NCBI GenBank assembly: GCA_017546315.1
Contig: JAFYXH010000002.1
Span: forward strand, 7,736-71,735
Origin: Alphaproteobacteria bacterium
GTDB taxonomy: Bacteria > Pseudomonadota > Alphaproteobacteria > RF32 > CAG-239
Reading direction: 5' to 3'
DNA length: 64,000 nt
Below the pieces are notes generated by a model. That model was not told the origin of the DNA. It did no database searches and saw nothing but the letters and a program-made list of their open reading frames with translations. Within the stretch, counting starts at the first letter, position 1, and the number at the start of each line of letters is the position of its first letter. The translations under genes were made by a program, and so were the position numbers. This document shows, in pieces, positions 1-64,000 of the stretch.

Positions 1-76
1 ATACGTTAACTATAAAATAGTATATAGACAAAAATATGTGAGTCAATGTTTTTTTGACTAAATAAAATCTCTTTCT

Positions 77-1936
77 GTGGAGAAAGTAAAAAAAAATCTA
101 ACCGCTAAAATAAAATATGCTAAACATACCTATAATATTATAGATAAAAGAGGCTTTGTTTATATGGTAGCACAATACAAAAAAATATTAGTAATTGCGT
201 TATTTTTAGCGATTTCATGGTTTATAGGTTTTATTTTTTTTAATAACTATATTTTTTCTCAATCTATGGAAGCAAATCATAATCAAACCAAAGAAAATAC
301 CAATACCATACATAATAATTATATCGAAAGTATGTTCAAAGAAGATGAAAGCAACTTTGTTCCTTTTAAGGTTTATGATGCTAATAAAGAATTTGATGTT
401 CGTTTAATTGCTCTATATTTGCCTCAATATCATCAATTCAAAGAAAATAATGAATGGCACGGAAGAGGTTTTACCGAATGGAGTAATGTTGCCAAGGCAA
501 AACCATTGTTTGCGGGGCACTATCAACCCAAACTCCCAATAGATGTTGGTTTTTATGATTTATCTCATCCAGATATAATGTATCGCCAAATAGAATTAGC
601 TAAAAATTATGGTATATCAGGATTTGCTTTTTACTATTATTGGTTTTCAGGCAAAAAGTTGATGGAAAAGCCAGTATATAATTATCTAAATGATAAAAAT
701 TTAGATTTTCCATTTTGTATTCATTGGGCAAATGAGAGTTGGTCCAAAAAATGGGATGGCGGTGACAATGAATTGTTGATGAAACAAGATTTTTCAAGAA
801 AAGATTTTGAAAGTTTTTCTAAAGATTTGTTTGAGTTTTTTAAAGATCCTCGTTACATCAAAATAAATAATAGACCTTTGTTTATTGTGTATCGTCCTGC
901 TATATTTGATAAAGAATTGTTTGTGGATTTTACCAAGTATTTGAAAGAATACACAAAATCAAGAGGAATGCCAGAGCCTTATATAATAGCAACTAAGCAA
1001 TTTGCATTTTTTGCAGAGCCAAAAGAGTGGGGACTTGATGCTGTTATGGATTTTGAATTAAATACAATTCCCAATCTAATCCATAAAAAAATAAATAAAA
1101 TCAACGAAAAACATGAGTTTAATATATATGCATGGGGTGAATATATATATAAAGAAAAGATGCAACGAAAATATACATATAAAACATTTAGAACTGTCTT
1201 CCCAAGGTGGGATAATTCAGCAAGAAAAGCATATTCAGGTTCTCTAATTTTTGCTGATTCAACTCCTGATGTTTATGGAAGATGGTTAAATTACGCCATA
1301 AATGAAACCTCCAAAGAATTATCACCAGATGAACAAATAGTGTTTATCAATGCGTGGAATGAGTGGGGAGAAGGAGCAATGCTAGAGCCAGATATCAAAT
1401 ATGGATATGCTTATCTTGACACCACAAGAAAAGTCTTAGAAAAAACCTTCATCCCAAATAAAAATCCATATCAAAAATCAGGTGTGGCAGTATTAACTGG
1501 TGGCAGAAATCGTATAGCTCATGCAATTAGCTTGTTAAATCAAGGAATAGGTGAACATTTACTCATATCTGGCGTAAAGGTTGGCAATAATATGAAGATC
1601 CTAGAAGCTCGAGATGATGTGAAAATAGAAAGCATCATGCCTGTAGAATTAGGCTATAAAGCCAAAGATACTAAAGGAAATGCAGATGAGATAAAACAAT
1701 GGGCACTCAAGCATAAAATAGAAAAAATATATGTAGTATCTTCTTTTTATCATATTCCAAGGGTGAGACTAGAGGTAGAAAATGTCATAAAAGACAAAGA
1801 GATAGAATATATTTCAACCCCATCAGAAGCCGTATCTGATAAATGGTGGAAAAACATAAATAGTTTTAAGTTTTTAAGTATGGAATATACCAAATTTTTA
1901 ATAGTTTTTGTTCAATATAAAGTGTTAGGATTATAA
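77..1936 (+). CDS. WbsX-family glycan-modifying domain fused to a C-terminal DUF218 (YdcF/SanA-like) domain, with an N-terminal membrane anchor
   Basis: 619-aa ORF with a TM segment (ILVIALFLAISWFIGFIFF). The motifs LPQYHQF..NNEWHGRGFTEWSNV and INAWNEWGEG are typical of the WbsX family. The C-terminal ~130 aa (VLTGGRNRI..LISG..YVVSSFYHIPR) resemble DUF218. The start is GTG at 77; ATG at 164 is an alternative. Confidence 0.6.
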   Translation: MEKVKKNLTAKIKYAKHTYNIIDKRGFVYMVAQYKKILVIALFLAISWFIGFIFFNNYIFSQSMEANHNQTKENTNTIHNNYIESMFKEDESNFVPFKVYDANKEFDVRLIALYLPQYHQFKENNEWHGRGFTEWSNVAKAKPLFAGHYQPKLPIDVGFYDLSHPDIMYRQIELAKNYGISGFAFYYYWFSGKKLMEKPVYNYLNDKNLDFPFCIHWANESWSKKWDGGDNELLMKQDFSRKDFESFSKDLFEFFKDPRYIKINNRPLFIVYRPAIFDKELFVDFTKYLKEYTKSRGMPEPYIIATKQFAFFAEPKEWGLDAVMDFELNTIPNLIHKKINKINEKHEFNIYAWGEYIYKEKMQRKYTYKTFRTVFPRWDNSARKAYSGSLIFADSTPDVYGRWLNYAINETSKELSPDEQIVFINAWNEWGEGAMLEPDIKYGYAYLDTTRKVLEKTFIPNKNPYQKSGVAVLTGGRNRIAHAISLLNQGIGEHLLISGVKVGNNMKILEARDDVKIESIMPVELGYKAKDTKGNADEIKQWALKHKIEKIYVVSSFYHIPRVRLEVENVIKDKEIEYISTPSEAVSDKWWKNINSFKFLSMEYTKFLIVFVQYKVLGL

Positions 1937-1938
1937 AA

Positions 1939-2658
1939 ATGACTAAATTAAAATTATTTTTACGTTCAACTATCGCAAATCTATATTTTTATCCAGCTCT
2001 AATGCTTGGGTTTGTTGTAGCAATATGTGTTGGTTTAGTATCTCGTCCCCAAATGGTTGCACTTTGGGATAACAAACTCCATCCACTTATTTTTAAGCCA
2101 ATGTTGAAGTTGTGTGGTATAGAAATAGAAGTAAGAGGAAAACAATACATAAAACCTGGTTATATCTTTGCTTCAAAACATGAATCAGCTTTTGAAACCT
2201 ATGCCTATACTGGTATAATAAAAAATTCGATTTTTGTTCTAAAGAAAGAATTGACCTATATTCCTCTTTTTGGTTGGGGACAAGCTTTATATGGTATGAT
2301 ACCAATAGATAGATCAGCTGGAGCCAAAGCTATGAAAGGAATGTTAAAAGAAGCTAAAAAAAGAGTACAAGAAGGACGAAATATAATTATCTTTCCAGAA
2401 GGAACACGTTGTAAACACCTAGAGGTTAAAGGCTATAAATCAGGTATAGTCTTTTTAGCCGAAGGCTTAGATTTGCCAATAGTTCCTGTTGCTCTAAATT
2501 CTGATTTATGTTGGTCAAAAGCATCATTTATTCGTCGTCCTGGTAAAGTAATCTTTGAATTTATGGAACCAATGAGAGTTTCTGACTATAAAAGTAAAAA
2601 AGAATTTATGGAAGCTTTACAAGATCGTATAGAAACAGCCTGTCAAAAAATAGCTTAA
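1939..2658 (+). CDS. plsC: 1-acyl-sn-glycerol-3-phosphate acyltransferase
   Basis: 239 aa with an N-terminal TM segment. It carries an acyltransferase HX4D-type block (ASKHESAFE) and a FPEGTR block. It starts 2 nt after the upstream stop. Confidence 0.8.
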   Translation: MTKLKLFLRSTIANLYFYPALMLGFVVAICVGLVSRPQMVALWDNKLHPLIFKPMLKLCGIEIEVRGKQYIKPGYIFASKHESAFETYAYTGIIKNSIFVLKKELTYIPLFGWGQALYGMIPIDRSAGAKAMKGMLKEAKKRVQEGRNIIIFPEGTRCKHLEVKGYKSGIVFLAEGLDLPIVPVALNSDLCWSKASFIRRPGKVIFEFMEPMRVSDYKSKKEFMEALQDRIETACQKIA

Positions 2659-2682
2659 AATTTGTAAAACAAGGACCTGCTT

Positions 2683-5505
2683 ATGACTACAGATATATTA
2701 GACTTAAAAAAAGAGTTTTTCTCATATATAGGTGATGAAGAGTTAAACAATCAATTGTGGAACATGTATCAAGAAGAAAATTTAACTTTTTCTCCCCAAT
2801 CAACTCTAGAAATAATAGAACGAATGATAGATATTTTATCATCCAAAGATGTTGAGGAAACAAGAGATTTAAGAGAGCATGTTTGTCAAATTGTTTATTT
2901 AATCAATAAAAATAAAACAAAAGAAGAGATAAATGATGTCATATTATCTAAAGCAATGGATATAGAGCCATTAAGTATGTATGCTAAAAAATATCCATCA
3001 AGCTGTTTACGCAAATTAAGTACCACCTTTAGCAAAAAATATATAAAAGAGATGGTAGAAAAATACAAAGCAGGTCTAACTTTATATGCAGATAAAAAAA
3101 TTAACTCTTATTTTTATTCTGATTATGCATTTTTACTATATTTACAATCACTTGATGCTAAAAAATTAGATGATGATATACTAAAACTCTTAAATCACGC
3201 TATCTCCATAAATGATAAAAATCCATCAGCATATTTATATAAAGGTTATGTGTATGATGAGTTTTATAAAGAATTTGGGCTGGATTATGAGGAAAAATTA
3301 TCAATATGTGGAGAAATGTATGAAAAGTCATTATCATATGGTTCAGCAGTTGCCTCTAAAAAACTAAAGAAAATAAAAGAGCAACAGACGCCTAGTTGTT
3401 GGATAGAGCTCATGAATGCAGATATTCACCTAAAATCACTAGTAGCTAGTCTGGAAAAGAGTAAAGTTCAGGCATTTTCTATGTTATTATATGGTCCACA
3501 TGGTAGCGGAAAAGAAGAATTTGCTAAAAAATTATTAGAAAAATTAGAATTAAGCTATGAAGAATATTCAATAGCAGATACAGAAAAAACTATTCAAGCC
3601 AAAATCAGAGAATTAAAAGAAGATAAAAAAGCCTATATAATTAAATATTCTGAGAGAATGTTCTTTAATATCCCAAATTCCATAAATACAACGCCAGATA
3701 GTATGTCATATTTACTACAAGATATATTGCGTTTAAATCAGCATCCAATATTTTTAATTGTAGATGACATTAATAAAATCGATATAAATTTGGCCTCATC
3801 ATTTACCTTTAGAATTGGGTTTGATTTTATGGATAAAGCTCAAAAGGATATTGCATATAAGTCATTTTTCAAAAAAGAACCACCCAAAGAGCTAGATAAA
3901 ATCACCAAATTAGTATTAGAAGATTTCTCAAGAACAGTAAGAAAAGCCAAAGCCCTTGGTTGTATGGATAATCAAGAAGAAGTATTTTCAATCTTAAAAG
4001 ATGAAGTGAAATTTAAATATCAAGGTCAAGAATATACCTCAAATGGCAATAGTTTTAGTGATGAACTTATAAATTCAAGCATAGATTTAACCACCATAAC
4101 AGATAAGTTGTGCTCATTAAAATCTAATTTTACCATGCTAATATATGGCCCTCCAGGAACAGGAAAGAGCTACTATTTACGATATCTGGCAGAGCGCTTA
4201 GGATGCAAAATGATTGAAAAAACTGCTGCAGACCTCTTCTCTAAATATCAAGGAGAACCGGCTCGAAAAGTATCCGAAATATTCAAACAGCAAGAAAATG
4301 AAAAAGCTATCTTAATATTAGATGAAGTAGATGAAATACTTAAATCAAGGGAAAGCCTAGAGGGAAATCAAGGTTGGAAAACAGATATGATAAATGCTTT
4401 TCTAACAAGCTTAGATCGTGCTAAATATCCTGTTGCTTGCACAACCAATTTCATAGAAAAGATAGATCCAGCTATCTTAAGGCGTTTCACATTTAAGATA
4501 AAATTTGATTATTTAACACAAGAGCAAAACGAAATAGCTTATAGTCATTTTTTCAAAAAGAAAGCACCTCTTGGATTAGAAAAAATCAAAAATTTAACTA
4601 ATGGAGATTTTTCAACCGTAAAACGACAAAGTATTTTGTTAGATTACAGTCAAGATGATGAAAAAATATTAGAAGCACTAGATGAAGAAGTAAAAAGAAA
4701 ATTAGGCGATAATTATATCGAATATGATAGTTTCGAAGGTTTTGATATTGATTTAATCAATACAAATCATGCAAAATTAAAATATATAGAACAAATAATA
4801 CAAAAAGATGATAATGCCAAAATAGCGCTTTTAGGACCTGATGGAATAGGAAAAAAGACCTACATAAGATATATTTCAAAAATGTATGAAAAGACCTATA
4901 AGATATGTAATGATACAGATTTTTATACTAGGGGATATATAGATAGCCAGCTTGTAAAACAAGTGTTTGAAAGCGCAAAAGATGCTAAGTCGATTTTAGT
5001 ATTTGATAATGTATCTGGTTTGACTGCAAAAACAAGTAATCAAGATGTATCGTTAACTCAAATTCTATCTAATATAACCAAAAGCAAAAATGTAAATAGT
5101 GAATTACTAGAGCAGATAAAAAAATATAAATATCCGATATTTATTCTTTCAAATGATAAAAATGATTTTATAAGTAGAGATAAGTTAAGAACAATAATAA
5201 GCCTAGTTGTAGAGTTTGATTATTTAAATAAAAAACAAATAAATAAATTATATCGCAAAACTTTTGGTGTATCTTTACCAATATTTGCATCAATTGGATA
5301 TAAAAATCTAACTCCGCTAATGATGAAAAATATATCATCAACAATTAATATCATGGGAATAAATACCCCTAAAGATATATATAAAATATTTAATAAAGAA
5401 CTTGAGAAAGAAAAGGAAATACATATAAAAAGAATATTTGCTAAAATTTTATTATGTGCACTAGGTATATCAAGTCTTCTTTATTTTATACGCTTGATAA
5501 TGTAG
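2683..5505 (+). CDS. Tail-anchored protein with three tandem AAA+ modules (middle one intact, flanking ones degenerate) and a Sel1/TPR-like N-terminus
   Basis: 940 aa with three P-loops: GPHGSGKE (3493-3516), GPPGTGKS (4147-4170) and GPDGIGKK (4834-4857). Only module 2 keeps a Walker B (ILILDEVDE, about 4312-4338) and a classical-AAA sensor/arginine region (TTN..DPAILRRF). All three modules end in a similar F.F(D)Y/F block. The last ~23 aa (IFAKILLCALGISSLLYFIRLIM) are hydrophobic. Confidence 0.6.
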   Translation: MTTDILDLKKEFFSYIGDEELNNQLWNMYQEENLTFSPQSTLEIIERMIDILSSKDVEETRDLREHVCQIVYLINKNKTKEEINDVILSKAMDIEPLSMYAKKYPSSCLRKLSTTFSKKYIKEMVEKYKAGLTLYADKKINSYFYSDYAFLLYLQSLDAKKLDDDILKLLNHAISINDKNPSAYLYKGYVYDEFYKEFGLDYEEKLSICGEMYEKSLSYGSAVASKKLKKIKEQQTPSCWIELMNADIHLKSLVASLEKSKVQAFSMLLYGPHGSGKEEFAKKLLEKLELSYEEYSIADTEKTIQAKIRELKEDKKAYIIKYSERMFFNIPNSINTTPDSMSYLLQDILRLNQHPIFLIVDDINKIDINLASSFTFRIGFDFMDKAQKDIAYKSFFKKEPPKELDKITKLVLEDFSRTVRKAKALGCMDNQEEVFSILKDEVKFKYQGQEYTSNGNSFSDELINSSIDLTTITDKLCSLKSNFTMLIYGPPGTGKSYYLRYLAERLGCKMIEKTAADLFSKYQGEPARKVSEIFKQQENEKAILILDEVDEILKSRESLEGNQGWKTDMINAFLTSLDRAKYPVACTTNFIEKIDPAILRRFTFKIKFDYLTQEQNEIAYSHFFKKKAPLGLEKIKNLTNGDFSTVKRQSILLDYSQDDEKILEALDEEVKRKLGDNYIEYDSFEGFDIDLINTNHAKLKYIEQIIQKDDNAKIALLGPDGIGKKTYIRYISKMYEKTYKICNDTDFYTRGYIDSQLVKQVFESAKDAKSILVFDNVSGLTAKTSNQDVSLTQILSNITKSKNVNSELLEQIKKYKYPIFILSNDKNDFISRDKLRTIISLVVEFDYLNKKQINKLYRKTFGVSLPIFASIGYKNLTPLMMKNISSTINIMGINTPKDIYKIFNKELEKEKEIHIKRIFAKILLCALGISSLLYFIRLIM

Positions 5506-5527
5506 ATAATAATTAGAATTAAGAATA

Positions 5528-5554
5528 GGGGAGGGCTCGGGCTCCCCTTTTTTT
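5528..5554 (+). terminator. Rho-independent terminator after the triple-AAA gene
   Basis: GGGGAG..CTCCCC stem followed by T7 (5548-5554). Confidence 0.6.
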
Positions 5555-5611
5555 GACATTTGTGTTTTTTTATGGTATATTTATTAAAACAAGTTTAGAT
5601 ATTTCAGGGAA

Positions 5612-6520
5612 ATGGGTATGGTAGATGCTAAAAGTTTTAATAAATTAAATCATAATCTTCACCAAGATGTGGCAAATCTTTGGGATGAATGTTTTGGTGA
5701 TTTACCAATACTTACCCAAAGGATGCTTAAAGCGTTTGGCACAATAAGCTCCCCCAAAGCCTATGCGCATCAAAAAATAAGAAGTATAACCCCAAAAGAA
5801 ATAAAAGAAGCTGAAGAAAAAATATTTCAAAGAGATACATGTTTCAGGCAAGAAGATATACAAACCAAACAAGCACAAGCTATAACTGATAAAATACTCA
5901 AAAAAATGTCGAGTTCAAACACTCAAACCTCAAAATTTCTAAAAGAGTTCTTAAAAGATAAAAATGTGGTGGTGGTAGTAGATAGAGACATTGTAGATGA
6001 TGCTTGCTTTGGAGGTTTTAATCCTGAAAGCAAAAATTTATATATAGAATTATGCGCAGGGTGCTTCCACTATCATTCCAAATACCCCTTAATTTTTAAT
6101 GAGGCAAGTCTAGCAAAAACAATAGGACATGAAATAGGTCATGCCGTAGAACAGATAAACAGAAGTTCTAAATCTAAACCTCAAAGTGTCGGATTTTCAT
6201 CAAATTCTTGGGAGGTGGAAAGTTTTTGTGATGCTTTTGGTAGTGTTTTAGCCTTACAAGCAGGATACAGTATTGCTCCAAGCATAGAAAAGATGAAAAT
6301 ATTTGAAGAGCAAGATGAAAAAAAACATAAACCAACAGACCCACACCCCACACTAAAACAGCGTCGGATACTAGCCGAATTTATAGATAAGGCATTTCCT
6401 GATGCTAAAAGAGAAATACCGCCTTTCTCAAGAGAAATAAGCCATGTAAAATGGGATGAAAAAAGAACAGAAGATAATAGTAATATAAAACCTGTAATCC
6501 CTCCATCAAAAGAACGGTAA
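5612..6520 (+). CDS. Soluble M48-like zinc metallopeptidase
   Basis: 302 aa. HEIGH lies at 6128-6142, followed downstream by E-x-E-S-F-C-D-A-F-G (an ExxAD-like block) and PHPTLKQRRI. This follows the HExxH...E..AD...HP...R layout of M48 peptidases. I see no signal peptide or TM segment. Confidence 0.5.
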   Translation: MGMVDAKSFNKLNHNLHQDVANLWDECFGDLPILTQRMLKAFGTISSPKAYAHQKIRSITPKEIKEAEEKIFQRDTCFRQEDIQTKQAQAITDKILKKMSSSNTQTSKFLKEFLKDKNVVVVVDRDIVDDACFGGFNPESKNLYIELCAGCFHYHSKYPLIFNEASLAKTIGHEIGHAVEQINRSSKSKPQSVGFSSNSWEVESFCDAFGSVLALQAGYSIAPSIEKMKIFEEQDEKKHKPTDPHPTLKQRRILAEFIDKAFPDAKREIPPFSREISHVKWDEKRTEDNSNIKPVIPPSKER

Positions 6521-6534
6521 TTGCAAACAAAAAA

Positions 6535-6564
6535 TCCCCTAAATTATTCAGGGGACTTTTTATT
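6535..6564. terminator. Bidirectional hairpin terminator between convergent genes
   Basis: TCCCCT-(9 nt)-AGGGGA stem, flanked by an A-run upstream and a T-run downstream. It sits between the 5612-6520 (+) and rne (-) stops. Confidence 0.5.
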
Positions 6565-6577
6565 AACTCTAAAAAAA

Positions 6578-9217
6578 CTATCCGATAAGTTTTTTCCACC
6601 AAGTTTTCTTTTCTTCCTTAGGTTCTTGTTCAACTTTTTGAGAAGCGTTGGTCTCTAAAGAATGAACATTTTCACGGTTCTCGCTAAAATTATCATTCTT
6701 GTAATTATCACGATTACCTTTGCGACCTCTCATACGAGATTTTCCACGTCTGTCAAATCTACGACGTTGACGGTGTCTGCGTTCGTCATTTCCTTCTTCG
6801 CTATTGTTTGTTTCAATAGTTTCAATTTCTTCTTCTTCGTCATCAGATGCATCATTTCTTTGGGTCGCATGTTCATAAGCAGAAGTTGCTGCAACTGTCT
6901 CTTTTACTTCTTTAGTAACCTTAGTTCTTTCAATTTTGTAATCAGAGATATTGCGAATAGAACTATCAGCAGAAACCACAATTTCAATGTTATATCTTTC
7001 TTCCAAATCAGCTAAAATTCTGCGTTTATGATTTAAGATATAAATAGCGGTGTCAGAAGGAAGCTTTGCTTCTAAATGGTTATAAACCTTTTTAATGCCT
7101 TCTTCTTCTAATGCTCTTAAAATTAAGTTAGCGCCAGATTCTGTTGTTCTTTGAACACCTTGACCTTTACAATAAGGACATGTAGTGTAGTTGCTTTCAA
7201 CAAAAGAAGAGTGCATTCTTTGGCGAGAAATTTCCAAAAGACCAAATATGCTCATCTTAGCAACTTGAACTCTAGAACGATCAGTTTTAAGAGCTTCCTT
7301 CATGCGTTTTTCAACCGCATGATTATTTGCAGCCTCATCCATATCAATAAAGTCAACTACGATAAGACCAGCCAAATTACGAAGTTTTAATTGTCTAGCA
7401 ATTTCATCTGCAGCTTCAAGGTTTGTTTTCAAAGCTGTTTCTTCAATATCCATCTCATGTGTAGCACGGCCAGAGTTCACATCAATAGCAACCAACGCTT
7501 CAGTTGGATTAATCACCAAATAACCCCCACTAGCCAACTGTACAATAGGATTATGCAGTTTATCAAGCTCTTTCTCAACTTGATAGTGTTGGAAAACAGG
7601 GATTTCATTTGCTTTGCGACACTTAATCTTACGGCTCATATTAGGAGATAATATTTTGCTAAAATCTTTTGCCATTCTATAAGCTTCATCACCATCAATG
7701 ATAACTTCGCCAATATCCTTAGTATACATATCACGAAGAGCACGTTTGATTAGGTTACCTTCTTCATAGATAATGCTAGGAACTTTCATAGATAAAGCAC
7801 TATGACGAATATGATTCCATGTTCTAATCAAATAGTTGTAATCTCTAATGATATCTTCACGTTTTTTATCTTCGCCTGCAGTTCTGATAATCATAGACAT
7901 ATCATCATTTAAAGGAAGTTCTTTAATCAAGTCTTTCAAACGTTTACGGTCATTAGCATTTGTAATTTTGCGAGAAACACCACCAGACTTAATTCTATTT
8001 GGCATCAAAACACAATAACGACCTGCTAAAGAAAGGTAAGTAGTGCAAGCTGCTCCTTTGTTTCCTCTTTCTTCTTTAACCACTTGAACAAGAACAGTTT
8101 GACCTTCTTTAATCACATCTTGAATAGTAGAGCGGTGGTATAATTTTCTAGCATAAATAAGCTTTCTTTGGATTTCTAGATAACGCTCAGTATCTTCTGC
8201 TTCGCAAATTTCATCATCTTCGCAATCATTGTCGTTGTCATAAAGTTTGCTATCATCATCGTCATCAAAATCATCACAAGAGCTAGAAATATCTTCAGCA
8301 ATACTATCATCTCTAATACCACTAGCTTCTAAAGAAACTTTATATTTTCCTTTTGAAGAGTTTCCTCTTCTTCCTAAAAAGCGAGTACCACGACGACGAC
8401 CTTTTTTCTGAGATTTTTCTTCATCACCTTCTTCTAAAGAACTTTGTTCATCAGAACTACCTTCTTCTTCATCACTAAATTCTTTAACTTCAGTTGATAC
8501 AACTTCTTCTTGTTCTTCATCTAAAGGAACAGTTTCCTCATTGTCTAAATGTTTGTCGTAGCAACAATCACATTTTCCAAAAGAGCAAGCCTCTTCACTA
8601 TGCTCTTCATGACAACAACAATTGTTATCATGAGCTTCTTGATTGCAATTATCTTCACAAGAGCATTCACAAACGCCTTTTTCAGCACAACGGCAGATAC
8701 CATCTTCTTTACGGCATTGGCAATCAGCACCGCATCCGCAATCAGAAGTCTTAATATCATTTGAAGAATTAAGTTCACCATTTTCGCAGTCTTCGGTATT
8801 TTGAGCATTTTCTAATGCTTCAGCCTCAGCTTTCATGCGAGCTTCATATTCAGCTCTTTTTTGCTCACGTTCCAAACGTCTTCTTTCTCGTTCTGCTTGG
8901 CGATCAAGTTGATATTGTCTTTTGCGTTCAATAATTTCTTCAACTTCTTTTTCAACTTCTTGTTTTACTTCGTCAGAAACATTATAATAGTCAGGGTGAA
9001 TTTCACCAAAAGCCAAAAAGCCATGACGATTCCCACCATAATCAATAAAACAAGCTTGCAAAGAAGGTTCAATTCTAATAACTTTAGCAGAAAAGATATT
9101 TCCTTTTATTTGTTTTCTAAAACTTGATTCAAATTCAACATCTTCAATCTTATTGCCATCAACAATCACAACTCTTGTTTCTTCAGGTTGTGTGTCATCA
9201 ATTAACATTCTCTTCAT
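6578..9217 (-). CDS. rne: Ribonuclease E, with a ~275-aa insert splitting the S1 domain
   Basis: 879 aa. The N-terminus is MKRMLID..EETRVVIV. The two S1 halves are GNIFSAKVIRIEPSLQACFIDYG and GQTVLVQVVKEERGNKGAA. Catalytic-core blocks present include GGYLVINPTEALVAIDVNSG, the CPYCKGQG Zn-link, and a short Arg-rich tail. Confidence 0.9.
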   Translation of the reverse strand: MKRMLIDDTQPEETRVVIVDGNKIEDVEFESSFRKQIKGNIFSAKVIRIEPSLQACFIDYGGNRHGFLAFGEIHPDYYNVSDEVKQEVEKEVEEIIERKRQYQLDRQAERERRRLEREQKRAEYEARMKAEAEALENAQNTEDCENGELNSSNDIKTSDCGCGADCQCRKEDGICRCAEKGVCECSCEDNCNQEAHDNNCCCHEEHSEEACSFGKCDCCYDKHLDNEETVPLDEEQEEVVSTEVKEFSDEEEGSSDEQSSLEEGDEEKSQKKGRRRGTRFLGRRGNSSKGKYKVSLEASGIRDDSIAEDISSSCDDFDDDDDSKLYDNDNDCEDDEICEAEDTERYLEIQRKLIYARKLYHRSTIQDVIKEGQTVLVQVVKEERGNKGAACTTYLSLAGRYCVLMPNRIKSGGVSRKITNANDRKRLKDLIKELPLNDDMSMIIRTAGEDKKREDIIRDYNYLIRTWNHIRHSALSMKVPSIIYEEGNLIKRALRDMYTKDIGEVIIDGDEAYRMAKDFSKILSPNMSRKIKCRKANEIPVFQHYQVEKELDKLHNPIVQLASGGYLVINPTEALVAIDVNSGRATHEMDIEETALKTNLEAADEIARQLKLRNLAGLIVVDFIDMDEAANNHAVEKRMKEALKTDRSRVQVAKMSIFGLLEISRQRMHSSFVESNYTTCPYCKGQGVQRTTESGANLILRALEEEGIKKVYNHLEAKLPSDTAIYILNHKRRILADLEERYNIEIVVSADSSIRNISDYKIERTKVTKEVKETVAATSAYEHATQRNDASDDEEEEIETIETNNSEEGNDERRHRQRRRFDRRGKSRMRGRKGNRDNYKNDNFSENRENVHSLETNASQKVEQEPKEEKKTWWKKLIG

Positions 9218-9564
9218 AACGTTTTAATTCCCATTCTAATAATTATCGCTTAATTTTGTTTATAAACGATATAAAAATCCATTACATCCAAGATCTTAAA
9301 GCCTTAATAAAGCGTTTTTTTTATTTTATTAGTACATATCTTAAAAAAGCTATAAAATCTAATATTTGTTCTTTTTATTTTTTTTGCTTAGTTATTATTT
9401 TTCCAAAATGGTGCAAGGCTATAAAAACTCTACGCTAACCAGCACAAACTACCGCCGTTGCCATTGTTGGTTTATTTAAAGAACAAACAACACGAAGACT
9501 ATAAAATGTTTTTTTTTAACTATCAAGCATTTTTTTATATCAAAACCTACAAAAGCTTGTATTT

Positions 9565-11007
9565 TTAAGGGAGTTTAATTTTAGTAAATAAAACCCAAAT
9601 AACCACAACTTCAAGTCTACCTAAAACCATAGCAAAAGATAGGATATATTTAACAAAATCACTAAAATGTGAGAAATTGCCACTAGGGCCGGTGAGTTCA
9701 GTAAGTCCAATGCCTGAGTTTGTAATGCATGCGCTAACAGCACCAATAGATGTTAAGAAGTCAACCCCTGTTAAGCATATAATAAGACTAAACAATATAA
9801 TAGCCCCAATAAATCCAAATACGAGCACGAATACAGATGAAACAATTGAATCGTCAATAATTTTATTTCCAATCTTCATCACAGCAACTTGATTGGGAGA
9901 TAAAGACTTAATCGCATTTTTCTTAAAAAACGAAGTGATAACTTGCCATCTAAATATTTTAACCGAACCGGTTGTAGAGCCAGTGCACCCGCCATGAAAA
10001 TAAAAAATAAGAAAAACAATGATAGCCCAATTTCCCCAGGCTAAAAAGTTTGTAGATGTAAGTCCAGTAGTAGTTATTGCAGATATTGTGTTAAAAGAAA
10101 CGTATCTCATAGCTTTAATAAAGCCAATATCAGAGTTAAGACTATAAAAAATGCTAAATCCAAGAATATAAAAACACAAAAGCTTCAAAAATGTATTTAC
10201 CTGAGTGTTAGATATAACCGCATCAAACGTTTTTTTCTTAAATATCAATATAAAATATGTAATAGGTAAAGCACCAATAGTCATAAATATTCCGATAACG
10301 AGTTCAATAACCGCACTATCAAAAAATGCAACAGACGTGTTTTTAGGGGACAAACCTCCCGTTCCTAAGGTTGACATTGCAAAACAAATAGCATCAAATT
10401 TGTTCATTCCTGATAAATTTAACAAAAAAGCGCATAACATATTAAGGATTAAATACATTATGATAATATCTTTTGCAATATCTTGAACTTTTGGTAAAAA
10501 TTTTTCTTCAGTATCGGAGTTTTCCTTGTTAAATAGGTGCATCCCACCGATTCGAAGAAAAGGCATTAAAGCAACCGCAAAAATAACAATTCCAATACCG
10601 CCCAATCCATTAAGCATCGCTCTCCAAAATAAAACAGACCGAGGCTCAGCCTCAATATTCTGTAAAACAGTAGCTCCAGTTGCGGTAATTCCGGATGTTG
10701 CCTCAAACAAAGCATCAACAAAATTAACAAAGCCACCATTATTAAGTAATGGTAAAGCACAAACAAAAGGCATTAAAAACCAACAAAAAACAGTAATCAA
10801 ATATCCTTGCAAGACAGAAATTCGTTCTACTTTTCCAAAGTTTGCTAAAAACATCAATCCGCCCAAAAATATAGCAGTAATTCCACCTTGTATAAAGTTA
10901 TAATCAGGCGTTCCTGTATAATAATACAAAACAAAGCTTGGAACAAACATCATCAAGCCCAAGACAAAGATAATAAATCCGTTAATCATTAAAACAGGTT
11001 GCCACAT
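9565..11007 (-). CDS. trkH: TrkH/KtrB-family potassium uptake membrane subunit
   Basis: 480-aa polytopic membrane protein with repeated selectivity-filter-like GxTATGA/TTTGL/GTGGLS/NSGIG segments characteristic of TrkH. Confidence 0.85.
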   Translation of the reverse strand: MWQPVLMINGFIIFVLGLMMFVPSFVLYYYTGTPDYNFIQGGITAIFLGGLMFLANFGKVERISVLQGYLITVFCWFLMPFVCALPLLNNGGFVNFVDALFEATSGITATGATVLQNIEAEPRSVLFWRAMLNGLGGIGIVIFAVALMPFLRIGGMHLFNKENSDTEEKFLPKVQDIAKDIIIMYLILNMLCAFLLNLSGMNKFDAICFAMSTLGTGGLSPKNTSVAFFDSAVIELVIGIFMTIGALPITYFILIFKKKTFDAVISNTQVNTFLKLLCFYILGFSIFYSLNSDIGFIKAMRYVSFNTISAITTTGLTSTNFLAWGNWAIIVFLIFYFHGGCTGSTTGSVKIFRWQVITSFFKKNAIKSLSPNQVAVMKIGNKIIDDSIVSSVFVLVFGFIGAIILFSLIICLTGVDFLTSIGAVSACITNSGIGLTELTGPSGNFSHFSDFVKYILSFAMVLGRLEVVVIWVLFTKIKLP

Positions 11008-11092
11008 ACTCTATCTCATCAAACTAGTTTATAGTTTAAAAATATATACTTTAATCAAACATGCAAGAAAGAGAAGAATTTATCCACCAAAC

Positions 11093-12673
11093 CTACCATG
11101 ATATATACCACCAAATAAACATAGATAATAACGAAAACAAAATAAACAAACTAATAATCGCTATTTTAAGTTTATCAGAAAGGTTTTTTAAAAATTCCCC
11201 CAAAATCATTGCCATAATTGTCGTTAAAATAGCAACATACCTAAAATCTTGGTTGCACATATAAGGATGCTTTAGGCTAAACATTATCTGTCCAGCTAAA
11301 ACCCCACCAAGAAGGGCTAGTAAAAAGTAAGTCATAAAGTTTTTATATTTTTTGAGCGCTAAATAAAAGACCCCAACCCAAATAATAGCAATCAATACCT
11401 TATATAATACCACAAAACACTCAATAAGCCAAAAAATAGCTTTTCCTCGATAAGAAAAATCCCATTGCCCAAACAAAGCAGTTTTAGTCATTGTTTCCCA
11501 AAGGTTAATCCCAAAATCATTGTAAAACATATTTTCATAAAAGAATGCCCTCAATGGAGAAAAACGCATAGCTATAGAGTAGTTCTCAATGCTTAAATGT
11601 GTCTGAGGAGGCACAAAGCCAAAATCAAGATTTAAAACCTTATATTGATATAATGGCCAAATGCTATATCCCAAAATAATAAGCAAAAAGCAAATAATTA
11701 AATCAAATAAAGTCTTTTTATCTCTATTTTTATAAAGTTTAAGCACTCCAACCACACCTCCACCGCCAATAACCAAAATTCCCGATAGTTTAGTAAGTCC
11801 CGCCAACATCACATAAAAAGCAATCATATAAAGCTTTTTTGCATCTCCATCTTTATGATACAATAATGTATAATATATAATAAGAGCCTGAAACAATAGT
11901 AAAAGCCCATCATTATTAAAGAACCCACCAATCGCATTATATATAGGGAATAAGGAAACAAAAGCCACACATCCAATATAAACAATCCCTTGGAAATTAA
12001 TTAGCTTAAAGATTTTTGATGCAACAATGTAATATCCAAATAAATACGATACAAATATAATTTGCACTGCTTCAGAGGCAAAATCTTTAGAATGAGATAT
12101 CAATTCTCCAACTCTAATCCCAAGGCCTGCAATGAAAAAATGCAAAATAGGGTGATATGATGAATAGCTAGGTCTTGTTAAAAGAGGATTTTCTTTCCAA
12201 AACATAAAATTATTATCCAAGATATACTCTATATAATTATAGCAAGAGGCAAAATCATACTGAACATCCCCAATTTTAGTATTAGAAACAAAAGAAAGAT
12301 TGAAAAAAACAGCCGTAAAAATAAATATCTTTCCCAAATTTATATCATTTTTATATTTCGATAAATAAAAAGCCAAACATAAAAAGCTCAAAAACAGATA
12401 GCAAACTAAGTAATTTGGGTTGAAGAAAAACGTTAAAAGAAAGAAAAAAGCCCCAATACATCCTAAAATAAGTCTTTTTTTATGCTCAACTTCAAAAGGG
12501 TTAAATAAAACAATCTCGCACATTCCAAGTAATAAATTAGCTTTCAATATATCAAAACCATACATTTGGCTAAAAAGGGAATTAAGAAAAAAACTAAAAA
12601 CAATAATTCCACCACTGATGAAGCAAGATATGTTATTCATGAGCCCTCTATTAAAAAAATCATTTAAAATCAA
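11093..12673 (-). CDS. GT-C fold (ArnT/PMT-like) polytopic membrane glycosyltransferase
   Basis: 526 aa with more than 10 predicted TM segments. A SYHPILHFFIAG block resembles the hPPLyy motif of GT39/GT83-type transferases. Confidence 0.5.
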   Translation of the reverse strand: MILNDFFNRGLMNNISCFISGGIIVFSFFLNSLFSQMYGFDILKANLLLGMCEIVLFNPFEVEHKKRLILGCIGAFFFLLTFFFNPNYLVCYLFLSFLCLAFYLSKYKNDINLGKIFIFTAVFFNLSFVSNTKIGDVQYDFASCYNYIEYILDNNFMFWKENPLLTRPSYSSYHPILHFFIAGLGIRVGELISHSKDFASEAVQIIFVSYLFGYYIVASKIFKLINFQGIVYIGCVAFVSLFPIYNAIGGFFNNDGLLLLFQALIIYYTLLYHKDGDAKKLYMIAFYVMLAGLTKLSGILVIGGGGVVGVLKLYKNRDKKTLFDLIICFLLIILGYSIWPLYQYKVLNLDFGFVPPQTHLSIENYSIAMRFSPLRAFFYENMFYNDFGINLWETMTKTALFGQWDFSYRGKAIFWLIECFVVLYKVLIAIIWVGVFYLALKKYKNFMTYFLLALLGGVLAGQIMFSLKHPYMCNQDFRYVAILTTIMAMILGEFLKNLSDKLKIAIISLFILFSLLSMFIWWYISW

Positions 12674-12805
12674 CTAACAACTTTTTGTCCCTCAAGTCAA
12701 GAACTAAAAAAAATAATCCTTGAAAATCTTGTTATAAAAAGTGCTTGTAATGACTATGTTTTTATGATATACTTCCGATATAATTTATAAGAGGAGAATA
12801 AAATA

Positions 12806-15800
12806 ATGGATTTTTTTAGTCAAAAAGACAAAAGAGAATTGAAAACAAAACACGTTAAAGATATTGTAAAAAGAGAATTAAATAAAATCAGAATATCTTT
12901 TTCAGAAAAGTTCTTAAACGCTAATTATAGAGATAACATCACAGAAGAAAGCGTAAAGTCTTTACATGAAGAATTAAAGAATATTTTTATATCAAACGAT
13001 CAAGAAGACTTATATAACGCTCATATAGAAAATTTTGAACATTTCAAACAAAATGGAGATATTCAAAAACCAATAAATCTAGAAACAGAAGAATCTCAAT
13101 TATTTTGGGGTATAGCATTAGGATACTATGCTTCCCATCCAGAAATTGCATCAAAATGGCAAAATCTAAATGAAGGAAATTGTCGCCTTTCTGAAACAAC
13201 TTTATGGAAACGCATAGAGAAATCATCATATATGCAAAAAGAGTTAACCAAACACGCATATGTAGTAAATGACACTCTAGAAGATAAAAATACCAAAATA
13301 ATATGGCATGAACATGGTTATCCAAACATCAGCTATTGTTTTATTCCAACAGAAAAAGTGATAGTAGATGATATGTTGTGGACACTTGTTTGCGGTACAG
13401 ATGCAGCCTCAACTGCTATCAACCACGAGATAGCACACTCAAAAGGAACACAATTTACCCAAAGCCCTAAAATGGAGCAATTAAGTAAAGAGCAAGAAGG
13501 TTTTGTAGAAGAACTTTCTCGCCTAAGTTCTGCAAATGATAAAGATGAATGGATAAAGGTGGCTAAAAAGGCCGCACGAAACCAAATAGAATACGAATAT
13601 CGTTTTCGCTTTTTAGATGAGCTAGAAAATATGTTTGCTAATAGATATTCTGTGGAATTTGGTGGAGAATACGATAAAGCTCACCTAAACGAATTAGAGA
13701 CCGTCATAAATGTCGGTATCAAATATTTATCTCCTAAAGAAAAAGAAGCCTTAAAAAAAGAGATAGAAACATCTGCAGAAAGAAGAATACAACACGTAAA
13801 AGATATAGCCAGAAATAGTTTTTTTGCTAATAATGAATTAGTATCAAACATAAAAACGGATGATTGGCAATCAATTCACCTTTTCCCAGATCTTTTAACA
13901 GGTATTGATAAAGATGGTCGTAAAATGGGTTCTAAGGAAAGTTTTGAAAAAATCAGAGAAATTTGTGATCAGTTTGAGCAAAAGTGTCCTAGCTTTTATT
14001 TAAAACTCAATGATAAAGAATTATATGATGCCCGTATGACAGCTTTAAGTAAACAAAGGGTAAAATTAGTAGATGAATTCTTTGATATGTTTGTAGCTCA
14101 TCATATGGAAGAAATATACCGAAATTCAGATAAAAATATCGAAAACACAATACAACAATTAGAACAACAAGGAAAGATATCTCAACAGCAACAAGGAAAC
14201 AGCGGAAAAATTCCTCCTATGCCTCCGCAATCTAGTCAGTGCAATAAAGGTAATTGTTCTCAAGGTTCAACTCCATCTCCTACTCCTCAACAAGGTTCAG
14301 GTCAAAGTGGTCAACCTCAACCACAACAAAGTTCAGGTCAAGGAGGTCAACCAATCCATCAACAAAATAGTCAAGTAAATCCAAATAAACAAAACGGTCA
14401 AGGAGATAAACAAAACCAACAGCAAAATGATGGTCAAGGAGGTTCTAAAGATCAAACTAATGGGGGCAATAAAGAAAAGCAAGATCAAAATGGTCAAGGA
14501 GATAAACAAAACCAACAACAAAATGATGGTCAAGGAGGTTCTAAAGACCAAACTGATGGAGGTAATAAAGAAAATCAAGATCAAAACGGTCAAGGAGATA
14601 AAGAAAACCAACAGCAAAATGATGGTCAAGGAGGTTCTAAAGACCAAACTAATGGGGGCAATAAAGAAAAGCAAGATCAAAATGGTCAAGGAGATAAACA
14701 AAACCAACAACAAAATACTCAAGGTGGTGGTAATAAAGACCAAACTGATGGAGGTAATAAAGAAAATCAAGATCAAAACGGTCAAGGCGGTTCTAAAGAT
14801 AAAGATGATCAAAATGGCCAAGGTGGTTCAAAAGATAAAAATCAACAACAAAAAGATTCAGGAGATAAAGGCAATAACTCAAGTGAGCCTAAATTAGATG
14901 AAAATGGTTATCCTGATAGTAAGAATTTTGAAATTGAACAAAAAAATGTTAATAAAGGTGAGGAATTAAGCCAAGATGAGAAAAATGAAATAGCTAAAAA
15001 AGCAGAAAAAAATGGTTCAACCGTGGAAGACTTAGCTAAAGAAGCAGGAGAGAATATTCCCAAAGAACAGCTTCCTCAACGTAGTTCTCCTCTAGAAAGA
15101 ATCAAGTCTAGCGCAAAAGAAAATTCTAATGGAGATATAGATAATGATAAAGATGATCTATCCAAATATATTCCAGAGCAGGATGTTCCAATATTGATAA
15201 CTCCAGAAAAGATGAAAAGATATTTGCAATCGGATAACGCTGGATACGATATCTTGCAAGGAAGTTATGACGAATATCAAAAGCGTGTTGCTAAATATAA
15301 AGATGAGATAGCTCGTATTAGAGTTTTAATTAAAAAGATTATAACTCAAAAGAAACTTGATAGTATCAAACATGGTCGAGCTCAAATCAAAAAAGAACAA
15401 ACATTGCTTCCATATAATGGTGCTCAAACTCTTGATGTTTCTCGTCAAAGAAAATTAATTCAAAAAATACGTTCAAACGATCCAACCATCTCAGAGGATG
15501 ACTTTAGACGTTTCTCTTCTAAACGAAAATTTAGAGAAGATGAAATTATTGAAAAGACAGAAATAGAAGAAAGTAATTTTGCATTTATCATAGATGGATC
15601 AGGCTCAATGGCCGGAGGACCTTTTAAAAGTGCTATGGCAACAGCTCATGTATTGTATGAGGCAACCAAATCTTTCAAAGAAGTAAACATATTTATTTAT
15701 GTAATGGGACAGCCAACCCCTACAACAATTGCAAAGCCAGGAATGAGCACAAAAGAAATTGGAGAAAGATTAGATGCAGCAGAAAAAGAATTTGGCTATG

Positions 15801-16285
15801 GATGCAATGACCATATCGTTCCAGCAATGCAACAATCATTAGCAGATATTGCTGAGAATATGGGTAAAAATGCTAATTCAACCAGCGGTTTTATACATAT
15901 ATTCCCAATTACAGACGGCGGAAATAATGATTATGCAGGCTTAACCTCTAATCTAAATGGCGCATATCCAAATAAATGTATCAAAACTTTGATAGAAAAT
16001 AACGAATATCTCACATTTGACTGGTTGTTTATAGATCAACAATATACAAACTACACCAAACCATTCATTGAAGATATGAAGAAAAAAGGATGTACTCAGT
16101 TGGATTATGTAGATGGCGTATTTTCTAAATATAAAGGAGATGTGGTAAAAGAAAAAATTGCCGATAAAGTAATCGAACTTCTAGCTAGGCGCATAAGGCA
16201 TTCTCAAGTTAAAGAGAAAACTCAAAATGGCGTTAAGAAAAAATTAATTGAAAAAGGATTACAAGAAATTAAAAGATACAGATAG
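12806..16285 (+). CDS. Large protein: HExxH-containing N-domain, Q/N/G/P-rich disordered linker, C-terminal vWA (MIDAS) domain
   Basis: 1159 aa. SD aagaggag lies about 10 nt upstream of the ATG. HEIAH is at 13424-13438. Low-complexity sequence covers about aa 465-770 and includes the 96-bp repeats. The MIDAS motif DGSGSM is at 15593-15610, with a later ITDGGNND, in a CobT/NorD-like C-terminal vWA arrangement. Confidence 0.65.
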   Translation: MDFFSQKDKRELKTKHVKDIVKRELNKIRISFSEKFLNANYRDNITEESVKSLHEELKNIFISNDQEDLYNAHIENFEHFKQNGDIQKPINLETEESQLFWGIALGYYASHPEIASKWQNLNEGNCRLSETTLWKRIEKSSYMQKELTKHAYVVNDTLEDKNTKIIWHEHGYPNISYCFIPTEKVIVDDMLWTLVCGTDAASTAINHEIAHSKGTQFTQSPKMEQLSKEQEGFVEELSRLSSANDKDEWIKVAKKAARNQIEYEYRFRFLDELENMFANRYSVEFGGEYDKAHLNELETVINVGIKYLSPKEKEALKKEIETSAERRIQHVKDIARNSFFANNELVSNIKTDDWQSIHLFPDLLTGIDKDGRKMGSKESFEKIREICDQFEQKCPSFYLKLNDKELYDARMTALSKQRVKLVDEFFDMFVAHHMEEIYRNSDKNIENTIQQLEQQGKISQQQQGNSGKIPPMPPQSSQCNKGNCSQGSTPSPTPQQGSGQSGQPQPQQSSGQGGQPIHQQNSQVNPNKQNGQGDKQNQQQNDGQGGSKDQTNGGNKEKQDQNGQGDKQNQQQNDGQGGSKDQTDGGNKENQDQNGQGDKENQQQNDGQGGSKDQTNGGNKEKQDQNGQGDKQNQQQNTQGGGNKDQTDGGNKENQDQNGQGGSKDKDDQNGQGGSKDKNQQQKDSGDKGNNSSEPKLDENGYPDSKNFEIEQKNVNKGEELSQDEKNEIAKKAEKNGSTVEDLAKEAGENIPKEQLPQRSSPLERIKSSAKENSNGDIDNDKDDLSKYIPEQDVPILITPEKMKRYLQSDNAGYDILQGSYDEYQKRVAKYKDEIARIRVLIKKIITQKKLDSIKHGRAQIKKEQTLLPYNGAQTLDVSRQRKLIQKIRSNDPTISEDDFRRFSSKRKFREDEIIEKTEIEESNFAFIIDGSGSMAGGPFKSAMATAHVLYEATKSFKEVNIFIYVMGQPTPTTIAKPGMSTKEIGERLDAAEKEFGYGCNDHIVPAMQQSLADIAENMGKNANSTSGFIHIFPITDGGNNDYAGLTSNLNGAYPNKCIKTLIENNEYLTFDWLFIDQQYTNYTKPFIEDMKKKGCTQLDYVDGVFSKYKGDVVKEKIADKVIELLARRIRHSQVKEKTQNGVKKKLIEKGLQEIKRYR
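14393..14850 (+). repeat. In-frame 96-bp (32-aa) tandem repeat, about 4 full copies plus a degenerate tail
   Basis: Units start at 14393, 14489, 14585 and 14681. The consensus peptide is NGQGDKQNQQQNDGQGGSKDQT(N/D)GGNKE(K/N)QDQ. Copies differ by a few substitutions, and a partial, diverged copy follows from 14777. Confidence 0.85.
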
Positions 16286-16357
16286 GCAACAAAAGTGTTG
16301 AAGAACATTAAAAAATATGATAAAATGATATAAATTGCTAAAAAGTAGGAGAGAAAA

Positions 16358-18979
16358 ATGTCAAAAATTTATATGCACGAAATAGGAACAGAAAATTATC
16401 CTTTTCCTAAAGAAATAAAAAAAGGACCCAAAGGGGAAATTACTGTAGAATGGGCGGCATCAGATGAACAAGCATTCTATATTCCTACAATGCGAGAATG
16501 CACAACAGATGAACTTTATGGTATGCTTATGCGTGAAGTTGTAACAGACCCAACGTTGTTGCCGGATATGAAAGAGTTATTAACTCGTTTAGATAGAGTG
16601 CAAACTCCAGAAGATTGTAAGAGTTATGCTTATAATCCAGTCGGAGCTCCTGGTAATGGTAAAACATTCCTTATGAAGGCATTAGGAAAATTAGTTCATC
16701 CCAAAGGTGCAATGGTAATCAACTGTAAGAACGTAAAAGACGTTGAAGAAATATACAAGAAAACAAGTATTGGAGTATCTAAGGCAAGCAAGCGCAAACG
16801 TATTGATGCTCATATTCACATGGTAAACCTTGGAGATGAAGAACCATTAAAACCTGAAACAATTTTGCTTTTAAAGAAAAACTTAGGAAATAATGTAGTA
16901 ACCCAAGAGATGCGAGAAGATAGAAAGATAACATCTATTGATTGGGAAGCAACCAATGCCTCAGCAGAAGTTATTGAGCTTGTTTGCGATAAATTTATGC
17001 ATCTCGAAGGTGTAGACTACAAGGAAGATGCCGGACACGTAGGTTTAGTAACCGAAGATGGTCCATTGCTTCGTGCTTTAGTCGATGAAAAATCACCAGA
17101 CTTTGGTCGTTTAGTTATCTTAGATGAATCTAACCGTCTTCCAGAAGGTGACGCCTTATTGACAATTCAAGCATTTTTCTCAGAGCCAGGAGCAGGGGAG
17201 CTAAAGCTAGAAGGTGGTGATGATAAAGTATTTACCATCAAACGAGATAAGATACCATCAACATTCCTTTTCCTAGGAACGTCTAACCAAGCGGTAGAAG
17301 AAAATGGTGATAGTGCCAGAAAGTTATCCCGTCCAGAGATTTCTCGTCAAGGTCAAGGTATTGATATTAGATTGATTTCAGAGCCTACAAAAGAAGATTA
17401 TTTTTCAAGAACCCTAAAACACTTAACAGGTGTTCCAGCGTATTATACTTATATGTCAGATAGAGATTACTGGGATAAAAACCCTAGTGAATTAGCCGAA
17501 GAATTAAAACGTCAACGAACAATAGGTTTGACAAAAGAAGAAATAAAAGAAATTCCACAAGAGGAAATGTTTAATATCAAACATATTGGTAGAACAGTAA
17601 AAGTAGCAAGACAAGTTGCTGAATTGTTGTATAATACTGATAAATTGATTTTAGCAACCTCTAAAGATGGCTCACTACCAGAAGGCTATACGTCTTATTT
17701 AAGAGATGAGGCAGTGGTTGACCTTCGATACATCTTTAAGCTTATTCAACATTCAAAGATAGAGCAAGCTAAAAGCACTAAAGGTGGAGCTGCAATGTTT
17801 AAAAAGATTAAAAACACTCAACCAAAATCAGAAGAAGATGTTTTATTCGCAATGGAAAGAAGACTTAAAACTCGTGATAGAGCTCATATGCTCCATCGAG
17901 GAGTAAAGCTTGAAAACGAGTTAAGTCAAAAACTATACAATATGCTTATCCCTGAAGATATTGACAAGAAATTAAGAGATTCAATATCTCCTGAAGATGA
18001 CTTCAAAAAAATTGAAGCTATTTGGGGTGGTTTACGTCAAAAAGCCAAAGGCTTGAAATTTCAGTTTGCAGGATATGAAGGACAAGATAGTGTAACTAAT
18101 CTCTATAATGCTAAAGAAGAAGATTTTCCTGTTGCCGCAACTGAAGGCTTAAGAAATATGCTATTAGGTGCGATGAATGAGGTTTATAATACAAAATTTA
18201 AAGCAGAAGATGTCTTAGATGAAGAAAGTCTTGGAGAAGCATTGAAAATGTTGGGAGAAAATGGCAAAGAACGAAACTTTGTCATTCCAAACCTAGATAA
18301 AAGAAAATCATCTTTTGAACCTCTTAAAGCAGTTTATCTCGCTCAAGGAAAACAAAACGATGGCATTGAAAGAGAAGAATTGTTAACAGTAAACGAATTC
18401 GCAAATTCATTTATCTTAAAGCAAATGCGTTCACGCAATATGAAGCGTATTGCTAATGAAAAAGTAAATATTCCAGACGGAGTTGACGTAAATAATGAAG
18501 CCTTAAAAATCGCTAATGGTGAACATGAAATATTCCAAACCACCACTGTGATGTTAAATGATGAAGCTCAAGAAAAAATAGGTATGGCTCACATTATTTA
18601 TAACAAATCAACAGATTATGCGTTTGTTCTTTCAGATTTTGACGTATCACCACGTGTTCGTACAGCATTAAGTGAAAATGGTGCATTTTTCGTAAACTGC
18701 GAACATCTTGAAGAAGAGTTCAAAGTAATCTCTAGTGAATTGAGAAAACAATTAGGTGGAGTTCAAGAAGATGCAATTGCTAACGCAATAATGCTAAGAA
18801 TAGATTTAGATTTAGCAACCGTTTCAGAAGTATATGGTGAATTAGATAATTTCTTTCAATTTGTAACACAAGAAGACGGAATGTGTCCACCAGAAAAAGT
18901 AGATGCAGTAATGCTAACATCTAAAGAATTTAGCCAAAATATACCAATTCGAGATATATTAAAAAACAAAGGGAGATAA
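16358..18979 (+). CDS. AAA_5 (MoxR/CobS-like) ATPase with an insertion between the Walker motifs and a ~530-aa uncharacterised C-terminal region
   Basis: 873 aa. SD aggagag lies upstream. Walker A GAPGNGKT is at 16643-16666 and Walker B VILDES at 17114-17131. This is followed by LPEGDALLTIQAFF..L..G......P..FLFLGTSNQ, the pattern of dynein-related AAA_5 domains. The gene lies 72 nt after the vWA gene. Confidence 0.7.
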   Translation: MSKIYMHEIGTENYPFPKEIKKGPKGEITVEWAASDEQAFYIPTMRECTTDELYGMLMREVVTDPTLLPDMKELLTRLDRVQTPEDCKSYAYNPVGAPGNGKTFLMKALGKLVHPKGAMVINCKNVKDVEEIYKKTSIGVSKASKRKRIDAHIHMVNLGDEEPLKPETILLLKKNLGNNVVTQEMREDRKITSIDWEATNASAEVIELVCDKFMHLEGVDYKEDAGHVGLVTEDGPLLRALVDEKSPDFGRLVILDESNRLPEGDALLTIQAFFSEPGAGELKLEGGDDKVFTIKRDKIPSTFLFLGTSNQAVEENGDSARKLSRPEISRQGQGIDIRLISEPTKEDYFSRTLKHLTGVPAYYTYMSDRDYWDKNPSELAEELKRQRTIGLTKEEIKEIPQEEMFNIKHIGRTVKVARQVAELLYNTDKLILATSKDGSLPEGYTSYLRDEAVVDLRYIFKLIQHSKIEQAKSTKGGAAMFKKIKNTQPKSEEDVLFAMERRLKTRDRAHMLHRGVKLENELSQKLYNMLIPEDIDKKLRDSISPEDDFKKIEAIWGGLRQKAKGLKFQFAGYEGQDSVTNLYNAKEEDFPVAATEGLRNMLLGAMNEVYNTKFKAEDVLDEESLGEALKMLGENGKERNFVIPNLDKRKSSFEPLKAVYLAQGKQNDGIEREELLTVNEFANSFILKQMRSRNMKRIANEKVNIPDGVDVNNEALKIANGEHEIFQTTTVMLNDEAQEKIGMAHIIYNKSTDYAFVLSDFDVSPRVRTALSENGAFFVNCEHLEEEFKVISSELRKQLGGVQEDAIANAIMLRIDLDLATVSEVYGELDNFFQFVTQEDGMCPPEKVDAVMLTSKEFSQNIPIRDILKNKGR

Positions 18980-18981
18980 CA

Positions 18982-19296
18982 ATGAGTGAAACTTTTAATA
19001 AAGACGATATAGAAAGCATAACACTTCAAGCGATTTTTTTGCGCCCATATCAAGAAATGAATGGCATAAGGGTTTATCCTTTAGAAAAAGAAAGCGAAGA
19101 AGTTGTGATAAAAAATATGGAAGGATGTCAAGAAGTAAATGATTTGACTTCACTTTCTGAAGCATTGGCAGATCCAGATGTCAAAAAAGTATATATTCCT
19201 AAATTTGCATCCATTACTTCCAAAGGTATGAAAGGAGTGTTGGCAAGAGCAAGCTTAACCAAGAATATATATTGTGCATTCAAGGTTGTATTGTAA
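18982..19296 (+). CDS. Hypothetical 104-aa protein, translationally coupled to the AAA_5 gene
   Basis: The ATG is 2 nt after the upstream stop (gggagataacaATG) and the operon terminator follows. I recognise no motif. Confidence 0.4.
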   Translation: MSETFNKDDIESITLQAIFLRPYQEMNGIRVYPLEKESEEVVIKNMEGCQEVNDLTSLSEALADPDVKKVYIPKFASITSKGMKGVLARASLTKNIYCAFKVVL

Positions 19297-19330
19297 AATA
19301 ATCAAAAATATAGTCTTTAAAAAACGAAAA

Positions 19331-19353
19331 GCAGGGAACTCCCTGCTTTTTTT
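19331..19353. terminator. Hairpin terminator closing the 12806-19296 operon (also serves the convergent gene)
   Basis: GCAGGGA-ac-TCCCTGC stem followed by T7, with an A-rich stretch on the other side. Confidence 0.6.
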
Positions 19354-20083
19354 AGTTAAGAACCATTCCGTGATGTTTTTTGATTTTTTGGATCATTAAA
19401 TCCTGCATTTCCAAGCAATAATCAAGATAAGAGATGAATAATTTTCTAAAACCGGCGTACTCATCATCAAATCCCGGAAAATTGTGAACAGAATATGCAA
19501 GCATTCTAGTCAAATCCATAGTTTCTAACTTTGTTCCTTTTCCTCCTTTTGAAATAAAAGAAGCAATGTTAAAACTATTGATAGCAAGCATTTCTTTGTA
19601 GAAGCTGTCATCTTGAACTTTTAAGACGAACTTCTCAAATGTAGTACCACTTGCATCAAAGTCAAAATCAAAACAGAAGAATTTGGAAGAAATCAAAGTT
19701 TTGACAACACCTAATGAAAAGTAATCCGCCAAATCCTTAGAGTAAGGCCAAGCAAACACAAGAGCTTCTCCTAAACTCTTAAAGGAATGAAAGGTTAAGA
19801 TGTTGATAAAATCAATCGAGATATCATCATCATTAAGTTCAAAAAACTTTTTTGCAATCTTAGGGCTAAAGACATATATATCAGAAGCCTCAAATTCGTG
19901 TTTTGATAAAATCTCATTGAAACCCTTATACCTCATAAGAGGGATACGCTCATCATCAGCTTTTAACAGTTGTGAAAAAGCTCTAGGAGTATCACTCAAT
20001 AAATTAAGGATTTCCTCAGCCTGATTTGATGTCAATTTAGCATTCTCATCAAAGAGAAGCTTTTTCATTTCTTTGTAGGTCAT
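19352..20083 (-). CDS. Hypothetical protein
   Basis: 243-aa ORF with no overlapping competitor and codon usage like its neighbours. No motif recognised. Confidence 0.45.
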   Translation of the reverse strand: MTYKEMKKLLFDENAKLTSNQAEEILNLLSDTPRAFSQLLKADDERIPLMRYKGFNEILSKHEFEASDIYVFSPKIAKKFFELNDDDISIDFINILTFHSFKSLGEALVFAWPYSKDLADYFSLGVVKTLISSKFFCFDFDFDASGTTFEKFVLKVQDDSFYKEMLAINSFNIASFISKGGKGTKLETMDLTRMLAYSVHNFPGFDDEYAGFRKLFISYLDYCLEMQDLMIQKIKKHHGMVLN

Positions 20084-20317
20084 AATTAAAATAATTGAAA
20101 CATGTATAAAATATCAAAAGAAATTTACAGCAAAAAAAGCATCTTGTCAAGATTATTTTGGACAAAAATATAAATAAAGACAAAAAAAACTTGCTTTTTA
20201 AAATAAACAACATAAAATGAAACTCTAAAAAATCTTATTCTGTCGATAAAATTATACTGTTAATTTTTGTCTTGAGATTTTCATAAAATAAAATGTCCAA
20301 CAATAAAATAAAAAATT

Positions 20318-21970
20318 ATGAAAAATTTACGAAAAACAATCTCGTTTCTTGCGATTTTAATTGCAAGTATTTGTGTTTTTTCAAGTTGTGCTGGCGAAGA
20401 TTCTAAACGATTACTTCAAAACCAACTTGTAAGCGATTACTTCTATCTATGGAGTTCTACTCAAAAAGGTGATACGATAATCTTTGATTGTCCTCAATCA
20501 TTAAAAGTAAGTTATGGGGATGATGAGTTAACTTTTAATCCAAGTGCTAGCGTTAAACTTTATGTGGTAAAAGATACCATATACATAAATTCGACCATGG
20601 ATATAAAGCCAACTCTTCAACAAGAAACCAATAAAAATTCTTCTTTTGGTTCTTCTCCAATAACTTATAAGTTAACTAAAAACTTTAACTTAAACGATGG
20701 TGAAGTAATTTGTGCAGAAGCAACCTATGAAGCTTATACATATTCTAAAGATGGTAAAGAAGAAAAACTTCCTTATATGTCAATTAGCTCCATAGACTTT
20801 CTATCTTCTAAAATAGAGCAATTTTCAAATTCAACCAGCTTGTTCAAAGCATTGCTTGATTTTGAAATAACTTGGAAAGAAGAAAATTCAACCCATACAG
20901 GTGAGCTTCCATGCACATTAGCTTACATTAAGAAACTCTCAACCAATACCCCAAAAGATGAAGAGCAAGAAAAAACTGATGAGTTGTTAAATACAAGCTA
21001 CACTCAAGGAATAAATTGGAAAGATAATAGTAGTTTTACTCTATTTGTAGAAAAAAAGGAAAACTGGAGCATAAGTGGTCAAAAAATCACTAAATATAAT
21101 TCTCCCACCCTTCAATTTTACTTAAATTCTAAAGAAAACAAAGTAAAGGAAGTCGAAAGTTTCAATTTTTCTCATCAAGAAGAAAGCTCAACAACTTCCA
21201 ACAATCTAAGCCAAGAAGGATGGCAAATAACTAAAACAGAGATAACAAAGACCTTCAAATATTCTAATTCTAAAGATAGCTTTGAAGATACATTTGTATA
21301 TCCAACATACACCACATCCTTAAACTTAGACGGTAAAAACTTTCCTTTTGAATTAAATTTTGTATTTAACGCAACCGCATCACAAACTTCTAGCATATCC
21401 ACCTCTTCAACCAACATCACCAAGGGCGTATTAAGCTTTGATGGTAAAACATTAGAAAAAGAAGTTATAACAACTCTTAATCTAAAGACCTCTACCACAC
21501 CAGAAGATGAAAACATTCCAACTCACGGAAAAATCTTAGGTCATTTCATCTCCGCAGTGTATGATCCATCAAGCAATATAACCAAAAGATGTGTGGTAAT
21601 CCGTTATGAAGAAGGTTATCACTGGGGAATATGTCCTTATGAACAGTATTTTCCAGATGAATTTACTTATACTCAAAGCGGATTTTCTGGCTTTAATTCT
21701 GTAGCTTTTGATAAGCAAAGTGGTAAATATCGCATAGCAAGGGCAACAGAAAATTCATCAGCCATTTATTGGTATAGAGAAGACAATACTCTTATTTCAG
21801 GAATAGATTTTGTCAGTTGTAAAGTGTTAGGATGGAAAAATATCGTAGCAGGCAAATATAGCTACAAGATGAATGCTTATCAAGAAGAGCTATCATCAAA
21901 CTCCTATACCCTAACCATCACTGCACCTGATGGAAGCAAAAAAACTTTCAAATCCCAAAAAAGAGACTAA
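20318..21970 (+). CDS. Putative S/T/N-rich lipoprotein
   Basis: 550 aa. The signal peptide ends in a lipobox-like VFSS-C (MKNLRKTISFLAILIASICVFSSCAGED). The rest has no recognisable domain. Confidence 0.55.
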   Translation: MKNLRKTISFLAILIASICVFSSCAGEDSKRLLQNQLVSDYFYLWSSTQKGDTIIFDCPQSLKVSYGDDELTFNPSASVKLYVVKDTIYINSTMDIKPTLQQETNKNSSFGSSPITYKLTKNFNLNDGEVICAEATYEAYTYSKDGKEEKLPYMSISSIDFLSSKIEQFSNSTSLFKALLDFEITWKEENSTHTGELPCTLAYIKKLSTNTPKDEEQEKTDELLNTSYTQGINWKDNSSFTLFVEKKENWSISGQKITKYNSPTLQFYLNSKENKVKEVESFNFSHQEESSTTSNNLSQEGWQITKTEITKTFKYSNSKDSFEDTFVYPTYTTSLNLDGKNFPFELNFVFNATASQTSSISTSSTNITKGVLSFDGKTLEKEVITTLNLKTSTTPEDENIPTHGKILGHFISAVYDPSSNITKRCVVIRYEEGYHWGICPYEQYFPDEFTYTQSGFSGFNSVAFDKQSGKYRIARATENSSAIYWYREDNTLISGIDFVSCKVLGWKNIVAGKYSYKMNAYQEELSSNSYTLTITAPDGSKKTFKSQKRD

Positions 21971-21978
21971 AGAAGAAA

Positions 21979-22011
21979 TCCTCTCCCCTTAAACAGGGAG
22001 GGGATTTTTTT
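21979..22011 (+). terminator. Rho-independent terminator
   Basis: Imperfect TCCTCTCCCC/GGGAGGGGA hairpin followed by T7. Confidence 0.5.
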
Positions 22012-22079
22012 GTTCTAAATGGTTGACAAGGCCGTTATTGGTTGCTATTTTTTTCTAACACAATACAAAGGAGACAAAT

Positions 22080-22949
22080 ATGACATCATTTACGGACAAT
22101 CTAAAAGTTAAATCCCAATATTTCTTACCCAAAACCTTTCTTTCAAGATTAGCTGGTCAATTAGCTTCCGCAGAAATGGGTAAATTTACAACATTCCTAA
22201 TTGATAGCTTTATTAAGCACTATAATATCAATATGAAAGAAGCAAAAATTACAGATACTACAAAATACAAAACATTTAATGACTTTTTTACTCGTGAACT
22301 AAAAAAAGGCGCACGTCCCATCGTTGAAGATAAAAAAGTAATAACAATGCCCGCAGATGGTGCAATAAGCCAAATGGGGGAAATTTATAAAGATGCCATA
22401 TTGCAAGCTAAAAATCATTATTATAGCTTAGAGGCTTTGGTTGGGGGAAATCAAGATGATGCTAAATATTTTGAAAATGGCACATTTCTAACCACATATC
22501 TCTCTCCCAAAGACTATCACCGTGTTCACATGCCATACACCGGAAAGTTAGAAAAAATGGTGTTTATTCCAGGAGATTTGTTCTCAGTTAATCCATTAAC
22601 CGCTCAAAATGTAGATAATTTATTTGCAAGAAATGAGCGTGTTGTATGTTTTTTTAAAAACGAGAAAATAGGGCGATTTGCTGTTGTAATGGTTGGTGCG
22701 ACCATTGTTGCTAGTATAGAAACTGTCTTTGCTGGAACAGTTGCTCCAAAATGTGGCAAAGAGATAACTATCTACGATTACAGAAAGGATAATATTGTTT
22801 TAGAAAAAGGTGAAGAGCTAGGTCGTTTCAAGTTAGGAAGCACAACAATTTGCCTCTTTGAGCCTAAAAAAATAACTCTTGCCAAAGGGCTTACAAGCTC
22901 TACTCAAGTAAAGATGGGTACAATTTTAGGTGAAATAAATTCTAAATAA
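22080..22949 (+). CDS. psd: Phosphatidylserine decarboxylase proenzyme
   Basis: 289 aa with YLSPKDYHRVHMP and the LGST self-cleavage site (FKLGSTTI). Confidence 0.9.
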   Translation: MTSFTDNLKVKSQYFLPKTFLSRLAGQLASAEMGKFTTFLIDSFIKHYNINMKEAKITDTTKYKTFNDFFTRELKKGARPIVEDKKVITMPADGAISQMGEIYKDAILQAKNHYYSLEALVGGNQDDAKYFENGTFLTTYLSPKDYHRVHMPYTGKLEKMVFIPGDLFSVNPLTAQNVDNLFARNERVVCFFKNEKIGRFAVVMVGATIVASIETVFAGTVAPKCGKEITIYDYRKDNIVLEKGEELGRFKLGSTTICLFEPKKITLAKGLTSSTQVKMGTILGEINSK

Positions 22950-22968
22950 ATTAAACCAACTTAAATTT

Positions 22969-22995
22969 AAGCCCCTTTTTTAGGGGCTTATTTTG
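22969..22995 (+). terminator. Rho-independent terminator
   Basis: AAGCCCC-tttttta-GGGGCTT stem followed by a T-rich run. Confidence 0.55.
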
Positions 22996-23032
22996 TATAA
23001 AGAAAATTCTCAAATAGACCAACAAAGTTTTT

Positions 23033-24178
23033 TTACTTATTTACGACCTCATTAAGCAGTTTCTCCCATTTATCGATAATAATCTCTGGGCTATAATTCT
23101 TCATATCTTCTCTTGCATTTTTACCCATCTTAATGCGAAACTCTTTATCAATCATCAATGTTTTAAGTTTATTAGCAAAGTCATCAACATCCTCTGCTAA
23201 AAATCCATTATGTCCATCAACAATAACTTCGTTAATAGAATGAGCATGCTTAAACCCAATATGAGGAAGTCCATATGCCATCGCATCAGCAATAGCAAGG
23301 CTAAAACCTTCGCAATTAGATGGAAAAGCATGGATATCAGCACTTCTATATGTAGAAGGTAAGTCTTTTGTATATCCCATCATAAACACCTGATTTTGAA
23401 GTCCGTTGTTTTCGATATAATCCATAATTTCTTTGCCGTATTCAGGATATTTATTCAAACCATAAATCTCAACTTTCCAATCAGGGAAATCTTTAGCAAT
23501 TTTATTGAATGCTTCAACCAAAACATGGGGTTGTTTAACGCTTTTTTCAATTCTTGCTATATAGATAATCTTTTTCTTTTCAACGCTCAAATCCACAATG
23601 TCTTTATCAGCAATTTGTTCAACTGGGTTTGCAATCACTTCAATATTCTTAGGTTCAAACCATTTGTCAATATCATATGCAAAAGAAGGTAATAACACAT
23701 GAAAAGTATCAATTTTTTTGAAACTCTTTTTATATAACCATTTAACCAAGAAAGATTTTTTAAGATATTTATCAAGAATAAGTGGAGGCCAGTTATGTAT
23801 CATCTGCACAATTGGAATATTGTGATTCTGAAATCTTGTAATGTTAAATAAATCTGTTGGAAAATAAGAAATGATAACATCAGGCTTTTCTTGTTTAATC
23901 AATTTGTTAAAACGAAAATAAGGAACAATAGCTTTTGCTCTAAAGCGGTGGTATAAATCAACAACCGAATTTTCATTTCTTCCACTTAAGTTGCAAACTC
24001 TAACATTTTTATGCAAAACAAATTGAGGAGACAATGTCCCTAATTTAGAATATGTATCACATGCAATAAGAACTTCATGTCCACGTTCAGCCAAAAGATT
24101 AGCTAAATAAATAAGCCAATTCGTATTTAATACATTTCTATCTCTTGCAAGCATTATCTTCATTGTTATAAACTCCAT
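23033..24178 (-). CDS. GT4-family (GT-B fold) glycosyltransferase
   Basis: 381 aa with the C-terminal PS..EGFSLAIADAMAYGLP block typical of Glycos_transf_1 enzymes. Confidence 0.8.
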   Translation of the reverse strand: MEFITMKIMLARDRNVLNTNWLIYLANLLAERGHEVLIACDTYSKLGTLSPQFVLHKNVRVCNLSGRNENSVVDLYHRFRAKAIVPYFRFNKLIKQEKPDVIISYFPTDLFNITRFQNHNIPIVQMIHNWPPLILDKYLKKSFLVKWLYKKSFKKIDTFHVLLPSFAYDIDKWFEPKNIEVIANPVEQIADKDIVDLSVEKKKIIYIARIEKSVKQPHVLVEAFNKIAKDFPDWKVEIYGLNKYPEYGKEIMDYIENNGLQNQVFMMGYTKDLPSTYRSADIHAFPSNCEGFSLAIADAMAYGLPHIGFKHAHSINEVIVDGHNGFLAEDVDDFANKLKTLMIDKEFRIKMGKNAREDMKNYSPEIIIDKWEKLLNEVVNK

Positions 24179-24817
24179 TTATTTACAAAAAAATCTTAAA
24201 AAATCAAAAGAAGAGGGCGCAAGCCAAAAACAAATGTTTGCTTCCTTAACTCCTAATTCCTTACAAATGCCAATTCTATGATGTCCTTGTAATATCTGGT
24301 CTTTAATTCCAAATTTTCGGTTAATCATCACAATCATTGGATTTTTTTCATCATATCCATTGTTTTTAATTGAATTATATAGCTCATTATACCTCAAAAC
24401 AGCTTCTTCTTTAGATATTTGCCATTTTTTATTAGTCCATTGATAAGCATTTTCTCTGTTTCGTTCTCCTCTTGTAAGCTTTGCCTCCAAAAGCCTTTCA
24501 AAACAAACTCTAAAGCTTGTGTTGTTCTTAACATAAAATTTTCTTTTCAATGGTTTAATAAGTGTGATAAAAAATCCAATTATCGGATGATAGTCATTAT
24601 AAATGACTTTTGTTTTTATAAAATCATCATTGTCTGCAGATAGAAGCATCTCTTTGCCACTAACTAAAAATACTCCATCGCTTTCAACTTTAATATAGCA
24701 AACGCCATCTTCAAATTTTTTAGCATAATCAATATTCTTAACTTCTAATTTTTTTAGGTCATAAGCCTTAATAAAATAAAAACAAGAAGATAAACTAAAA
24801 CAAGCCATATCACCCAT
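24179..24817 (-). CDS. ParB/Srx-fold (ParB-like N-terminal domain) protein embedded in a glycan cluster
   Basis: 212 aa. The C-terminal PMIVMIN....ILQGHHRIGICKELGVKEANICF matches the iidGhHRl.a...lG...i.v consensus of the ParB-like nuclease/NTPase domain. Its stop directly abuts the GT4 start. Confidence 0.4.
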   Translation of the reverse strand: MGDMACFSLSSCFYFIKAYDLKKLEVKNIDYAKKFEDGVCYIKVESDGVFLVSGKEMLLSADNDDFIKTKVIYNDYHPIIGFFITLIKPLKRKFYVKNNTSFRVCFERLLEAKLTRGERNRENAYQWTNKKWQISKEEAVLRYNELYNSIKNNGYDEKNPMIVMINRKFGIKDQILQGHHRIGICKELGVKEANICFWLAPSSFDFLRFFCK

Positions 24818-24983
24818 TCCTAAACAAAAAATATATATTCTTGAATATATTAAAACGTCAAGAACCGCAATTAAAATATCTAACTATTAACATTTTTTCT
24901 GTGAAGAACTTAAAAATACCTTGTCAAAAAGCTAAATATAATTCTAAAATATCTCATAACATAATAATCTTAAAGGTAAAATA

Positions 24984-25352
24984 ATGGATATAAACTCCAA
25001 AAATTTAGCAGAAACAACCATTAAAATGTTGGGTGATCGCTGGAAAGTTCAGATTATCGAATGTCTTATGGATGGTAGCAAGCGCTTTGGTGAGTTAAAA
25101 AAAGAACTTGGAGATATTACGCAAAAAGTTCTCACATCAAATTTGCGCATGCTAGAAGAAAATGGTATATTAGTGCGTCATGTTTATGCCGAGATTCCTC
25201 CTCGAGTAGATTATACTCTAACAGCCATCGGATATAACCTAAAGCCTGTTATAGACTCTATGGTTGCTTGGGCTGAAGAGTATAGAGAATTATTGCTACA
25301 AGAACTAAAAGATATTGAATTAAGCTCTAAAGTTGCTCCCACACAAATTTAA
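24984..25352 (+). CDS. HxlR-family winged-helix transcriptional regulator
   Basis: 122 aa with GDRWKVQIIECL..G..RFGELKK....ITQKVLTSNLRMLEENGILVR..Y.EIPPRVDYTLT, the canonical HxlR signature. Confidence 0.85.
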   Translation: MDINSKNLAETTIKMLGDRWKVQIIECLMDGSKRFGELKKELGDITQKVLTSNLRMLEENGILVRHVYAEIPPRVDYTLTAIGYNLKPVIDSMVAWAEEYRELLLQELKDIELSSKVAPTQI

Positions 25353-25380
25353 AAAAGAGATTTATTCAAATAAAAAAAAA

Positions 25381-25402
25381 GCAAGGTTTTCCTTGCTTTT
25401 TC
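25381..25402. terminator. Bidirectional hairpin terminator
   Basis: A9 run, GCAAGG-tttt-CCTTGC stem, then a T-run. It lies between the convergent hxlR-like and GT2 genes. Confidence 0.55.
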
Positions 25403-25415
25403 TTTTTGCAATTTT

Positions 25416-26390
25416 TTATATATTTTTATCTTGCTTTTTGGATCTTAGTATCCCCTCTAAGCTCAAAAATCTTTTTGCAATCTTGTCAAGATGTTCAAAA
25501 CAAGGATTAAGCTTAAAAGTTTTAACCAATAAGTAATACCCAAAATCCCAAGTCAAATAAGGATTTTTAATATTTTTCTTTACATACTTCCAGTTAGAAG
25601 AAATTGCTCTTTCATATAGTTTTAGTACATCTTTTGGGCGTAAAACCTCTTGAAAATCTTTAAGCATATAATAGTTTGCAAAGAATCTATCATTATCAAG
25701 TTGAACTGTGTTTTTACTCAAATTGTTAGTTTCCTTTGGTACCAAAATAACATTAGAAAACATTCTAATAGCACCATTTGCAAGTCTTCCCACTCTAAGG
25801 GGTATTGTTTCATCTTGGATAAATACTCGCTCATCAGCGCCACCTGCTTTTTGTAATATCTCACGCTTTATGAGTTGCCCCATGCGTATAAAGTGCCCCC
25901 CAAGAACCGCTTGCATAGCATCGGGAAAATACTTATAAGAAAAGTTTTCATCCATTACTTCATTAGAAATAAGCCAAGGTTCTTTTCCTGTTTTAGTAAA
26001 TTTGCCATAAACCATATCAGCATTATGTAAATTTGCTAACTCAATCATTTTAATTGTCGAATCTAATGGTAAAATATCGTCGCTATCAAGCATTCTAACC
26101 CATTTGCCTCTTGCGAGCTTAATTCCTTGGTTTACAGTAATGCTAATGCCGTCATTAACCTCTTTAGCTACAATCACAACATTTTTTATATTTTTTGTTT
26201 TCTCTCTTAGTATTTCAACAGATTTATCTTTAGATACATCATCAATAAAGATGAACTCAGGGTTTTTAAGCCCAGTTTGATTTAATAAAGCATCTAATAC
26301 CGAAGGTAAGTAATATTCCTTGTTATAAACAGACATAACAAAAGAAACATCAATTTCTTCATTTTCTAAAGTATCGTTATTCATGAGCAC
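25416..26390 (-). CDS. GT2-family (GT-A fold) glycosyltransferase
   Basis: 324 aa with VSFVMSVYN..YL...LDALLNQT and FIFIDDVSKDKS, plus an LDSDD (DxD) motif. Confidence 0.8.
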   Translation of the reverse strand: MLMNNDTLENEEIDVSFVMSVYNKEYYLPSVLDALLNQTGLKNPEFIFIDDVSKDKSVEILREKTKNIKNVVIVAKEVNDGISITVNQGIKLARGKWVRMLDSDDILPLDSTIKMIELANLHNADMVYGKFTKTGKEPWLISNEVMDENFSYKYFPDAMQAVLGGHFIRMGQLIKREILQKAGGADERVFIQDETIPLRVGRLANGAIRMFSNVILVPKETNNLSKNTVQLDNDRFFANYYMLKDFQEVLRPKDVLKLYERAISSNWKYVKKNIKNPYLTWDFGYYLLVKTFKLNPCFEHLDKIAKRFLSLEGILRSKKQDKNI

Positions 26391-26447
26391 CGACCAAAAA
26401 AATTAAACCTTTTACAAAAGACTATACAAACAATATAAAATCACAAG

Positions 26448-27182
26448 CTAAAATTTGATACTATTAACTTCTTTTCCCATATCATATTCAACAATCCTCT
26501 TAAGGTTACCATGTTTGTCAAATTCTTTTGCTTTACCGTTTAGTTTTCCTTTTTTACATTTGGCCAAAACTTTAGGTTTTTCATCCTCATAATAGCTTTC
26601 CGTTCTACCATTGCATAAACCTCTAGAAAAGTCTGCATAAGTAATGAGATGATTATCTTGAGTGTAAAATCTTTGTGGTCCATGTTGTTTGTTTTTAAGA
26701 TAAGTTTTGGTGTGTTTTACTGCTCCATTGGTGTAATATTCTTCAAATAGACCATTCTTTAAGCCGTTTTTGTAGCTCTCTTTACGCAAAAGATTGCCGT
26801 TTTCATAATAAAATAATCTTCCACCACTAAGCTCGCCCTTTTTGTAAAAACTAACTTCTTTTTCGTTTCCATTGTCATAATATAAAACTACTTTACCATT
26901 TGGTAAACCATCTAAAAATTGACCGTTAAGAATGATTTTTCCCTTTTTATTGTAAGATAGATAAAGTCCAGAGATTTTGCCATTAACATAATGTATCTCA
27001 TCTTCAAGTCTCATGGTTTTGGAGTATCGGTGATAAACACCCGTAATGGGTTTGTTGTTAGCATCATATCTCAAACCATCTTTTTCAACGGATGTCTTAT
27101 CAGTATAAAGAGCCGTAAATTGCCCAACATGGCAAGCATTTAAGCATAAAAGTAATAACAAAACCCAAAATTTATTCATCAA
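26448..27182 (-). CDS. Secreted MORN-variant (YwqK-like) repeat protein
   Basis: 244 aa with a signal peptide (MMNKFWVLLLLLCLNA). It has about 7 repeats of the Y..NG....E..Y..G...G form. Confidence 0.7.
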   Translation of the reverse strand: MMNKFWVLLLLLCLNACHVGQFTALYTDKTSVEKDGLRYDANNKPITGVYHRYSKTMRLEDEIHYVNGKISGLYLSYNKKGKIILNGQFLDGLPNGKVVLYYDNGNEKEVSFYKKGELSGGRLFYYENGNLLRKESYKNGLKNGLFEEYYTNGAVKHTKTYLKNKQHGPQRFYTQDNHLITYADFSRGLCNGRTESYYEDEKPKVLAKCKKGKLNGKAKEFDKHGNLKRIVEYDMGKEVNSIKF

Positions 27183-27290
27183 TACCTTCCTTTCTATGTA
27201 ATAATGCTTATATTGTTCGTGTTAATAAAGAGTTAATATATGACTTTTCTAAATCAATATTATACAATTTAGTATTATGAAAGGAAGATT

Positions 27291-27959
27291 ATGCAAGAAG
27301 CGTTATATACATTCACAAATGGTTTATATGTAATAGGGGTGTTTGATAAAAAATATTATGCCGGAGCATTAGTTGATTCTATAACTCAAATATCAGCCAC
27401 ACCTTTTCTTGTAATGCTTTCAATGATGAATAGCTCATACACTAAATCCTGTATAGATAAAGAAAAAGAGTTTTCATTGAGCGTGTTGCCAGAAGATGTA
27501 GATCCATTCGTTGTTGCAAATTTTGGTTTCCAATCAAGTAGTAATGTGAAAAAATGGGAGCAGATAGATTATGAAAAGCACGATTCCTTGCCCTTTATAA
27601 AAGAAGCTCTAGCTCAGATTAAGCTAAAAGTAATAGATAAAATAATTTATCCTCATAATACAATTTTTATATCAGAAGCAATAGCTTGTTATCAGATAAG
27701 AAATGGTAGGCCATTGACCTATAAATATTATCGAGAAAACTTAAAACCGCTCTGTCAAAAAGCTCTAGGCATGAAAGCAAATTGTAGTCTAAAAACTAAT
27801 CCCAAAGAAAAATCAGAAAAAATAGCTAATCATTCCAAAAAATGGGTATGCTCTATTTGTCAATATGTTTATGATGATAAAATCCCATTTGAGGATTTAG
27901 ACGCAAGCTGGCGTTGTCCTTTTTGTGGTGTTTCTAAAGAAATGTTTGAGTTAATATAA
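27291..27959 (+). CDS. Flavin reductase-like domain fused to a C-terminal rubredoxin
   Basis: 222 aa. The N-terminal FMN-binding split-barrel pattern is ([11 protein letters not shown]....[11 protein letters not shown]). The C-terminus has two CxxC knuckles ([12 protein letters not shown] ... [10 protein letters not shown]). Confidence 0.75.
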
Positions 27960-28027
27960 AAATACTCGTTGACAAAGCAAAAAATAAGTACCACCATATA
28001 ATAAATGTAATAAACAAGAGGTGGATA

Positions 28028-28756
28028 ATGGCAAAAGAAAAGGTTTGTTTGTTGACGGGAGCCGCAGGTGTTATTGGTCAGCGTGTTATCTTGAATTTGA
28101 ATGCCCAAAAAATGAAGGTGTTAGCATTAGGTGAACCTGATGATATATTTGAGCCCTCGGTGTTAAAGACTAATCATATCCGCATAAATACATCTCTCCC
28201 AATAAGTAGTAAATCATTTCAAAAGCATGATGTACAGTTCTGTTTTGGTGATTTAAGTGATATATCGTTTTTAGCATCCATCTTTTCGCAAGCCTCGGCA
28301 AACGATATTGAAATAGAATATGTAATACATCTAAGCGCAAACCAAGAAATACAAAAAACATCTCCCAAAGCATATCATCCATTGTTTGGAGATACCGTAA
28401 ATTTGCTTGAAGTAGCAAGAGCATACTGGCAATCAAATAAAGATGCATTTAAGTGTTTCTTCTTTGCATCAGATTCTAATAACTCTGTAAATGACAAAAT
28501 ACTAAAGTTGATGCAACAAGTATCAGATAAAGAAAATTTCCCAATAGAAGTGTATAATCCAGATGAGGTTAAAACAATTGGTGGAAATTACAAAGGAAAA
28601 ACAAAACTATCATCTTTGTATCGTATCGTAAGTCCAGTGGCAACATTAAAAAAGGTCTTTTCAACTAACAAAGCTTACACATCGGAAAATGATGAGAAAA
28701 AGTATATAAATGCTCTATTGTCCGCTATTACTCAAATGTTAAAAAAGCACATCTAG
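28028..28756 (+). CDS. Short NAD(P)-binding Rossmann protein (atypical SDR/epimerase-like)
   Basis: 242 aa with the N-terminal LLTGAAGVIGQRV glycine-rich loop. I could not find a clear YxxxK catalytic motif. Confidence 0.45.
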   Translation: MAKEKVCLLTGAAGVIGQRVILNLNAQKMKVLALGEPDDIFEPSVLKTNHIRINTSLPISSKSFQKHDVQFCFGDLSDISFLASIFSQASANDIEIEYVIHLSANQEIQKTSPKAYHPLFGDTVNLLEVARAYWQSNKDAFKCFFFASDSNNSVNDKILKLMQQVSDKENFPIEVYNPDEVKTIGGNYKGKTKLSSLYRIVSPVATLKKVFSTNKAYTSENDEKKYINALLSAITQMLKKHI

Positions 28757-29607
28757 CTAGCATATAAGCTATATGCAATAAGAAGGATAATAAACAAAAT
28801 AAAGATAAACATGTATAAAGAGACTTTTATTCTCTTATATCTAAATAAATGTGCTAAAATAGGGGATGTTAACAATAAAGACATAACATAACTTGGATTG
28901 TGCGCTTCTCGAAAGGCAATTGTTTTTGCTCCAATAAGGATTGTGCTAATTATAATAAGGGTTACAATGTCTTTGAGTTTAAGGGAAATATTATTGGGTT
29001 CTTTTACTCTGATTTTAAACATAGTAAGATTATATATCCCACTAACAAAACATGCGATAAAAAGATAATAAATAATACCATCAAAAGTTTTTCCACCCAT
29101 CAACGCAATATATCTTGTAGCAATACTCATTACACTAAGTGCAATAACCGCCGGATATAAGAATTTTTCTGCTTCAAATTTTATTTTAACCTTCATCATT
29201 TGCCAATAAAATACACTTATACCGCTAAGAATAAATAAAAGTGATAAAAACTCAGTAGGGTTTTGCGTTAATGTGATAAAATCATTAAATTCTATACCCC
29301 ACCATAAAACAAGTGTAATAAGTACTGATGTTGCCATGAAGCCAAATGTACTATTTACGCCATACATCGAAGAAGACATAAATATATGGCTATCATAAAC
29401 GCCGATTAAAATTCCCTGTAAAATAAGTAAAGATAGATACGCTCCATTTAGTTTTGTTGTAGTAAAATAAAGCAAAGGGGAAACAAATAAAGAAACGCCA
29501 AATCCTCTAATTATGCCAAGTAAATAGCCGTTGTAATGCTTCCTTTCATTAAAGTTTAAATATAAAGCATTAAAAATTGCATAAATAAAGCTATACACTA
29601 TCCACAT
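28753..29607 (-). CDS. Polytopic membrane protein (DMT/EamA-like?)
   Basis: 284 aa with about 9-10 hydrophobic segments. Its stop overlaps the convergent gene at a CTAGCTAG palindrome. Confidence 0.4.
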   Translation of the reverse strand: MWIVYSFIYAIFNALYLNFNERKHYNGYLLGIIRGFGVSLFVSPLLYFTTTKLNGAYLSLLILQGILIGVYDSHIFMSSSMYGVNSTFGFMATSVLITLVLWWGIEFNDFITLTQNPTEFLSLLFILSGISVFYWQMMKVKIKFEAEKFLYPAVIALSVMSIATRYIALMGGKTFDGIIYYLFIACFVSGIYNLTMFKIRVKEPNNISLKLKDIVTLIIISTILIGAKTIAFREAHNPSYVMSLLLTSPILAHLFRYKRIKVSLYMFIFILFIILLIAYSLYAS

Positions 29608-29721
29608 AAAAAAAATCCTCTAAAAAAATCCTCATAAATATAATGACTTAAAAAGAAAATTAAATATTTTATCTCAAAAAATAATATTCTTATACCAAAT
29701 ATTAACCAAACAAGATATTTA

Positions 29722-30093
29722 ATGCACTCCATCAAGGTAGTTATAATTTTTATGGGTAAAATACTGATGAATACACTAAATAATGTTTTTGATAGGCTAA
29801 AGAAATCTGGTTTGTTTATAGTGTTGGGTATTTTATCGTTTTATTTTGCTATAAATGGTATCAAAGGAGATAGAGGTATATTTAAATACTTGTATCTAAA
29901 AAATAAAGTGGAGCTTGCTCTGCAAGAAAGAGCAAAATACCAAGCAATCAAAAAGGACTTGGAATACAAGGTTGCAATGTTATCAGAGGAATCTCTTGAT
30001 TTAGATTATTTAGAAGAAAGAGCACGTATTGTTCTTAATATGGTTGGCGATGATGAATATGTAATCTTAGATAAAGATATTGATAAGCATTAA
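29722..30093 (+). CDS. ftsB: Cell division protein FtsB (septum formation initiator family)
   Basis: One TM segment (LFIVLGILSFYFAING) followed by a coiled coil, ending in ...LDLDYLEERARIVLNMVGDDEYVIL. The true start is probably an internal ATG (29752 or 29767). Confidence 0.7.
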   Translation: MHSIKVVIIFMGKILMNTLNNVFDRLKKSGLFIVLGILSFYFAINGIKGDRGIFKYLYLKNKVELALQERAKYQAIKKDLEYKVAMLSEESLDLDYLEERARIVLNMVGDDEYVILDKDIDKH

Positions 30094-30182
30094 ATTTTAA
30101 TTGTTTTTTTATATTTATCTGCTAAAAGAAAAAAGCATTTTAAAAATAAAATGCAATAATGTTTTTAATACGGAAAATATAA

Positions 30183-31415
30183 TTGATAAAACGCTATAAA
30201 AAACGCTTAAAAAGGCAAGTTATTTCTAATTATCAGTCATCGGAAGTAAATAAGATTTTTTCCGAAAAGGAATTTATTATCCGCTCAAATGGTCGTATGA
30301 AGGTTTTTAAAATCTCAACTCGTCTCCAATGGGTGGTGTTTATCGCTATGGTGGTTGTTGGTATTTGGAGCGCGTATTCTTATCAAATGTATAGCGTTTC
30401 AGATAAAATTATTTCTTATCAAGAAAAAAAACTAGATGAAACAAGGGATGCCTATGTTGACTTGATGAGTGATTTTTTAAGTGTTCATCACAATATCACT
30501 GGTCTTGTTGAAAATATCAATACAAAAGAAGAAACAACAGAAGAAAATATTGATGAATATCTGAAAAAAGCTCAAGTAATTGAAGAAAAGATAAAAAAGA
30601 TATCTGCTCGTGAAAATTGGATTGATGAAGAAGAAATAAATGAAAAAAATGCTCTTAAAAATGCTTTAATCCATAAAGAAATAGCAATAGAAGAAAAAAA
30701 ACTCCTAGAAGAGAAGGTAAAACACTTAGAAGAGGTTATCTCCTCACTTCAAGCATTTGAGGTTGATATCTTAAAAAGAATAGAAAGTTTATCAGGTAAA
30801 GAAATGGATAAAATCAAAACCTCTATTACCACCATCAATAAGGAGCTGAAGAAGAGAAATAAATATTTCAACCCGCTAGCAAACTCTAAAAAAGACAGTA
30901 AAGGTGGAGTTTTTGTTCCTGATAATTTAGGAGTGTTGCAAAGTGGTGAGTTGTCTCTTCAAGCAACTAAAACTTTCAAAGCCGTAGAAGATAATATCTA
31001 TTATGCAGATGTGGTAAAAAGAGTGCCTATCGGGAAACCTGTTTGGTCTTATTGGGTTTCTTCTCATTTTGGTAAACGCTCAGATCCATTTAATTCTAAA
31101 AGCGCCACTCATAAAGGTATAGATTTAGCATCTAATAAAGGTAATAAAATAAAAACAATGGCATCAGGAACTGTGACCAAATCAGGTTGGGGTTCCGGTT
31201 ATGGTAAAGTTATAGAAATAGATCACGGAAACGGTTTTAAGACTAAATATGCTCACCTAAATGCAATATATGTAAAAAAAGGAGAGGAAGTAAAAAGTGG
31301 TCAGGCAATAGGGGAGGTTGGGTCAACAGGGCGTTCAACTGGCCCTCATTTGCATTATGAAATTTTGTATGAAGGTGTTCCTATGGACCCAATGGTATTT
31401 ATGAAAGCACTTTAA
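30183..31415 (+). CDS. Bitopic M23 (LytM-type) peptidase with a periplasmic coiled coil (LmdC-like architecture)
   Basis: 410 aa. The order is a basic cytoplasmic tail, a TM segment (WVVFIAMVVVGIWSAY), a long coiled coil, then the M23 blocks HKGIDLA, IDHGNGFKTKYAHL and GSTGRSTGPHLHYE. The start is TTG. Confidence 0.85.
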   Translation: MIKRYKKRLKRQVISNYQSSEVNKIFSEKEFIIRSNGRMKVFKISTRLQWVVFIAMVVVGIWSAYSYQMYSVSDKIISYQEKKLDETRDAYVDLMSDFLSVHHNITGLVENINTKEETTEENIDEYLKKAQVIEEKIKKISARENWIDEEEINEKNALKNALIHKEIAIEEKKLLEEKVKHLEEVISSLQAFEVDILKRIESLSGKEMDKIKTSITTINKELKKRNKYFNPLANSKKDSKGGVFVPDNLGVLQSGELSLQATKTFKAVEDNIYYADVVKRVPIGKPVWSYWVSSHFGKRSDPFNSKSATHKGIDLASNKGNKIKTMASGTVTKSGWGSGYGKVIEIDHGNGFKTKYAHLNAIYVKKGEEVKSGQAIGEVGSTGRSTGPHLHYEILYEGVPMDPMVFMKAL

Positions 31416-31427
31416 AAGGAGAGAAAA

Positions 31428-31808
31428 ATGCGTAAATTTAGAAGAATATTATTCTTAAAACTAGCTCGTTTGATGCGTGGAGAAAAAAATATTGTTCCCT
31501 GCATCATTAGTGCAGGCACCAAAATTGTAGGCGACATCAAAGATGGTGATGTTATTCATATAGATGGCAAATTAGAAGGTGATATAAATTGTAAAGAGTT
31601 GATTATCGGACCCACAGGCTCTGTTGCAGGTAAAATATCTGCAAAAAGTTTAGAATTATTTGGTGAGCTTAATGGTTCGTTAGTAGTTGAACGTTTATCA
31701 ATTGCATCAACAGCAAAGTTTATAGGGGATTCTGTTTATAAAACAATCGCCATTGAGCCAGGTGCTGTTTTAATTGGTAGTTGCAATAAGAAAGAAAACA
31801 AAGACTAA
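31428..31808 (+). CDS. Bactofilin (polymer-forming cytoskeletal protein)
   Basis: 126 aa of beta-helical repeats (I.G.I..GD.I.IDGKLEGDI....L.IG..G.V.G.I.A..L.L.G.L.G). The gene lies 12 nt after the M23 gene. Confidence 0.8.
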   Translation: MRKFRRILFLKLARLMRGEKNIVPCIISAGTKIVGDIKDGDVIHIDGKLEGDINCKELIIGPTGSVAGKISAKSLELFGELNGSLVVERLSIASTAKFIGDSVYKTIAIEPGAVLIGSCNKKENKD

Positions 31809-31830
31809 AATAAACTTAAAGGTGTTATAG

Positions 31831-32682
31831 ATGAAAAATACATTAGTAGCTTTAGTATATGACTTTGATGAAACATTATCAACAACATACATGCAAGATT
31901 ATGTTCTCATCCCAGAGTTAGGAATGACACCAAAGACATTTTGGAGGAAGGCTAATCAATGGTCAATAGATAACGGTGTTGATCAAATTACCGGCAGTAT
32001 GTATTATTTTATGAAAGTTGCAAAAGAAAAGAAAATTCGTCTAACACGTGAGAATTTTAGATACTGTGGCACATTAGTAAAATATTATAAAGGTGTTGAA
32101 ACTTGGTTTGAACGCATCAATGAATACGGTAAACAACTAGGTCTTCAAATAGAACATTATATTATTTCATCCGGCTATGAGGAAATATTAGAGGGTGCTT
32201 CAATTTATAAATTTTGTAAAGATGTTTACGGATGTAGTTATGCTTTTGGTGAAGATGGAACACCTGTTTGGCCGGCACGAGTAATCAACTATTCTACCAA
32301 AGTTCAATGTTTATCCAAGATAAATAAAGGTCTAGGAAAGCTTGATGATAAACTCGTAAATGAATACATGGAAGATGAAAAGCGCCGTATTCCATTTTCA
32401 AGAATTATCTATTTTGGTGATGGCATGACAGACATTCCATCAATGAAGCTAGTAAAAACAAGGGGTGGTAATTCGATAGCTGTTTATAAACCCAAAAGCA
32501 ATCATAAGGAGCGTGCAATAAAACTCTTAAAAGATAAGAGAGTAAACTTTGCATTGCCGGCAGATTATTCCGAGGGAACTTCACTTGATACAGTTGTAAA
32601 AACAATTTTGGAAAAAATTTCAACTGAGCGTAATTTGGAGCTTTTAAAGAAGAATGAAGAAAAGAAAAAACTCCAAAAATAA
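31831..32682 (+). CDS. HAD-superfamily hydrolase
   Basis: 283 aa with motif I (YDFDETL) and motif IV (YFGDGMTDIP). Confidence 0.65.
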   Translation: MKNTLVALVYDFDETLSTTYMQDYVLIPELGMTPKTFWRKANQWSIDNGVDQITGSMYYFMKVAKEKKIRLTRENFRYCGTLVKYYKGVETWFERINEYGKQLGLQIEHYIISSGYEEILEGASIYKFCKDVYGCSYAFGEDGTPVWPARVINYSTKVQCLSKINKGLGKLDDKLVNEYMEDEKRRIPFSRIIYFGDGMTDIPSMKLVKTRGGNSIAVYKPKSNHKERAIKLLKDKRVNFALPADYSEGTSLDTVVKTILEKISTERNLELLKKNEEKKKLQK

Positions 32683-33160
32683 TCTAAAAGAGATTGATTT
32701 AGATTGCTATTTTATGGATAAAGCCCTTAAAGAAGCCAAGAAAGCATATCAAAAGGATGAAGTTCCCGTTGGTGCAATTTTGGTTTCTAAAGAGGGTGAG
32801 ATTTTAGCCAGAGCACATAACACATCAGAGCATGGCAAAAGTGCTTTAGCGCATGCAGAAATAAAGGTTTTAGAAAAAGCTTCATCAAAACTTAAGCAAA
32901 CACGTCTTTGGGATTCTACAATATATGTTTCTTTAGAGCCATGTCCAATGTGTGCTACTGCAATATCTATGATGCGAGTAAAAAGGGTGGTGTTTGGTGC
33001 AGAAAATCCCAAAGGTGGTGCAATACTTAATGGTATAAAAATATACGAAAATCAACCCAATCTCTATAAGCCAGAGATAACTCCATTTGTCTTAAAAGAA
33101 GAAGCCTCAACACTGTTAACAGAATTTTTCAAAACCAAGCGTCAAAAAGATAAAAATTAA
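32654..33160 (+). CDS. tadA: tRNA adenosine(34) deaminase
   Basis: EVPVGAILV, HAEIKVL and the PCPMCATAI zinc-ligand motifs are present. ATG at 32714 (MDKALKEAKKA) is a likely alternative start that avoids the 29-nt overlap. Confidence 0.85.
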   Translation: MKKRKNSKNNLKEIDLDCYFMDKALKEAKKAYQKDEVPVGAILVSKEGEILARAHNTSEHGKSALAHAEIKVLEKASSKLKQTRLWDSTIYVSLEPCPMCATAISMMRVKRVVFGAENPKGGAILNGIKIYENQPNLYKPEITPFVLKEEASTLLTEFFKTKRQKDKN

Positions 33161-33246
33161 TATCTAATCAAAAATAGATTGACAAATTTTGTATTTTGAG
33201 GGAAAATATCCCTTCAAAAAACTATTTTTATAATCAATAAATTTTT

Positions 33247-34299
33247 ATGTTTATGTATTTAGATGTTAAGCCGTCTGTCGTGTTTCAAACACATTACAGA
33301 ATGGAGAAAATTCAATGTTATGCCAATGGCGCTTTTTCTGTTAATGTGAAGCGCCTACAAGATGGGGAAGATAAGTTGATGTTGGCTGATTATGAGGGTA
33401 ATTTCTTATCTGCACTAATGTCAGCCCAAAGAGGTGTTTTGCTTTATGATTTGAGCTATATCCTTTTAGGTGAAAAGGCCGTCAACAAATTTTCCGGAAG
33501 CTCAACTGTTTTTAATGGTACAAATCCAACAGGTAAGGTTTATGACAAAAAGGGGCATGTACTTGTTTCTGGTTTTGAAGATTTTAAGGTCTATCAAAAT
33601 GGGTGGTATATGTTGATTTTCAAAGATCATAAAGAGCTTTACACATTTGATGGGCGACTTGTTGCCAAAGACTTTATTGAATGTGAGGTCTTAACCAGAG
33701 GTCATTACGCCTTAAGAACAGATAGTCAACTTTATCAATTTGGTAATTACAAGGTGTATAACACAAGTTCAAAGCTTGTTGCGAAGTATGATCGTGTTGT
33801 TGCGTTTTTGTCAGATAATGTTGTTCTGCAAAAGTCAAAAGAAGATGAAACTTACACGCTTGTAAAAGGTAAAGAAGAGCTGATATTTGGTATTGTAGGC
33901 TACAAAAAGTTCTTTAACGGAAAGTTTGCATTAACATTCAAGAATGGTGCTTCGGCAATGTATGATGGTGAAGCTAATCGCTTGAGTACATATACTGGTA
34001 AAAAGGCAGTTTTTTTGCCTGATGGAACTTTTGTATCATACAGTCAAAAGATTGTTGATACAAGATATCGCTCAACAGGTTTGATGATAAAGGGTGAAAT
34101 TTTTCAGTGTGAAGAAGCTTCAAATTATTTTCTTTTGACCAAGGAAACCAAAACAGAATTGTACAATGACGAAGGTAAGGTTATCGCAGAAAATGTTTTG
34201 CTTGCAAGCGTTTTGGGGAATTTTGCTTTGTTCCAAAAAGAAGACCGATATCATCTCTACAACCAATATGGCAAGGTGATTGAATTTAATGTTAGTTAA
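33247..34299 (+). CDS. Hypothetical protein with repetitive beta-rich segments (WG-repeat-like?)
   Basis: 350 aa with a recurring ~35-aa pattern (..Y...G..L...F.....). No catalytic motif. It has its own terminator. Confidence 0.4.
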   Translation: MFMYLDVKPSVVFQTHYRMEKIQCYANGAFSVNVKRLQDGEDKLMLADYEGNFLSALMSAQRGVLLYDLSYILLGEKAVNKFSGSSTVFNGTNPTGKVYDKKGHVLVSGFEDFKVYQNGWYMLIFKDHKELYTFDGRLVAKDFIECEVLTRGHYALRTDSQLYQFGNYKVYNTSSKLVAKYDRVVAFLSDNVVLQKSKEDETYTLVKGKEELIFGIVGYKKFFNGKFALTFKNGASAMYDGEANRLSTYTGKKAVFLPDGTFVSYSQKIVDTRYRSTGLMIKGEIFQCEEASNYFLLTKETKTELYNDEGKVIAENVLLASVLGNFALFQKEDRYHLYNQYGKVIEFNVS

Positions 34300-34313
34300 A
34301 ACTAAAAAAGAAG

Positions 34314-34342
34314 ACGGTGCTAATTATGGCGCCGTTTTTTTT
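34314..34342 (+). terminator. Rho-independent terminator
   Basis: ACGGTGC-(8 nt)-GCGCCGT stem followed by T8. Confidence 0.55.
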
Positions 34343-34423
34343 GTTAAAAATATTGACAAAAATAATATAATAAATAAAATGATATTCAAATAAAATAATT
34401 ATGTCTAACTAAATATTTATGTT

Positions 34424-34984
34424 ATGGAATTAAGAGAAATAGAAAAAAGACTTAGATCCTTAAAAGCAAATCCCTGTGGAGTAGGTCAATACTTGTTACA
34501 ACAATACTTAAATTTGCTCAATGATTTGTATGTAAAAAGACAAGCATTTACAAAAGAGGAAATACTAAAACATGCTCATCAAATGCACTATGTAGCAAGA
34601 TGCACTCAGGATAAGATGTTTTTAATAAATCCTCCTCAAAATGCAGGGTTGTATTTTATGGATAATACTCACATTTCAACCAAAAGTTGTTCGTTTGATG
34701 CAAAGCCAGAGCTAGAGGCAACAGGTCTCACCAAACTAGGGACAATAGCAACATATCATTCCTATGGTGGGCATTATATGTTTTTACGCCCCTCTGTTGA
34801 TGAAGCGATTTGGCAATGCCCAAAAGAATGGCAAGATAAAGCTGTTGCTTTCGAGTTTGCGATACCTTCATCTGTTGAGGTCGAAAGTGTTTATGATAGA
34901 AATCTGGATTTGCACATTCTAAACACAACCTTTTATGCAGGTGAAACTCCAAGAGCAATAAAAGAAAGAACCTATTATTGGTAA
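34424..34984 (+). CDS. Hypothetical protein
   Basis: 186-aa ORF flanked by terminators. No motif recognised. Confidence 0.4.
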   Translation: MELREIEKRLRSLKANPCGVGQYLLQQYLNLLNDLYVKRQAFTKEEILKHAHQMHYVARCTQDKMFLINPPQNAGLYFMDNTHISTKSCSFDAKPELEATGLTKLGTIATYHSYGGHYMFLRPSVDEAIWQCPKEWQDKAVAFEFAIPSSVEVESVYDRNLDLHILNTTFYAGETPRAIKERTYYW

Positions 34985-34990
34985 GATAAA

Positions 34991-35037
34991 CCCCTTTGCT
35001 TGAGCTTGAAAAAAAGTTCAAAGCAAAGGGGTTTTTG
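34991..35037 (+). terminator. Rho-independent terminator (long hairpin)
   Basis: CCCCTTTGCTT ... AAGCAAAGGGG 11-bp stem followed by T5. Confidence 0.55.
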
Positions 35038-35112
35038 TTAAATAAAAGGATAAGTAAAAAAATAATTTTGACAAATCCATAATAATAAATCTTAATATCT
35101 CAAGGAGGGATA

Positions 35113-36731
35113 ATGAGTATTAAATCTATCAATTTTCGTTTGTTGCTAATTATATTATCTTCACTACTTTGTGCTATCATACTATTTAAACAAAAAGAAA
35201 TTTTTCATATAGATGAGCTATTTTCCTTTGGGACAGCAAATGGCGAGAATGGGGTGTATATATACAAAAAACATCGAAGAAATTGATAATAAATTGGTAG
35301 ATGGTAAAGTTTTTAAAGATTATCTGACACAAACTCCAAATAGTTCTTTTTCTAAAATGATAAGTCAGTTAAAATATGACTGTCTATGCCAACATATTTT
35401 ATATTGCTTCGTGCGATAACTTCTTTTTTTCACCAACAGAGTTTACTAGAACCCCAGGAGTTATCCTAAATTTAATAGTGCTAGTGTTTCTGATAAGTAC
35501 CTTTTATTATCTTATAAAAAGAATAACTAAAGATAAAGATCTCGCTTTGTGCTCAACGGCTTTGTTTTGTTTTTCTCCATTTGTGATATCACTTGAGGTA
35601 TATATACGAATGTATTTATTGCAGATGGCAATGGGTGTCTGTCTAATTATTAAAGCTTATGATATACTTCAAAAACATTCTTCATTAGAAAAAAATAAAG
35701 ATTTCATAATTTTAACATTAGTCTCGAGCTTAAATATATTAACGCATTTTTATAGTATAATATTTTGCTTTTCACTAACGTTTGCCGCTTTTGTTAGTTT
35801 GATTTGTGAAAAGAGATACCAAACGTTAAAAAAAATCCTCATTTCGATGTTAGCATCTGCGATTTTGTCGTATATAATATTTCCTGATATGCTCCAAATG
35901 GGAACACAAGGAGAAAGAGGAGGGCAGTTTGTTTCTATGGTATATGAATATTCCAAAACTCCACTAAAGTTATTAAAACAACAGCTCCCTCTATTTATTA
36001 CTAGTTTTTTCAAAAATACGGAAATATTCTTAATTGTTTTAGTTATAAGCTTGTTAGTCCAAAAAAAATATCTATCAAAAAATAATAATCAATTGCTAAA
36101 AAGATATTTGGGATTCTTTGTTATTTTGTTTTTTACTTATGGGATATTGGTTGCAATGGTTATGCCTAATATGACCTCATACAAAATACGCTATTTTTCT
36201 CCAATAATTCCACTTTATTTTGTGATATTTACAATCTTGTACTCAAATCTTTGTGATGAATTAAAGCTTAATAAATTTATCTCTTGTGTTATTTTGTTAA
36301 TCATAACAGGTGTTGTCGCATATAAAGAGGCTAATAATTTTAATAATTCTTTTTATTTCAATGGGACTGTGAATTCTCGCAAAGCAGAAAAAGTGGTTAA
36401 AGATGCAGATATATGGTGGGGACTAGGTGGAGGTGCAAGTCACTCATGGATAATACATAATTACGTAGACAAACTCGCAACATCAAGAAAAGTTTGGACA
36501 CTAGTTGATTTTGATCATGAGGGATTCTTAAAATTCGCCAAAGAAGGAAAAGAGGCAAAAAGATATGCTTACCTAATGATGCCTAAAACTCAAGAGCAAG
36601 CACCAACAGGCGGTGAAGAATGGGTAATAAAAACAACACAAAGACAGGCTTATTACATGTTTACATTAAAAAGTGAAAAAACTGCCGCCATGGCTTTTGA
36701 GGCCTCAATATATTTAGTTTGCCCATACTAA
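35113..36731 (+). pseudogene. GT-C type membrane glycosyltransferase interrupted by two +1 frame changes (pseudogene, phase-variable gene or assembly error)
   Basis: A strong SD (aggaggg) precedes ATG 35113, which opens a 57-codon ORF (MSIKSINFRLLLIILSSLLCAIILF..HIDELFSFGTANG) ending at 35286. Reading continues sensibly in the next frame after the A6 run at 35266-35271 (..NIEEIDNKLVDGKVFKDYL..). It then shifts again between 35373 and 35419 into the 451-aa polytopic ORF at 35376-36731. Confidence 0.5.
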
Positions 36732-36758
36732 GTAAAATGTATTACATAAAATTCGTTT

Positions 36759-39464
36759 TTAATATCCAAGGTGGAATTGATATTTAGGTTGGACGTAATC
36801 AAGATCTTCTAAATTATATGGGAGTTTTTTGTTTTTGCAAAAAATGTAAATATTGTTAGGTGAAAAAATAAAATCATTACCGACTTCTTTTGTAGTTAAT
36901 TGATATCCCTTTTTAATTTCAATAGGTTCAAGTCGCAATAATTTATGCTTATAAAGTAATTCAATATTTGTTTTCCTCGCTATGGCATTTGCTATTTCTT
37001 TGTATATTTGTTGTTTGTTTGCTTTAATTAAACTAAATTGCTTAGATTTTATATTAAAATCTGTTGTCAATTCTTTCATAAAATCGGAATATTCTTTGTC
37101 GTTGTTGCATTGGTTTATAATAAATACCTTCTTTTTCGCCCTTGTTAATGCGACATAAAAAACTCGTCTTTCTTCTGCAAATTTAATGGTAGATTCTTGG
37201 TATTTTACAAAGCGAAGAACTTTCTCTTCTTCAACTTGATTTGGAAAACCCCACTCGCCATTCTTTAATAAAACAAAAACCACATCTGCTTCAATTCCTT
37301 TTGCTTGATGAATAGTCATTTTTTGTAATTTTAATTTCTTTTCTTTTATGAAATCATTTGTTAATATTGAAAAATTATTGAAATCAATTTTGTATCTACC
37401 CAAAATTAAAAAAGTTAATTCTTTATAATTATTTAACTCAAAAATTTTATTACAAATTAATTCTTCAATAGAATATTGTGTATGTTGATAAGCTTCTATC
37501 GTCTTGCTATCATTAGATTGATCATAAGAAATTAATTGTGTTCCATTTAATTGATCTTTATTTTTGGTTATGAATTTTTTTGAAATGTCAACAATATATT
37601 GGTTAAATCTATAAGTGATAGGCAAAAATAATTGTCTGGATTGAGGAAAGTATTCATTGAATTTAGAAAAGAAAGAAACATTACTACCGTTAAATCCATA
37701 AATAGATTGCCAGTCATCCCCAACAGAAAATAACTTGCAATTGCTTTTATTGATAAATTCTCTAACAAAATTAAATCTTCCACGATTAATATCTTGGAAT
37801 TCGTCAATAATTAAATATTTATACTGAAATTTATCTTCTGAACAATTCTCCAAAAAGCTTTTGGCTTTAATAATCATATCATTGAAATCAATAGTATTAG
37901 TATCAACTAATTTTCTTTCATAATTATCATAAATTTTTTCAACTACATTTAAAAAGAGGCTGTCCCTACGGCTTAGATTTTCGGTTTTCCTAATTTCATC
38001 AAACTTATCCTTAGTAAACCCGCTAGTTTTAAATAATTCAATAAATTGATAGTATGTTGATGTAATTTTATCTAACCTTCTTTTGTTGGAATTATTTTTA
38101 AAGAAGCTTAACAAAGCATTTTTTGCCTCGTCATTATTCAAGGGAGACAGCACAACGCCATTGCTTGTTAAGAGATTTGATAAGTTCTCAAAAAAATTGT
38201 CATAAGTATTAAAAAATGAATAGCTCTCAATTAGTTTGGTGTTAAATTTTTTATGAAGTTCTCTTTTATCAATTATATTATTTATATATTTACATGCTTT
38301 ATCATCATCTAGCCAAGGGACTGTATAGTTATATGTTTTATGGAAATTATCTTCGCAATAATTCACATTTTCTTTCAAATTAACGCCAAAATGCTCTAAA
38401 TAAATGTCATAATCAGTTAAATGAAAGTCAGGAAAATATCTAGAGAAATTAGTCTCTTCACTACTTCTGTTCTTGAAGTAATTATCTTCATATATGTAGT
38501 TGATTTTGTGAAGGTATAAAAAATTTGCAATAAAAACTTCTTCTTTACTTTTGACTAATTCACCTTTTAATGTAAATAATCTATAATCAATTTTATTAAG
38601 TATTTTATTTAATATTTCTTTAGATTCTTGGGTGGAGATGTTTTTTATTTGTTTGTATTTATCTTTTAGTTTATCATCAATAATATGTTTTGAGAAATTG
38701 TTATCAAAAGTATTATCATTGGAGTAGTTGTAAAGCATTTCAGAATATAAAACATCACAAAGCTCTTTGCTGTCATAATTAAGAATTTGTTCAATTTCAT
38801 GTTTTAGTAAAATATTCTCATTATTTTTATAAGGGGTAATGTTGTTTTTATTTTCAAAAACATCCATTGCAAAACGATGGAAAGTCTGTGGTTCAATGTT
38901 TTTAATGTCTTTTTCAGAAAATCTTCTTTTAATATCGTTAACAGAGTGATTACTAAAAGAAATAACTTTAATATCTTGGGGTGATATTTTTTTCACATCA
39001 AGTAAATATTTAATTTTACCAATAAGGGTTGATGTTTTTCCGCAGCCAGCTCTAGCAATAACTTGCATACAGCAATCATCTATAAAAATACTGTTTAATT
39101 GGTGAGAATTAAGTTTGTTCAGTCCTGAATTTACTAAAAAATCATGATATATTTTAGGAGCGTCTTTTAGAAATAATACATTGCTTTTAGATATAATACT
39201 TCGAATATTTTTGCTTTTATATTTGTTATGAATTTTTAAAAGAATAAATTGTAAACCAAATAAAAGGCCCAAAAATCCAGTATTATAAATTCTATTGATA
39301 ATATCTTCAGAAGTCTGAACGAGTTGATTTTCTTTGTTGTTATCGCACCAATCATTAGCAATGTTTTGGAAATTATTCTCAAAAATATAAATATCTCTAA
39401 AAATAGCATTGATCTCATTCTTTTTGTTAGCTAGATGGTTAAAAATTGGAACTGTGAATTTCAT
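36759..39464 (-). CDS. UvrD/Rep superfamily-1 helicase (helicase IV-like) with an embedded PD-(D/E)xK-like nuclease motif
   Basis: 901 aa. Helicase motifs present: I ARAGCGKTST (about 39030-39053), II YLIIDEFQD (about 37784-37810), III VGDDWQSIYGFNG, V/VI TIHQAKGIEADVVF and VALTRAKKKVFI. Between motifs Ia and II lies NFLYLHKINYIYE...YFPDFHL..YDIYLEHFG (about 38385-38438). Confidence 0.75.
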   Translation of the reverse strand: MKFTVPIFNHLANKKNEINAIFRDIYIFENNFQNIANDWCDNNKENQLVQTSEDIINRIYNTGFLGLLFGLQFILLKIHNKYKSKNIRSIISKSNVLFLKDAPKIYHDFLVNSGLNKLNSHQLNSIFIDDCCMQVIARAGCGKTSTLIGKIKYLLDVKKISPQDIKVISFSNHSVNDIKRRFSEKDIKNIEPQTFHRFAMDVFENKNNITPYKNNENILLKHEIEQILNYDSKELCDVLYSEMLYNYSNDNTFDNNFSKHIIDDKLKDKYKQIKNISTQESKEILNKILNKIDYRLFTLKGELVKSKEEVFIANFLYLHKINYIYEDNYFKNRSSEETNFSRYFPDFHLTDYDIYLEHFGVNLKENVNYCEDNFHKTYNYTVPWLDDDKACKYINNIIDKRELHKKFNTKLIESYSFFNTYDNFFENLSNLLTSNGVVLSPLNNDEAKNALLSFFKNNSNKRRLDKITSTYYQFIELFKTSGFTKDKFDEIRKTENLSRRDSLFLNVVEKIYDNYERKLVDTNTIDFNDMIIKAKSFLENCSEDKFQYKYLIIDEFQDINRGRFNFVREFINKSNCKLFSVGDDWQSIYGFNGSNVSFFSKFNEYFPQSRQLFLPITYRFNQYIVDISKKFITKNKDQLNGTQLISYDQSNDSKTIEAYQHTQYSIEELICNKIFELNNYKELTFLILGRYKIDFNNFSILTNDFIKEKKLKLQKMTIHQAKGIEADVVFVLLKNGEWGFPNQVEEEKVLRFVKYQESTIKFAEERRVFYVALTRAKKKVFIINQCNNDKEYSDFMKELTTDFNIKSKQFSLIKANKQQIYKEIANAIARKTNIELLYKHKLLRLEPIEIKKGYQLTTKEVGNDFIFSPNNIYIFCKNKKLPYNLEDLDYVQPKYQFHLGY

Positions 39465-39487
39465 TTCTTACCTCAAATAAAGATAAC

Positions 39488-39509
39488 AAAAAACCACCCT
39501 GAAGGGTGG
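39488..39509 (-). terminator. Rho-independent terminator downstream of the tRNA
   Basis: On the minus strand, a CCACCC-ttca-GGGTGG hairpin is followed by T6. Confidence 0.6.
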
Positions 39510-39517
39510 CTTATAAA

Positions 39518-39594
<77 letters not shown>

Positions 39595-39735
39595 ATAAAA
39601 CAAACATCGCTAACGACAAGAGATATATATGCTATAAAAAAATAATTGTCAATAATATTTTTTAATATTTTGCATTTTTTTTTTAAATATATAAAAATTA
39701 ACACATAATCAACCTTATATTTTAAGGAAAATCCT

Positions 39736-40587
39736 ATGAGTGAACTAATTAGAAATCCCAAACGCAAACTTGGCATTATCGCCGGAGGTGGTGATTTGCC
39801 TCAAAAGTTAATTCAATATTGCCAATCTATAAATAGAGATTTTTTTGTTCTAGCTATTAAAGATAATGCAAATGAAGAGCTTTTTTCTTCAGATGTACCT
39901 CATGCTTGGATACGAATAGGCGAGGCAGGAACAGGTTTTAAGTTGCTAAAAGAAAAAGAGGTTAAAGAGTTAGTTTTAATAGGTACAATACGTCGTCCAA
40001 GTTTCAAAGATTTAATTCCAGATTTAAGAACTACTTTGTTTTTTGCTAAATTAGGAGCCAAATCGGTTGGTGATGATGGCATATTAAGAGCATTAGTTAA
40101 AGAAATAGAAGAAGAAGGGATAAAGGTTGTTGGTATTCAAGAGGTGATACCTGATTTATTGGCGCCAGTTGGTCTCTTAACTAAAGCATCCCCTAACAAA
40201 GAAGATGAAGAGGATATAAAACGAGGTTCAGACCTAGCTCGAGAATTAGGTCGCTTAGATGTTGGGCAAGCAGTTGTAGTTCAACAAGGTCTTGTTTTGG
40301 GTTTAGAGGGTATAGAAGGGACAGATAAGCTCATCATTAGATGTAAGGATTATAAGCGCCAAGGAAAAGGTCCTGTACTTGTAAAGCTAAGAAAACCCCA
40401 ACAAGATATGCGCATAGATTTACCAACAATCGGTGTAAAAACAGTAGAAAACGCATATCAATCCGGTTTTAAGGGAATTGCTATACATGCAGGCAATACT
40501 CTAATCGTAAATCAAGAAGAAACCATCGCATTAGCAAACAAATATAAAATGTTTATCAAAGGTATCATTCCAACGGAGACTGAATAA
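39736..40587 (+). CDS. lpxI: UDP-2,3-diacylglucosamine pyrophosphatase LpxI (DUF1009)
   Basis: 283 aa, collinear with Caulobacter-type LpxI: KLGIIAGGGDLP, GRLDVGQAVVV..G.VLG.EG.EGTD, RIDLPTIGV.T. Confidence 0.9.
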   Translation: MSELIRNPKRKLGIIAGGGDLPQKLIQYCQSINRDFFVLAIKDNANEELFSSDVPHAWIRIGEAGTGFKLLKEKEVKELVLIGTIRRPSFKDLIPDLRTTLFFAKLGAKSVGDDGILRALVKEIEEEGIKVVGIQEVIPDLLAPVGLLTKASPNKEDEEDIKRGSDLARELGRLDVGQAVVVQQGLVLGLEGIEGTDKLIIRCKDYKRQGKGPVLVKLRKPQQDMRIDLPTIGVKTVENAYQSGFKGIAIHAGNTLIVNQEETIALANKYKMFIKGIIPTETE

Positions 40588-41738
40588 TGCTTATATACCT
40601 AATAGCTGGAGAACCATCAGGAGATATGTTAGGAGCACGTCTAATGCGCGCTCTTAAAGAGAAAGATAGCAATATAACCTTCAAAGGAGTGGGTGGCGAT
40701 AATATGCAAAAGGAGGGTATGGACTCTCTGTTTGATATTACAGATTTAGCAATTATGGGATTAGTTGAAGTTATACCTAGTATTCCTAAGGTTTTGCGAC
40801 ACATAAAAAATACCGTTGAAGATATTAAAAATCAAAAGCCAGATATTGTAATAACCATAGATAGCTGGAGTTTTTCTGCAAGAATACACAAGGCCTTGCG
40901 TCGTCAAAATATAAAAGTTCTTCAACTTCACTATGTTGCACCGCAAGTATGGGCATGGAAGAAACGTCGTGCCAAAACAATGTATAAATATATAGATCAT
41001 CTATTAACATTGTTCCCTAATGAACCTCAATATTTTACACCATATAATTTACCAACAACCTTTGTGGGGCACCCCGTTATAGAAAGCTCTATGCTAAATA
41101 TCAATACCAAAGGCTTTAAAGAAAAGTATAATATCAGTGAAGAAAAACAAATAGTATTACTCCTTCCTGGTTCTCGCCATAATGAGGTTGCCAATTTATT
41201 GCCAACGTTTTTAGAAACAGCTAAAACCCTACAGCAAGAAAATCCTAATTTATACTTTATCATACCAACAGTAAAAACTGTAGAAAATAGAGTAAAAGAC
41301 ATCCTTAAAAATAGTTCATTAGATGTTTTAGTATTAAACACACAAAAAGAACGTTATCAAGCAGCACAACTAGCAAAATTAGCAATAGCTGCCTCCGGAA
41401 CAGTCGCACTTGAATTAGCAATAATTAACGTTCCACATCTTGTTGCTTATAAAGTTCCAGCTATAACAGCGTGGGTCGCTCGTCATTTTACTAATATAAA
41501 ATATGTCAATTTAACTAACATATTGCTAGATACTCCAATTGTGCCAGAGCTTTTGCAAGACGATTGCTCAATAACAAAATTAACAGAAACCGCCAAACTT
41601 TTACTTGATACGACATCCTCATTATACCAAAAGGAGATAGCATCATTTGAAGATTTGCGTAAAACTCTAGGTTTAGGTGTGCTAAATCCTAGTCAAAAGG
41701 CATCAGAGATAATCTTTAATTTGATAAAAAATGGATAA
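40587..41738 (+). CDS. lpxB: Lipid-A-disaccharide synthase
   Basis: 383 aa with N-terminal IAGEPSGDMLGARLMRALK, VAPQVWAWK and LLPGSR blocks. A TAATG stop/start overlap joins it to lpxI. Confidence 0.9.
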   Translation: MLIYLIAGEPSGDMLGARLMRALKEKDSNITFKGVGGDNMQKEGMDSLFDITDLAIMGLVEVIPSIPKVLRHIKNTVEDIKNQKPDIVITIDSWSFSARIHKALRRQNIKVLQLHYVAPQVWAWKKRRAKTMYKYIDHLLTLFPNEPQYFTPYNLPTTFVGHPVIESSMLNINTKGFKEKYNISEEKQIVLLLPGSRHNEVANLLPTFLETAKTLQQENPNLYFIIPTVKTVENRVKDILKNSSLDVLVLNTQKERYQAAQLAKLAIAASGTVALELAIINVPHLVAYKVPAITAWVARHFTNIKYVNLTNILLDTPIVPELLQDDCSITKLTETAKLLLDTTSSLYQKEIASFEDLRKTLGLGVLNPSQKASEIIFNLIKNG

Positions 41739-41744
41739 AATCTT

Positions 41745-43709
41745 ATGATATGGTGGTTAAAAAAGACATTATTACGCCTAAAATTATACGTAGAAGATTG
41801 CTATTTACATGAGGCAGAAAGCTTAATAACTTGGTACGCTGTAAGTTTTGCATTAGGTGCAGGATTTTATTTTGCTTTTCCGTATGAATTGTCAGCTTGG
41901 GTTGTTGTTTTATATTTAGAACTCGTACTAGTTTTACTGTATTTATATCGCCATAATAATAAGCCTTTTAAGCTGTTTACATATCTTCTTCTATTTATGC
42001 TAGGGTTATGTGTTGCCAAATCAGATGCAATGCATAGAGCTAAAAACATTGAAATCGATATAAATGAAACAAGTTACCTAAATGGTAAAATTAAAGTCTT
42101 AGATCATAATTATAACAATCGTCCACGCGTATTATTAACAAATGTAAATAACTATGAAAAGGACTTAAAAGGGGATTTTAAAATAAGTTTAATTAAAGAC
42201 GAACCTTGGATGAAAGAAGGAAAATGTGTGGAGTTAGTGGCAAAACTCCCTAAAGATTTTACACCAAACCCACTAGTAGGAACATACAATCAAGATAGAA
42301 ACAATTTTTACAAATCAATATCTAAAGTAGGTTATAGTATAAGCCCTGTTTTTGAAAAAGATTGCAAAAGAGATGAATTTTCTATTTTCAAGAAAATATC
42401 TCAAATACGCTCATCCATAAGAGATATAATCAATCAATACACATCACTTGAAACAGCACCCATCATCACCGCATTAGCCATAGGGAAAACAACAGATATC
42501 GATAAACAGATGTATGATAATTACCGTACTTCCGGATTAGCGCATTTCTTATCTATATCAGGTATGCACATGACGATAATTGCATTGCTTGTATTCTTTA
42601 TATTTCAAGTGCTTTTATTGCCATTTACTAAAGGTCAATACGATTTACGAAAGCCAGCATCAGTTCTTGCTATAATAACAACATTTCTTTACTTTTTAAT
42701 ATCAGGGCAGAGTGTGTCTTGCATAAGAGCATTTACCATGACAACCATAATCTTATTAGCCGTCCTTCTTAATAGAAGAGCTATTTCTTTAAGATTATGG
42801 GGATTTGCACTGATGGTTGTTGTTGCTATAAATCCAAGCTCTGTTGTGTCACCAGGTTTTTTAATGTCATTTTCTGCAGTATTAGGTTTAGTTGCATATT
42901 ATGAAAAAAATGAAGTTCGTCTTCATAAATGGCTAGATAAACAAAGTTTTTTAAGAAAATTAGTAAGTTATATGCTAGGTGTTATAATAACAGACTTAGT
43001 TGCAAGTCTAATGACACTCCCATATAGTCTTTACTTCTTTCAGCAAATAGCTGTTTATACCACCTTAGGCAATATGTTAGCCGCTCCAATAATAACATTT
43101 TATGTAATGCCTGCTTTATTGTTATTCTTAATAAGCTATCCTTTAGGTTTATCAAAATTTAGCCTTCCAATATTAGAAAATGGCATAGAAATAATAAACC
43201 ACATAACGACATATGTATCTAATCTCCCCGGAGCAAATAGTGGCTCAAATCTTCCTCTGTTATCAAGCTTTGGTATTCTTCTAATTACATTAGGAATGCT
43301 CTGGCTTTGCATTTGGCAAGCAAAATGGAGAAAATGGGGACTACTAGGCATAATATTGGGTTTGTCGACAATGTTATTTTACTCTTCCCCCGATTTTGTT
43401 TTTGATAAAAATGGTTCAACTTTTGCATATAGAAACAATCAAGGCGTTCTAACTATGTCAAAATGGCAAAAAAATAAATTTTTGAAAAAAGTATGGCAAA
43501 GGGATAATAAAGTAGCTCAAAAAAATGTAAAAGACACAACAATTAAATGCAATTCAGATGCTTGTATATATAAAGATCGCATAGAATTTAAACCTAATAG
43601 CGTAAAACTAGATGGTAAAAGCATTCCCTTAAAAGATGGTGGATATATAAACCTAAAAACAGGCATCCACTACTATCAAAAAGAAAATAACAGACTTTGG
43701 AATAAATAA
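41745..43709 (+). CDS. comEC: ComEC/Rec2-family membrane channel protein
   Basis: 654 aa and polytopic. The GLAHFLSISGMHM block is typical of the ComEC competence domain. There is no obvious C-terminal metallo-beta-lactamase domain. Confidence 0.75.
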   Translation: MIWWLKKTLLRLKLYVEDCYLHEAESLITWYAVSFALGAGFYFAFPYELSAWVVVLYLELVLVLLYLYRHNNKPFKLFTYLLLFMLGLCVAKSDAMHRAKNIEIDINETSYLNGKIKVLDHNYNNRPRVLLTNVNNYEKDLKGDFKISLIKDEPWMKEGKCVELVAKLPKDFTPNPLVGTYNQDRNNFYKSISKVGYSISPVFEKDCKRDEFSIFKKISQIRSSIRDIINQYTSLETAPIITALAIGKTTDIDKQMYDNYRTSGLAHFLSISGMHMTIIALLVFFIFQVLLLPFTKGQYDLRKPASVLAIITTFLYFLISGQSVSCIRAFTMTTIILLAVLLNRRAISLRLWGFALMVVVAINPSSVVSPGFLMSFSAVLGLVAYYEKNEVRLHKWLDKQSFLRKLVSYMLGVIITDLVASLMTLPYSLYFFQQIAVYTTLGNMLAAPIITFYVMPALLLFLISYPLGLSKFSLPILENGIEIINHITTYVSNLPGANSGSNLPLLSSFGILLITLGMLWLCIWQAKWRKWGLLGIILGLSTMLFYSSPDFVFDKNGSTFAYRNNQGVLTMSKWQKNKFLKKVWQRDNKVAQKNVKDTTIKCNSDACIYKDRIEFKPNSVKLDGKSIPLKDGGYINLKTGIHYYQKENNRLWNK

Positions 43710-45545
43710 TTACATTCCTTTTTGTTTCTTTAATTCTTCAATAACTTTATCAAACTTCTTTCCTGCAATATCTGCAGTAAAATTCTTTAATGTTATTTCA
43801 CGAGCTCTATTTGCCTTTTCAAGTCTTTCTTTTTCATTTTTAGGATCAAGATAATATCTTACAAGCTCAACCAATTCATTTGGTGTTTTCCACATAGGAA
43901 CACTATCGCCATACACTTCTTCAACTTCAGGAATATAATCAGATATAACAAAACTTCCACATGCAGTAGCATCAAAAATGCGATTACTAATAAAGTTTAA
44001 TTGCTTCATATCTGGACGAGTGTCGTTTAACACAATTTTTGCAGAACTATAATATTTTCTCAATATTCTATTATCAATACTCTCAGCTTTTTCTAAACCA
44101 CTCCAATTTGGTCCATATATATCTACCTTTATATTATTCGCTAAAAGAATAGGTATCGAAGGCCGATCAAAATATCTTGTACCAACAAATAAAACCTCAG
44201 ACTTCAACTCATCAACAGGATCAAAATAAAATTTATTAGTATCTGTAAATTGTGGAATGTAATGAGATTTTATTCCTATTTTTTCTAATCCTTTATGCAC
44301 GTATGAAGAGGCAACTACAACACCATCAAACATCTTTAATTCGTGTTCAATTGAAGAAATATACTCATCAAGAGATATTGAAAAGTTGCTGTCTTTAAAG
44401 TTGTCAATTGCCGGATAAAGTAGATAAATAATTGATAGCCCTTTTTTATTAAGGTCTCTCTCAGAAAAACTAATCATACCTCGAATAAATATATTCGTTT
44501 GCCCAATATGTTGCATTATAGAAGCAGGATTAGAAATACTTTTATATTTAGATGTTATGTTTTTTAATAAATCATAACTAAAAGAAAAATCACCATTAGA
44601 ATATTCAGACGGCTTAGAAGCACACCAAACATCAACCATATTATCAATAACACTGGGGTTATAATCTGTTTTTGTTAAAATACTAATAATTATCTCAGCT
44701 ATAGCATCGGGGGTAAAATAATTATCAACAATGACCTTGGCATTACTTGTATCAGTTTGGTTTTCAAAGAAGAGGGCAATGTCATCATAAGACGAATAAA
44801 CAATTATAGAATTGTTAAAGAAAAATGTTAATAGATTAAATTTGTGTGTCTCTTTATATGTCGTAATCGGTATATTAGCACTCGCAGCTGCAAAAAAGAA
44901 AGGTGAAATGTCTAAGGAATTAAAATTAAGGTATATATTATTGGCTGCGATTCCAGAAATATTTCCTAAATCTTTCATCAGCTCAGATGAAACTTTCTCG
45001 TTGGCAAGAGTATATTGTTTGTATCTTATATTATGCTTTTTTAAGTATGAAATAAAATCAACAGCCTCACCAATCACCACCCAATAACAATTGGGGTTAT
45101 TATCTTTAATGCTGCAAGATTTTTTAATTTTGCTTTTGCTAGCCGCAAACATCGGAATATAATATATATTACTAATTTCTTTTTCTAAATATGAATACAA
45201 GTCATAAGTGCTAACCAAAATATAATCAAATTTTTTAATATTAGAAATACTAATACTATTTATGCTTCCTAACCATAAAATATTTATGTTATCTTCATTT
45301 TTAATATCAGGAATATCTGAATTAAAAAAGTTGGATATATAAAAATCAATATTTTTGTCTATATTCTTTTTTAGTATTGCATTTTTTTTCATAATCCGAA
45401 TAACTTCATTCAAATTTTTTTCTAAAAGATGGTTATCGGAATATACAATATTTATAACATTTCTATTTGCGTACATAATAAAAAAATATATACAAGAAAG
45501 CATCATCAATAAGCATAATAGAAATCTCTTTTGTTTATTAGTCAT
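43710..45545 (-). CDS. CgeB-like glycosyltransferase (Glyco_trans_1_2-type C-terminus), paralogue A
   Basis: 611 aa with an N-terminal signal-anchor. The C-terminus reads NRILRKYYSSAKIVLNDTR......F.SNRIFDA.ACGS.VISDY....EE.YGDSV..W.....L...V.YYL, as in CgeB-family enzymes. Confidence 0.6.
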   Translation of the reverse strand: MTNKQKRFLLCLLMMLSCIYFFIMYANRNVINIVYSDNHLLEKNLNEVIRIMKKNAILKKNIDKNIDFYISNFFNSDIPDIKNEDNINILWLGSINSISISNIKKFDYILVSTYDLYSYLEKEISNIYYIPMFAASKSKIKKSCSIKDNNPNCYWVVIGEAVDFISYLKKHNIRYKQYTLANEKVSSELMKDLGNISGIAANNIYLNFNSLDISPFFFAAASANIPITTYKETHKFNLLTFFFNNSIIVYSSYDDIALFFENQTDTSNAKVIVDNYFTPDAIAEIIISILTKTDYNPSVIDNMVDVWCASKPSEYSNGDFSFSYDLLKNITSKYKSISNPASIMQHIGQTNIFIRGMISFSERDLNKKGLSIIYLLYPAIDNFKDSNFSISLDEYISSIEHELKMFDGVVVASSYVHKGLEKIGIKSHYIPQFTDTNKFYFDPVDELKSEVLFVGTRYFDRPSIPILLANNIKVDIYGPNWSGLEKAESIDNRILRKYYSSAKIVLNDTRPDMKQLNFISNRIFDATACGSFVISDYIPEVEEVYGDSVPMWKTPNELVELVRYYLDPKNEKERLEKANRAREITLKNFTADIAGKKFDKVIEELKKQKGM

Positions 45546-45546
45546 T

Positions 45547-47418
45547 CTATTTTACTTCCTTAATAATATCTTCAAATTTTTTCGCCGCAATTTTAGCAGT
45601 AAAATTCTTTAATGTAATCTCTCTAGCTCTATTTGCTTTTTCTAACCTTTCATTTTCGTTTTGGGGATCAAGATAATACTTAACTAAAGAAACCAATTCC
45701 TCTTCAGTCTTCCACATCACAACACTATCGCCATAAATTTCTTCAATTTCCTTCATGTAGTCAGAAATAACCAAACTTCCACACGCACTAGCATCATAAA
45801 TACGATTACTAACAAAGCCTAATTCTTTCATCCCATCTCTCGTATCATTCAATACAATTTTAGCAGAGCTATAATATTTTCGTAAAATTCGATTATCTAA
45901 ATACGTTTTTTGGGCCATTCCATCTGGATACCCAGGACCGTAAATAGAAACAGGAATATTCGCATCGTTTAATATATGAACAGCTCTTCTGTAAAATGCA
46001 TTTAATCCAACAAACAAAATATCAGTTTTGAGCTCTTCATCAAAGTCAATAAAAAATCTATCAGTATTAGTAAATTGAGGGATGAAAAAGGCGTTTACTC
46101 CAATATTGTTAAGAGTTCTAGCCAATCTTTCTGAAGACACAACAATTGCATCGAATTTATCTTTGAAGTCTTCAAATTTTTTAGCATATTCATCATAATT
46201 TTCAACAGCTTCTTTATTGTCAAAGTACCCAAATTGAGGGTAGGCAATATACAAAATATTCTTTTTTCCTTTTAAGTCGTTGTCGCCAAAAGATAAAAAT
46301 CCTCTAACAATAATATTTACATCTACATTATACTTCATAAACGAATTAAAATATGTAATCCCAAAAAGTTCATTATCGTTTGCTAGATTACTCAATAAAT
46401 CCGTTGCAAGCCAATAATCACCACTACCAATATGACCTGTTGCAACTCCTAAGTCAGCATTAAATTGGAAAATATTTTCATCACTATTTTCTTCAATATT
46501 GTTAGTTGCACTCTCAATCCTTTTAAGAGTTTTTTCTAAACTAAATTCAATTTCAGAAAGTTTCTTGGCAGCAATAATTCGTTTTTGAATGTTTTTATCC
46601 ATATTGTTTAATTCATCAATAAGGATACTAACTCCAGCAGTATCACTTAATTCATCATACATCCAAAAAGAAACAGCATCATTGAAAATATTTATACTTC
46701 TAATATGAAGAGGCCAGTCCCAACGTGTAGCAATCGGAATACCATAGTTAATAAGCTTAAAAAATACCAGATGCAAATCAAGAGAAATATCAAAATTATT
46801 TGTTTTTGTTGTAAATACAGCCTTTAGCCTCGGTAAATCATTTATCAAATCAGATACGTTGTCTAAACTGTAAAGTTTGTATTTCAATTTTTTTAAATTT
46901 AATTCATTTATAATCTCAGGAGCATCACCAATGATACCGAATATTTCATTTTTATTATTTTTTCTTAAGTGTCTAGGTTTACTAAAATCGCCCATTGGTA
47001 AATAATAAGCATTTATACTTTGGGCTCTTAAAAAATTAACCAATAATTGCGAATTTGCAAATACATAATCATATAAATCAAGATAATTAACATTAAGTTT
47101 CTCCTGACTACCTAACCAAATAACTGAAATGTCAAAATTATCCTTATCTGGAGCTTCTACCTTGTCTTTATCGCCAAAATTAGCAATTCTTAATTCGATT
47201 TTTTTACCCTTAAAAGCTTTGATATCATGAAGTCTAGATGTTAAATAGTAAACATTATCCCTAATATAAGGATCGACATCACCTTTAATTTCGATGTTGT
47301 TTTGGATAATTTTATTTTTTAAATCATTCCAACTATGTTGTTTTGAAACCCCATACCAACAACCAATTAAAATAACAAAAACAATTAAACACAAAAAATA
47401 AAGACGTCTAGAAATCAT
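45547..47418 (-). CDS. CgeB-like glycosyltransferase, paralogue B
   Basis: 623 aa with the same architecture as 43710-45545. The last ~130 aa are roughly three-quarters identical by eye. Its stop is 1 nt from the paralogue A start. Confidence 0.6.
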   Translation of the reverse strand: MISRRLYFLCLIVFVILIGCWYGVSKQHSWNDLKNKIIQNNIEIKGDVDPYIRDNVYYLTSRLHDIKAFKGKKIELRIANFGDKDKVEAPDKDNFDISVIWLGSQEKLNVNYLDLYDYVFANSQLLVNFLRAQSINAYYLPMGDFSKPRHLRKNNKNEIFGIIGDAPEIINELNLKKLKYKLYSLDNVSDLINDLPRLKAVFTTKTNNFDISLDLHLVFFKLINYGIPIATRWDWPLHIRSINIFNDAVSFWMYDELSDTAGVSILIDELNNMDKNIQKRIIAAKKLSEIEFSLEKTLKRIESATNNIEENSDENIFQFNADLGVATGHIGSGDYWLATDLLSNLANDNELFGITYFNSFMKYNVDVNIIVRGFLSFGDNDLKGKKNILYIAYPQFGYFDNKEAVENYDEYAKKFEDFKDKFDAIVVSSERLARTLNNIGVNAFFIPQFTNTDRFFIDFDEELKTDILFVGLNAFYRRAVHILNDANIPVSIYGPGYPDGMAQKTYLDNRILRKYYSSAKIVLNDTRDGMKELGFVSNRIYDASACGSLVISDYMKEIEEIYGDSVVMWKTEEELVSLVKYYLDPQNENERLEKANRAREITLKNFTAKIAAKKFEDIIKEVK

Positions 47419-47435
47419 GATATTACCATAAAAAA

Positions 47436-48269
47436 TTACTTACTTTTAAAAGATGAAACAGTCTCTTGAACTAACTTATCAATATCTTCGTAAGATATTT
47501 TTTGACCAGCATGAGATTTTAGTATTTCTTTTACTTGTGCTTCAATATTCTTTATGTCTTGAGGGGATAGTTGTTTTTCGAGCCCTATAGTTTCAACTTT
47601 TTGAGTTAAATCTTCATAGAATCTGATAGTTGCGTTTTGTTTTTTCCAAGTATCAAAACAAGCTCCAGAAACCACTAACACCAAAACCCATAAAGCAATA
47701 GACAGTTTTTTAAATTTATTTATGATTAATTCATTGTCTTTTTCATAAATTTCATCATTTTCGTTAGGTTTGCCAAAAATACTTTCTTCTAAAACTGTTG
47801 GTTGAGATAGTGTATGAATAATAAAAATACCCCACGCAACAATCAAAAGCAAAGCAAACCAACCAATGAAAAATACACTTGCTAATAAAAGTGCACCCAA
47901 CATCAAATAAGCTAAAGGTTTTTTATTTATATCATGAAAACGTCTAACACTAACCGCAACTGTTGGAACCAAAGTAGCCAATGTCCAATAATATGCTAAA
48001 AGTGGCATATCAATATATTTTCCTAATGCAAACATTACAAAAAACAAAATTCCGCTAGCAGTCATATAACCCAAAAACTCTAAACGAGTAGCTCTACCGT
48101 GGAAATAAAGATACTTTTCACTAACACCTCTAATATAATAATCAAAAGCATCACCCCATGCACTAGACATATTCTTTTTATCTATTTTAGGTTTTTGCGG
48201 TTTTTCTGCTTTTTTATTTTTTTCAATGTTATTTTGATCAGCCAAAATATCTTTATCTTTTAATAACAT
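47436..48269 (-). CDS. DUF805-family inner membrane protein with a Lys-rich N-terminus and a C-terminal soluble tail
   Basis: 277 aa. YFHGRATRLEFLGY matches the DUF805 GRxxRxEFW signature and is followed by 3-4 TM segments. Confidence 0.55.
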   Translation of the reverse strand: MLLKDKDILADQNNIEKNKKAEKPQKPKIDKKNMSSAWGDAFDYYIRGVSEKYLYFHGRATRLEFLGYMTASGILFFVMFALGKYIDMPLLAYYWTLATLVPTVAVSVRRFHDINKKPLAYLMLGALLLASVFFIGWFALLLIVAWGIFIIHTLSQPTVLEESIFGKPNENDEIYEKDNELIINKFKKLSIALWVLVLVVSGACFDTWKKQNATIRFYEDLTQKVETIGLEKQLSPQDIKNIEAQVKEILKSHAGQKISYEDIDKLVQETVSSFKSK

Positions 48270-48270
48270 A

Positions 48271-49083
48271 TTAAATACTCTCCTCTTGCTTAATAATAAT
48301 TTCGTCTTTGTTTTCTATTTTCTTTTTTCGCTCTCTTGTTTTATGTGCCGATGTTTCATCAACAGCTTCTTTCTCTTTGTTTTTCTTTACTTGGTGATTA
48401 TAAAAGAAATCATACATCTTAAAATAAAGAATAGAAACAAAAACCAAAATAAAAGCACGCACAAAAGATGCAACAAACACATTGATATATGTCAAAGCAA
48501 ACATCAATACTAATAACAAAAATACAGATATTGCAGTTGTAAATGAAATTCTTAAGATATTCCCTTTTGTTTTGGCAAAAGTCATCAATAGAGATCTGTT
48601 TTTACCTGTAATTTCAGAAACGAAAGCAAAAGATGGTATCAGGAAAAAAGTATTAAATAACAAGAAAATACATAAATATTTTCCTAACATCCAAACGCCA
48701 CTTTTAAGGAAATTATCAATAATCCCAATCATAACCCCATCAAGCATCATCTTGAAAAAATGAATACCACTATTGATAACAAGTGTAGTAATTAAAAGGG
48801 CAATCAAAAACAAAGCAATAGCTGTTAAAAATCTTAAACCTGCGGAGATAAATATTTTTTTATCCCATAAAATCTGTTGCTTAAAATAGCAGCCAGCCGC
48901 AAAGTAGAAAAATAAATAATTGTATAACGTAGAAACAATGAAAAAGGATGATCTACCAAAAATAAGGGGCAACAAACTTCCTAGAAAATAGAAAAATGTC
49001 AGAAAGAAAAATGCGAACAGATGATTTGACATATAAAGATATGTGTTTCTGTAGACTTTTCTAACTGACAATTTTTCTTTCAT
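48271..49083 (-). CDS. Polytopic membrane protein, unknown function
   Basis: 270 aa with about 6 TM segments and a Lys/Glu-rich tail. It sits 6 nt after accC and 1 nt before the DUF805 gene. Confidence 0.4.
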   Translation of the reverse strand: MKEKLSVRKVYRNTYLYMSNHLFAFFFLTFFYFLGSLLPLIFGRSSFFIVSTLYNYLFFYFAAGCYFKQQILWDKKIFISAGLRFLTAIALFLIALLITTLVINSGIHFFKMMLDGVMIGIIDNFLKSGVWMLGKYLCIFLLFNTFFLIPSFAFVSEITGKNRSLLMTFAKTKGNILRISFTTAISVFLLLVLMFALTYINVFVASFVRAFILVFVSILYFKMYDFFYNHQVKKNKEKEAVDETSAHKTRERKKKIENKDEIIIKQEESI

Positions 49084-49089
49084 ATTTTC

Positions 49090-50433
49090 TTATTTACCCT
49101 TCTTATTCATGTATTCAGATAACCAATGGATGTTATATTGACCATCAATAAATTCATTTTGAGAAATAATCTCTTCATGCAAAGGAATAGTAGTCTTAAC
49201 ACCCATGATGATAAATTCTTCCAATGCACGCCTAAGTCTCAATAGGGCAGCATTTCTTGTTTTTGCATGAACAATCAATTTTGCAATCATGCTATCATAG
49301 TAAGGAGGAATGCTGTATCCAGAATAAATCTCAGAGTCAACACGGATACCTAAACCACCAGGAGCATGCCATTCAGCAATTTTTCCAGGGCAAGGAGCAA
49401 ATGTTTCAGGATCTTCTGCATTGATACGACATTCAATAGCATGACCTTTGAATTGAATATCATCTTGAGTATATCCTAGTTGTGCGCCACTTGCAATTCT
49501 GATTTGTTCTCTAACTAAGTCAATGCCAGAAATAGCTTCAGTAATTGGGTGTTCAACCTGCAAACGAGTGTTCATTTCCAAGAAATAGAATTTGCCATCC
49601 TCATACATAAATTCTAATGTGCCTGCATTTTGATAGCCAATTTTTCTAATCGCATTACAAACGATGTCGCCAATTTCTTTTCTTTGAGATTGGTTTAAAG
49701 CAGGAGAAGGGCATTCTTCAATAACCTTTTGGTGGTTTCTTTGGATAGAGCAATCACGCTCACCAAGATGAACAACATTACCATATTTATCTGCTAAAAT
49801 TTGCATTTCAATATGGCGAGGTTTTTGTAAATATTTCTCCATATAAACAACATCAGATGGGAACGCAGCCTTAGCTTCAGCTTTTGCCATAGTAAATGCT
49901 TCTGCAATTTCATCATCAGAGTATGCAACCTTCATACCTTTACCACCGCCACCATCTTTGGCTTTAATGATTACAGGGTATCCAATCTTATTTGCCCATT
50001 CTTTAGCATCTTCTACGCTTTCAAGAGCGGTAGAACCAGGAGTAATAGGAAGACCTGCTTCAATAGCAGCCTTTCTTGCTGTAATTTTATCACCTAAAAG
50101 GCGCATTTGTTCAGCAGTAGGTCCGATAAAGGTGATTCCATGCTTTTCAACCATTTCAGCAAAATCAGCATTTTCAGATAAAAATCCAAAACCAGGGTGA
50201 ATAGCATCAGCGCCGGTAATAAGAGCAGCAGAAATAATAGCTGGCTTATTAAGGTAAGATTCGCTAGACCTAGCAGGTCCGATACATACAGCCTCATCAG
50301 CCAAACGAACGTGCATAGCATTAGCATCTGCTTCAGAATGAACTGCAACGGTTCTAATACCCATTTCTCTGCAGGCTCTGTGAATTCTTAAAGCAACTTC
50401 ACCACGATTAGCAATTAAAACTTTTTCAAACAT
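49090..50433 (-). CDS. accC: Acetyl-CoA carboxylase, biotin carboxylase subunit
   Basis: 447 aa with MFEKVLIANRGEVALRI, GGGGKGM and EMNTRLQVEHPITE. Confidence 0.95.
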   Translation of the reverse strand: MFEKVLIANRGEVALRIHRACREMGIRTVAVHSEADANAMHVRLADEAVCIGPARSSESYLNKPAIISAALITGADAIHPGFGFLSENADFAEMVEKHGITFIGPTAEQMRLLGDKITARKAAIEAGLPITPGSTALESVEDAKEWANKIGYPVIIKAKDGGGGKGMKVAYSDDEIAEAFTMAKAEAKAAFPSDVVYMEKYLQKPRHIEMQILADKYGNVVHLGERDCSIQRNHQKVIEECPSPALNQSQRKEIGDIVCNAIRKIGYQNAGTLEFMYEDGKFYFLEMNTRLQVEHPITEAISGIDLVREQIRIASGAQLGYTQDDIQFKGHAIECRINAEDPETFAPCPGKIAEWHAPGGLGIRVDSEIYSGYSIPPYYDSMIAKLIVHAKTRNAALLRLRRALEEFIIMGVKTTIPLHEEIISQNEFIDGQYNIHWLSEYMNKKGK

Positions 50434-50469
50434 TAGATTTATTCCTATTTATTTATATTTAAAAAGCAC

Positions 50470-50955
50470 TTATTCAATAATTACCAAAGGTTCGCCATAT
50501 TCAACAGGATCGCCTGCTTCAACTAAAATTTTAGAAACCTTACCGGCTTTGTGTGCTTTAACAGGGTTGAAAGTCTTCATAGCTTCAACCAAGCAAACTG
50601 TATCACCTTCGCTAACACTGTCGCCAACTTTTACATAGTTAGGAGATTTAGGGTCAGCAGATAGATATACAACACCAACCATAGGAGATTTAACTGCATT
50701 AGGGCTGTTTGTGTAGTCAACATCCAAGCCAGATTGCTCTGTGCTAACAGTGCTGACAGGTGCGCTCACAGTACTTGCAGGAGCTTGCATAACTTGTGGT
50801 TGAGCAACAAATTGACTAGTAGCCATAACACCACTTGGATTTCTAACTAAAGAAATTCTACATCCCTCGTCTTCATATTCAAGTTCTGTTAAGTTTGTTT
50901 TATCCAAGATTTCAGCCAGTCTGCTTATTATTTTTGTATCCAATGGATTAGACAT
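50470..50955 (-). CDS. accB: Acetyl-CoA carboxylase, biotin carboxyl carrier protein
   Basis: Contains the biotinyl-lysine motif (LVEAMKTFNPV). I place the start at ATG 50955 (MSNPLD), which follows the SD gagagga, rather than at the ORF-track start of 51009. Confidence 0.9.
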   Translation of the reverse strand: MSNPLDTKIISRLAEILDKTNLTELEYEDEGCRISLVRNPSGVMATSQFVAQPQVMQAPASTVSAPVSTVSTEQSGLDVDYTNSPNAVKSPMVGVVYLSADPKSPNYVKVGDSVSEGDTVCLVEAMKTFNPVKAHKAGKVSKILVEAGDPVEYGEPLVIIE

Positions 50956-51134
50956 AGTTATCCTCTCATTAAAAATTAAATTCTTTATCTTTGTAAAGCC
51001 GATACTCATAAATTACAAGCATTTTCTGTTTATTCTCCCCAATAATACACAAATTTTAATATTTTTGCTGACTTTTTATTCTGAACTTAATATTATCCCT
51101 AAAGAATATTTACTACACACAAAGAGGGATTGTT

Positions 51135-52394
51135 ATGACTGATTTACAAAGCATTTTAAGTAATTATGGAATAAAAGGAGAAGAAGTATCTATCACAAGA
51201 GGGCCTTTGTTGGAGATAAAGGAGTTTAAATTAGCTCCAGGTTCAAAAATAAAAAATCTATTATCATTAAAAGATGATATAAAAAGAGAGTTAAAGGTTT
51301 CATCATTAGATATATTACAACATTCAAGCAATTCATCAGTGTGTTTTGAATATCCCTTATCTTCTTTTCAAACAGTTGACTTTAGTCAAATATTAAATAG
51401 TCAAGATTTTGTAAATGCAAAAGATTGTTATTCGCTTCCAATATGTATCGGTGTAGATGTTTATGGTCGTCCCCTTATAAAAGATTTAGTTAAAATGCCT
51501 CATTTATTAGTTGGTGGAACAACCGGTTCTGGTAAATCAGTTGGGTTAAATACTTTTATTATGTCTTTAATTTCTTCTAAAACTCCTCAAGAGTTAAAGC
51601 TTGTTTTGATAGATCCTAAAAAGATAGAGTTTGCAATATATAACAACCAAGAATACCTCTATTGTCCGGTTATAACAGAGGTATCTGAGGCTTTATCAAT
51701 TCTTTCTCATCTGGCAGAAGAAATGGATAAACGTTATGATTTATTTGGTAAAAATTTATCAAAAAACATTATAGAATATAATCAGAAAACAGCTAAGAAT
51801 ATGCCATACATAGTTTGTGTGATAGATGAATTTGCAGACCTAATGGCACAAAATAAAAAAGTAGAAGATGATGTGAAACGCCTAGCTCAAAAAGCAAGGG
51901 CGGCAGGAATACATTTAATTGTAGCAACTCAACGCCCATCAGTTGATGTGATAACAGGCGTCTTAAAGGCTAATTTTTCAACACGTATATCTTACAAGGT
52001 TGCAAGTTCTGCCGATTCTAGGACGATTCTTGATGGGACTGGTGCAGAAGACTTAGTTGGGCGAGGGGATTTGTATTTTCGAGCGTCAAATGGTGAGTTA
52101 ATACGTGCCCATGGTGCATATATTGAAGATGATAAGATAATATCAATCTTAAAGCCTTATGCTTGCGCCGTAAAACCATTAAAACTAAAGGAAGAAACTT
52201 CCTCATATTACGCTCAAAAACAAGAAACATCACCAAAAGAAAAAACATCTCTTTTTACAAGATTTGTAAACTTTTGGTTTAAGTTGCATCAAAAGGATAG
52301 GGATTTGATAATTAAAGGAATAAAATATATTTTTACCATTGTTGTAAAAAATATAGATAAAACAAACAAAAAATCCTCAAAAAGAAGGAAATAA
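51135..52394 (+). CDS. FtsK/SpoIIIE-family DNA translocase motor lacking the N-terminal membrane domain and the C-terminal gamma domain
   Basis: 419 aa. The alpha-domain start is I..GP.LEIKEF.LAPG.KI..L..L.DDI. Walker A is GGTTGSGKS, Walker B is VIDEFADLM, followed by ATQRPSVDVITG. The protein ends in a basic tail instead of a winged-helix gamma domain. Confidence 0.75.
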   Translation: MTDLQSILSNYGIKGEEVSITRGPLLEIKEFKLAPGSKIKNLLSLKDDIKRELKVSSLDILQHSSNSSVCFEYPLSSFQTVDFSQILNSQDFVNAKDCYSLPICIGVDVYGRPLIKDLVKMPHLLVGGTTGSGKSVGLNTFIMSLISSKTPQELKLVLIDPKKIEFAIYNNQEYLYCPVITEVSEALSILSHLAEEMDKRYDLFGKNLSKNIIEYNQKTAKNMPYIVCVIDEFADLMAQNKKVEDDVKRLAQKARAAGIHLIVATQRPSVDVITGVLKANFSTRISYKVASSADSRTILDGTGAEDLVGRGDLYFRASNGELIRAHGAYIEDDKIISILKPYACAVKPLKLKEETSSYYAQKQETSPKEKTSLFTRFVNFWFKLHQKDRDLIIKGIKYIFTIVVKNIDKTNKKSSKRRK

Positions 52395-52434
52395 TGCTTG
52401 TAAAACCTCTCATTTTTTGATATAATTTCAAGAA

Positions 52435-53121
52435 ATGGAGGGTGATATGAGCGGTAATAATTCTCATTATATGGAACTGAAGGATATCCCATCTCTACCC
52501 AAAGGGTGGGTTCGTTTAGTTCACCGTTGTATTGGCACAAGTATTGGAAAAGATGTTATCGCAAATATTAAGGAAAATGGTTTAATATTTAATAGAAGAG
52601 TAACAGAGATATCTCCGTCCCAGCGAGGTGGAGCGTATGATTCCCCAGGATACATGGTTTCAGTGTATAATGAGGAATTGTTTTGGCAAAAACTAGAAAA
52701 AGATGATTTCTATATCTTTGATGATGCAAAATATGCAGATACTCAAATAATCTTTGATATGCCAATGGATGAGTATTGTTTTCTCGAAAAATATGGAAGA
52801 GTAGTAGTTGGAAAGATTGATAAAAAATACATATCAGGTGTAATCCCTAACTATAACGGACATAACAAAAAAATCACTCTTCCCAAAGAAGATGTTCAAA
52901 AAGCAAAAAAGATTTCAGAAAATAATCCTCCTGCAAATATTGAACCCATAGGTATAGATAATCTAATAAATAAATTGCAAAAACGTTTCGAAACTATAAC
53001 CAAAGAACGCATACTGCATTCTATAGAAGTAGAAAAAGAAAATATAATCTATGAAATAAATGAAGAACTAAAAGATAGAAAGCTCAAGACTTTTGTTAAT
53101 ATTCCATCAAAAGATAGATAA
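52435..53121 (+). CDS. Hypothetical protein
   Basis: 228-aa ORF. No motif recognised. Confidence 0.4.
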   Translation: MEGDMSGNNSHYMELKDIPSLPKGWVRLVHRCIGTSIGKDVIANIKENGLIFNRRVTEISPSQRGGAYDSPGYMVSVYNEELFWQKLEKDDFYIFDDAKYADTQIIFDMPMDEYCFLEKYGRVVVGKIDKKYISGVIPNYNGHNKKITLPKEDVQKAKKISENNPPANIEPIGIDNLINKLQKRFETITKERILHSIEVEKENIIYEINEELKDRKLKTFVNIPSKDR

Positions 53122-53123
53122 TT

Positions 53124-55529
53124 CTAATATTCATTTCCTAAATCAAAATCGCTATCATCTGTATCTTCAAGCATTGGAGTTCCATCATCTCCAATAACTC
53201 TTTGATTGTTGTTAAATTCAAAGTCAGGTTTCAATGCTTCAATAATTACTACCTTATCATCTAATGTTGCAGGTTTACCTGTTTTAGGGTTAACTCTAAC
53301 AAATCTAATACCTTGAGGTACTCTAAATTCCAAATCTGTTTTATTCTTCAAGGCTTCATTCATAAAGTCGTAAAAAATTGGAAGAGCAGCCATTGCACCT
53401 GTTTCTAGCTTACCTAAAGTCCTTGGTTCGTCAAAACCAACATAGATTCCAACAACTATATCCGGTGAAAATCCCATAAACCAAGCATCTTTATTTTCGT
53501 TCGTAGTGCCAGTTTTTCCTGCTAAATTCTTTTTCAGAGATGCAAGACGAGCACCTGTTCCTCTTTGTACAACACCTTGCATAATAGATACCATCTGATA
53601 AGCAGTTAGTTCGTCTAATACCTTTTTTCTCTCATCTGTAATAATAGGTAGACTTGCATCTTCGTTAAAGTGCGCAACCTTGCAACCTAAACATTGGCTA
53701 TCATTGTTCTTGTATAAGCTTTTACCATACCTGTCTTGAATTTGCTCAATAAGATAAGGGGAAACTTTAAATCCGCCATTAACAAAAACGGAATAAGCGC
53801 TAACCATGTCAATAAGTCTGGTGTCTGCAGCACCTAATGACATAGAAAGAAGATGGGGCAGGTTGTCCATAACGCCTAATCTTTTAGCCATCATAGATAC
53901 TTTATCCATTCCAATATCTTGAGCTAATCTAACTGTCATTAGGTTTTTAGATTTTTCAATTCCTTGGCGAAGTGTAGTTAACCCGGAAAATTCTTTTGAG
54001 TAATTTGATGGTTTCCAAAGAGGCAGACCAACACCTTGGTCAAGCACAAAAGGGGCATCCAAAATTAAATCAGTAGGTGAATATCCTAATTCCAAAGCAG
54101 TAGCATAAACAAAAGGCTTAAAAGTTGATCCAGTTTGACGATAAGCTTGAGTTGCTCTATTGAATTGTGATTTATTAAAAGAAAAACCACCAACCATAGC
54201 CAAAATCTTTCCATTGTGAGGACTCATCACAATCATAGCACCTTCTACATCTGGAACTTGACGAAGCTCAAACACACCTTCTTTTACTTCTTCAGTGTAG
54301 ATAGCGTCACCTTTTTCTAAAACATCATTTACTTTTTTAGGCATTTCGCCAATACGTTGATCTTTTAGATTCTTTCTAGCCCAAGAAATAGACTTTAAGT
54401 AAATCTTACCTTGTTTGCCATCCTCATTTTCAACTAATGCTTCACTTGCATTACTACTCAATACAACAGATTTCTTCCAAGATGAGAGAGCTCCCTTAGG
54501 TAGTTCTGCATTTTTTAAGCTTTCTTTATAGTCTGTTGTCAAATCAATCTTTAAGCCTAAATTTCTATAACCATGTCTTCTGTCATATTCGATAAGACCT
54601 TTTTTGAAAGTTCTAGAAGCAAGCTCTTGAAGTTCAGGGTCGACCGTGGTTCTAACCATTAAGCCACCTTGAAAAACAGCATCCTCACCCATGCTTTTTG
54701 TGAGAATTCTTCTAACCTCATCACTAAAATATTCGCTATCTTTTAAATATCCAAATTGCTTATCTTTAACAATCAAAGGTTTTTCTTGAGCTTCTTTTGC
54801 TTCTTCTTCAGAAACATATCCGTCTTCTCTCATTCGCTCAATTACCCAATTACGTCTAGCAACAGCCGCATCATAACGTTTTTTAGGGTTGTAGTTGTTT
54901 GGTCCTTTAGGTAAAGCCGCCAAATATGCTATTTCTTCCAAATTTAACTCATCTAAAGATTTGTCAAAGTAATTAAGACTAGCAGCTGCCACGCCAAAAG
55001 CTCTGTTTCCAAGATATATTTCATTAAGGTAAAGTTCTAAAACGTGTTCTTTAGTATAAGCTTTGCTCATTCTATAAGCCAAAATTGCTTCTTTTATTTT
55101 TCTAGTTAAAGATCTTTCAGAGCTAAGCAAAAAGTTTTTTGCAACCTGCTGTGTAATGGTTGATGCTCCAACAAAGCGTTTACCTTCAGCATAATTCTTT
55201 ACATTTGTTAAAACGGCTCTTGCAATGCCTAAAAAATCAATTCCAGGGTGGGAGTAAAAATGTTTGTCTTCAGCTGCAATGAAAGCTTGTTTAATTCTTG
55301 TCGGGATTTTGGATTGTGGAACAAAAATTCTCTTCTCAACTGCATACTCCATCATAACTTGACCGTCGCCGGCATATAATCGAGTAGTAACAGGTGGTTC
55401 ATAGTTAGCAAGCTTAGAGTAATCAGGTATATCAAAGCCATTGCTTTTAAACCAAACAAAAACACCAGCCACAAGCAAGACAACAGCTAAAAAACCAATA
55501 CTAATCAAATTTACTATTATTTTATACAT
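53124..55529 (-). CDS. mrcA: Penicillin-binding protein 1A (bifunctional transglycosylase/transpeptidase)
   Basis: 801 aa with a signal-anchor. GT51 blocks present: AAEDKHFYSHPGID and RKIKEA. Transpeptidase blocks present: STFKP, SKN-like and KTGT. Confidence 0.9.
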   Translation of the reverse strand: MYKIIVNLISIGFLAVVLLVAGVFVWFKSNGFDIPDYSKLANYEPPVTTRLYAGDGQVMMEYAVEKRIFVPQSKIPTRIKQAFIAAEDKHFYSHPGIDFLGIARAVLTNVKNYAEGKRFVGASTITQQVAKNFLLSSERSLTRKIKEAILAYRMSKAYTKEHVLELYLNEIYLGNRAFGVAAASLNYFDKSLDELNLEEIAYLAALPKGPNNYNPKKRYDAAVARRNWVIERMREDGYVSEEEAKEAQEKPLIVKDKQFGYLKDSEYFSDEVRRILTKSMGEDAVFQGGLMVRTTVDPELQELASRTFKKGLIEYDRRHGYRNLGLKIDLTTDYKESLKNAELPKGALSSWKKSVVLSSNASEALVENEDGKQGKIYLKSISWARKNLKDQRIGEMPKKVNDVLEKGDAIYTEEVKEGVFELRQVPDVEGAMIVMSPHNGKILAMVGGFSFNKSQFNRATQAYRQTGSTFKPFVYATALELGYSPTDLILDAPFVLDQGVGLPLWKPSNYSKEFSGLTTLRQGIEKSKNLMTVRLAQDIGMDKVSMMAKRLGVMDNLPHLLSMSLGAADTRLIDMVSAYSVFVNGGFKVSPYLIEQIQDRYGKSLYKNNDSQCLGCKVAHFNEDASLPIITDERKKVLDELTAYQMVSIMQGVVQRGTGARLASLKKNLAGKTGTTNENKDAWFMGFSPDIVVGIYVGFDEPRTLGKLETGAMAALPIFYDFMNEALKNKTDLEFRVPQGIRFVRVNPKTGKPATLDDKVVIIEALKPDFEFNNNQRVIGDDGTPMLEDTDDSDFDLGNEY

Positions 55530-55635
55530 AAAAGTTCCTTACTAACCCCTAAAAAAACTTACCATAATATATTTTTTATCATTTTTCTTGTAAACTTCAT
55601 TCTCTCTATTATACCCAAAAAACAATAACAAACCA

Positions 55636-55668
55636 AATAAAAAAGGCTTCCTTTTTTAAGAAAGCCTC
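55636..55668 (-). terminator. Possible rho-independent terminator
   Basis: On the minus strand, an AGGCTT..AAGCCT hairpin is followed by a T-run just after the 55681 stop. Confidence 0.4.
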
Positions 55669-55680
55669 AAATAAAATATA

Positions 55681-56064
55681 TTAGTTAAAAGACTTCTTCA
55701 AATTATGAATACTTGCCTTTGCATCATCAAAAGCTTTTTTGTGTTCTTTTCTCTTTTGGTCTAATTCATTCTTTTTTTCGTTTATTTTGTTTTTGCCTTC
55801 AGCTTTTTTAGCTTCAAGTTCTTTTTTCTTTGTCTCTATAGCTTCTTTGTGAGTATCTTTTTTAGCTTCAATTTCTTTCTTCAAAGCTTCTTTTTTATCT
55901 TTAATTTCTTGTTTTTTAGCTTCTACTGCATCTTTTTGAGTAGCTTTTTGGGTTTCAACTTGTTGTGCAACTTCGCTTGCTTTGTTAGCGGTCTCCAAAA
56001 CATCAAAAGCCATCACGTTAGAACTAAACAATAAAGCACCCAATACTAAAGAAAGTTTTTTCAT
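55681..56064 (-). CDS. Secreted Lys/Glu-rich coiled-coil protein
   Basis: 127 aa with a signal peptide (MKKLSLVLGALLFSSNVMA). The rest consists of periodic K/E/A heptad-like repeats (KKEALKKEIEAKKDTHKEAIETKKKELEAKK). Confidence 0.5.
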   Translation of the reverse strand: MKKLSLVLGALLFSSNVMAFDVLETANKASEVAQQVETQKATQKDAVEAKKQEIKDKKEALKKEIEAKKDTHKEAIETKKKELEAKKAEGKNKINEKKNELDQKRKEHKKAFDDAKASIHNLKKSFN

Positions 56065-56214
56065 TATATACCTCCAAAAAATAAATTACCTCATAACCAT
56101 AAACCTTAAAACAAATATTTCAAGTATTATTATAAAAATCCTCATGTTTCTTTAACTTTATATTAAAAACATTCGCTTATACTTAAATATCAAAAATAAA
56201 CAAAGGAAACTAAA

Positions 56215-56751
56215 ATGAGCGAAAAAAGAAGAAAATCACCAAACTCAACTTTCTTGGATGAAACGTTTTATTATGACCACAAAAAACTTGTCTATTTTGT
56301 AGTTTTTAATGTTTGTCTTAATCTTCTTATTGGTGCATTTCTGCAATATATTTATAATGAAAATTTATTAACATCAAATATTTCTCTTTTTCTTGCAATC
56401 ATTGTAGAAGTTTTTGCAATTCTTGCACTTATTGGTTCTTTATTTGTTGCAATTCACCCATTAAGAGTTGCTCATATAACTAAAGAAGATATAACCATAG
56501 ATCATAATCAGCCGCTAAAGTGGGAAGATATTGAAGAGGCTCAAAAAAGATGTTTTGTGTGTCTGTATCCGCTAGAGGTAATAGCCCTTATTGTTAAAAA
56601 GGATGTTAAATATAAACTCACATTTATGCAAAAAATATGCCAGTATAAAGAGTTTACCGCCTTTTCAATTCCGTTATATGCTATGACACCAAAAGATGTT
56701 GAAAAAATAAAAAACATCATAAAAGAAAAATGTGGATACGATGATAAATAA
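56215..56751 (+). CDS. Small membrane protein, unknown function
   Basis: 178 aa with two TM segments followed by a soluble C-terminal domain. Confidence 0.4.
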   Translation: MSEKRRKSPNSTFLDETFYYDHKKLVYFVVFNVCLNLLIGAFLQYIYNENLLTSNISLFLAIIVEVFAILALIGSLFVAIHPLRVAHITKEDITIDHNQPLKWEDIEEAQKRCFVCLYPLEVIALIVKKDVKYKLTFMQKICQYKEFTAFSIPLYAMTPKDVEKIKNIIKEKCGYDDK

Positions 56752-56755
56752 AATA

Positions 56756-56780
56756 GGGTGGTATATCCACCCATTTTTTT
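56756..56780 (+). terminator. Rho-independent terminator
   Basis: GGGTGG-tatat-CCACCC stem followed by T7. Confidence 0.6.
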
Positions 56781-56922
56781 GTTTATATAAAGTCTCGCCA
56801 AGAGTATCTTTGCACTTTACTATAATCAGCCTAAAGTTTGATGTTTAATCGTAAAAAAACTTTATTTTTTATGCTCTACACCTAAAACGCATCTCATATT
56901 ATAAGATATTTAATGCTAAAAA

Positions 56923-59538
56923 TTAAAAATCCTTTATAGCCTTTCGAAAACTAATGCTCCTTAAGTCACTAGGTAAAACCAGGCCTTGTTTGTGGCGATT
57001 GCTAAATAAAACAAAAAGAGGTTCAACTTTTTTATTAAAACGATCCAGCCAGTATCTACCATCTTTGTCATCAATGGCAGTTTCAATGTAGGCAATTGTT
57101 AATCCGTTGTTCTCTTCTTCCCATAGTTCTTTTCTGTTAATTAAATTCAAAAAGGACCACTTATTCATCACTGCAACCAAAACAGCGTTGTTGTTTTTAA
57201 TCTTCTCTTCAATAACAATGTTAATTTCATCCAAACTAGGGTTGTCATTGCTTTTATCAATTCCTAAAAGAGATATACTCAAGCTTAGCATAAATAAAAT
57301 ACACAAAATTCCAAAAACTTTTAGTTCAATCTTTTTAAGTTTAATCAAACTATTCGGGGAAACAATATCTTCTTTGATGTTTTTCTCAATCCAAAAAGGA
57401 TATCGATACCAAATAAATGCCGCACCACAAACAGCAAGAGCGAAAGAAACACCTCCCCATAGATTTAAGCTAGAACATAAAAACCAAGCATTAAGCCCTA
57501 AATAAACAGAAGTCCAGAGAGTGTTAAAGACTCTTAGCTCAAAACTTTTTCTTAAACCTAATTTATATAAACCTAATCCCAAAATAATTGGTAGCATTAC
57601 AACACCACTTAAAAATGCTAAAATATCAAGCAATTCAGAAGAAAGATTATTATTGCTTAAAATTAAATCCCAAAAATCAAATCCAACAAACACAACAGAG
57701 CTTATGATAATAGGTGTAAAAAATCCTAAAACAGCCCCGTGCTTCAAGATATTCTTGAAAGGTCTAAATAGTTCAAATTTCATATATCCAAGTAATGACA
57801 TCAAAATAGAACCACCCCAAATCACTCCAATAGAACAGAAAATTACCTCACTAACAAAACTTGAGAATTCTTTTCTAATACCTAATGCAAATAAACTCCC
57901 AATTAAAGAAAATAAGAAATATCTACCACAAATAATCCATCTGTCATCTCTTGAGCAAATAAAACTAATCATCTTAATAAATATGTATAAAACGCCAAAT
58001 AAGAAATTAGCACCAATTCCCCAAAATATTAAGTTGGTTTTAAGTGTTTTATCGTCAAGCACATCAAATTTAGGGTTAAAAGTTGGTTCGACAATTTTCC
58101 TAAAGTTAAACAGATCATTAAAAGAAGCGCTAATTGCAATTTTATCAATCATTAAATCATTATTTTCGCTTTTTTTAACATCAAAGCTTGCGATAATTTT
58201 ATCTTCTTTAATTTGATACCTTGGGTTCAAGAAATTAGTTTGTTTATCATCCTCAACCATAACCGCAACATTGCTGAATTTCCTTTTTGTATCAATAATA
58301 ACATTAAGGACTTGGTTTTTGGTGTCATAATATACATTATTTAACTCTGCGTTTTTGCTCTTTTCTTGTGGAATATGTGCATGTGCCTGAGTTACATGAT
58401 TATAATAAATAGAATCTTTGTCTGTAACTCCTTGTTTAACCGTTAAACTGTGTTGAGTTTTATATTCTTCGCACTCACCTTCAATATTACATAGCTCAAA
58501 AAATAAATCTCCGCTAATAACAACATCTTTGTTTAAATCCGTTCTTTTAATACTAAACGGAAAACTAACATAATCAACAAAAACCCTTTTAGCAATCCCA
58601 TCTTTTTGTACACCATAAGCAAGAGGTTGGTAAAACTGGTATTGGCTAATATTGTGGTTTACATCTCCGTTTTCACTCAAAATAAACTTAATGATGGCAC
58701 GATTGTTCATAAAGTCCCCATTGATATAATACCCATCAGGAACTCTAATCTGAATAACTCCGTTGAATTTATCTTTGTCCTTTAGAGTTGCAGTATCAAC
58801 CAGAATTCTTGCTCGCAAATCTTTATCGCCGATAAAGGGTTTTTCTGCAGAGCCATCATTGAATTTAGGCATTTTTTTTAAGGCTTTAACAACCCCTTTA
58901 ATATCAAACTCTAAAAGTGCAATCGTTAACTCATCAACCTCAGGACTTGGTTCATAATTCTTATCTCTTCTTCTAACAGGCTCCCCAAGTTCGCCTTTAT
59001 CATACTCAATATATTTATATGGGTTATAAGATATTTTATACTCTCCTTCAGAAGATGTTTTCTCAAAATCTTCATTTTCTCCAATATAACTACCATCATA
59101 TGCAACCTCAGGAGTATCTTTGGGAGTGTATTCTTTAGCTTTTAAATTGTGTTTTAGTTTTCCGATAATTTTTTGGTATTGCCGTTTAGATATAACAAAA
59201 ACTTTTAACACATCCCCAATATATTCTAACTTTTTTACATCAGTATCTGGGTAAACAGCTTGTAAAAAGGGGGAGATGTCTTCTTCAATTTTGTCGTCAG
59301 GATAAAGTTTATCAATCAAATATGGTAAAATCAAAAGCTCATAAAATTTATTATTTGCTATAACTAAACGTTCTTTTTTTTCAACCGGTTTATCGCCTAA
59401 ATCTCTAATAATATATTCACTCTTAACAGTTTCTTTAATGTTATCAATATTTTGTAAATTATCTTCTATTCCCAAAGCGCAATTAACGTTGAAAATAAAA
59501 ATAAAAATCCCTATATATAAAATAAATTTTCTCATCAT
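56923..59538 (-). CDS. DsbD/ScsB-like membrane protein: extra N-domain, DsbD-N domain with C-x5-C, polytopic core, Cys-less thioredoxin-like C-terminus
   Basis: 871 aa with a signal peptide. FELCNIEGECEEY (Cys codons at 58489-58491 and 58471-58473) resembles the nDsbD C-x5-C. About 8 TM segments follow. In the C-terminal Trx-like fold, the expected W-C-x-x-C reads W-S-F-L-N (57145-57159). Confidence 0.5.
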   Translation of the reverse strand: MMRKFILYIGIFIFIFNVNCALGIEDNLQNIDNIKETVKSEYIIRDLGDKPVEKKERLVIANNKFYELLILPYLIDKLYPDDKIEEDISPFLQAVYPDTDVKKLEYIGDVLKVFVISKRQYQKIIGKLKHNLKAKEYTPKDTPEVAYDGSYIGENEDFEKTSSEGEYKISYNPYKYIEYDKGELGEPVRRRDKNYEPSPEVDELTIALLEFDIKGVVKALKKMPKFNDGSAEKPFIGDKDLRARILVDTATLKDKDKFNGVIQIRVPDGYYINGDFMNNRAIIKFILSENGDVNHNISQYQFYQPLAYGVQKDGIAKRVFVDYVSFPFSIKRTDLNKDVVISGDLFFELCNIEGECEEYKTQHSLTVKQGVTDKDSIYYNHVTQAHAHIPQEKSKNAELNNVYYDTKNQVLNVIIDTKRKFSNVAVMVEDDKQTNFLNPRYQIKEDKIIASFDVKKSENNDLMIDKIAISASFNDLFNFRKIVEPTFNPKFDVLDDKTLKTNLIFWGIGANFLFGVLYIFIKMISFICSRDDRWIICGRYFLFSLIGSLFALGIRKEFSSFVSEVIFCSIGVIWGGSILMSLLGYMKFELFRPFKNILKHGAVLGFFTPIIISSVVFVGFDFWDLILSNNNLSSELLDILAFLSGVVMLPIILGLGLYKLGLRKSFELRVFNTLWTSVYLGLNAWFLCSSLNLWGGVSFALAVCGAAFIWYRYPFWIEKNIKEDIVSPNSLIKLKKIELKVFGILCILFMLSLSISLLGIDKSNDNPSLDEINIVIEEKIKNNNAVLVAVMNKWSFLNLINRKELWEEENNGLTIAYIETAIDDKDGRYWLDRFNKKVEPLFVLFSNRHKQGLVLPSDLRSISFRKAIKDF

Positions 59539-59638
59539 ATTTTTTTACGGTTGACTTATAACAATATTAAGATATGACAGATAATATTATCACATTTAAC
59601 AAATGTAAACATCTTTTATATGAAAGACACAGGCTACC

Positions 59639-60253
59639 ATGAACAAAACAAATAATGATACCTCAGTATTGAATTCACTAAAAGAAAACAATCTTACAGG
59701 AAAGCTTTTGGTATATATTGGTGACACCACAGATGAACTATATAATCAATCTGTTGTATATATTGCTGAAAGTAGTTCAAATGGCACAAAAGGTATCATA
59801 ATAAATAAATTATTGTTCAACACAGCAACAATCGAATGCAACCGCTCTTCAAGTGATAATACAGCAGAAAAAGAATATAAAAATGTGTATGAAGATTTGT
59901 ATCAAGGAGGTCCTGAAAATCCTGCACATGGTTTTGTTTTATTTCCTAAAGATGATTATTTGTCAAAAGATCCTAATGCAAAAATAAATGGAGATATTGC
60001 AATATCATCATCGTTTGGTATCTTGCAAGAGATATTAGATGGCGTTGGTCCGAATTCAAAAATAATAGCAATGGGGCACTGCAAGTGGGAGCCAGGAGAG
60101 CTAGAATGGGAGTTGTTTAATAACAAATGGCTTATCGTTAAATCTGATGTAGATTTAATGTTTCACACATCTCTTTCAAAACGTTGGGAAAAAGCAAAAG
60201 AGCTAAGCTCAATAGATATGCGTTCATACATTCGCCAAAGTGGCACTGCATAA
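59639..60253 (+). CDS. YqgE/AlgH-family (UPF0301) protein
   Basis: 204 aa with F..SVVYI.E....G..GIIINK and GGP......FVL blocks. Confidence 0.75.
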   Translation: MNKTNNDTSVLNSLKENNLTGKLLVYIGDTTDELYNQSVVYIAESSSNGTKGIIINKLLFNTATIECNRSSSDNTAEKEYKNVYEDLYQGGPENPAHGFVLFPKDDYLSKDPNAKINGDIAISSSFGILQEILDGVGPNSKIIAMGHCKWEPGELEWELFNNKWLIVKSDVDLMFHTSLSKRWEKAKELSSIDMRSYIRQSGTA

Positions 60254-60306
60254 AGCATGCTTGTTTTATGGAAAATAAAAAAAAAGATAAAGAGTTTTTG
60301 TTTGCT

Positions 60307-60900
60307 TTAATATTTGATTCTTGCGACTAATCCGTTGTATTCTTTTATGAAATCAAATTCTTCAGCAGTAATTAAGTCGCTTAAAACTTGAACTTTTTCT
60401 TTGTTTAAGTTTTCAATCTGTAATGAAATAATAGCAGTCTCATCAGTTGCTTGTCTTAACTGTCCATTAAGAAACTCAATAGTTTCTTCAATTCTTTCAA
60501 CTCTTTCATAAACTCTATACATGTCAAACATTTTCTTAACTCTTATAAGAAAAGCTTGAGGCTCCCAATTCATTTTATAAAGCTCTGCTTTAAGTATTTT
60601 AGGACAAGGGTTAGGAAAACCGCTATTAACAAAATCAATTAACATATCGTGATGTTTATTGTTCTTACTAATCTCTTGTATGGTGAGTAATAAGTGCATA
60701 TACTCAACATCATCAAATTCACTAGTGATTCTAGAAATTAAGAAATGAGGTTTATCATATTCACTGAGTTTTTTATAAAAAACAATGTGACTAACAAATA
60801 GATATATAATCAAACTAAACATAGAAGCATACATTAAAGGCTTCGCAAGTTTGCGTTTAAAAAATTTCCAAAACTTCATTTTTTTACTAATTTTTGTCAT
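60307..60900 (-). CDS. Hypothetical membrane-anchored protein
   Basis: 197 aa with one N-terminal TM segment (MYASMFSLIIYLFVSHIVF). No other motif recognised. Confidence 0.4.
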   Translation of the reverse strand: MTKISKKMKFWKFFKRKLAKPLMYASMFSLIIYLFVSHIVFYKKLSEYDKPHFLISRITSEFDDVEYMHLLLTIQEISKNNKHHDMLIDFVNSGFPNPCPKILKAELYKMNWEPQAFLIRVKKMFDMYRVYERVERIEETIEFLNGQLRQATDETAIISLQIENLNKEKVQVLSDLITAEEFDFIKEYNGLVARIKY

Positions 60901-60980
60901 GTGTGATACTCAAAAACAATTAAACACACATACAGTATATGATAAAAATAATCGTTTTTCAATAAAAATATATAAAATTA

Positions 60981-61736
60981 TTAAATATTGTTATTCCGGC
61001 TTTTGTCAAAACTTTGAGCAACAGCTCTAAGTGTCTTTAGATACTTATCAAAGTTAATGGGTAAAAAATCACAAATATAAGGCTCATCAACCAATATTTT
61101 AACGTCTTTATAAAAATTAGCCTCACATCCTAAAAAATGTCTACAAAATTGATGTCGTGTAGCATAGATGTTGTCTATATTGTATCCGATTCGCACTAAT
61201 AGCTCTTTTTCGTCTGTAATTTTGCTTAAAGTTCGTCTATCATACCAAACTCCAAAACCTTTACACGCAAGCTCTTTCCAAAAAAAACCTACCCCTGGGT
61301 CTGGTTTTAGAGTGGGCGAAATATCTGAATGCCCCAAAATATTCTCTCTTTTAATTTTGTGCTTCTTAACAAGTTTGTTCAAAAGATAAACTAAGCTTTC
61401 AAATTGTTTTTGAGTAAAATCAGATTTTAATTGTCCAAGAGTAGGCGCTTCAAGCTCAATTCCAATAGAATATTCGTTTAAAGATTTTTCCAAACTTCCA
61501 TTCCAACTGCTAATCCCAGCATGATAAGCAACAAACTTGGTGTCAAGATTCTCGACAATATCTCCATTTTGACCAATAATATAATGTACACTCAATTTAT
61601 ATTCATCAAGTAGCTCTAATTGTTTTTCTATAGAAAATGCAGAACAATGTAAAATAATATATTCAATATCACCCGTTCTTTTTCTAAAGTGTTTGCTATG
61701 TACTTTTTTAATCTCAACATCTATCATATTTTCCAT
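60981..61736 (-). CDS. ampD: N-acetylmuramoyl-L-alanine amidase (AmpD-like, Amidase_2)
   Basis: 251 aa with IILHCSA, HYIIGQNG, AYHAGIS.W, SIGIELE and GHSDISP..KPDPG. Confidence 0.8.
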   Translation of the reverse strand: MENMIDVEIKKVHSKHFRKRTGDIEYIILHCSAFSIEKQLELLDEYKLSVHYIIGQNGDIVENLDTKFVAYHAGISSWNGSLEKSLNEYSIGIELEAPTLGQLKSDFTQKQFESLVYLLNKLVKKHKIKRENILGHSDISPTLKPDPGVGFFWKELACKGFGVWYDRRTLSKITDEKELLVRIGYNIDNIYATRHQFCRHFLGCEANFYKDVKILVDEPYICDFLPINFDKYLKTLRAVAQSFDKSRNNNI

Positions 61737-61832
61737 CCTTTACTATAATTTAAGAAAAATATGCTTAAAAAATACTTTACAAATAAAAACCATTAGTTCA
61801 AATTATAAAAAAAAATAAAAGGAAATATCTTA

Positions 61833-62931
61833 ATGCGCGCAGAATTTTATACTATAATAAATGAAATTAAAGAAAGTGCCTCTATCCTTCGGAGGTTTCT
61901 TTGACTATGATAATGCAAAATTAAAACTCGAAGAACTAACTCATCTTGTAGAAGATCCAAAGCTTTGGGATGATCAGGAAAGAGCATTAAAGCTAACCTC
62001 AGAGAAGAATTTGCTTGAGGAAAATCTTGTTTTCTATGATGATTTAATAGATTCGTTGAAAAATTCTGAAGAACTCGTGGAATTGGCTGAACTAGAAAAT
62101 GATGAAGATATGTTAAAAGATATCTACGCTCATCTAGAAAGCTTAAAGCAAGATGCAAAAGAAAAAGAGTTGTTGTCATTGTTGTCGGGAAAATTTGATA
62201 AAAATGATGCGTATTTAGAAGTTCACTCAGGGTCAGGTGGAACAGAAGCTCAAGATTGGGCAGAAATGTTGTTAAGAATGTATTCTAGATGGGCTGAAAA
62301 ACATAAATATAAAGTATCTTATGTAGAAGAAACAGAAGGAGATGTAGCTGGCCTTAAATCTGCAACCATAAAAATATCAGGTATGAATGCTTATGGTTGG
62401 TTGAAAGGTGAAACAGGTGTTCATCGCCTAGTTAGAATATCTCCCTTTGATAGTAACGCTAGACGCCACACGAGTTTTGCCTCAATAAACGTATATCCGG
62501 TTGTTGATGATAGTATCAATATAGAGCTAAACCCTGCAGATATAAAAATGGATACATATCGTTCATCAGGTGCTGGTGGTCAGCATGTAAACAAAACTGA
62601 ATCTGCTGTCCGCTTAACGCATATCCCATCAGGTGTAGTTGTATCATGCCAAACAGAACGCTCGCAATTTGCTAACAGAGATCAGGCTATGAATATGTTG
62701 AAAGCTAAATTGTATGAAATAGAGCAACGTAAAAAAGAAGAAGAGGCAGAACAAAAGTGGGAAAATCAAGGTGATAATGGTTGGGGGTATCAAATTAGAA
62801 GTTATGTTTTGCAACCATATAAAATGATAAAAGATTTAAGAACATCTGTTGAAACTTCAGATGATAAATCGGTTCTAGATGGTGAAATAGATATCTTTTT
62901 ATCCGCTTTCTTGGCTAAAAAAGGTTCATAA
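61833..62931 (+). CDS. prfB: Peptide chain release factor 2, requires a programmed +1 frameshift: join(61833..61901, 61903..62931)
   Basis: Frame 0 reads MRAEFYTIINEIKESASILRRFL and stops at TGA 61902-61904. The +1 frame continues as DYDNAK... and carries the SPF motif (SPFDSNARRHTSFA) and the GGQ motif (GAGGQHVNKTESAVR). Confidence 0.9.
61891..61905 (+). promoter_or_regulatory. RF2 autoregulatory +1 frameshift site
   Basis: GGAGG TTT CTT TGA C. An internal SD-like GGAGG lies 3 nt upstream of the slippery CTT, followed by the in-frame TGA-C. Confidence 0.85.
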
Positions 62932-62934
62932 TCG

Positions 62935-63591
62935 TTATTTCTTATCTTCTATAATTTTCTCGAGTTTTTTGATTTTCTCTTCAAGTTCAGATATTTTATC
63001 TTCAAAAGGATCAGAAGATTTTGCGTTTATACCATACGCCATAAACTCTTTTGCTTTTGATGTGTCGTTTTTGTGCGCTGCAACACCTACAACGGTGGTG
63101 TTAGCTTTAACATCTTTAACAACAGTAGCATTGGCTCCAATTTTAGAGTTTTTACCAATATTGATGGGGCCAAGAATTAATGCACCTGCACCAATTATTA
63201 CATTATCATCAACAGAAGGGTGGCGCTTTTCTCCTTTTTTAGAATTATAGCTGGAAGTACCTCCAAGGGTGACACCGTGATACATAGTGACATTATCACC
63301 AATTTTAGATGTTTCACCAATAACAACTCCCATGCCATGGTCAATAAAGAAATTTTTACCAATCTTTGCAGCAGGATGGATCTCAACTCCGGTAAGCCAT
63401 CTTCCAAGAAGAGAAATAAGTCTGGCTGAAAGTTTCCAATTTTTAGTCCAAAGCTTATGAGATAGTCTGTAAATGAGTATTCCATGATAACCAGGGCTAC
63501 ACAAAAAGGCCTCCAATCTAGAAGCGCAAGCAGGGTCTTTAGCTATAATCGTATCAAGTTCAGATAAAAATTGCTTGAAATTTGATTTCAT
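62935..63591 (-). CDS. cysE: Serine O-acetyltransferase
   Basis: DPA..S..E......PG......YR..H.LW N-domain followed by hexapeptide repeats ([21 protein letters not shown]). I place the start at ATG 63591 (MKSNF), 8 nt after AGGAG. The ORF-track TTG at 63624 is less likely. Confidence 0.85.
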
Positions 63592-63689
63592 TTCTGTTAA
63601 ACTCCTAATGTATCTTAAATCCAAATTAAGGATTTCTAGTATAAGATATAACCTAAATAAATGTAATCAAGGGTAAAAAGAGTTATACA

Positions 63690-64000
63690 ATGGTAGAAGT
63701 AATAATAAACGGTCATGCCGGAAGATTAGAAGGTCGTTATCACAAAGCTAAAAGAGATGATGCTCCAATAGCACTTATTCTTCATCCACACCCACAATAT
63801 GGTGGTACGATGAATAATAAAGTAACATATGCTCTATTTGCATGTTTTAAAGATTTAGGCTTTTCTGTATTGCGTTTTAACTTTAGAGGAGTAGGGCGTT
63901 CACAAGGAGAGTTTGAGGATGGCCCTGGAGAATTATCTGATGCAACGGTTGCTCTAGATTGGTTGCAAGCAAATCATCCTGATGCTCGTCAATGCTGGAT
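63690..64000 (+). CDS. Alpha/beta hydrolase (COG2945-type), 5' partial, runs off the window
   Basis: My translation from ATG 63690 is MVEVIINGHAGRLEGRYHKAK..APIALILHPHPQYGGTMNNKV...LGFSVLRFNFRGVGRSQGEF. It stays open to position 64000. Confidence 0.6.
   Translation, partial: MVEVIINGHAGRLEGRYHKAKRDDAPIALILHPHPQYGGTMNNKVTYALFACFKDLGFSVLRFNFRGVGRSQGEFEDGPGELSDATVALDWLQANHPDARQCW

Follow-up and report, generated by a model that had tools for sequence, protein, structure and literature searches.

Three consecutive genes in the 64,000-nucleotide stretch of DNA that we analysed (the window) form an operon that is real and conserved, in uncultured gut Alphaproteobacteria (Table 1). We consider it likely, at roughly 60% and with the whole mechanism set out below included, that its products are the three subunits of a cytoplasmic AAA+ machine, a remodeller of the MoxR/vWA type. 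The sequence features listed in the initial annotation are all present at the positions given there, as seen from translations, TRF and direct reading, and HExxH, DxSGS, Walker A and B, N310 and R330 exceed chance features in that they are kept across homologues. Since the window's own proteins fall below the Pfam thresholds (VWA_2 at E 6e-4 for gene 1; generic P-loop matches only for gene 2), the domain calls draw on evidence from the family and from structure.

Table 1. Features of the operon and its flanks (window positions).
Feature	Position	Strand	Evidence
Promoter-like site TTGTAA-17-TATACT, with TG	12745..12773	+	consensus scan; weak
Gene 1, 1159-aa adaptor: zincin-like N-domain, disordered linker, pre-vWA segment, MIDAS vWA	12806..16285	+	ORF
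Gene 1 N-domain, aa 1-458	12806..14179	+	family conservation
HEIAH (H207, E208, H211; aa 207-211), putative zinc-binding and catalytic motif	13424..13438	+	alignment, 81 homologues
E274-N-M-F-A-N279-R280 block, candidate third zinc ligand	13625..13645	+	alignment; ligand role inferred
Disordered Q/G/N-rich net-acidic linker, aa ~459-800	14180..15205	+	composition, length variation
96-bp tandem repeat array within linker, 4.1 copies, 89% matches	14390..14787	+	TRF
Pre-vWA helical segment and stretch upstream of MIDAS strand β1, aa ~801-925	15206..15580	+	hhalign
vWA domain with MIDAS and C-terminal tail	15581..16285	+	Pfam, hhalign
MIDAS motif DGSGSM, aa 930-935	15593..15610	+	translation, family alignment
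Gene 2, 873-aa AAA+ ATPase, AAA_5 (MoxR/dynein-related) class, large extensions	16358..18979	+	homologues, Pfam, AlphaFold, Foldseek
Walker A GAPGNGKT, aa 96-103	16643..16666	+	G96, P98, G101, K102, T103 invariant in 28 sequences
~130-aa insertion, strand β2 to Walker B, aa ~123-250	16724..17107	+	split AAA_5 matches, model
Walker B VILDES, aa 253-258	17114..17131	+	D256, E257 invariant (28 homologues)
Sensor-1 N310 and candidate arginine finger R330	17285..17347	+	invariant in 28 homologues; roles inferred
Gene 2 C-terminal extension, aa ~441-873, ~430 residues	17678..18976	+	AlphaFold model, remote homologues
Gene 3, 104-aa conserved small subunit, begins 2 nt past gene 2 stop	18982..19296	+	conservation
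Intrinsic terminator AAAAGCAGGGA-ACT-CCCTGCTTTTTTT, bidirectional	19327..19353	.	scan and direct reading

All three genes lie on the same strand, with ORF calls giving products of 1159, 873 and 104 aa and simple arithmetic giving gaps of 72 nt and 2 nt. Their Shine-Dalgarno sites can be read directly: AAGAGGAG for gene 1, TAGGAGAG for gene 2 and AGGGAG for gene 3. The region 5' of gene 1 is a 132-nt divergent intergenic region that holds the promoter-like site, although the consensus scan behind it counted such sites no more often than in shuffles. At the other end, the operon shares its terminator with a convergent 243-aa gene; an A-run and a T-run flank the hairpin (19327-19350), making it bidirectional.

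The order of the trio is constant, namely a large HExxH/vWA protein, an ATPase of ~880-1060 aa and a protein of ~100 aa. All 23 of the 23 close loci show it in synteny, as do four remote loci whose neighbours differ, and this 27/27, a count that comprises only the related loci long enough to reveal the trio, bears out the treatment of the three genes as one system in the initial annotation. The remote loci are unrelated housekeeping neighbourhoods, and the partners there are true homologues of genes 2 and 3 with intact Walker motifs. Across loci the neighbours vary and are mostly housekeeping genes, and in two close relatives whose neighbourhoods were read (L001 and L002) the operon occupies the same chromosomal position. 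Such stable chromosomal synteny amid housekeeping genes points to a housekeeping role and not to defence. Gene 3, which follows gene 2 in all 27 of these loci, has remote homologues at E 5e-7 to 4e-15; its protein has no Pfam or PDB match.

The gene 1 product, MBR5154191 in NCBI and labelled 'hypothetical protein' there, begins with a domain from a large, unannotated family of 125 representative clusters, some remote members of which are found near T4SS or LRR genes. Helices dominate the domain, and three short strands are predicted immediately ahead of the HExxH helix. In an alignment of 81 diverse homologues, 68 have HExxH at the corresponding columns, in line with the earlier proposal of a split AAA_5, linker and MIDAS machine with a conserved HExxH head on its vWA subunit; it is degenerate in the other 13 (10 of them RE[IV]G-type), a minority such as is usual in enzyme/pseudoenzyme families. 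General-base Glu208 is present in 78/81. The same alignment yields a candidate for the third ligand: E274, 63 residues past H211, occurs in 77/81 homologues and N279 in 68/81, whilst HExxH and this nearly invariant Glu are found together in 66/81. Internal spacing of the E274 block equals that of the E-D-x-x-x-E-R of phage CobT-like N-domains. The head apparently carries an intact zinc-protease-like site of the gluzincin-like HExxH...E kind, which would bind zinc and may be proteolytic. Protease activity of the N-domain is putative, as no search settled its fold: neither Pfam nor PDB gave a match, to a peptidase or otherwise, not even to a deep profile; the AlphaFold model is poor (pLDDT 59.6, <50 around HExxH) and gave no Foldseek match; and hhalign returned <1% against CobT_N and 9% against the phage zincin heads. 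As 16% of the family is without HExxH, catalysis is not required universally.

The linker that follows is low in hydrophobic residues (7%; Q19/G14/N12/K10/D9 %), and across homologues it spans 154-755 aa with a net charge that is always negative. A strain variant of gene 1 encodes 1095 aa, the difference of 64 aa corresponding to two repeat units. Further on, aa ~875-968 match the CobT segment ahead of and including the MIDAS strand (hhalign 94%, E 1e-7), and by analogy with the CobST and NorQD structures the pre-vWA segment is a candidate pore-inserting shaft or finger. The best hhalign match of the C-terminal half is ViaA (95% over 187 columns), with YehP at 91% and CobT_C at 91-94%, and in close homologues Pfam reports VWA_2 in 15/15, VWA in 10/15 and, weakly, CobT_C in 11/15. 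DxSGS is invariant in 17/17 full-length close homologues, and most long proteins of the wider family carry it too; D1037, in ITDGGN, is likewise invariant. By these Pfam and hhalign profile matches only, the C-terminus is, as first annotated, a vWA domain with MIDAS, and it belongs to the class that partners MoxR.

For gene 2, with 41 homologues, the AlphaFold model is confident (pLDDT 82.5) and matches ClpB-D2, HslU, dynein, McrB, CbbQ and phage CobS at a Foldseek probability of 1.0. Pfam AAA_5 is found in 13/28 family members, and two distant members pass the gathering score when scanned alone. The insertion sits where a helix-2 insert would, with the Pfam AAA_5 matches breaking around it, and the strand pattern of the model places a predicted pre-sensor-1 β-hairpin (aa 281-295) ahead of N310 and R330. 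Sequence and model together identify gene 2 as an AAA+ ATPase of the AAA_5 class; profile comparison does not tie it specifically to CobS, RavA, YehL or another MoxR protein past the P-loop. Its C-terminal extension, a helical region and then an α/β domain, is modelled confidently and kept in remote homologues, and no sequence or Foldseek fold match could be attributed to it. The fold searches suggested in the initial annotation thus recovered the AAA+ fold expected of gene 2, and found no match for this extension or for the gene 1 N-domain.

Although the initial annotation presented the system as undescribed, a zincin-like head, disordered acidic linker and vWA domain paired with an AAA_5 ATPase is a layout precedented in kind. 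CobT consists of an M48C-like head, a disordered linker and a vWA domain (bioRxiv 10.64898/2026.07.21.739949), and from jumbo phages a MoxR/vWA pair has been reported whose vWA protein starts with a metallopeptidase domain (Iyer et al. 2021, PMC7824862). As in gene 1, phage CobT-like proteins have a zincin head (HExxH intact in 6/7 examined) with an E-[DN]-x-x-x-[EN]-R block after the motif, then an acidic low-complexity linker of 47-360 aa and a MIDAS vWA, and in 5/7 pairs the vWA gene precedes that of the AAA_5 protein, as in the operon. However, BLAST and HMM searches link none of the phage pairs to the window proteins; their heads are ~200 aa with the Glu ~30 residues past HExxH, as opposed to ~450 aa and 63 residues in gene 1; their ATPases are 371-531 aa and their loci lack a gene 3 homologue, whereas the bacterial trio sits on the chromosome with stable vertical inheritance. 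RavA-ViaA, NorQ-NorD, CbbQ-CbbO and YehL-YehP also place an AAA_5 ATPase beside a vWA protein made of an N-domain, disordered linker and C-terminal MIDAS vWA, but these adaptors have no zincin motif and the ATPases (270-500 aa) are without gene 2's helix-2-region insertion or its long C-terminal extension. The known clients of these pairs are Rubisco, cNOR and Frd/Nuo, whereas none is indicated for the operon. Midasin/Rea1 (and mitochondrial VWA8) similarly combine an AAA_5 motor, a long acidic disordered linker and a MIDAS domain; Midasin/Rea1, however, unites six AAA_5 modules and MIDAS in one eukaryotic polypeptide, without a peptidase-like domain, and it shares a Pfam class with the operon proteins.

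We posit that gene 2 would form an ATP-driven ring, presumably a hexamer like other AAA_5/MoxR proteins, with gene 1 as its adaptor: the vWA domain would be seated on the ring, and the residues that lead into MIDAS strand β1 would act as a shaft or finger inside the pore. Insertion of this sort has been shown for CobST and NorQD, and a finger-in-pore mechanism has been proposed as general for the MoxR-vWA class. The MIDAS site may grip an acidic residue of the client protein, whilst the disordered linker tethers the HExxH...E domain. Would this domain then cut the client presented by the motor, which is likeliest in the ~80% of the family retaining the motif? Or could it be a docking or specificity module only, like the dead M48C-like domain of CobT? 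Gene 3, whose translation is coupled to that of gene 2, would provide a small accessory subunit dedicated to this machine, probably one that binds the family-specific extensions of the ATPase.

Metal or cofactor insertion is the role of most characterised MoxR/vWA pairs, and the machine-level evidence would equally fit a metal-insertion or cofactor-maturation chaperone, in which the motor and its vWA adaptor open up the client enzyme so that metal can be loaded, as in CobNST, BchHID, NorQD and CoxDEF, and HExxH...E binds or hands over a metal ion instead of cleaving. The family minority without HExxH keeps everything else, and therefore the scaffold works without that site. We nonetheless think this unlikely, considering that HExxH with a distal Glu is a catalytic zincin signature, that Glu208 would be superfluous for a pure metal carrier, and that gene context points to no client, a metalloenzyme or metal transporter being linked in none of the loci seen. 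Lower still are the odds of the defence module which the initial annotation had entertained. vWA-MoxR cores with peptidase effectors do occur in ternary conflict systems (VMAP, iSTAND, FtsH and β-propeller types; Kaur et al. 2020, PMC7159879), which also have three components and in rare cases bear a metallopeptidase effector on the vWA protein, and phages carry metallopeptidase-vWA/MoxR pairs; the gene 1 head would here be the effector and gene 3 the third component. Yet the N-terminal vWA and variable C-terminal effectors of those systems are the opposite of gene 1, with its C-terminal vWA and conserved head, and gene 3, at 104 aa, is no large VMAP, iSTAND or FtsH protein, nor a β-propeller. 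Conflict systems are sporadic and diversifying, whereas the trio is syntenic as described; PADLOC gave no match, no relatives were found in phage and plasmid collections, and the GC content of the operon equals that of its flanks.

We give even less credence to the idea that the pair is a highly diverged orthologue of CobS-CobT, which are motor and adaptor in the aerobic cobaltochelatase CobNST, and that it still works with a CobN-like subunit whose gene lies at another genomic site. Both systems join an AAA_5 ring ATPase to an adaptor, gene 1 follows the CobT order of peptidase-like N-domain, disordered acidic linker, pre-vWA shaft and MIDAS vWA, and there are the CobT_C matches. But the vWA domain matches CobT no better than ViaA or YehP, profile comparisons liken neither the N-domain to CobT_N nor the ATPase to CobS, and PF06213 (CobT), CobS_N and CbbQ_C are all without matches; neither protein is an ordinary CobT or CobS orthologue over its full length. 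As the initial annotation held, both subunits are much larger than in characterised pairs (1.8x CobT for the adaptor and 2.6x CobS for the ATPase). The two genes stand in the opposite order to bacterial cobS-cobT and are joined by a conserved third one, and the HExxH lost from canonical CobT (where it aligns as DSMAL/DAFAL) is kept. The window ORFs scanned include no cobalamin, Nor or Cbb gene and no CobN-sized ORF, as previously noted, and we found no evidence for a cobalamin role. Least credible of all is a secreted or host-directed effector complex, again raised at the outset, such as a substrate of type IV secretion whose Q/N-rich region is of a eukaryote-like kind: the T4SS or LRR genes near some remote family members and the polymorphic repeat-rich linker would suit it, but there is neither signal peptide nor TM segment, pairing with a cytoplasmic-type ATPase is obligatory, and synteny is stable in varying, mostly housekeeping surroundings.

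To conclude, what is new here is a giant, three-subunit version of the MoxR/vWA machine. As a remodelling machine, it would probably serve lineage-specific housekeeping, in maturation or quality control, rather than defence.

The best-supported reading of the trio formed by gene 1 (a HExxH/vWA adaptor-type protein), gene 2 (an AAA_5 ATPase) and gene 3 (a small protein) is that of a cytoplasmic MoxR/vWA-type remodelling machine, set apart by a zincin-like head, the greatly increased size of its ATPase and a small third subunit of its own. The genes are separated by 72 nt (gene 1/gene 2) and 2 nt (gene 2/gene 3), their ribosome-binding sites, read directly, are AAGAGGAG for gene 1, TAGGAGAG for gene 2 and AGGGAG for gene 3, and the GC content of the operon (0.30-0.35) is the same as that of its flanks. 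Translation, direct reading and scans recovered every ORF, gap, motif and repeat of the initial annotation, down to their coordinates. Two further ORFs, at 14333-14821 (-, 162 aa) and 14427-14897 (+, 156 aa), were rejected as genes, as their repetitive translations are artefacts of the tandem repeat. All three proteins are deposited as "hypothetical protein" from an Alphaproteobacteria bacterium MAG (MBR5154191-93), and none has a match in NCBIfam, PADLOC, PHROGs or, by phmmer, PDB sequences. A Pfam scan gave gene 1 only a sub-threshold VWA_2 match (E 6e-4), and gene 2 only generic P-loop matches, with no AAA_5 match for the window protein.

Features of the three-gene operon (window coordinates; motifs by residue number)
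Feature	Position	Strand	Basis or remark
Gene 1	12806-16285	+	ORF, 1159 aa
Gene 2	16358-18979	+	ORF, 873 aa
Gene 3	18982-19296	+	ORF, 104 aa
Bidirectional hairpin terminator	19327-19353	.	Scan and direct reading; common to the operon and the convergent 243-aa gene
HEIAH	aa 207-211, gene 1	+	Translation
DGSGSM (MIDAS)	aa 930-935, gene 1	+	Translation
Walker A, GAPGNGKT	aa 96-103, gene 2	+	Translation
Walker B, VILDES	aa 253-258, gene 2	+	Translation
96-bp tandem repeat, 4.1 copies	14390-14787	+	Within the gene 1 linker

The 41 homologues of gene 2 measure 875-980 aa, and a scan of one genome per species placed such homologues in 20 species-level MAGs of uncultured gut/rumen Alphaproteobacteria, labelled Acetobacter sp., Rickettsiales bacterium or Alphaproteobacteria bacterium; a match in Erwinia proved spurious, being a DUF1684 protein. 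A gene 2 homologue adjoins a vWA/MIDAS partner in every locus examined, and at all loci with sufficient sequence (23/23) a large gene 1-like ORF is followed by the gene 2 homologue and then, within a few bases, by an ORF of 103-121 aa. Four remote loci (L004, L034, L035 and L036) repeat this order exactly despite quite different neighbours, namely hemC/hemD/hemY, clpP/clpX, maf/queG, and LRR or Rick_17kDa genes. By HMM search, the neighbours at these loci are full-length homologues of gene 2, with intact Walker motifs (E 2e-37 to 4e-123), and homologues of gene 3 (E 5e-7 to 4e-15), and the shared order together with these homologues marks the trio as a conserved module, upholding the earlier proposal of a three-gene system. 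Additional same-strand genes lie 3' of gene 3 at L004 11071-12620 (286 and 231 aa), L034 13248-15956 (516 and 383 aa, the latter a DUF6782 protein) and L036 12824-14401 (a 525-aa LRR protein), and are possible lineage-specific accessory or client genes.

The neighbours of the trio are the same as in the window at two close-relative loci (L001 and L002), and elsewhere it sits among housekeeping genes. Beside it in the window are a 243-aa orphan convergent on the operon (19352-20083, -) and a protein of 550 aa whose N-terminus (…SSCAGEDS…) resembles that of a lipoprotein (20318-21970, +), both without a Pfam match; these genes are syntenic with the trio at L001/L002 and not at the more distant loci, so they probably lie outside the system. 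Further afield, an RNase E/G homologue (6578-9217, -) has an acidic, cysteine-rich insertion (…CGCGADCQCRKEDGICRCAEKGVCECSCEDNCNQEAHDNNCCCHEEHSEEACSFGKCDCCYDKH…), after which come long stretches rich in D, E and S; such an insertion is unusual for RNase E and might be a metal-binding module. Pfam (E<=1e-5) leaves two large ORFs unannotated, at 56923-59538 (-, 871 aa) and 35376-36731 (+, 451 aa).

A word-indexed protein search with the gene 1 N-domain found only 9-12 relatives, which were fragments, and suggested a clade-restricted orphan. This was ruled out by searching an N-domain profile exhaustively against 1.84 billion representatives with HMMER, which returned 125 clusters at 50% identity (88 at E<=1e-10), most of them 850-1350 aa long with the N-terminal domain and a DGSGSM near the C-terminus. 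Word-based searches probably overlook this family because its linker is of low complexity and its gene calls are fragmentary.

At the C-terminal end of gene 1, DxSGSM and a downstream TDG are kept in 17/17 close homologues, and Pfam matches among close homologues are to VWA_2 (15/15), VWA (10/15) and, weakly, CobT_C (11/15; best E 0.013, sub-threshold). Aligned by hhalign, the C-terminal half matches CobT_C with 94% probability (E 1e-7), over a region that takes in the segment immediately N-terminal to the MIDAS strand, the position of the CobT shaft that goes into the CobS pore. In a control comparison of the vWA half, ViaA (95%, 187 columns) and YehP (91%) matched as well as CobT did (91%), which places this domain in the class of MoxR partners generally, and not with CobT particularly. 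On these grounds gene 1 is predicted to end in a vWA domain of the ViaA/NorD/CbbO/CobT class with an intact MIDAS (DxSxS ... D). Upstream of it, the linker of the window protein is Q/G/N-rich with 7% hydrophobic residues, and the linkers of 17 full-length close homologues are Q/G-rich, net acidic and hydrophobic-poor, vary in length (154-755 aa) and share no conserved sequence. The 96-bp repeat is polymorphic, as a gene 1 variant in the same 90% cluster differs by exactly two units (1095 versus 1159 aa), and in databases gene 1 is often split at this array into fragments of 284-680 aa.

In gene 2, G96, P98, G101, K102 and T103 (Walker A), D256 and E257 (Walker B), N310 (predicted sensor-1) and R330 (candidate arginine finger) are invariant across 28 homologues, and these residues are intact in the four remote ones. 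Against Pfam AAA_5 (PF07728), 13/28 family members reach E<=0.01, the best at 6.5e-8; two distant members exceed the gathering cut-off of 22 bits, at 29.1 and 26.2 bits, and their matches are interrupted by the insertion. Given the family alignment, AlphaFold produced a confident model (pLDDT 82.5), which consists of a small N-terminal beta-domain, the AAA+ core, a helical lid and some 430 residues that are helical and then alpha/beta. A strand-containing insertion of ~130 residues lies between beta-2 and Walker B, and hairpin strands 281-285/291-295 precede beta-4; the fold that the model predicts is thus AAA+, complete with helix-2 insert and pre-sensor-1 beta-hairpin. Foldseek matched it with probability 1.0 to ClpB/ClpC D2, HslU, dynein, McrB, sigma-54 activators and CbbQ (MoxR), and, in a viral library, to phage CobS and dynein-related AAA_5 proteins, at TM-scores kept low by the extra domains. 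In profile comparisons gene 2 showed no specific affinity to CobS, RavA, YehL or other MoxR proteins beyond the P-loop, and its family profile had no significant match among PDB sequences; the C-terminal extension likewise had zero matches there or by Foldseek. The window encodes a second large AAA+ protein unrelated to gene 2 (2683-5505, +, 940 aa), with a classical AAA domain (PF00004, E 2e-38) at aa 485-610 and additional P-loop signals around aa ~265 and ~712; it may hold several NTPase modules. As for gene 3, no match was found in Pfam, PDB or PADLOC, nor a significant one for its family profile among PDB sequences, and it is unrelated to the small ORFs beside phage or bacterial cobS/cobT.

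In the N-domain, or head, of gene 1 (aa 1-458), conserved positions among 81 diverse members are W101, W134, P173, D189, G197, H207, E208, H211, E274, N279, N295, N343 and W354. The HEIAH singled out by the initial annotation is indeed conserved, with HExxH at the aligned columns in 68/81 and HExxH plus E274 in 66/81; E208 is kept in 78/81 and E274 in 77/81. In the 13 degenerate heads, 10 are of RE[IV]G type, including that of L004. E274, a candidate third zinc ligand, lies 63 residues past H211, within a predicted helix in a domain whose AlphaFold model is poor, a spacing resembling that of M48 enzymes, and by sequence this HExxH with a downstream Glu is a gluzincin-type signature. The model, made with 13 close sequences in the alignment, has a pLDDT of 59.6, falling below 50 at aa 187-217 around the HExxH, and Foldseek returned nothing for it. 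Neither shallow nor deep N-domain profiles matched PDB sequences significantly, nor did the deep one match Pfam; Peptidase_M48 was marginal (3/15 gene 1 members, E>=0.041).

How this head relates to known systems is best considered alongside CobS-CobT. CobT combines an M48C-like N-domain that binds the small subdomain of CobS, a disordered linker of ~90 residues, a shaft in the CobS ring and a MIDAS vWA (10.64898/2026.07.21.739949); NorQ-NorD has an analogous finger in the pore. A jumbo-phage MoxR/vWA pair with an N-terminal metallopeptidase on the vWA protein has also been described (Iyer et al. 2021, PMC7824862). For comparison we retrieved CobS-CobT pairs from five bacterial loci and CobT-like/CobS-like pairs from seven phage loci. 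HExxH is absent from CobT in the five bacterial pairs, whereas in six of the seven phage proteins the motif is intact, with E-D-x-x-x-E-R after it and then an acidic linker (47-360 aa) and a MIDAS; the vWA gene lies 5' of the ATPase gene in 5/7 phage pairs, the same order as in the window. The phage heads (L039-L045) are homologous to bacterial CobT_N (L027-L031) by hhalign (93%, E 3e-7), and the phage HEVAH falls on DSMAL/DAFAL of bacterial CobT, which makes the latter a dead version of a zincin kept intact by phages. Phage "CobT", judged by these motifs, may be an active metallopeptidase and not a cobalamin enzyme. Between the gene 1 head and the phage zincin heads, hhalign gave a probability of only 9% (E 0.0035), although the register is sensible, with a helix, three strands and the two HExxH motifs in line; homology between them is no more than suggested.

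The CobT_C matches and the CobST preprint raise the possibility that genes 1 and 2 are simply a diverged CobT and CobS. We reject this: ViaA and YehP match the vWA equally well, PF06213 (the CobT N-domain) is found in none of 15 gene 1 members at E<=5, and the head scores <1% against CobT_N by hhalign. Likewise, CobS is ~330 aa with CobS_N, AAA_5 and CbbQ_C, whereas gene 2 matches neither CobS_N nor CbbQ_C and aligns with CobS at 4%, over the P-loop only. No CobN-like or cobalamin genes were found among the window ORFs scanned, nor in the related loci read. In Sinorhizobium, Cereibacter and Sphingomonas (L027-L029), cobS-cobT adjoins a J-domain protein gene, with BolA too in Sinorhizobium, and corrin-pathway genes are not adjacent, which hints at a conserved association of CobST with chaperone or Fe-S-related genes. 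We keep CobS-CobT as the closest architectural analogue of the trio, without implying membership. The structural reading of the initial annotation was largely right, and it overreached in calling the kind of system undescribed, considering that CobST and the phage CobT/CobS-like pairs share the theme: the trio is a new, giant, three-subunit version of zincin-linker-vWA plus AAA_5.

The defence module that had been offered as an option would recall the vWA-MoxR ternary conflict systems, in which the vWA is N-terminal, the C-terminal effectors are variable and the third component is VMAP, iSTAND, FtsH or a beta-propeller (Kaur et al. 2020, PMC7159879). Gene 1 differs in having a C-terminal vWA and a conserved other domain, and gene 3 is only 104 aa; those systems are sporadic, multi-copy and diversifying, whereas we found one trio per fetched locus. 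With PADLOC negative and neighbours that are varied and housekeeping, the defence option loses its footing. A host-directed effector fares no better, given the same neighbours and the absence of a signal peptide from the three proteins, in which no TM segment was found either. A phage or plasmid origin was rejected, as tblastn against phage and plasmid collections found nothing for gene 2 or either half of gene 1. Housekeeping neighbours and the negative PADLOC, phage and plasmid searches together favour a lineage-specific housekeeping role; a defence system, mobile element or secreted effector is less likely.

Within a housekeeping role, what might the machine do? Going by its characterised relatives, gene 2 would form a ring, the shaft of gene 1 would insert into the ATPase pore, the head would bind zinc and cleave protein, and gene 3 would serve as a small subunit. 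In this reading the head is probably catalytic in most members. The main alternative would be a chaperone for metal insertion, with the HExxH...E of gene 1 binding instead of catalysing. We would give about three chances in ten to an ATP-gated, tethered zinc protease, in which a MoxR ring with large extensions and a small subunit would, by means of a MIDAS adaptor, seize a client and feed it to an active gluzincin on a long disordered leash. If this protease reading is true, the coupling of AAA+ motor and protease would be unlike that of the stacked-ring FtsH, Lon and ClpXP, and the trio would be a catalytically intact living relative of the ancestor behind the dead M48C-like head of CobT, as well as a lineage-wide housekeeping factor of gut-associated and endosymbiont-like Alphaproteobacteria.

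MoxR/vWA machines are widespread, and clients or mechanisms are established for few of them. This family combines features not found together in characterised pairs, namely an apparently intact zincin site, an ATPase enlarged by ~560 residues and an obligatory third subunit, and, if the head is an active protease, MoxR motors would drive proteolysis besides cofactor insertion. The natural occurrence of both active-site-intact and degenerate heads, with the HExxH contrast between phage proteins and CobT, helps to explain the peptidase-like fold of CobT. The family is widespread and mechanistically suggestive; its only annotation is "hypothetical protein", and Pfam, NCBIfam, PHROGs and PADLOC all miss it. 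Its hosts, gut Alphaproteobacteria yet to be cultured, are abundant and have small genomes, so a conserved operon of 6.5 kb is likely to be important to their biology.
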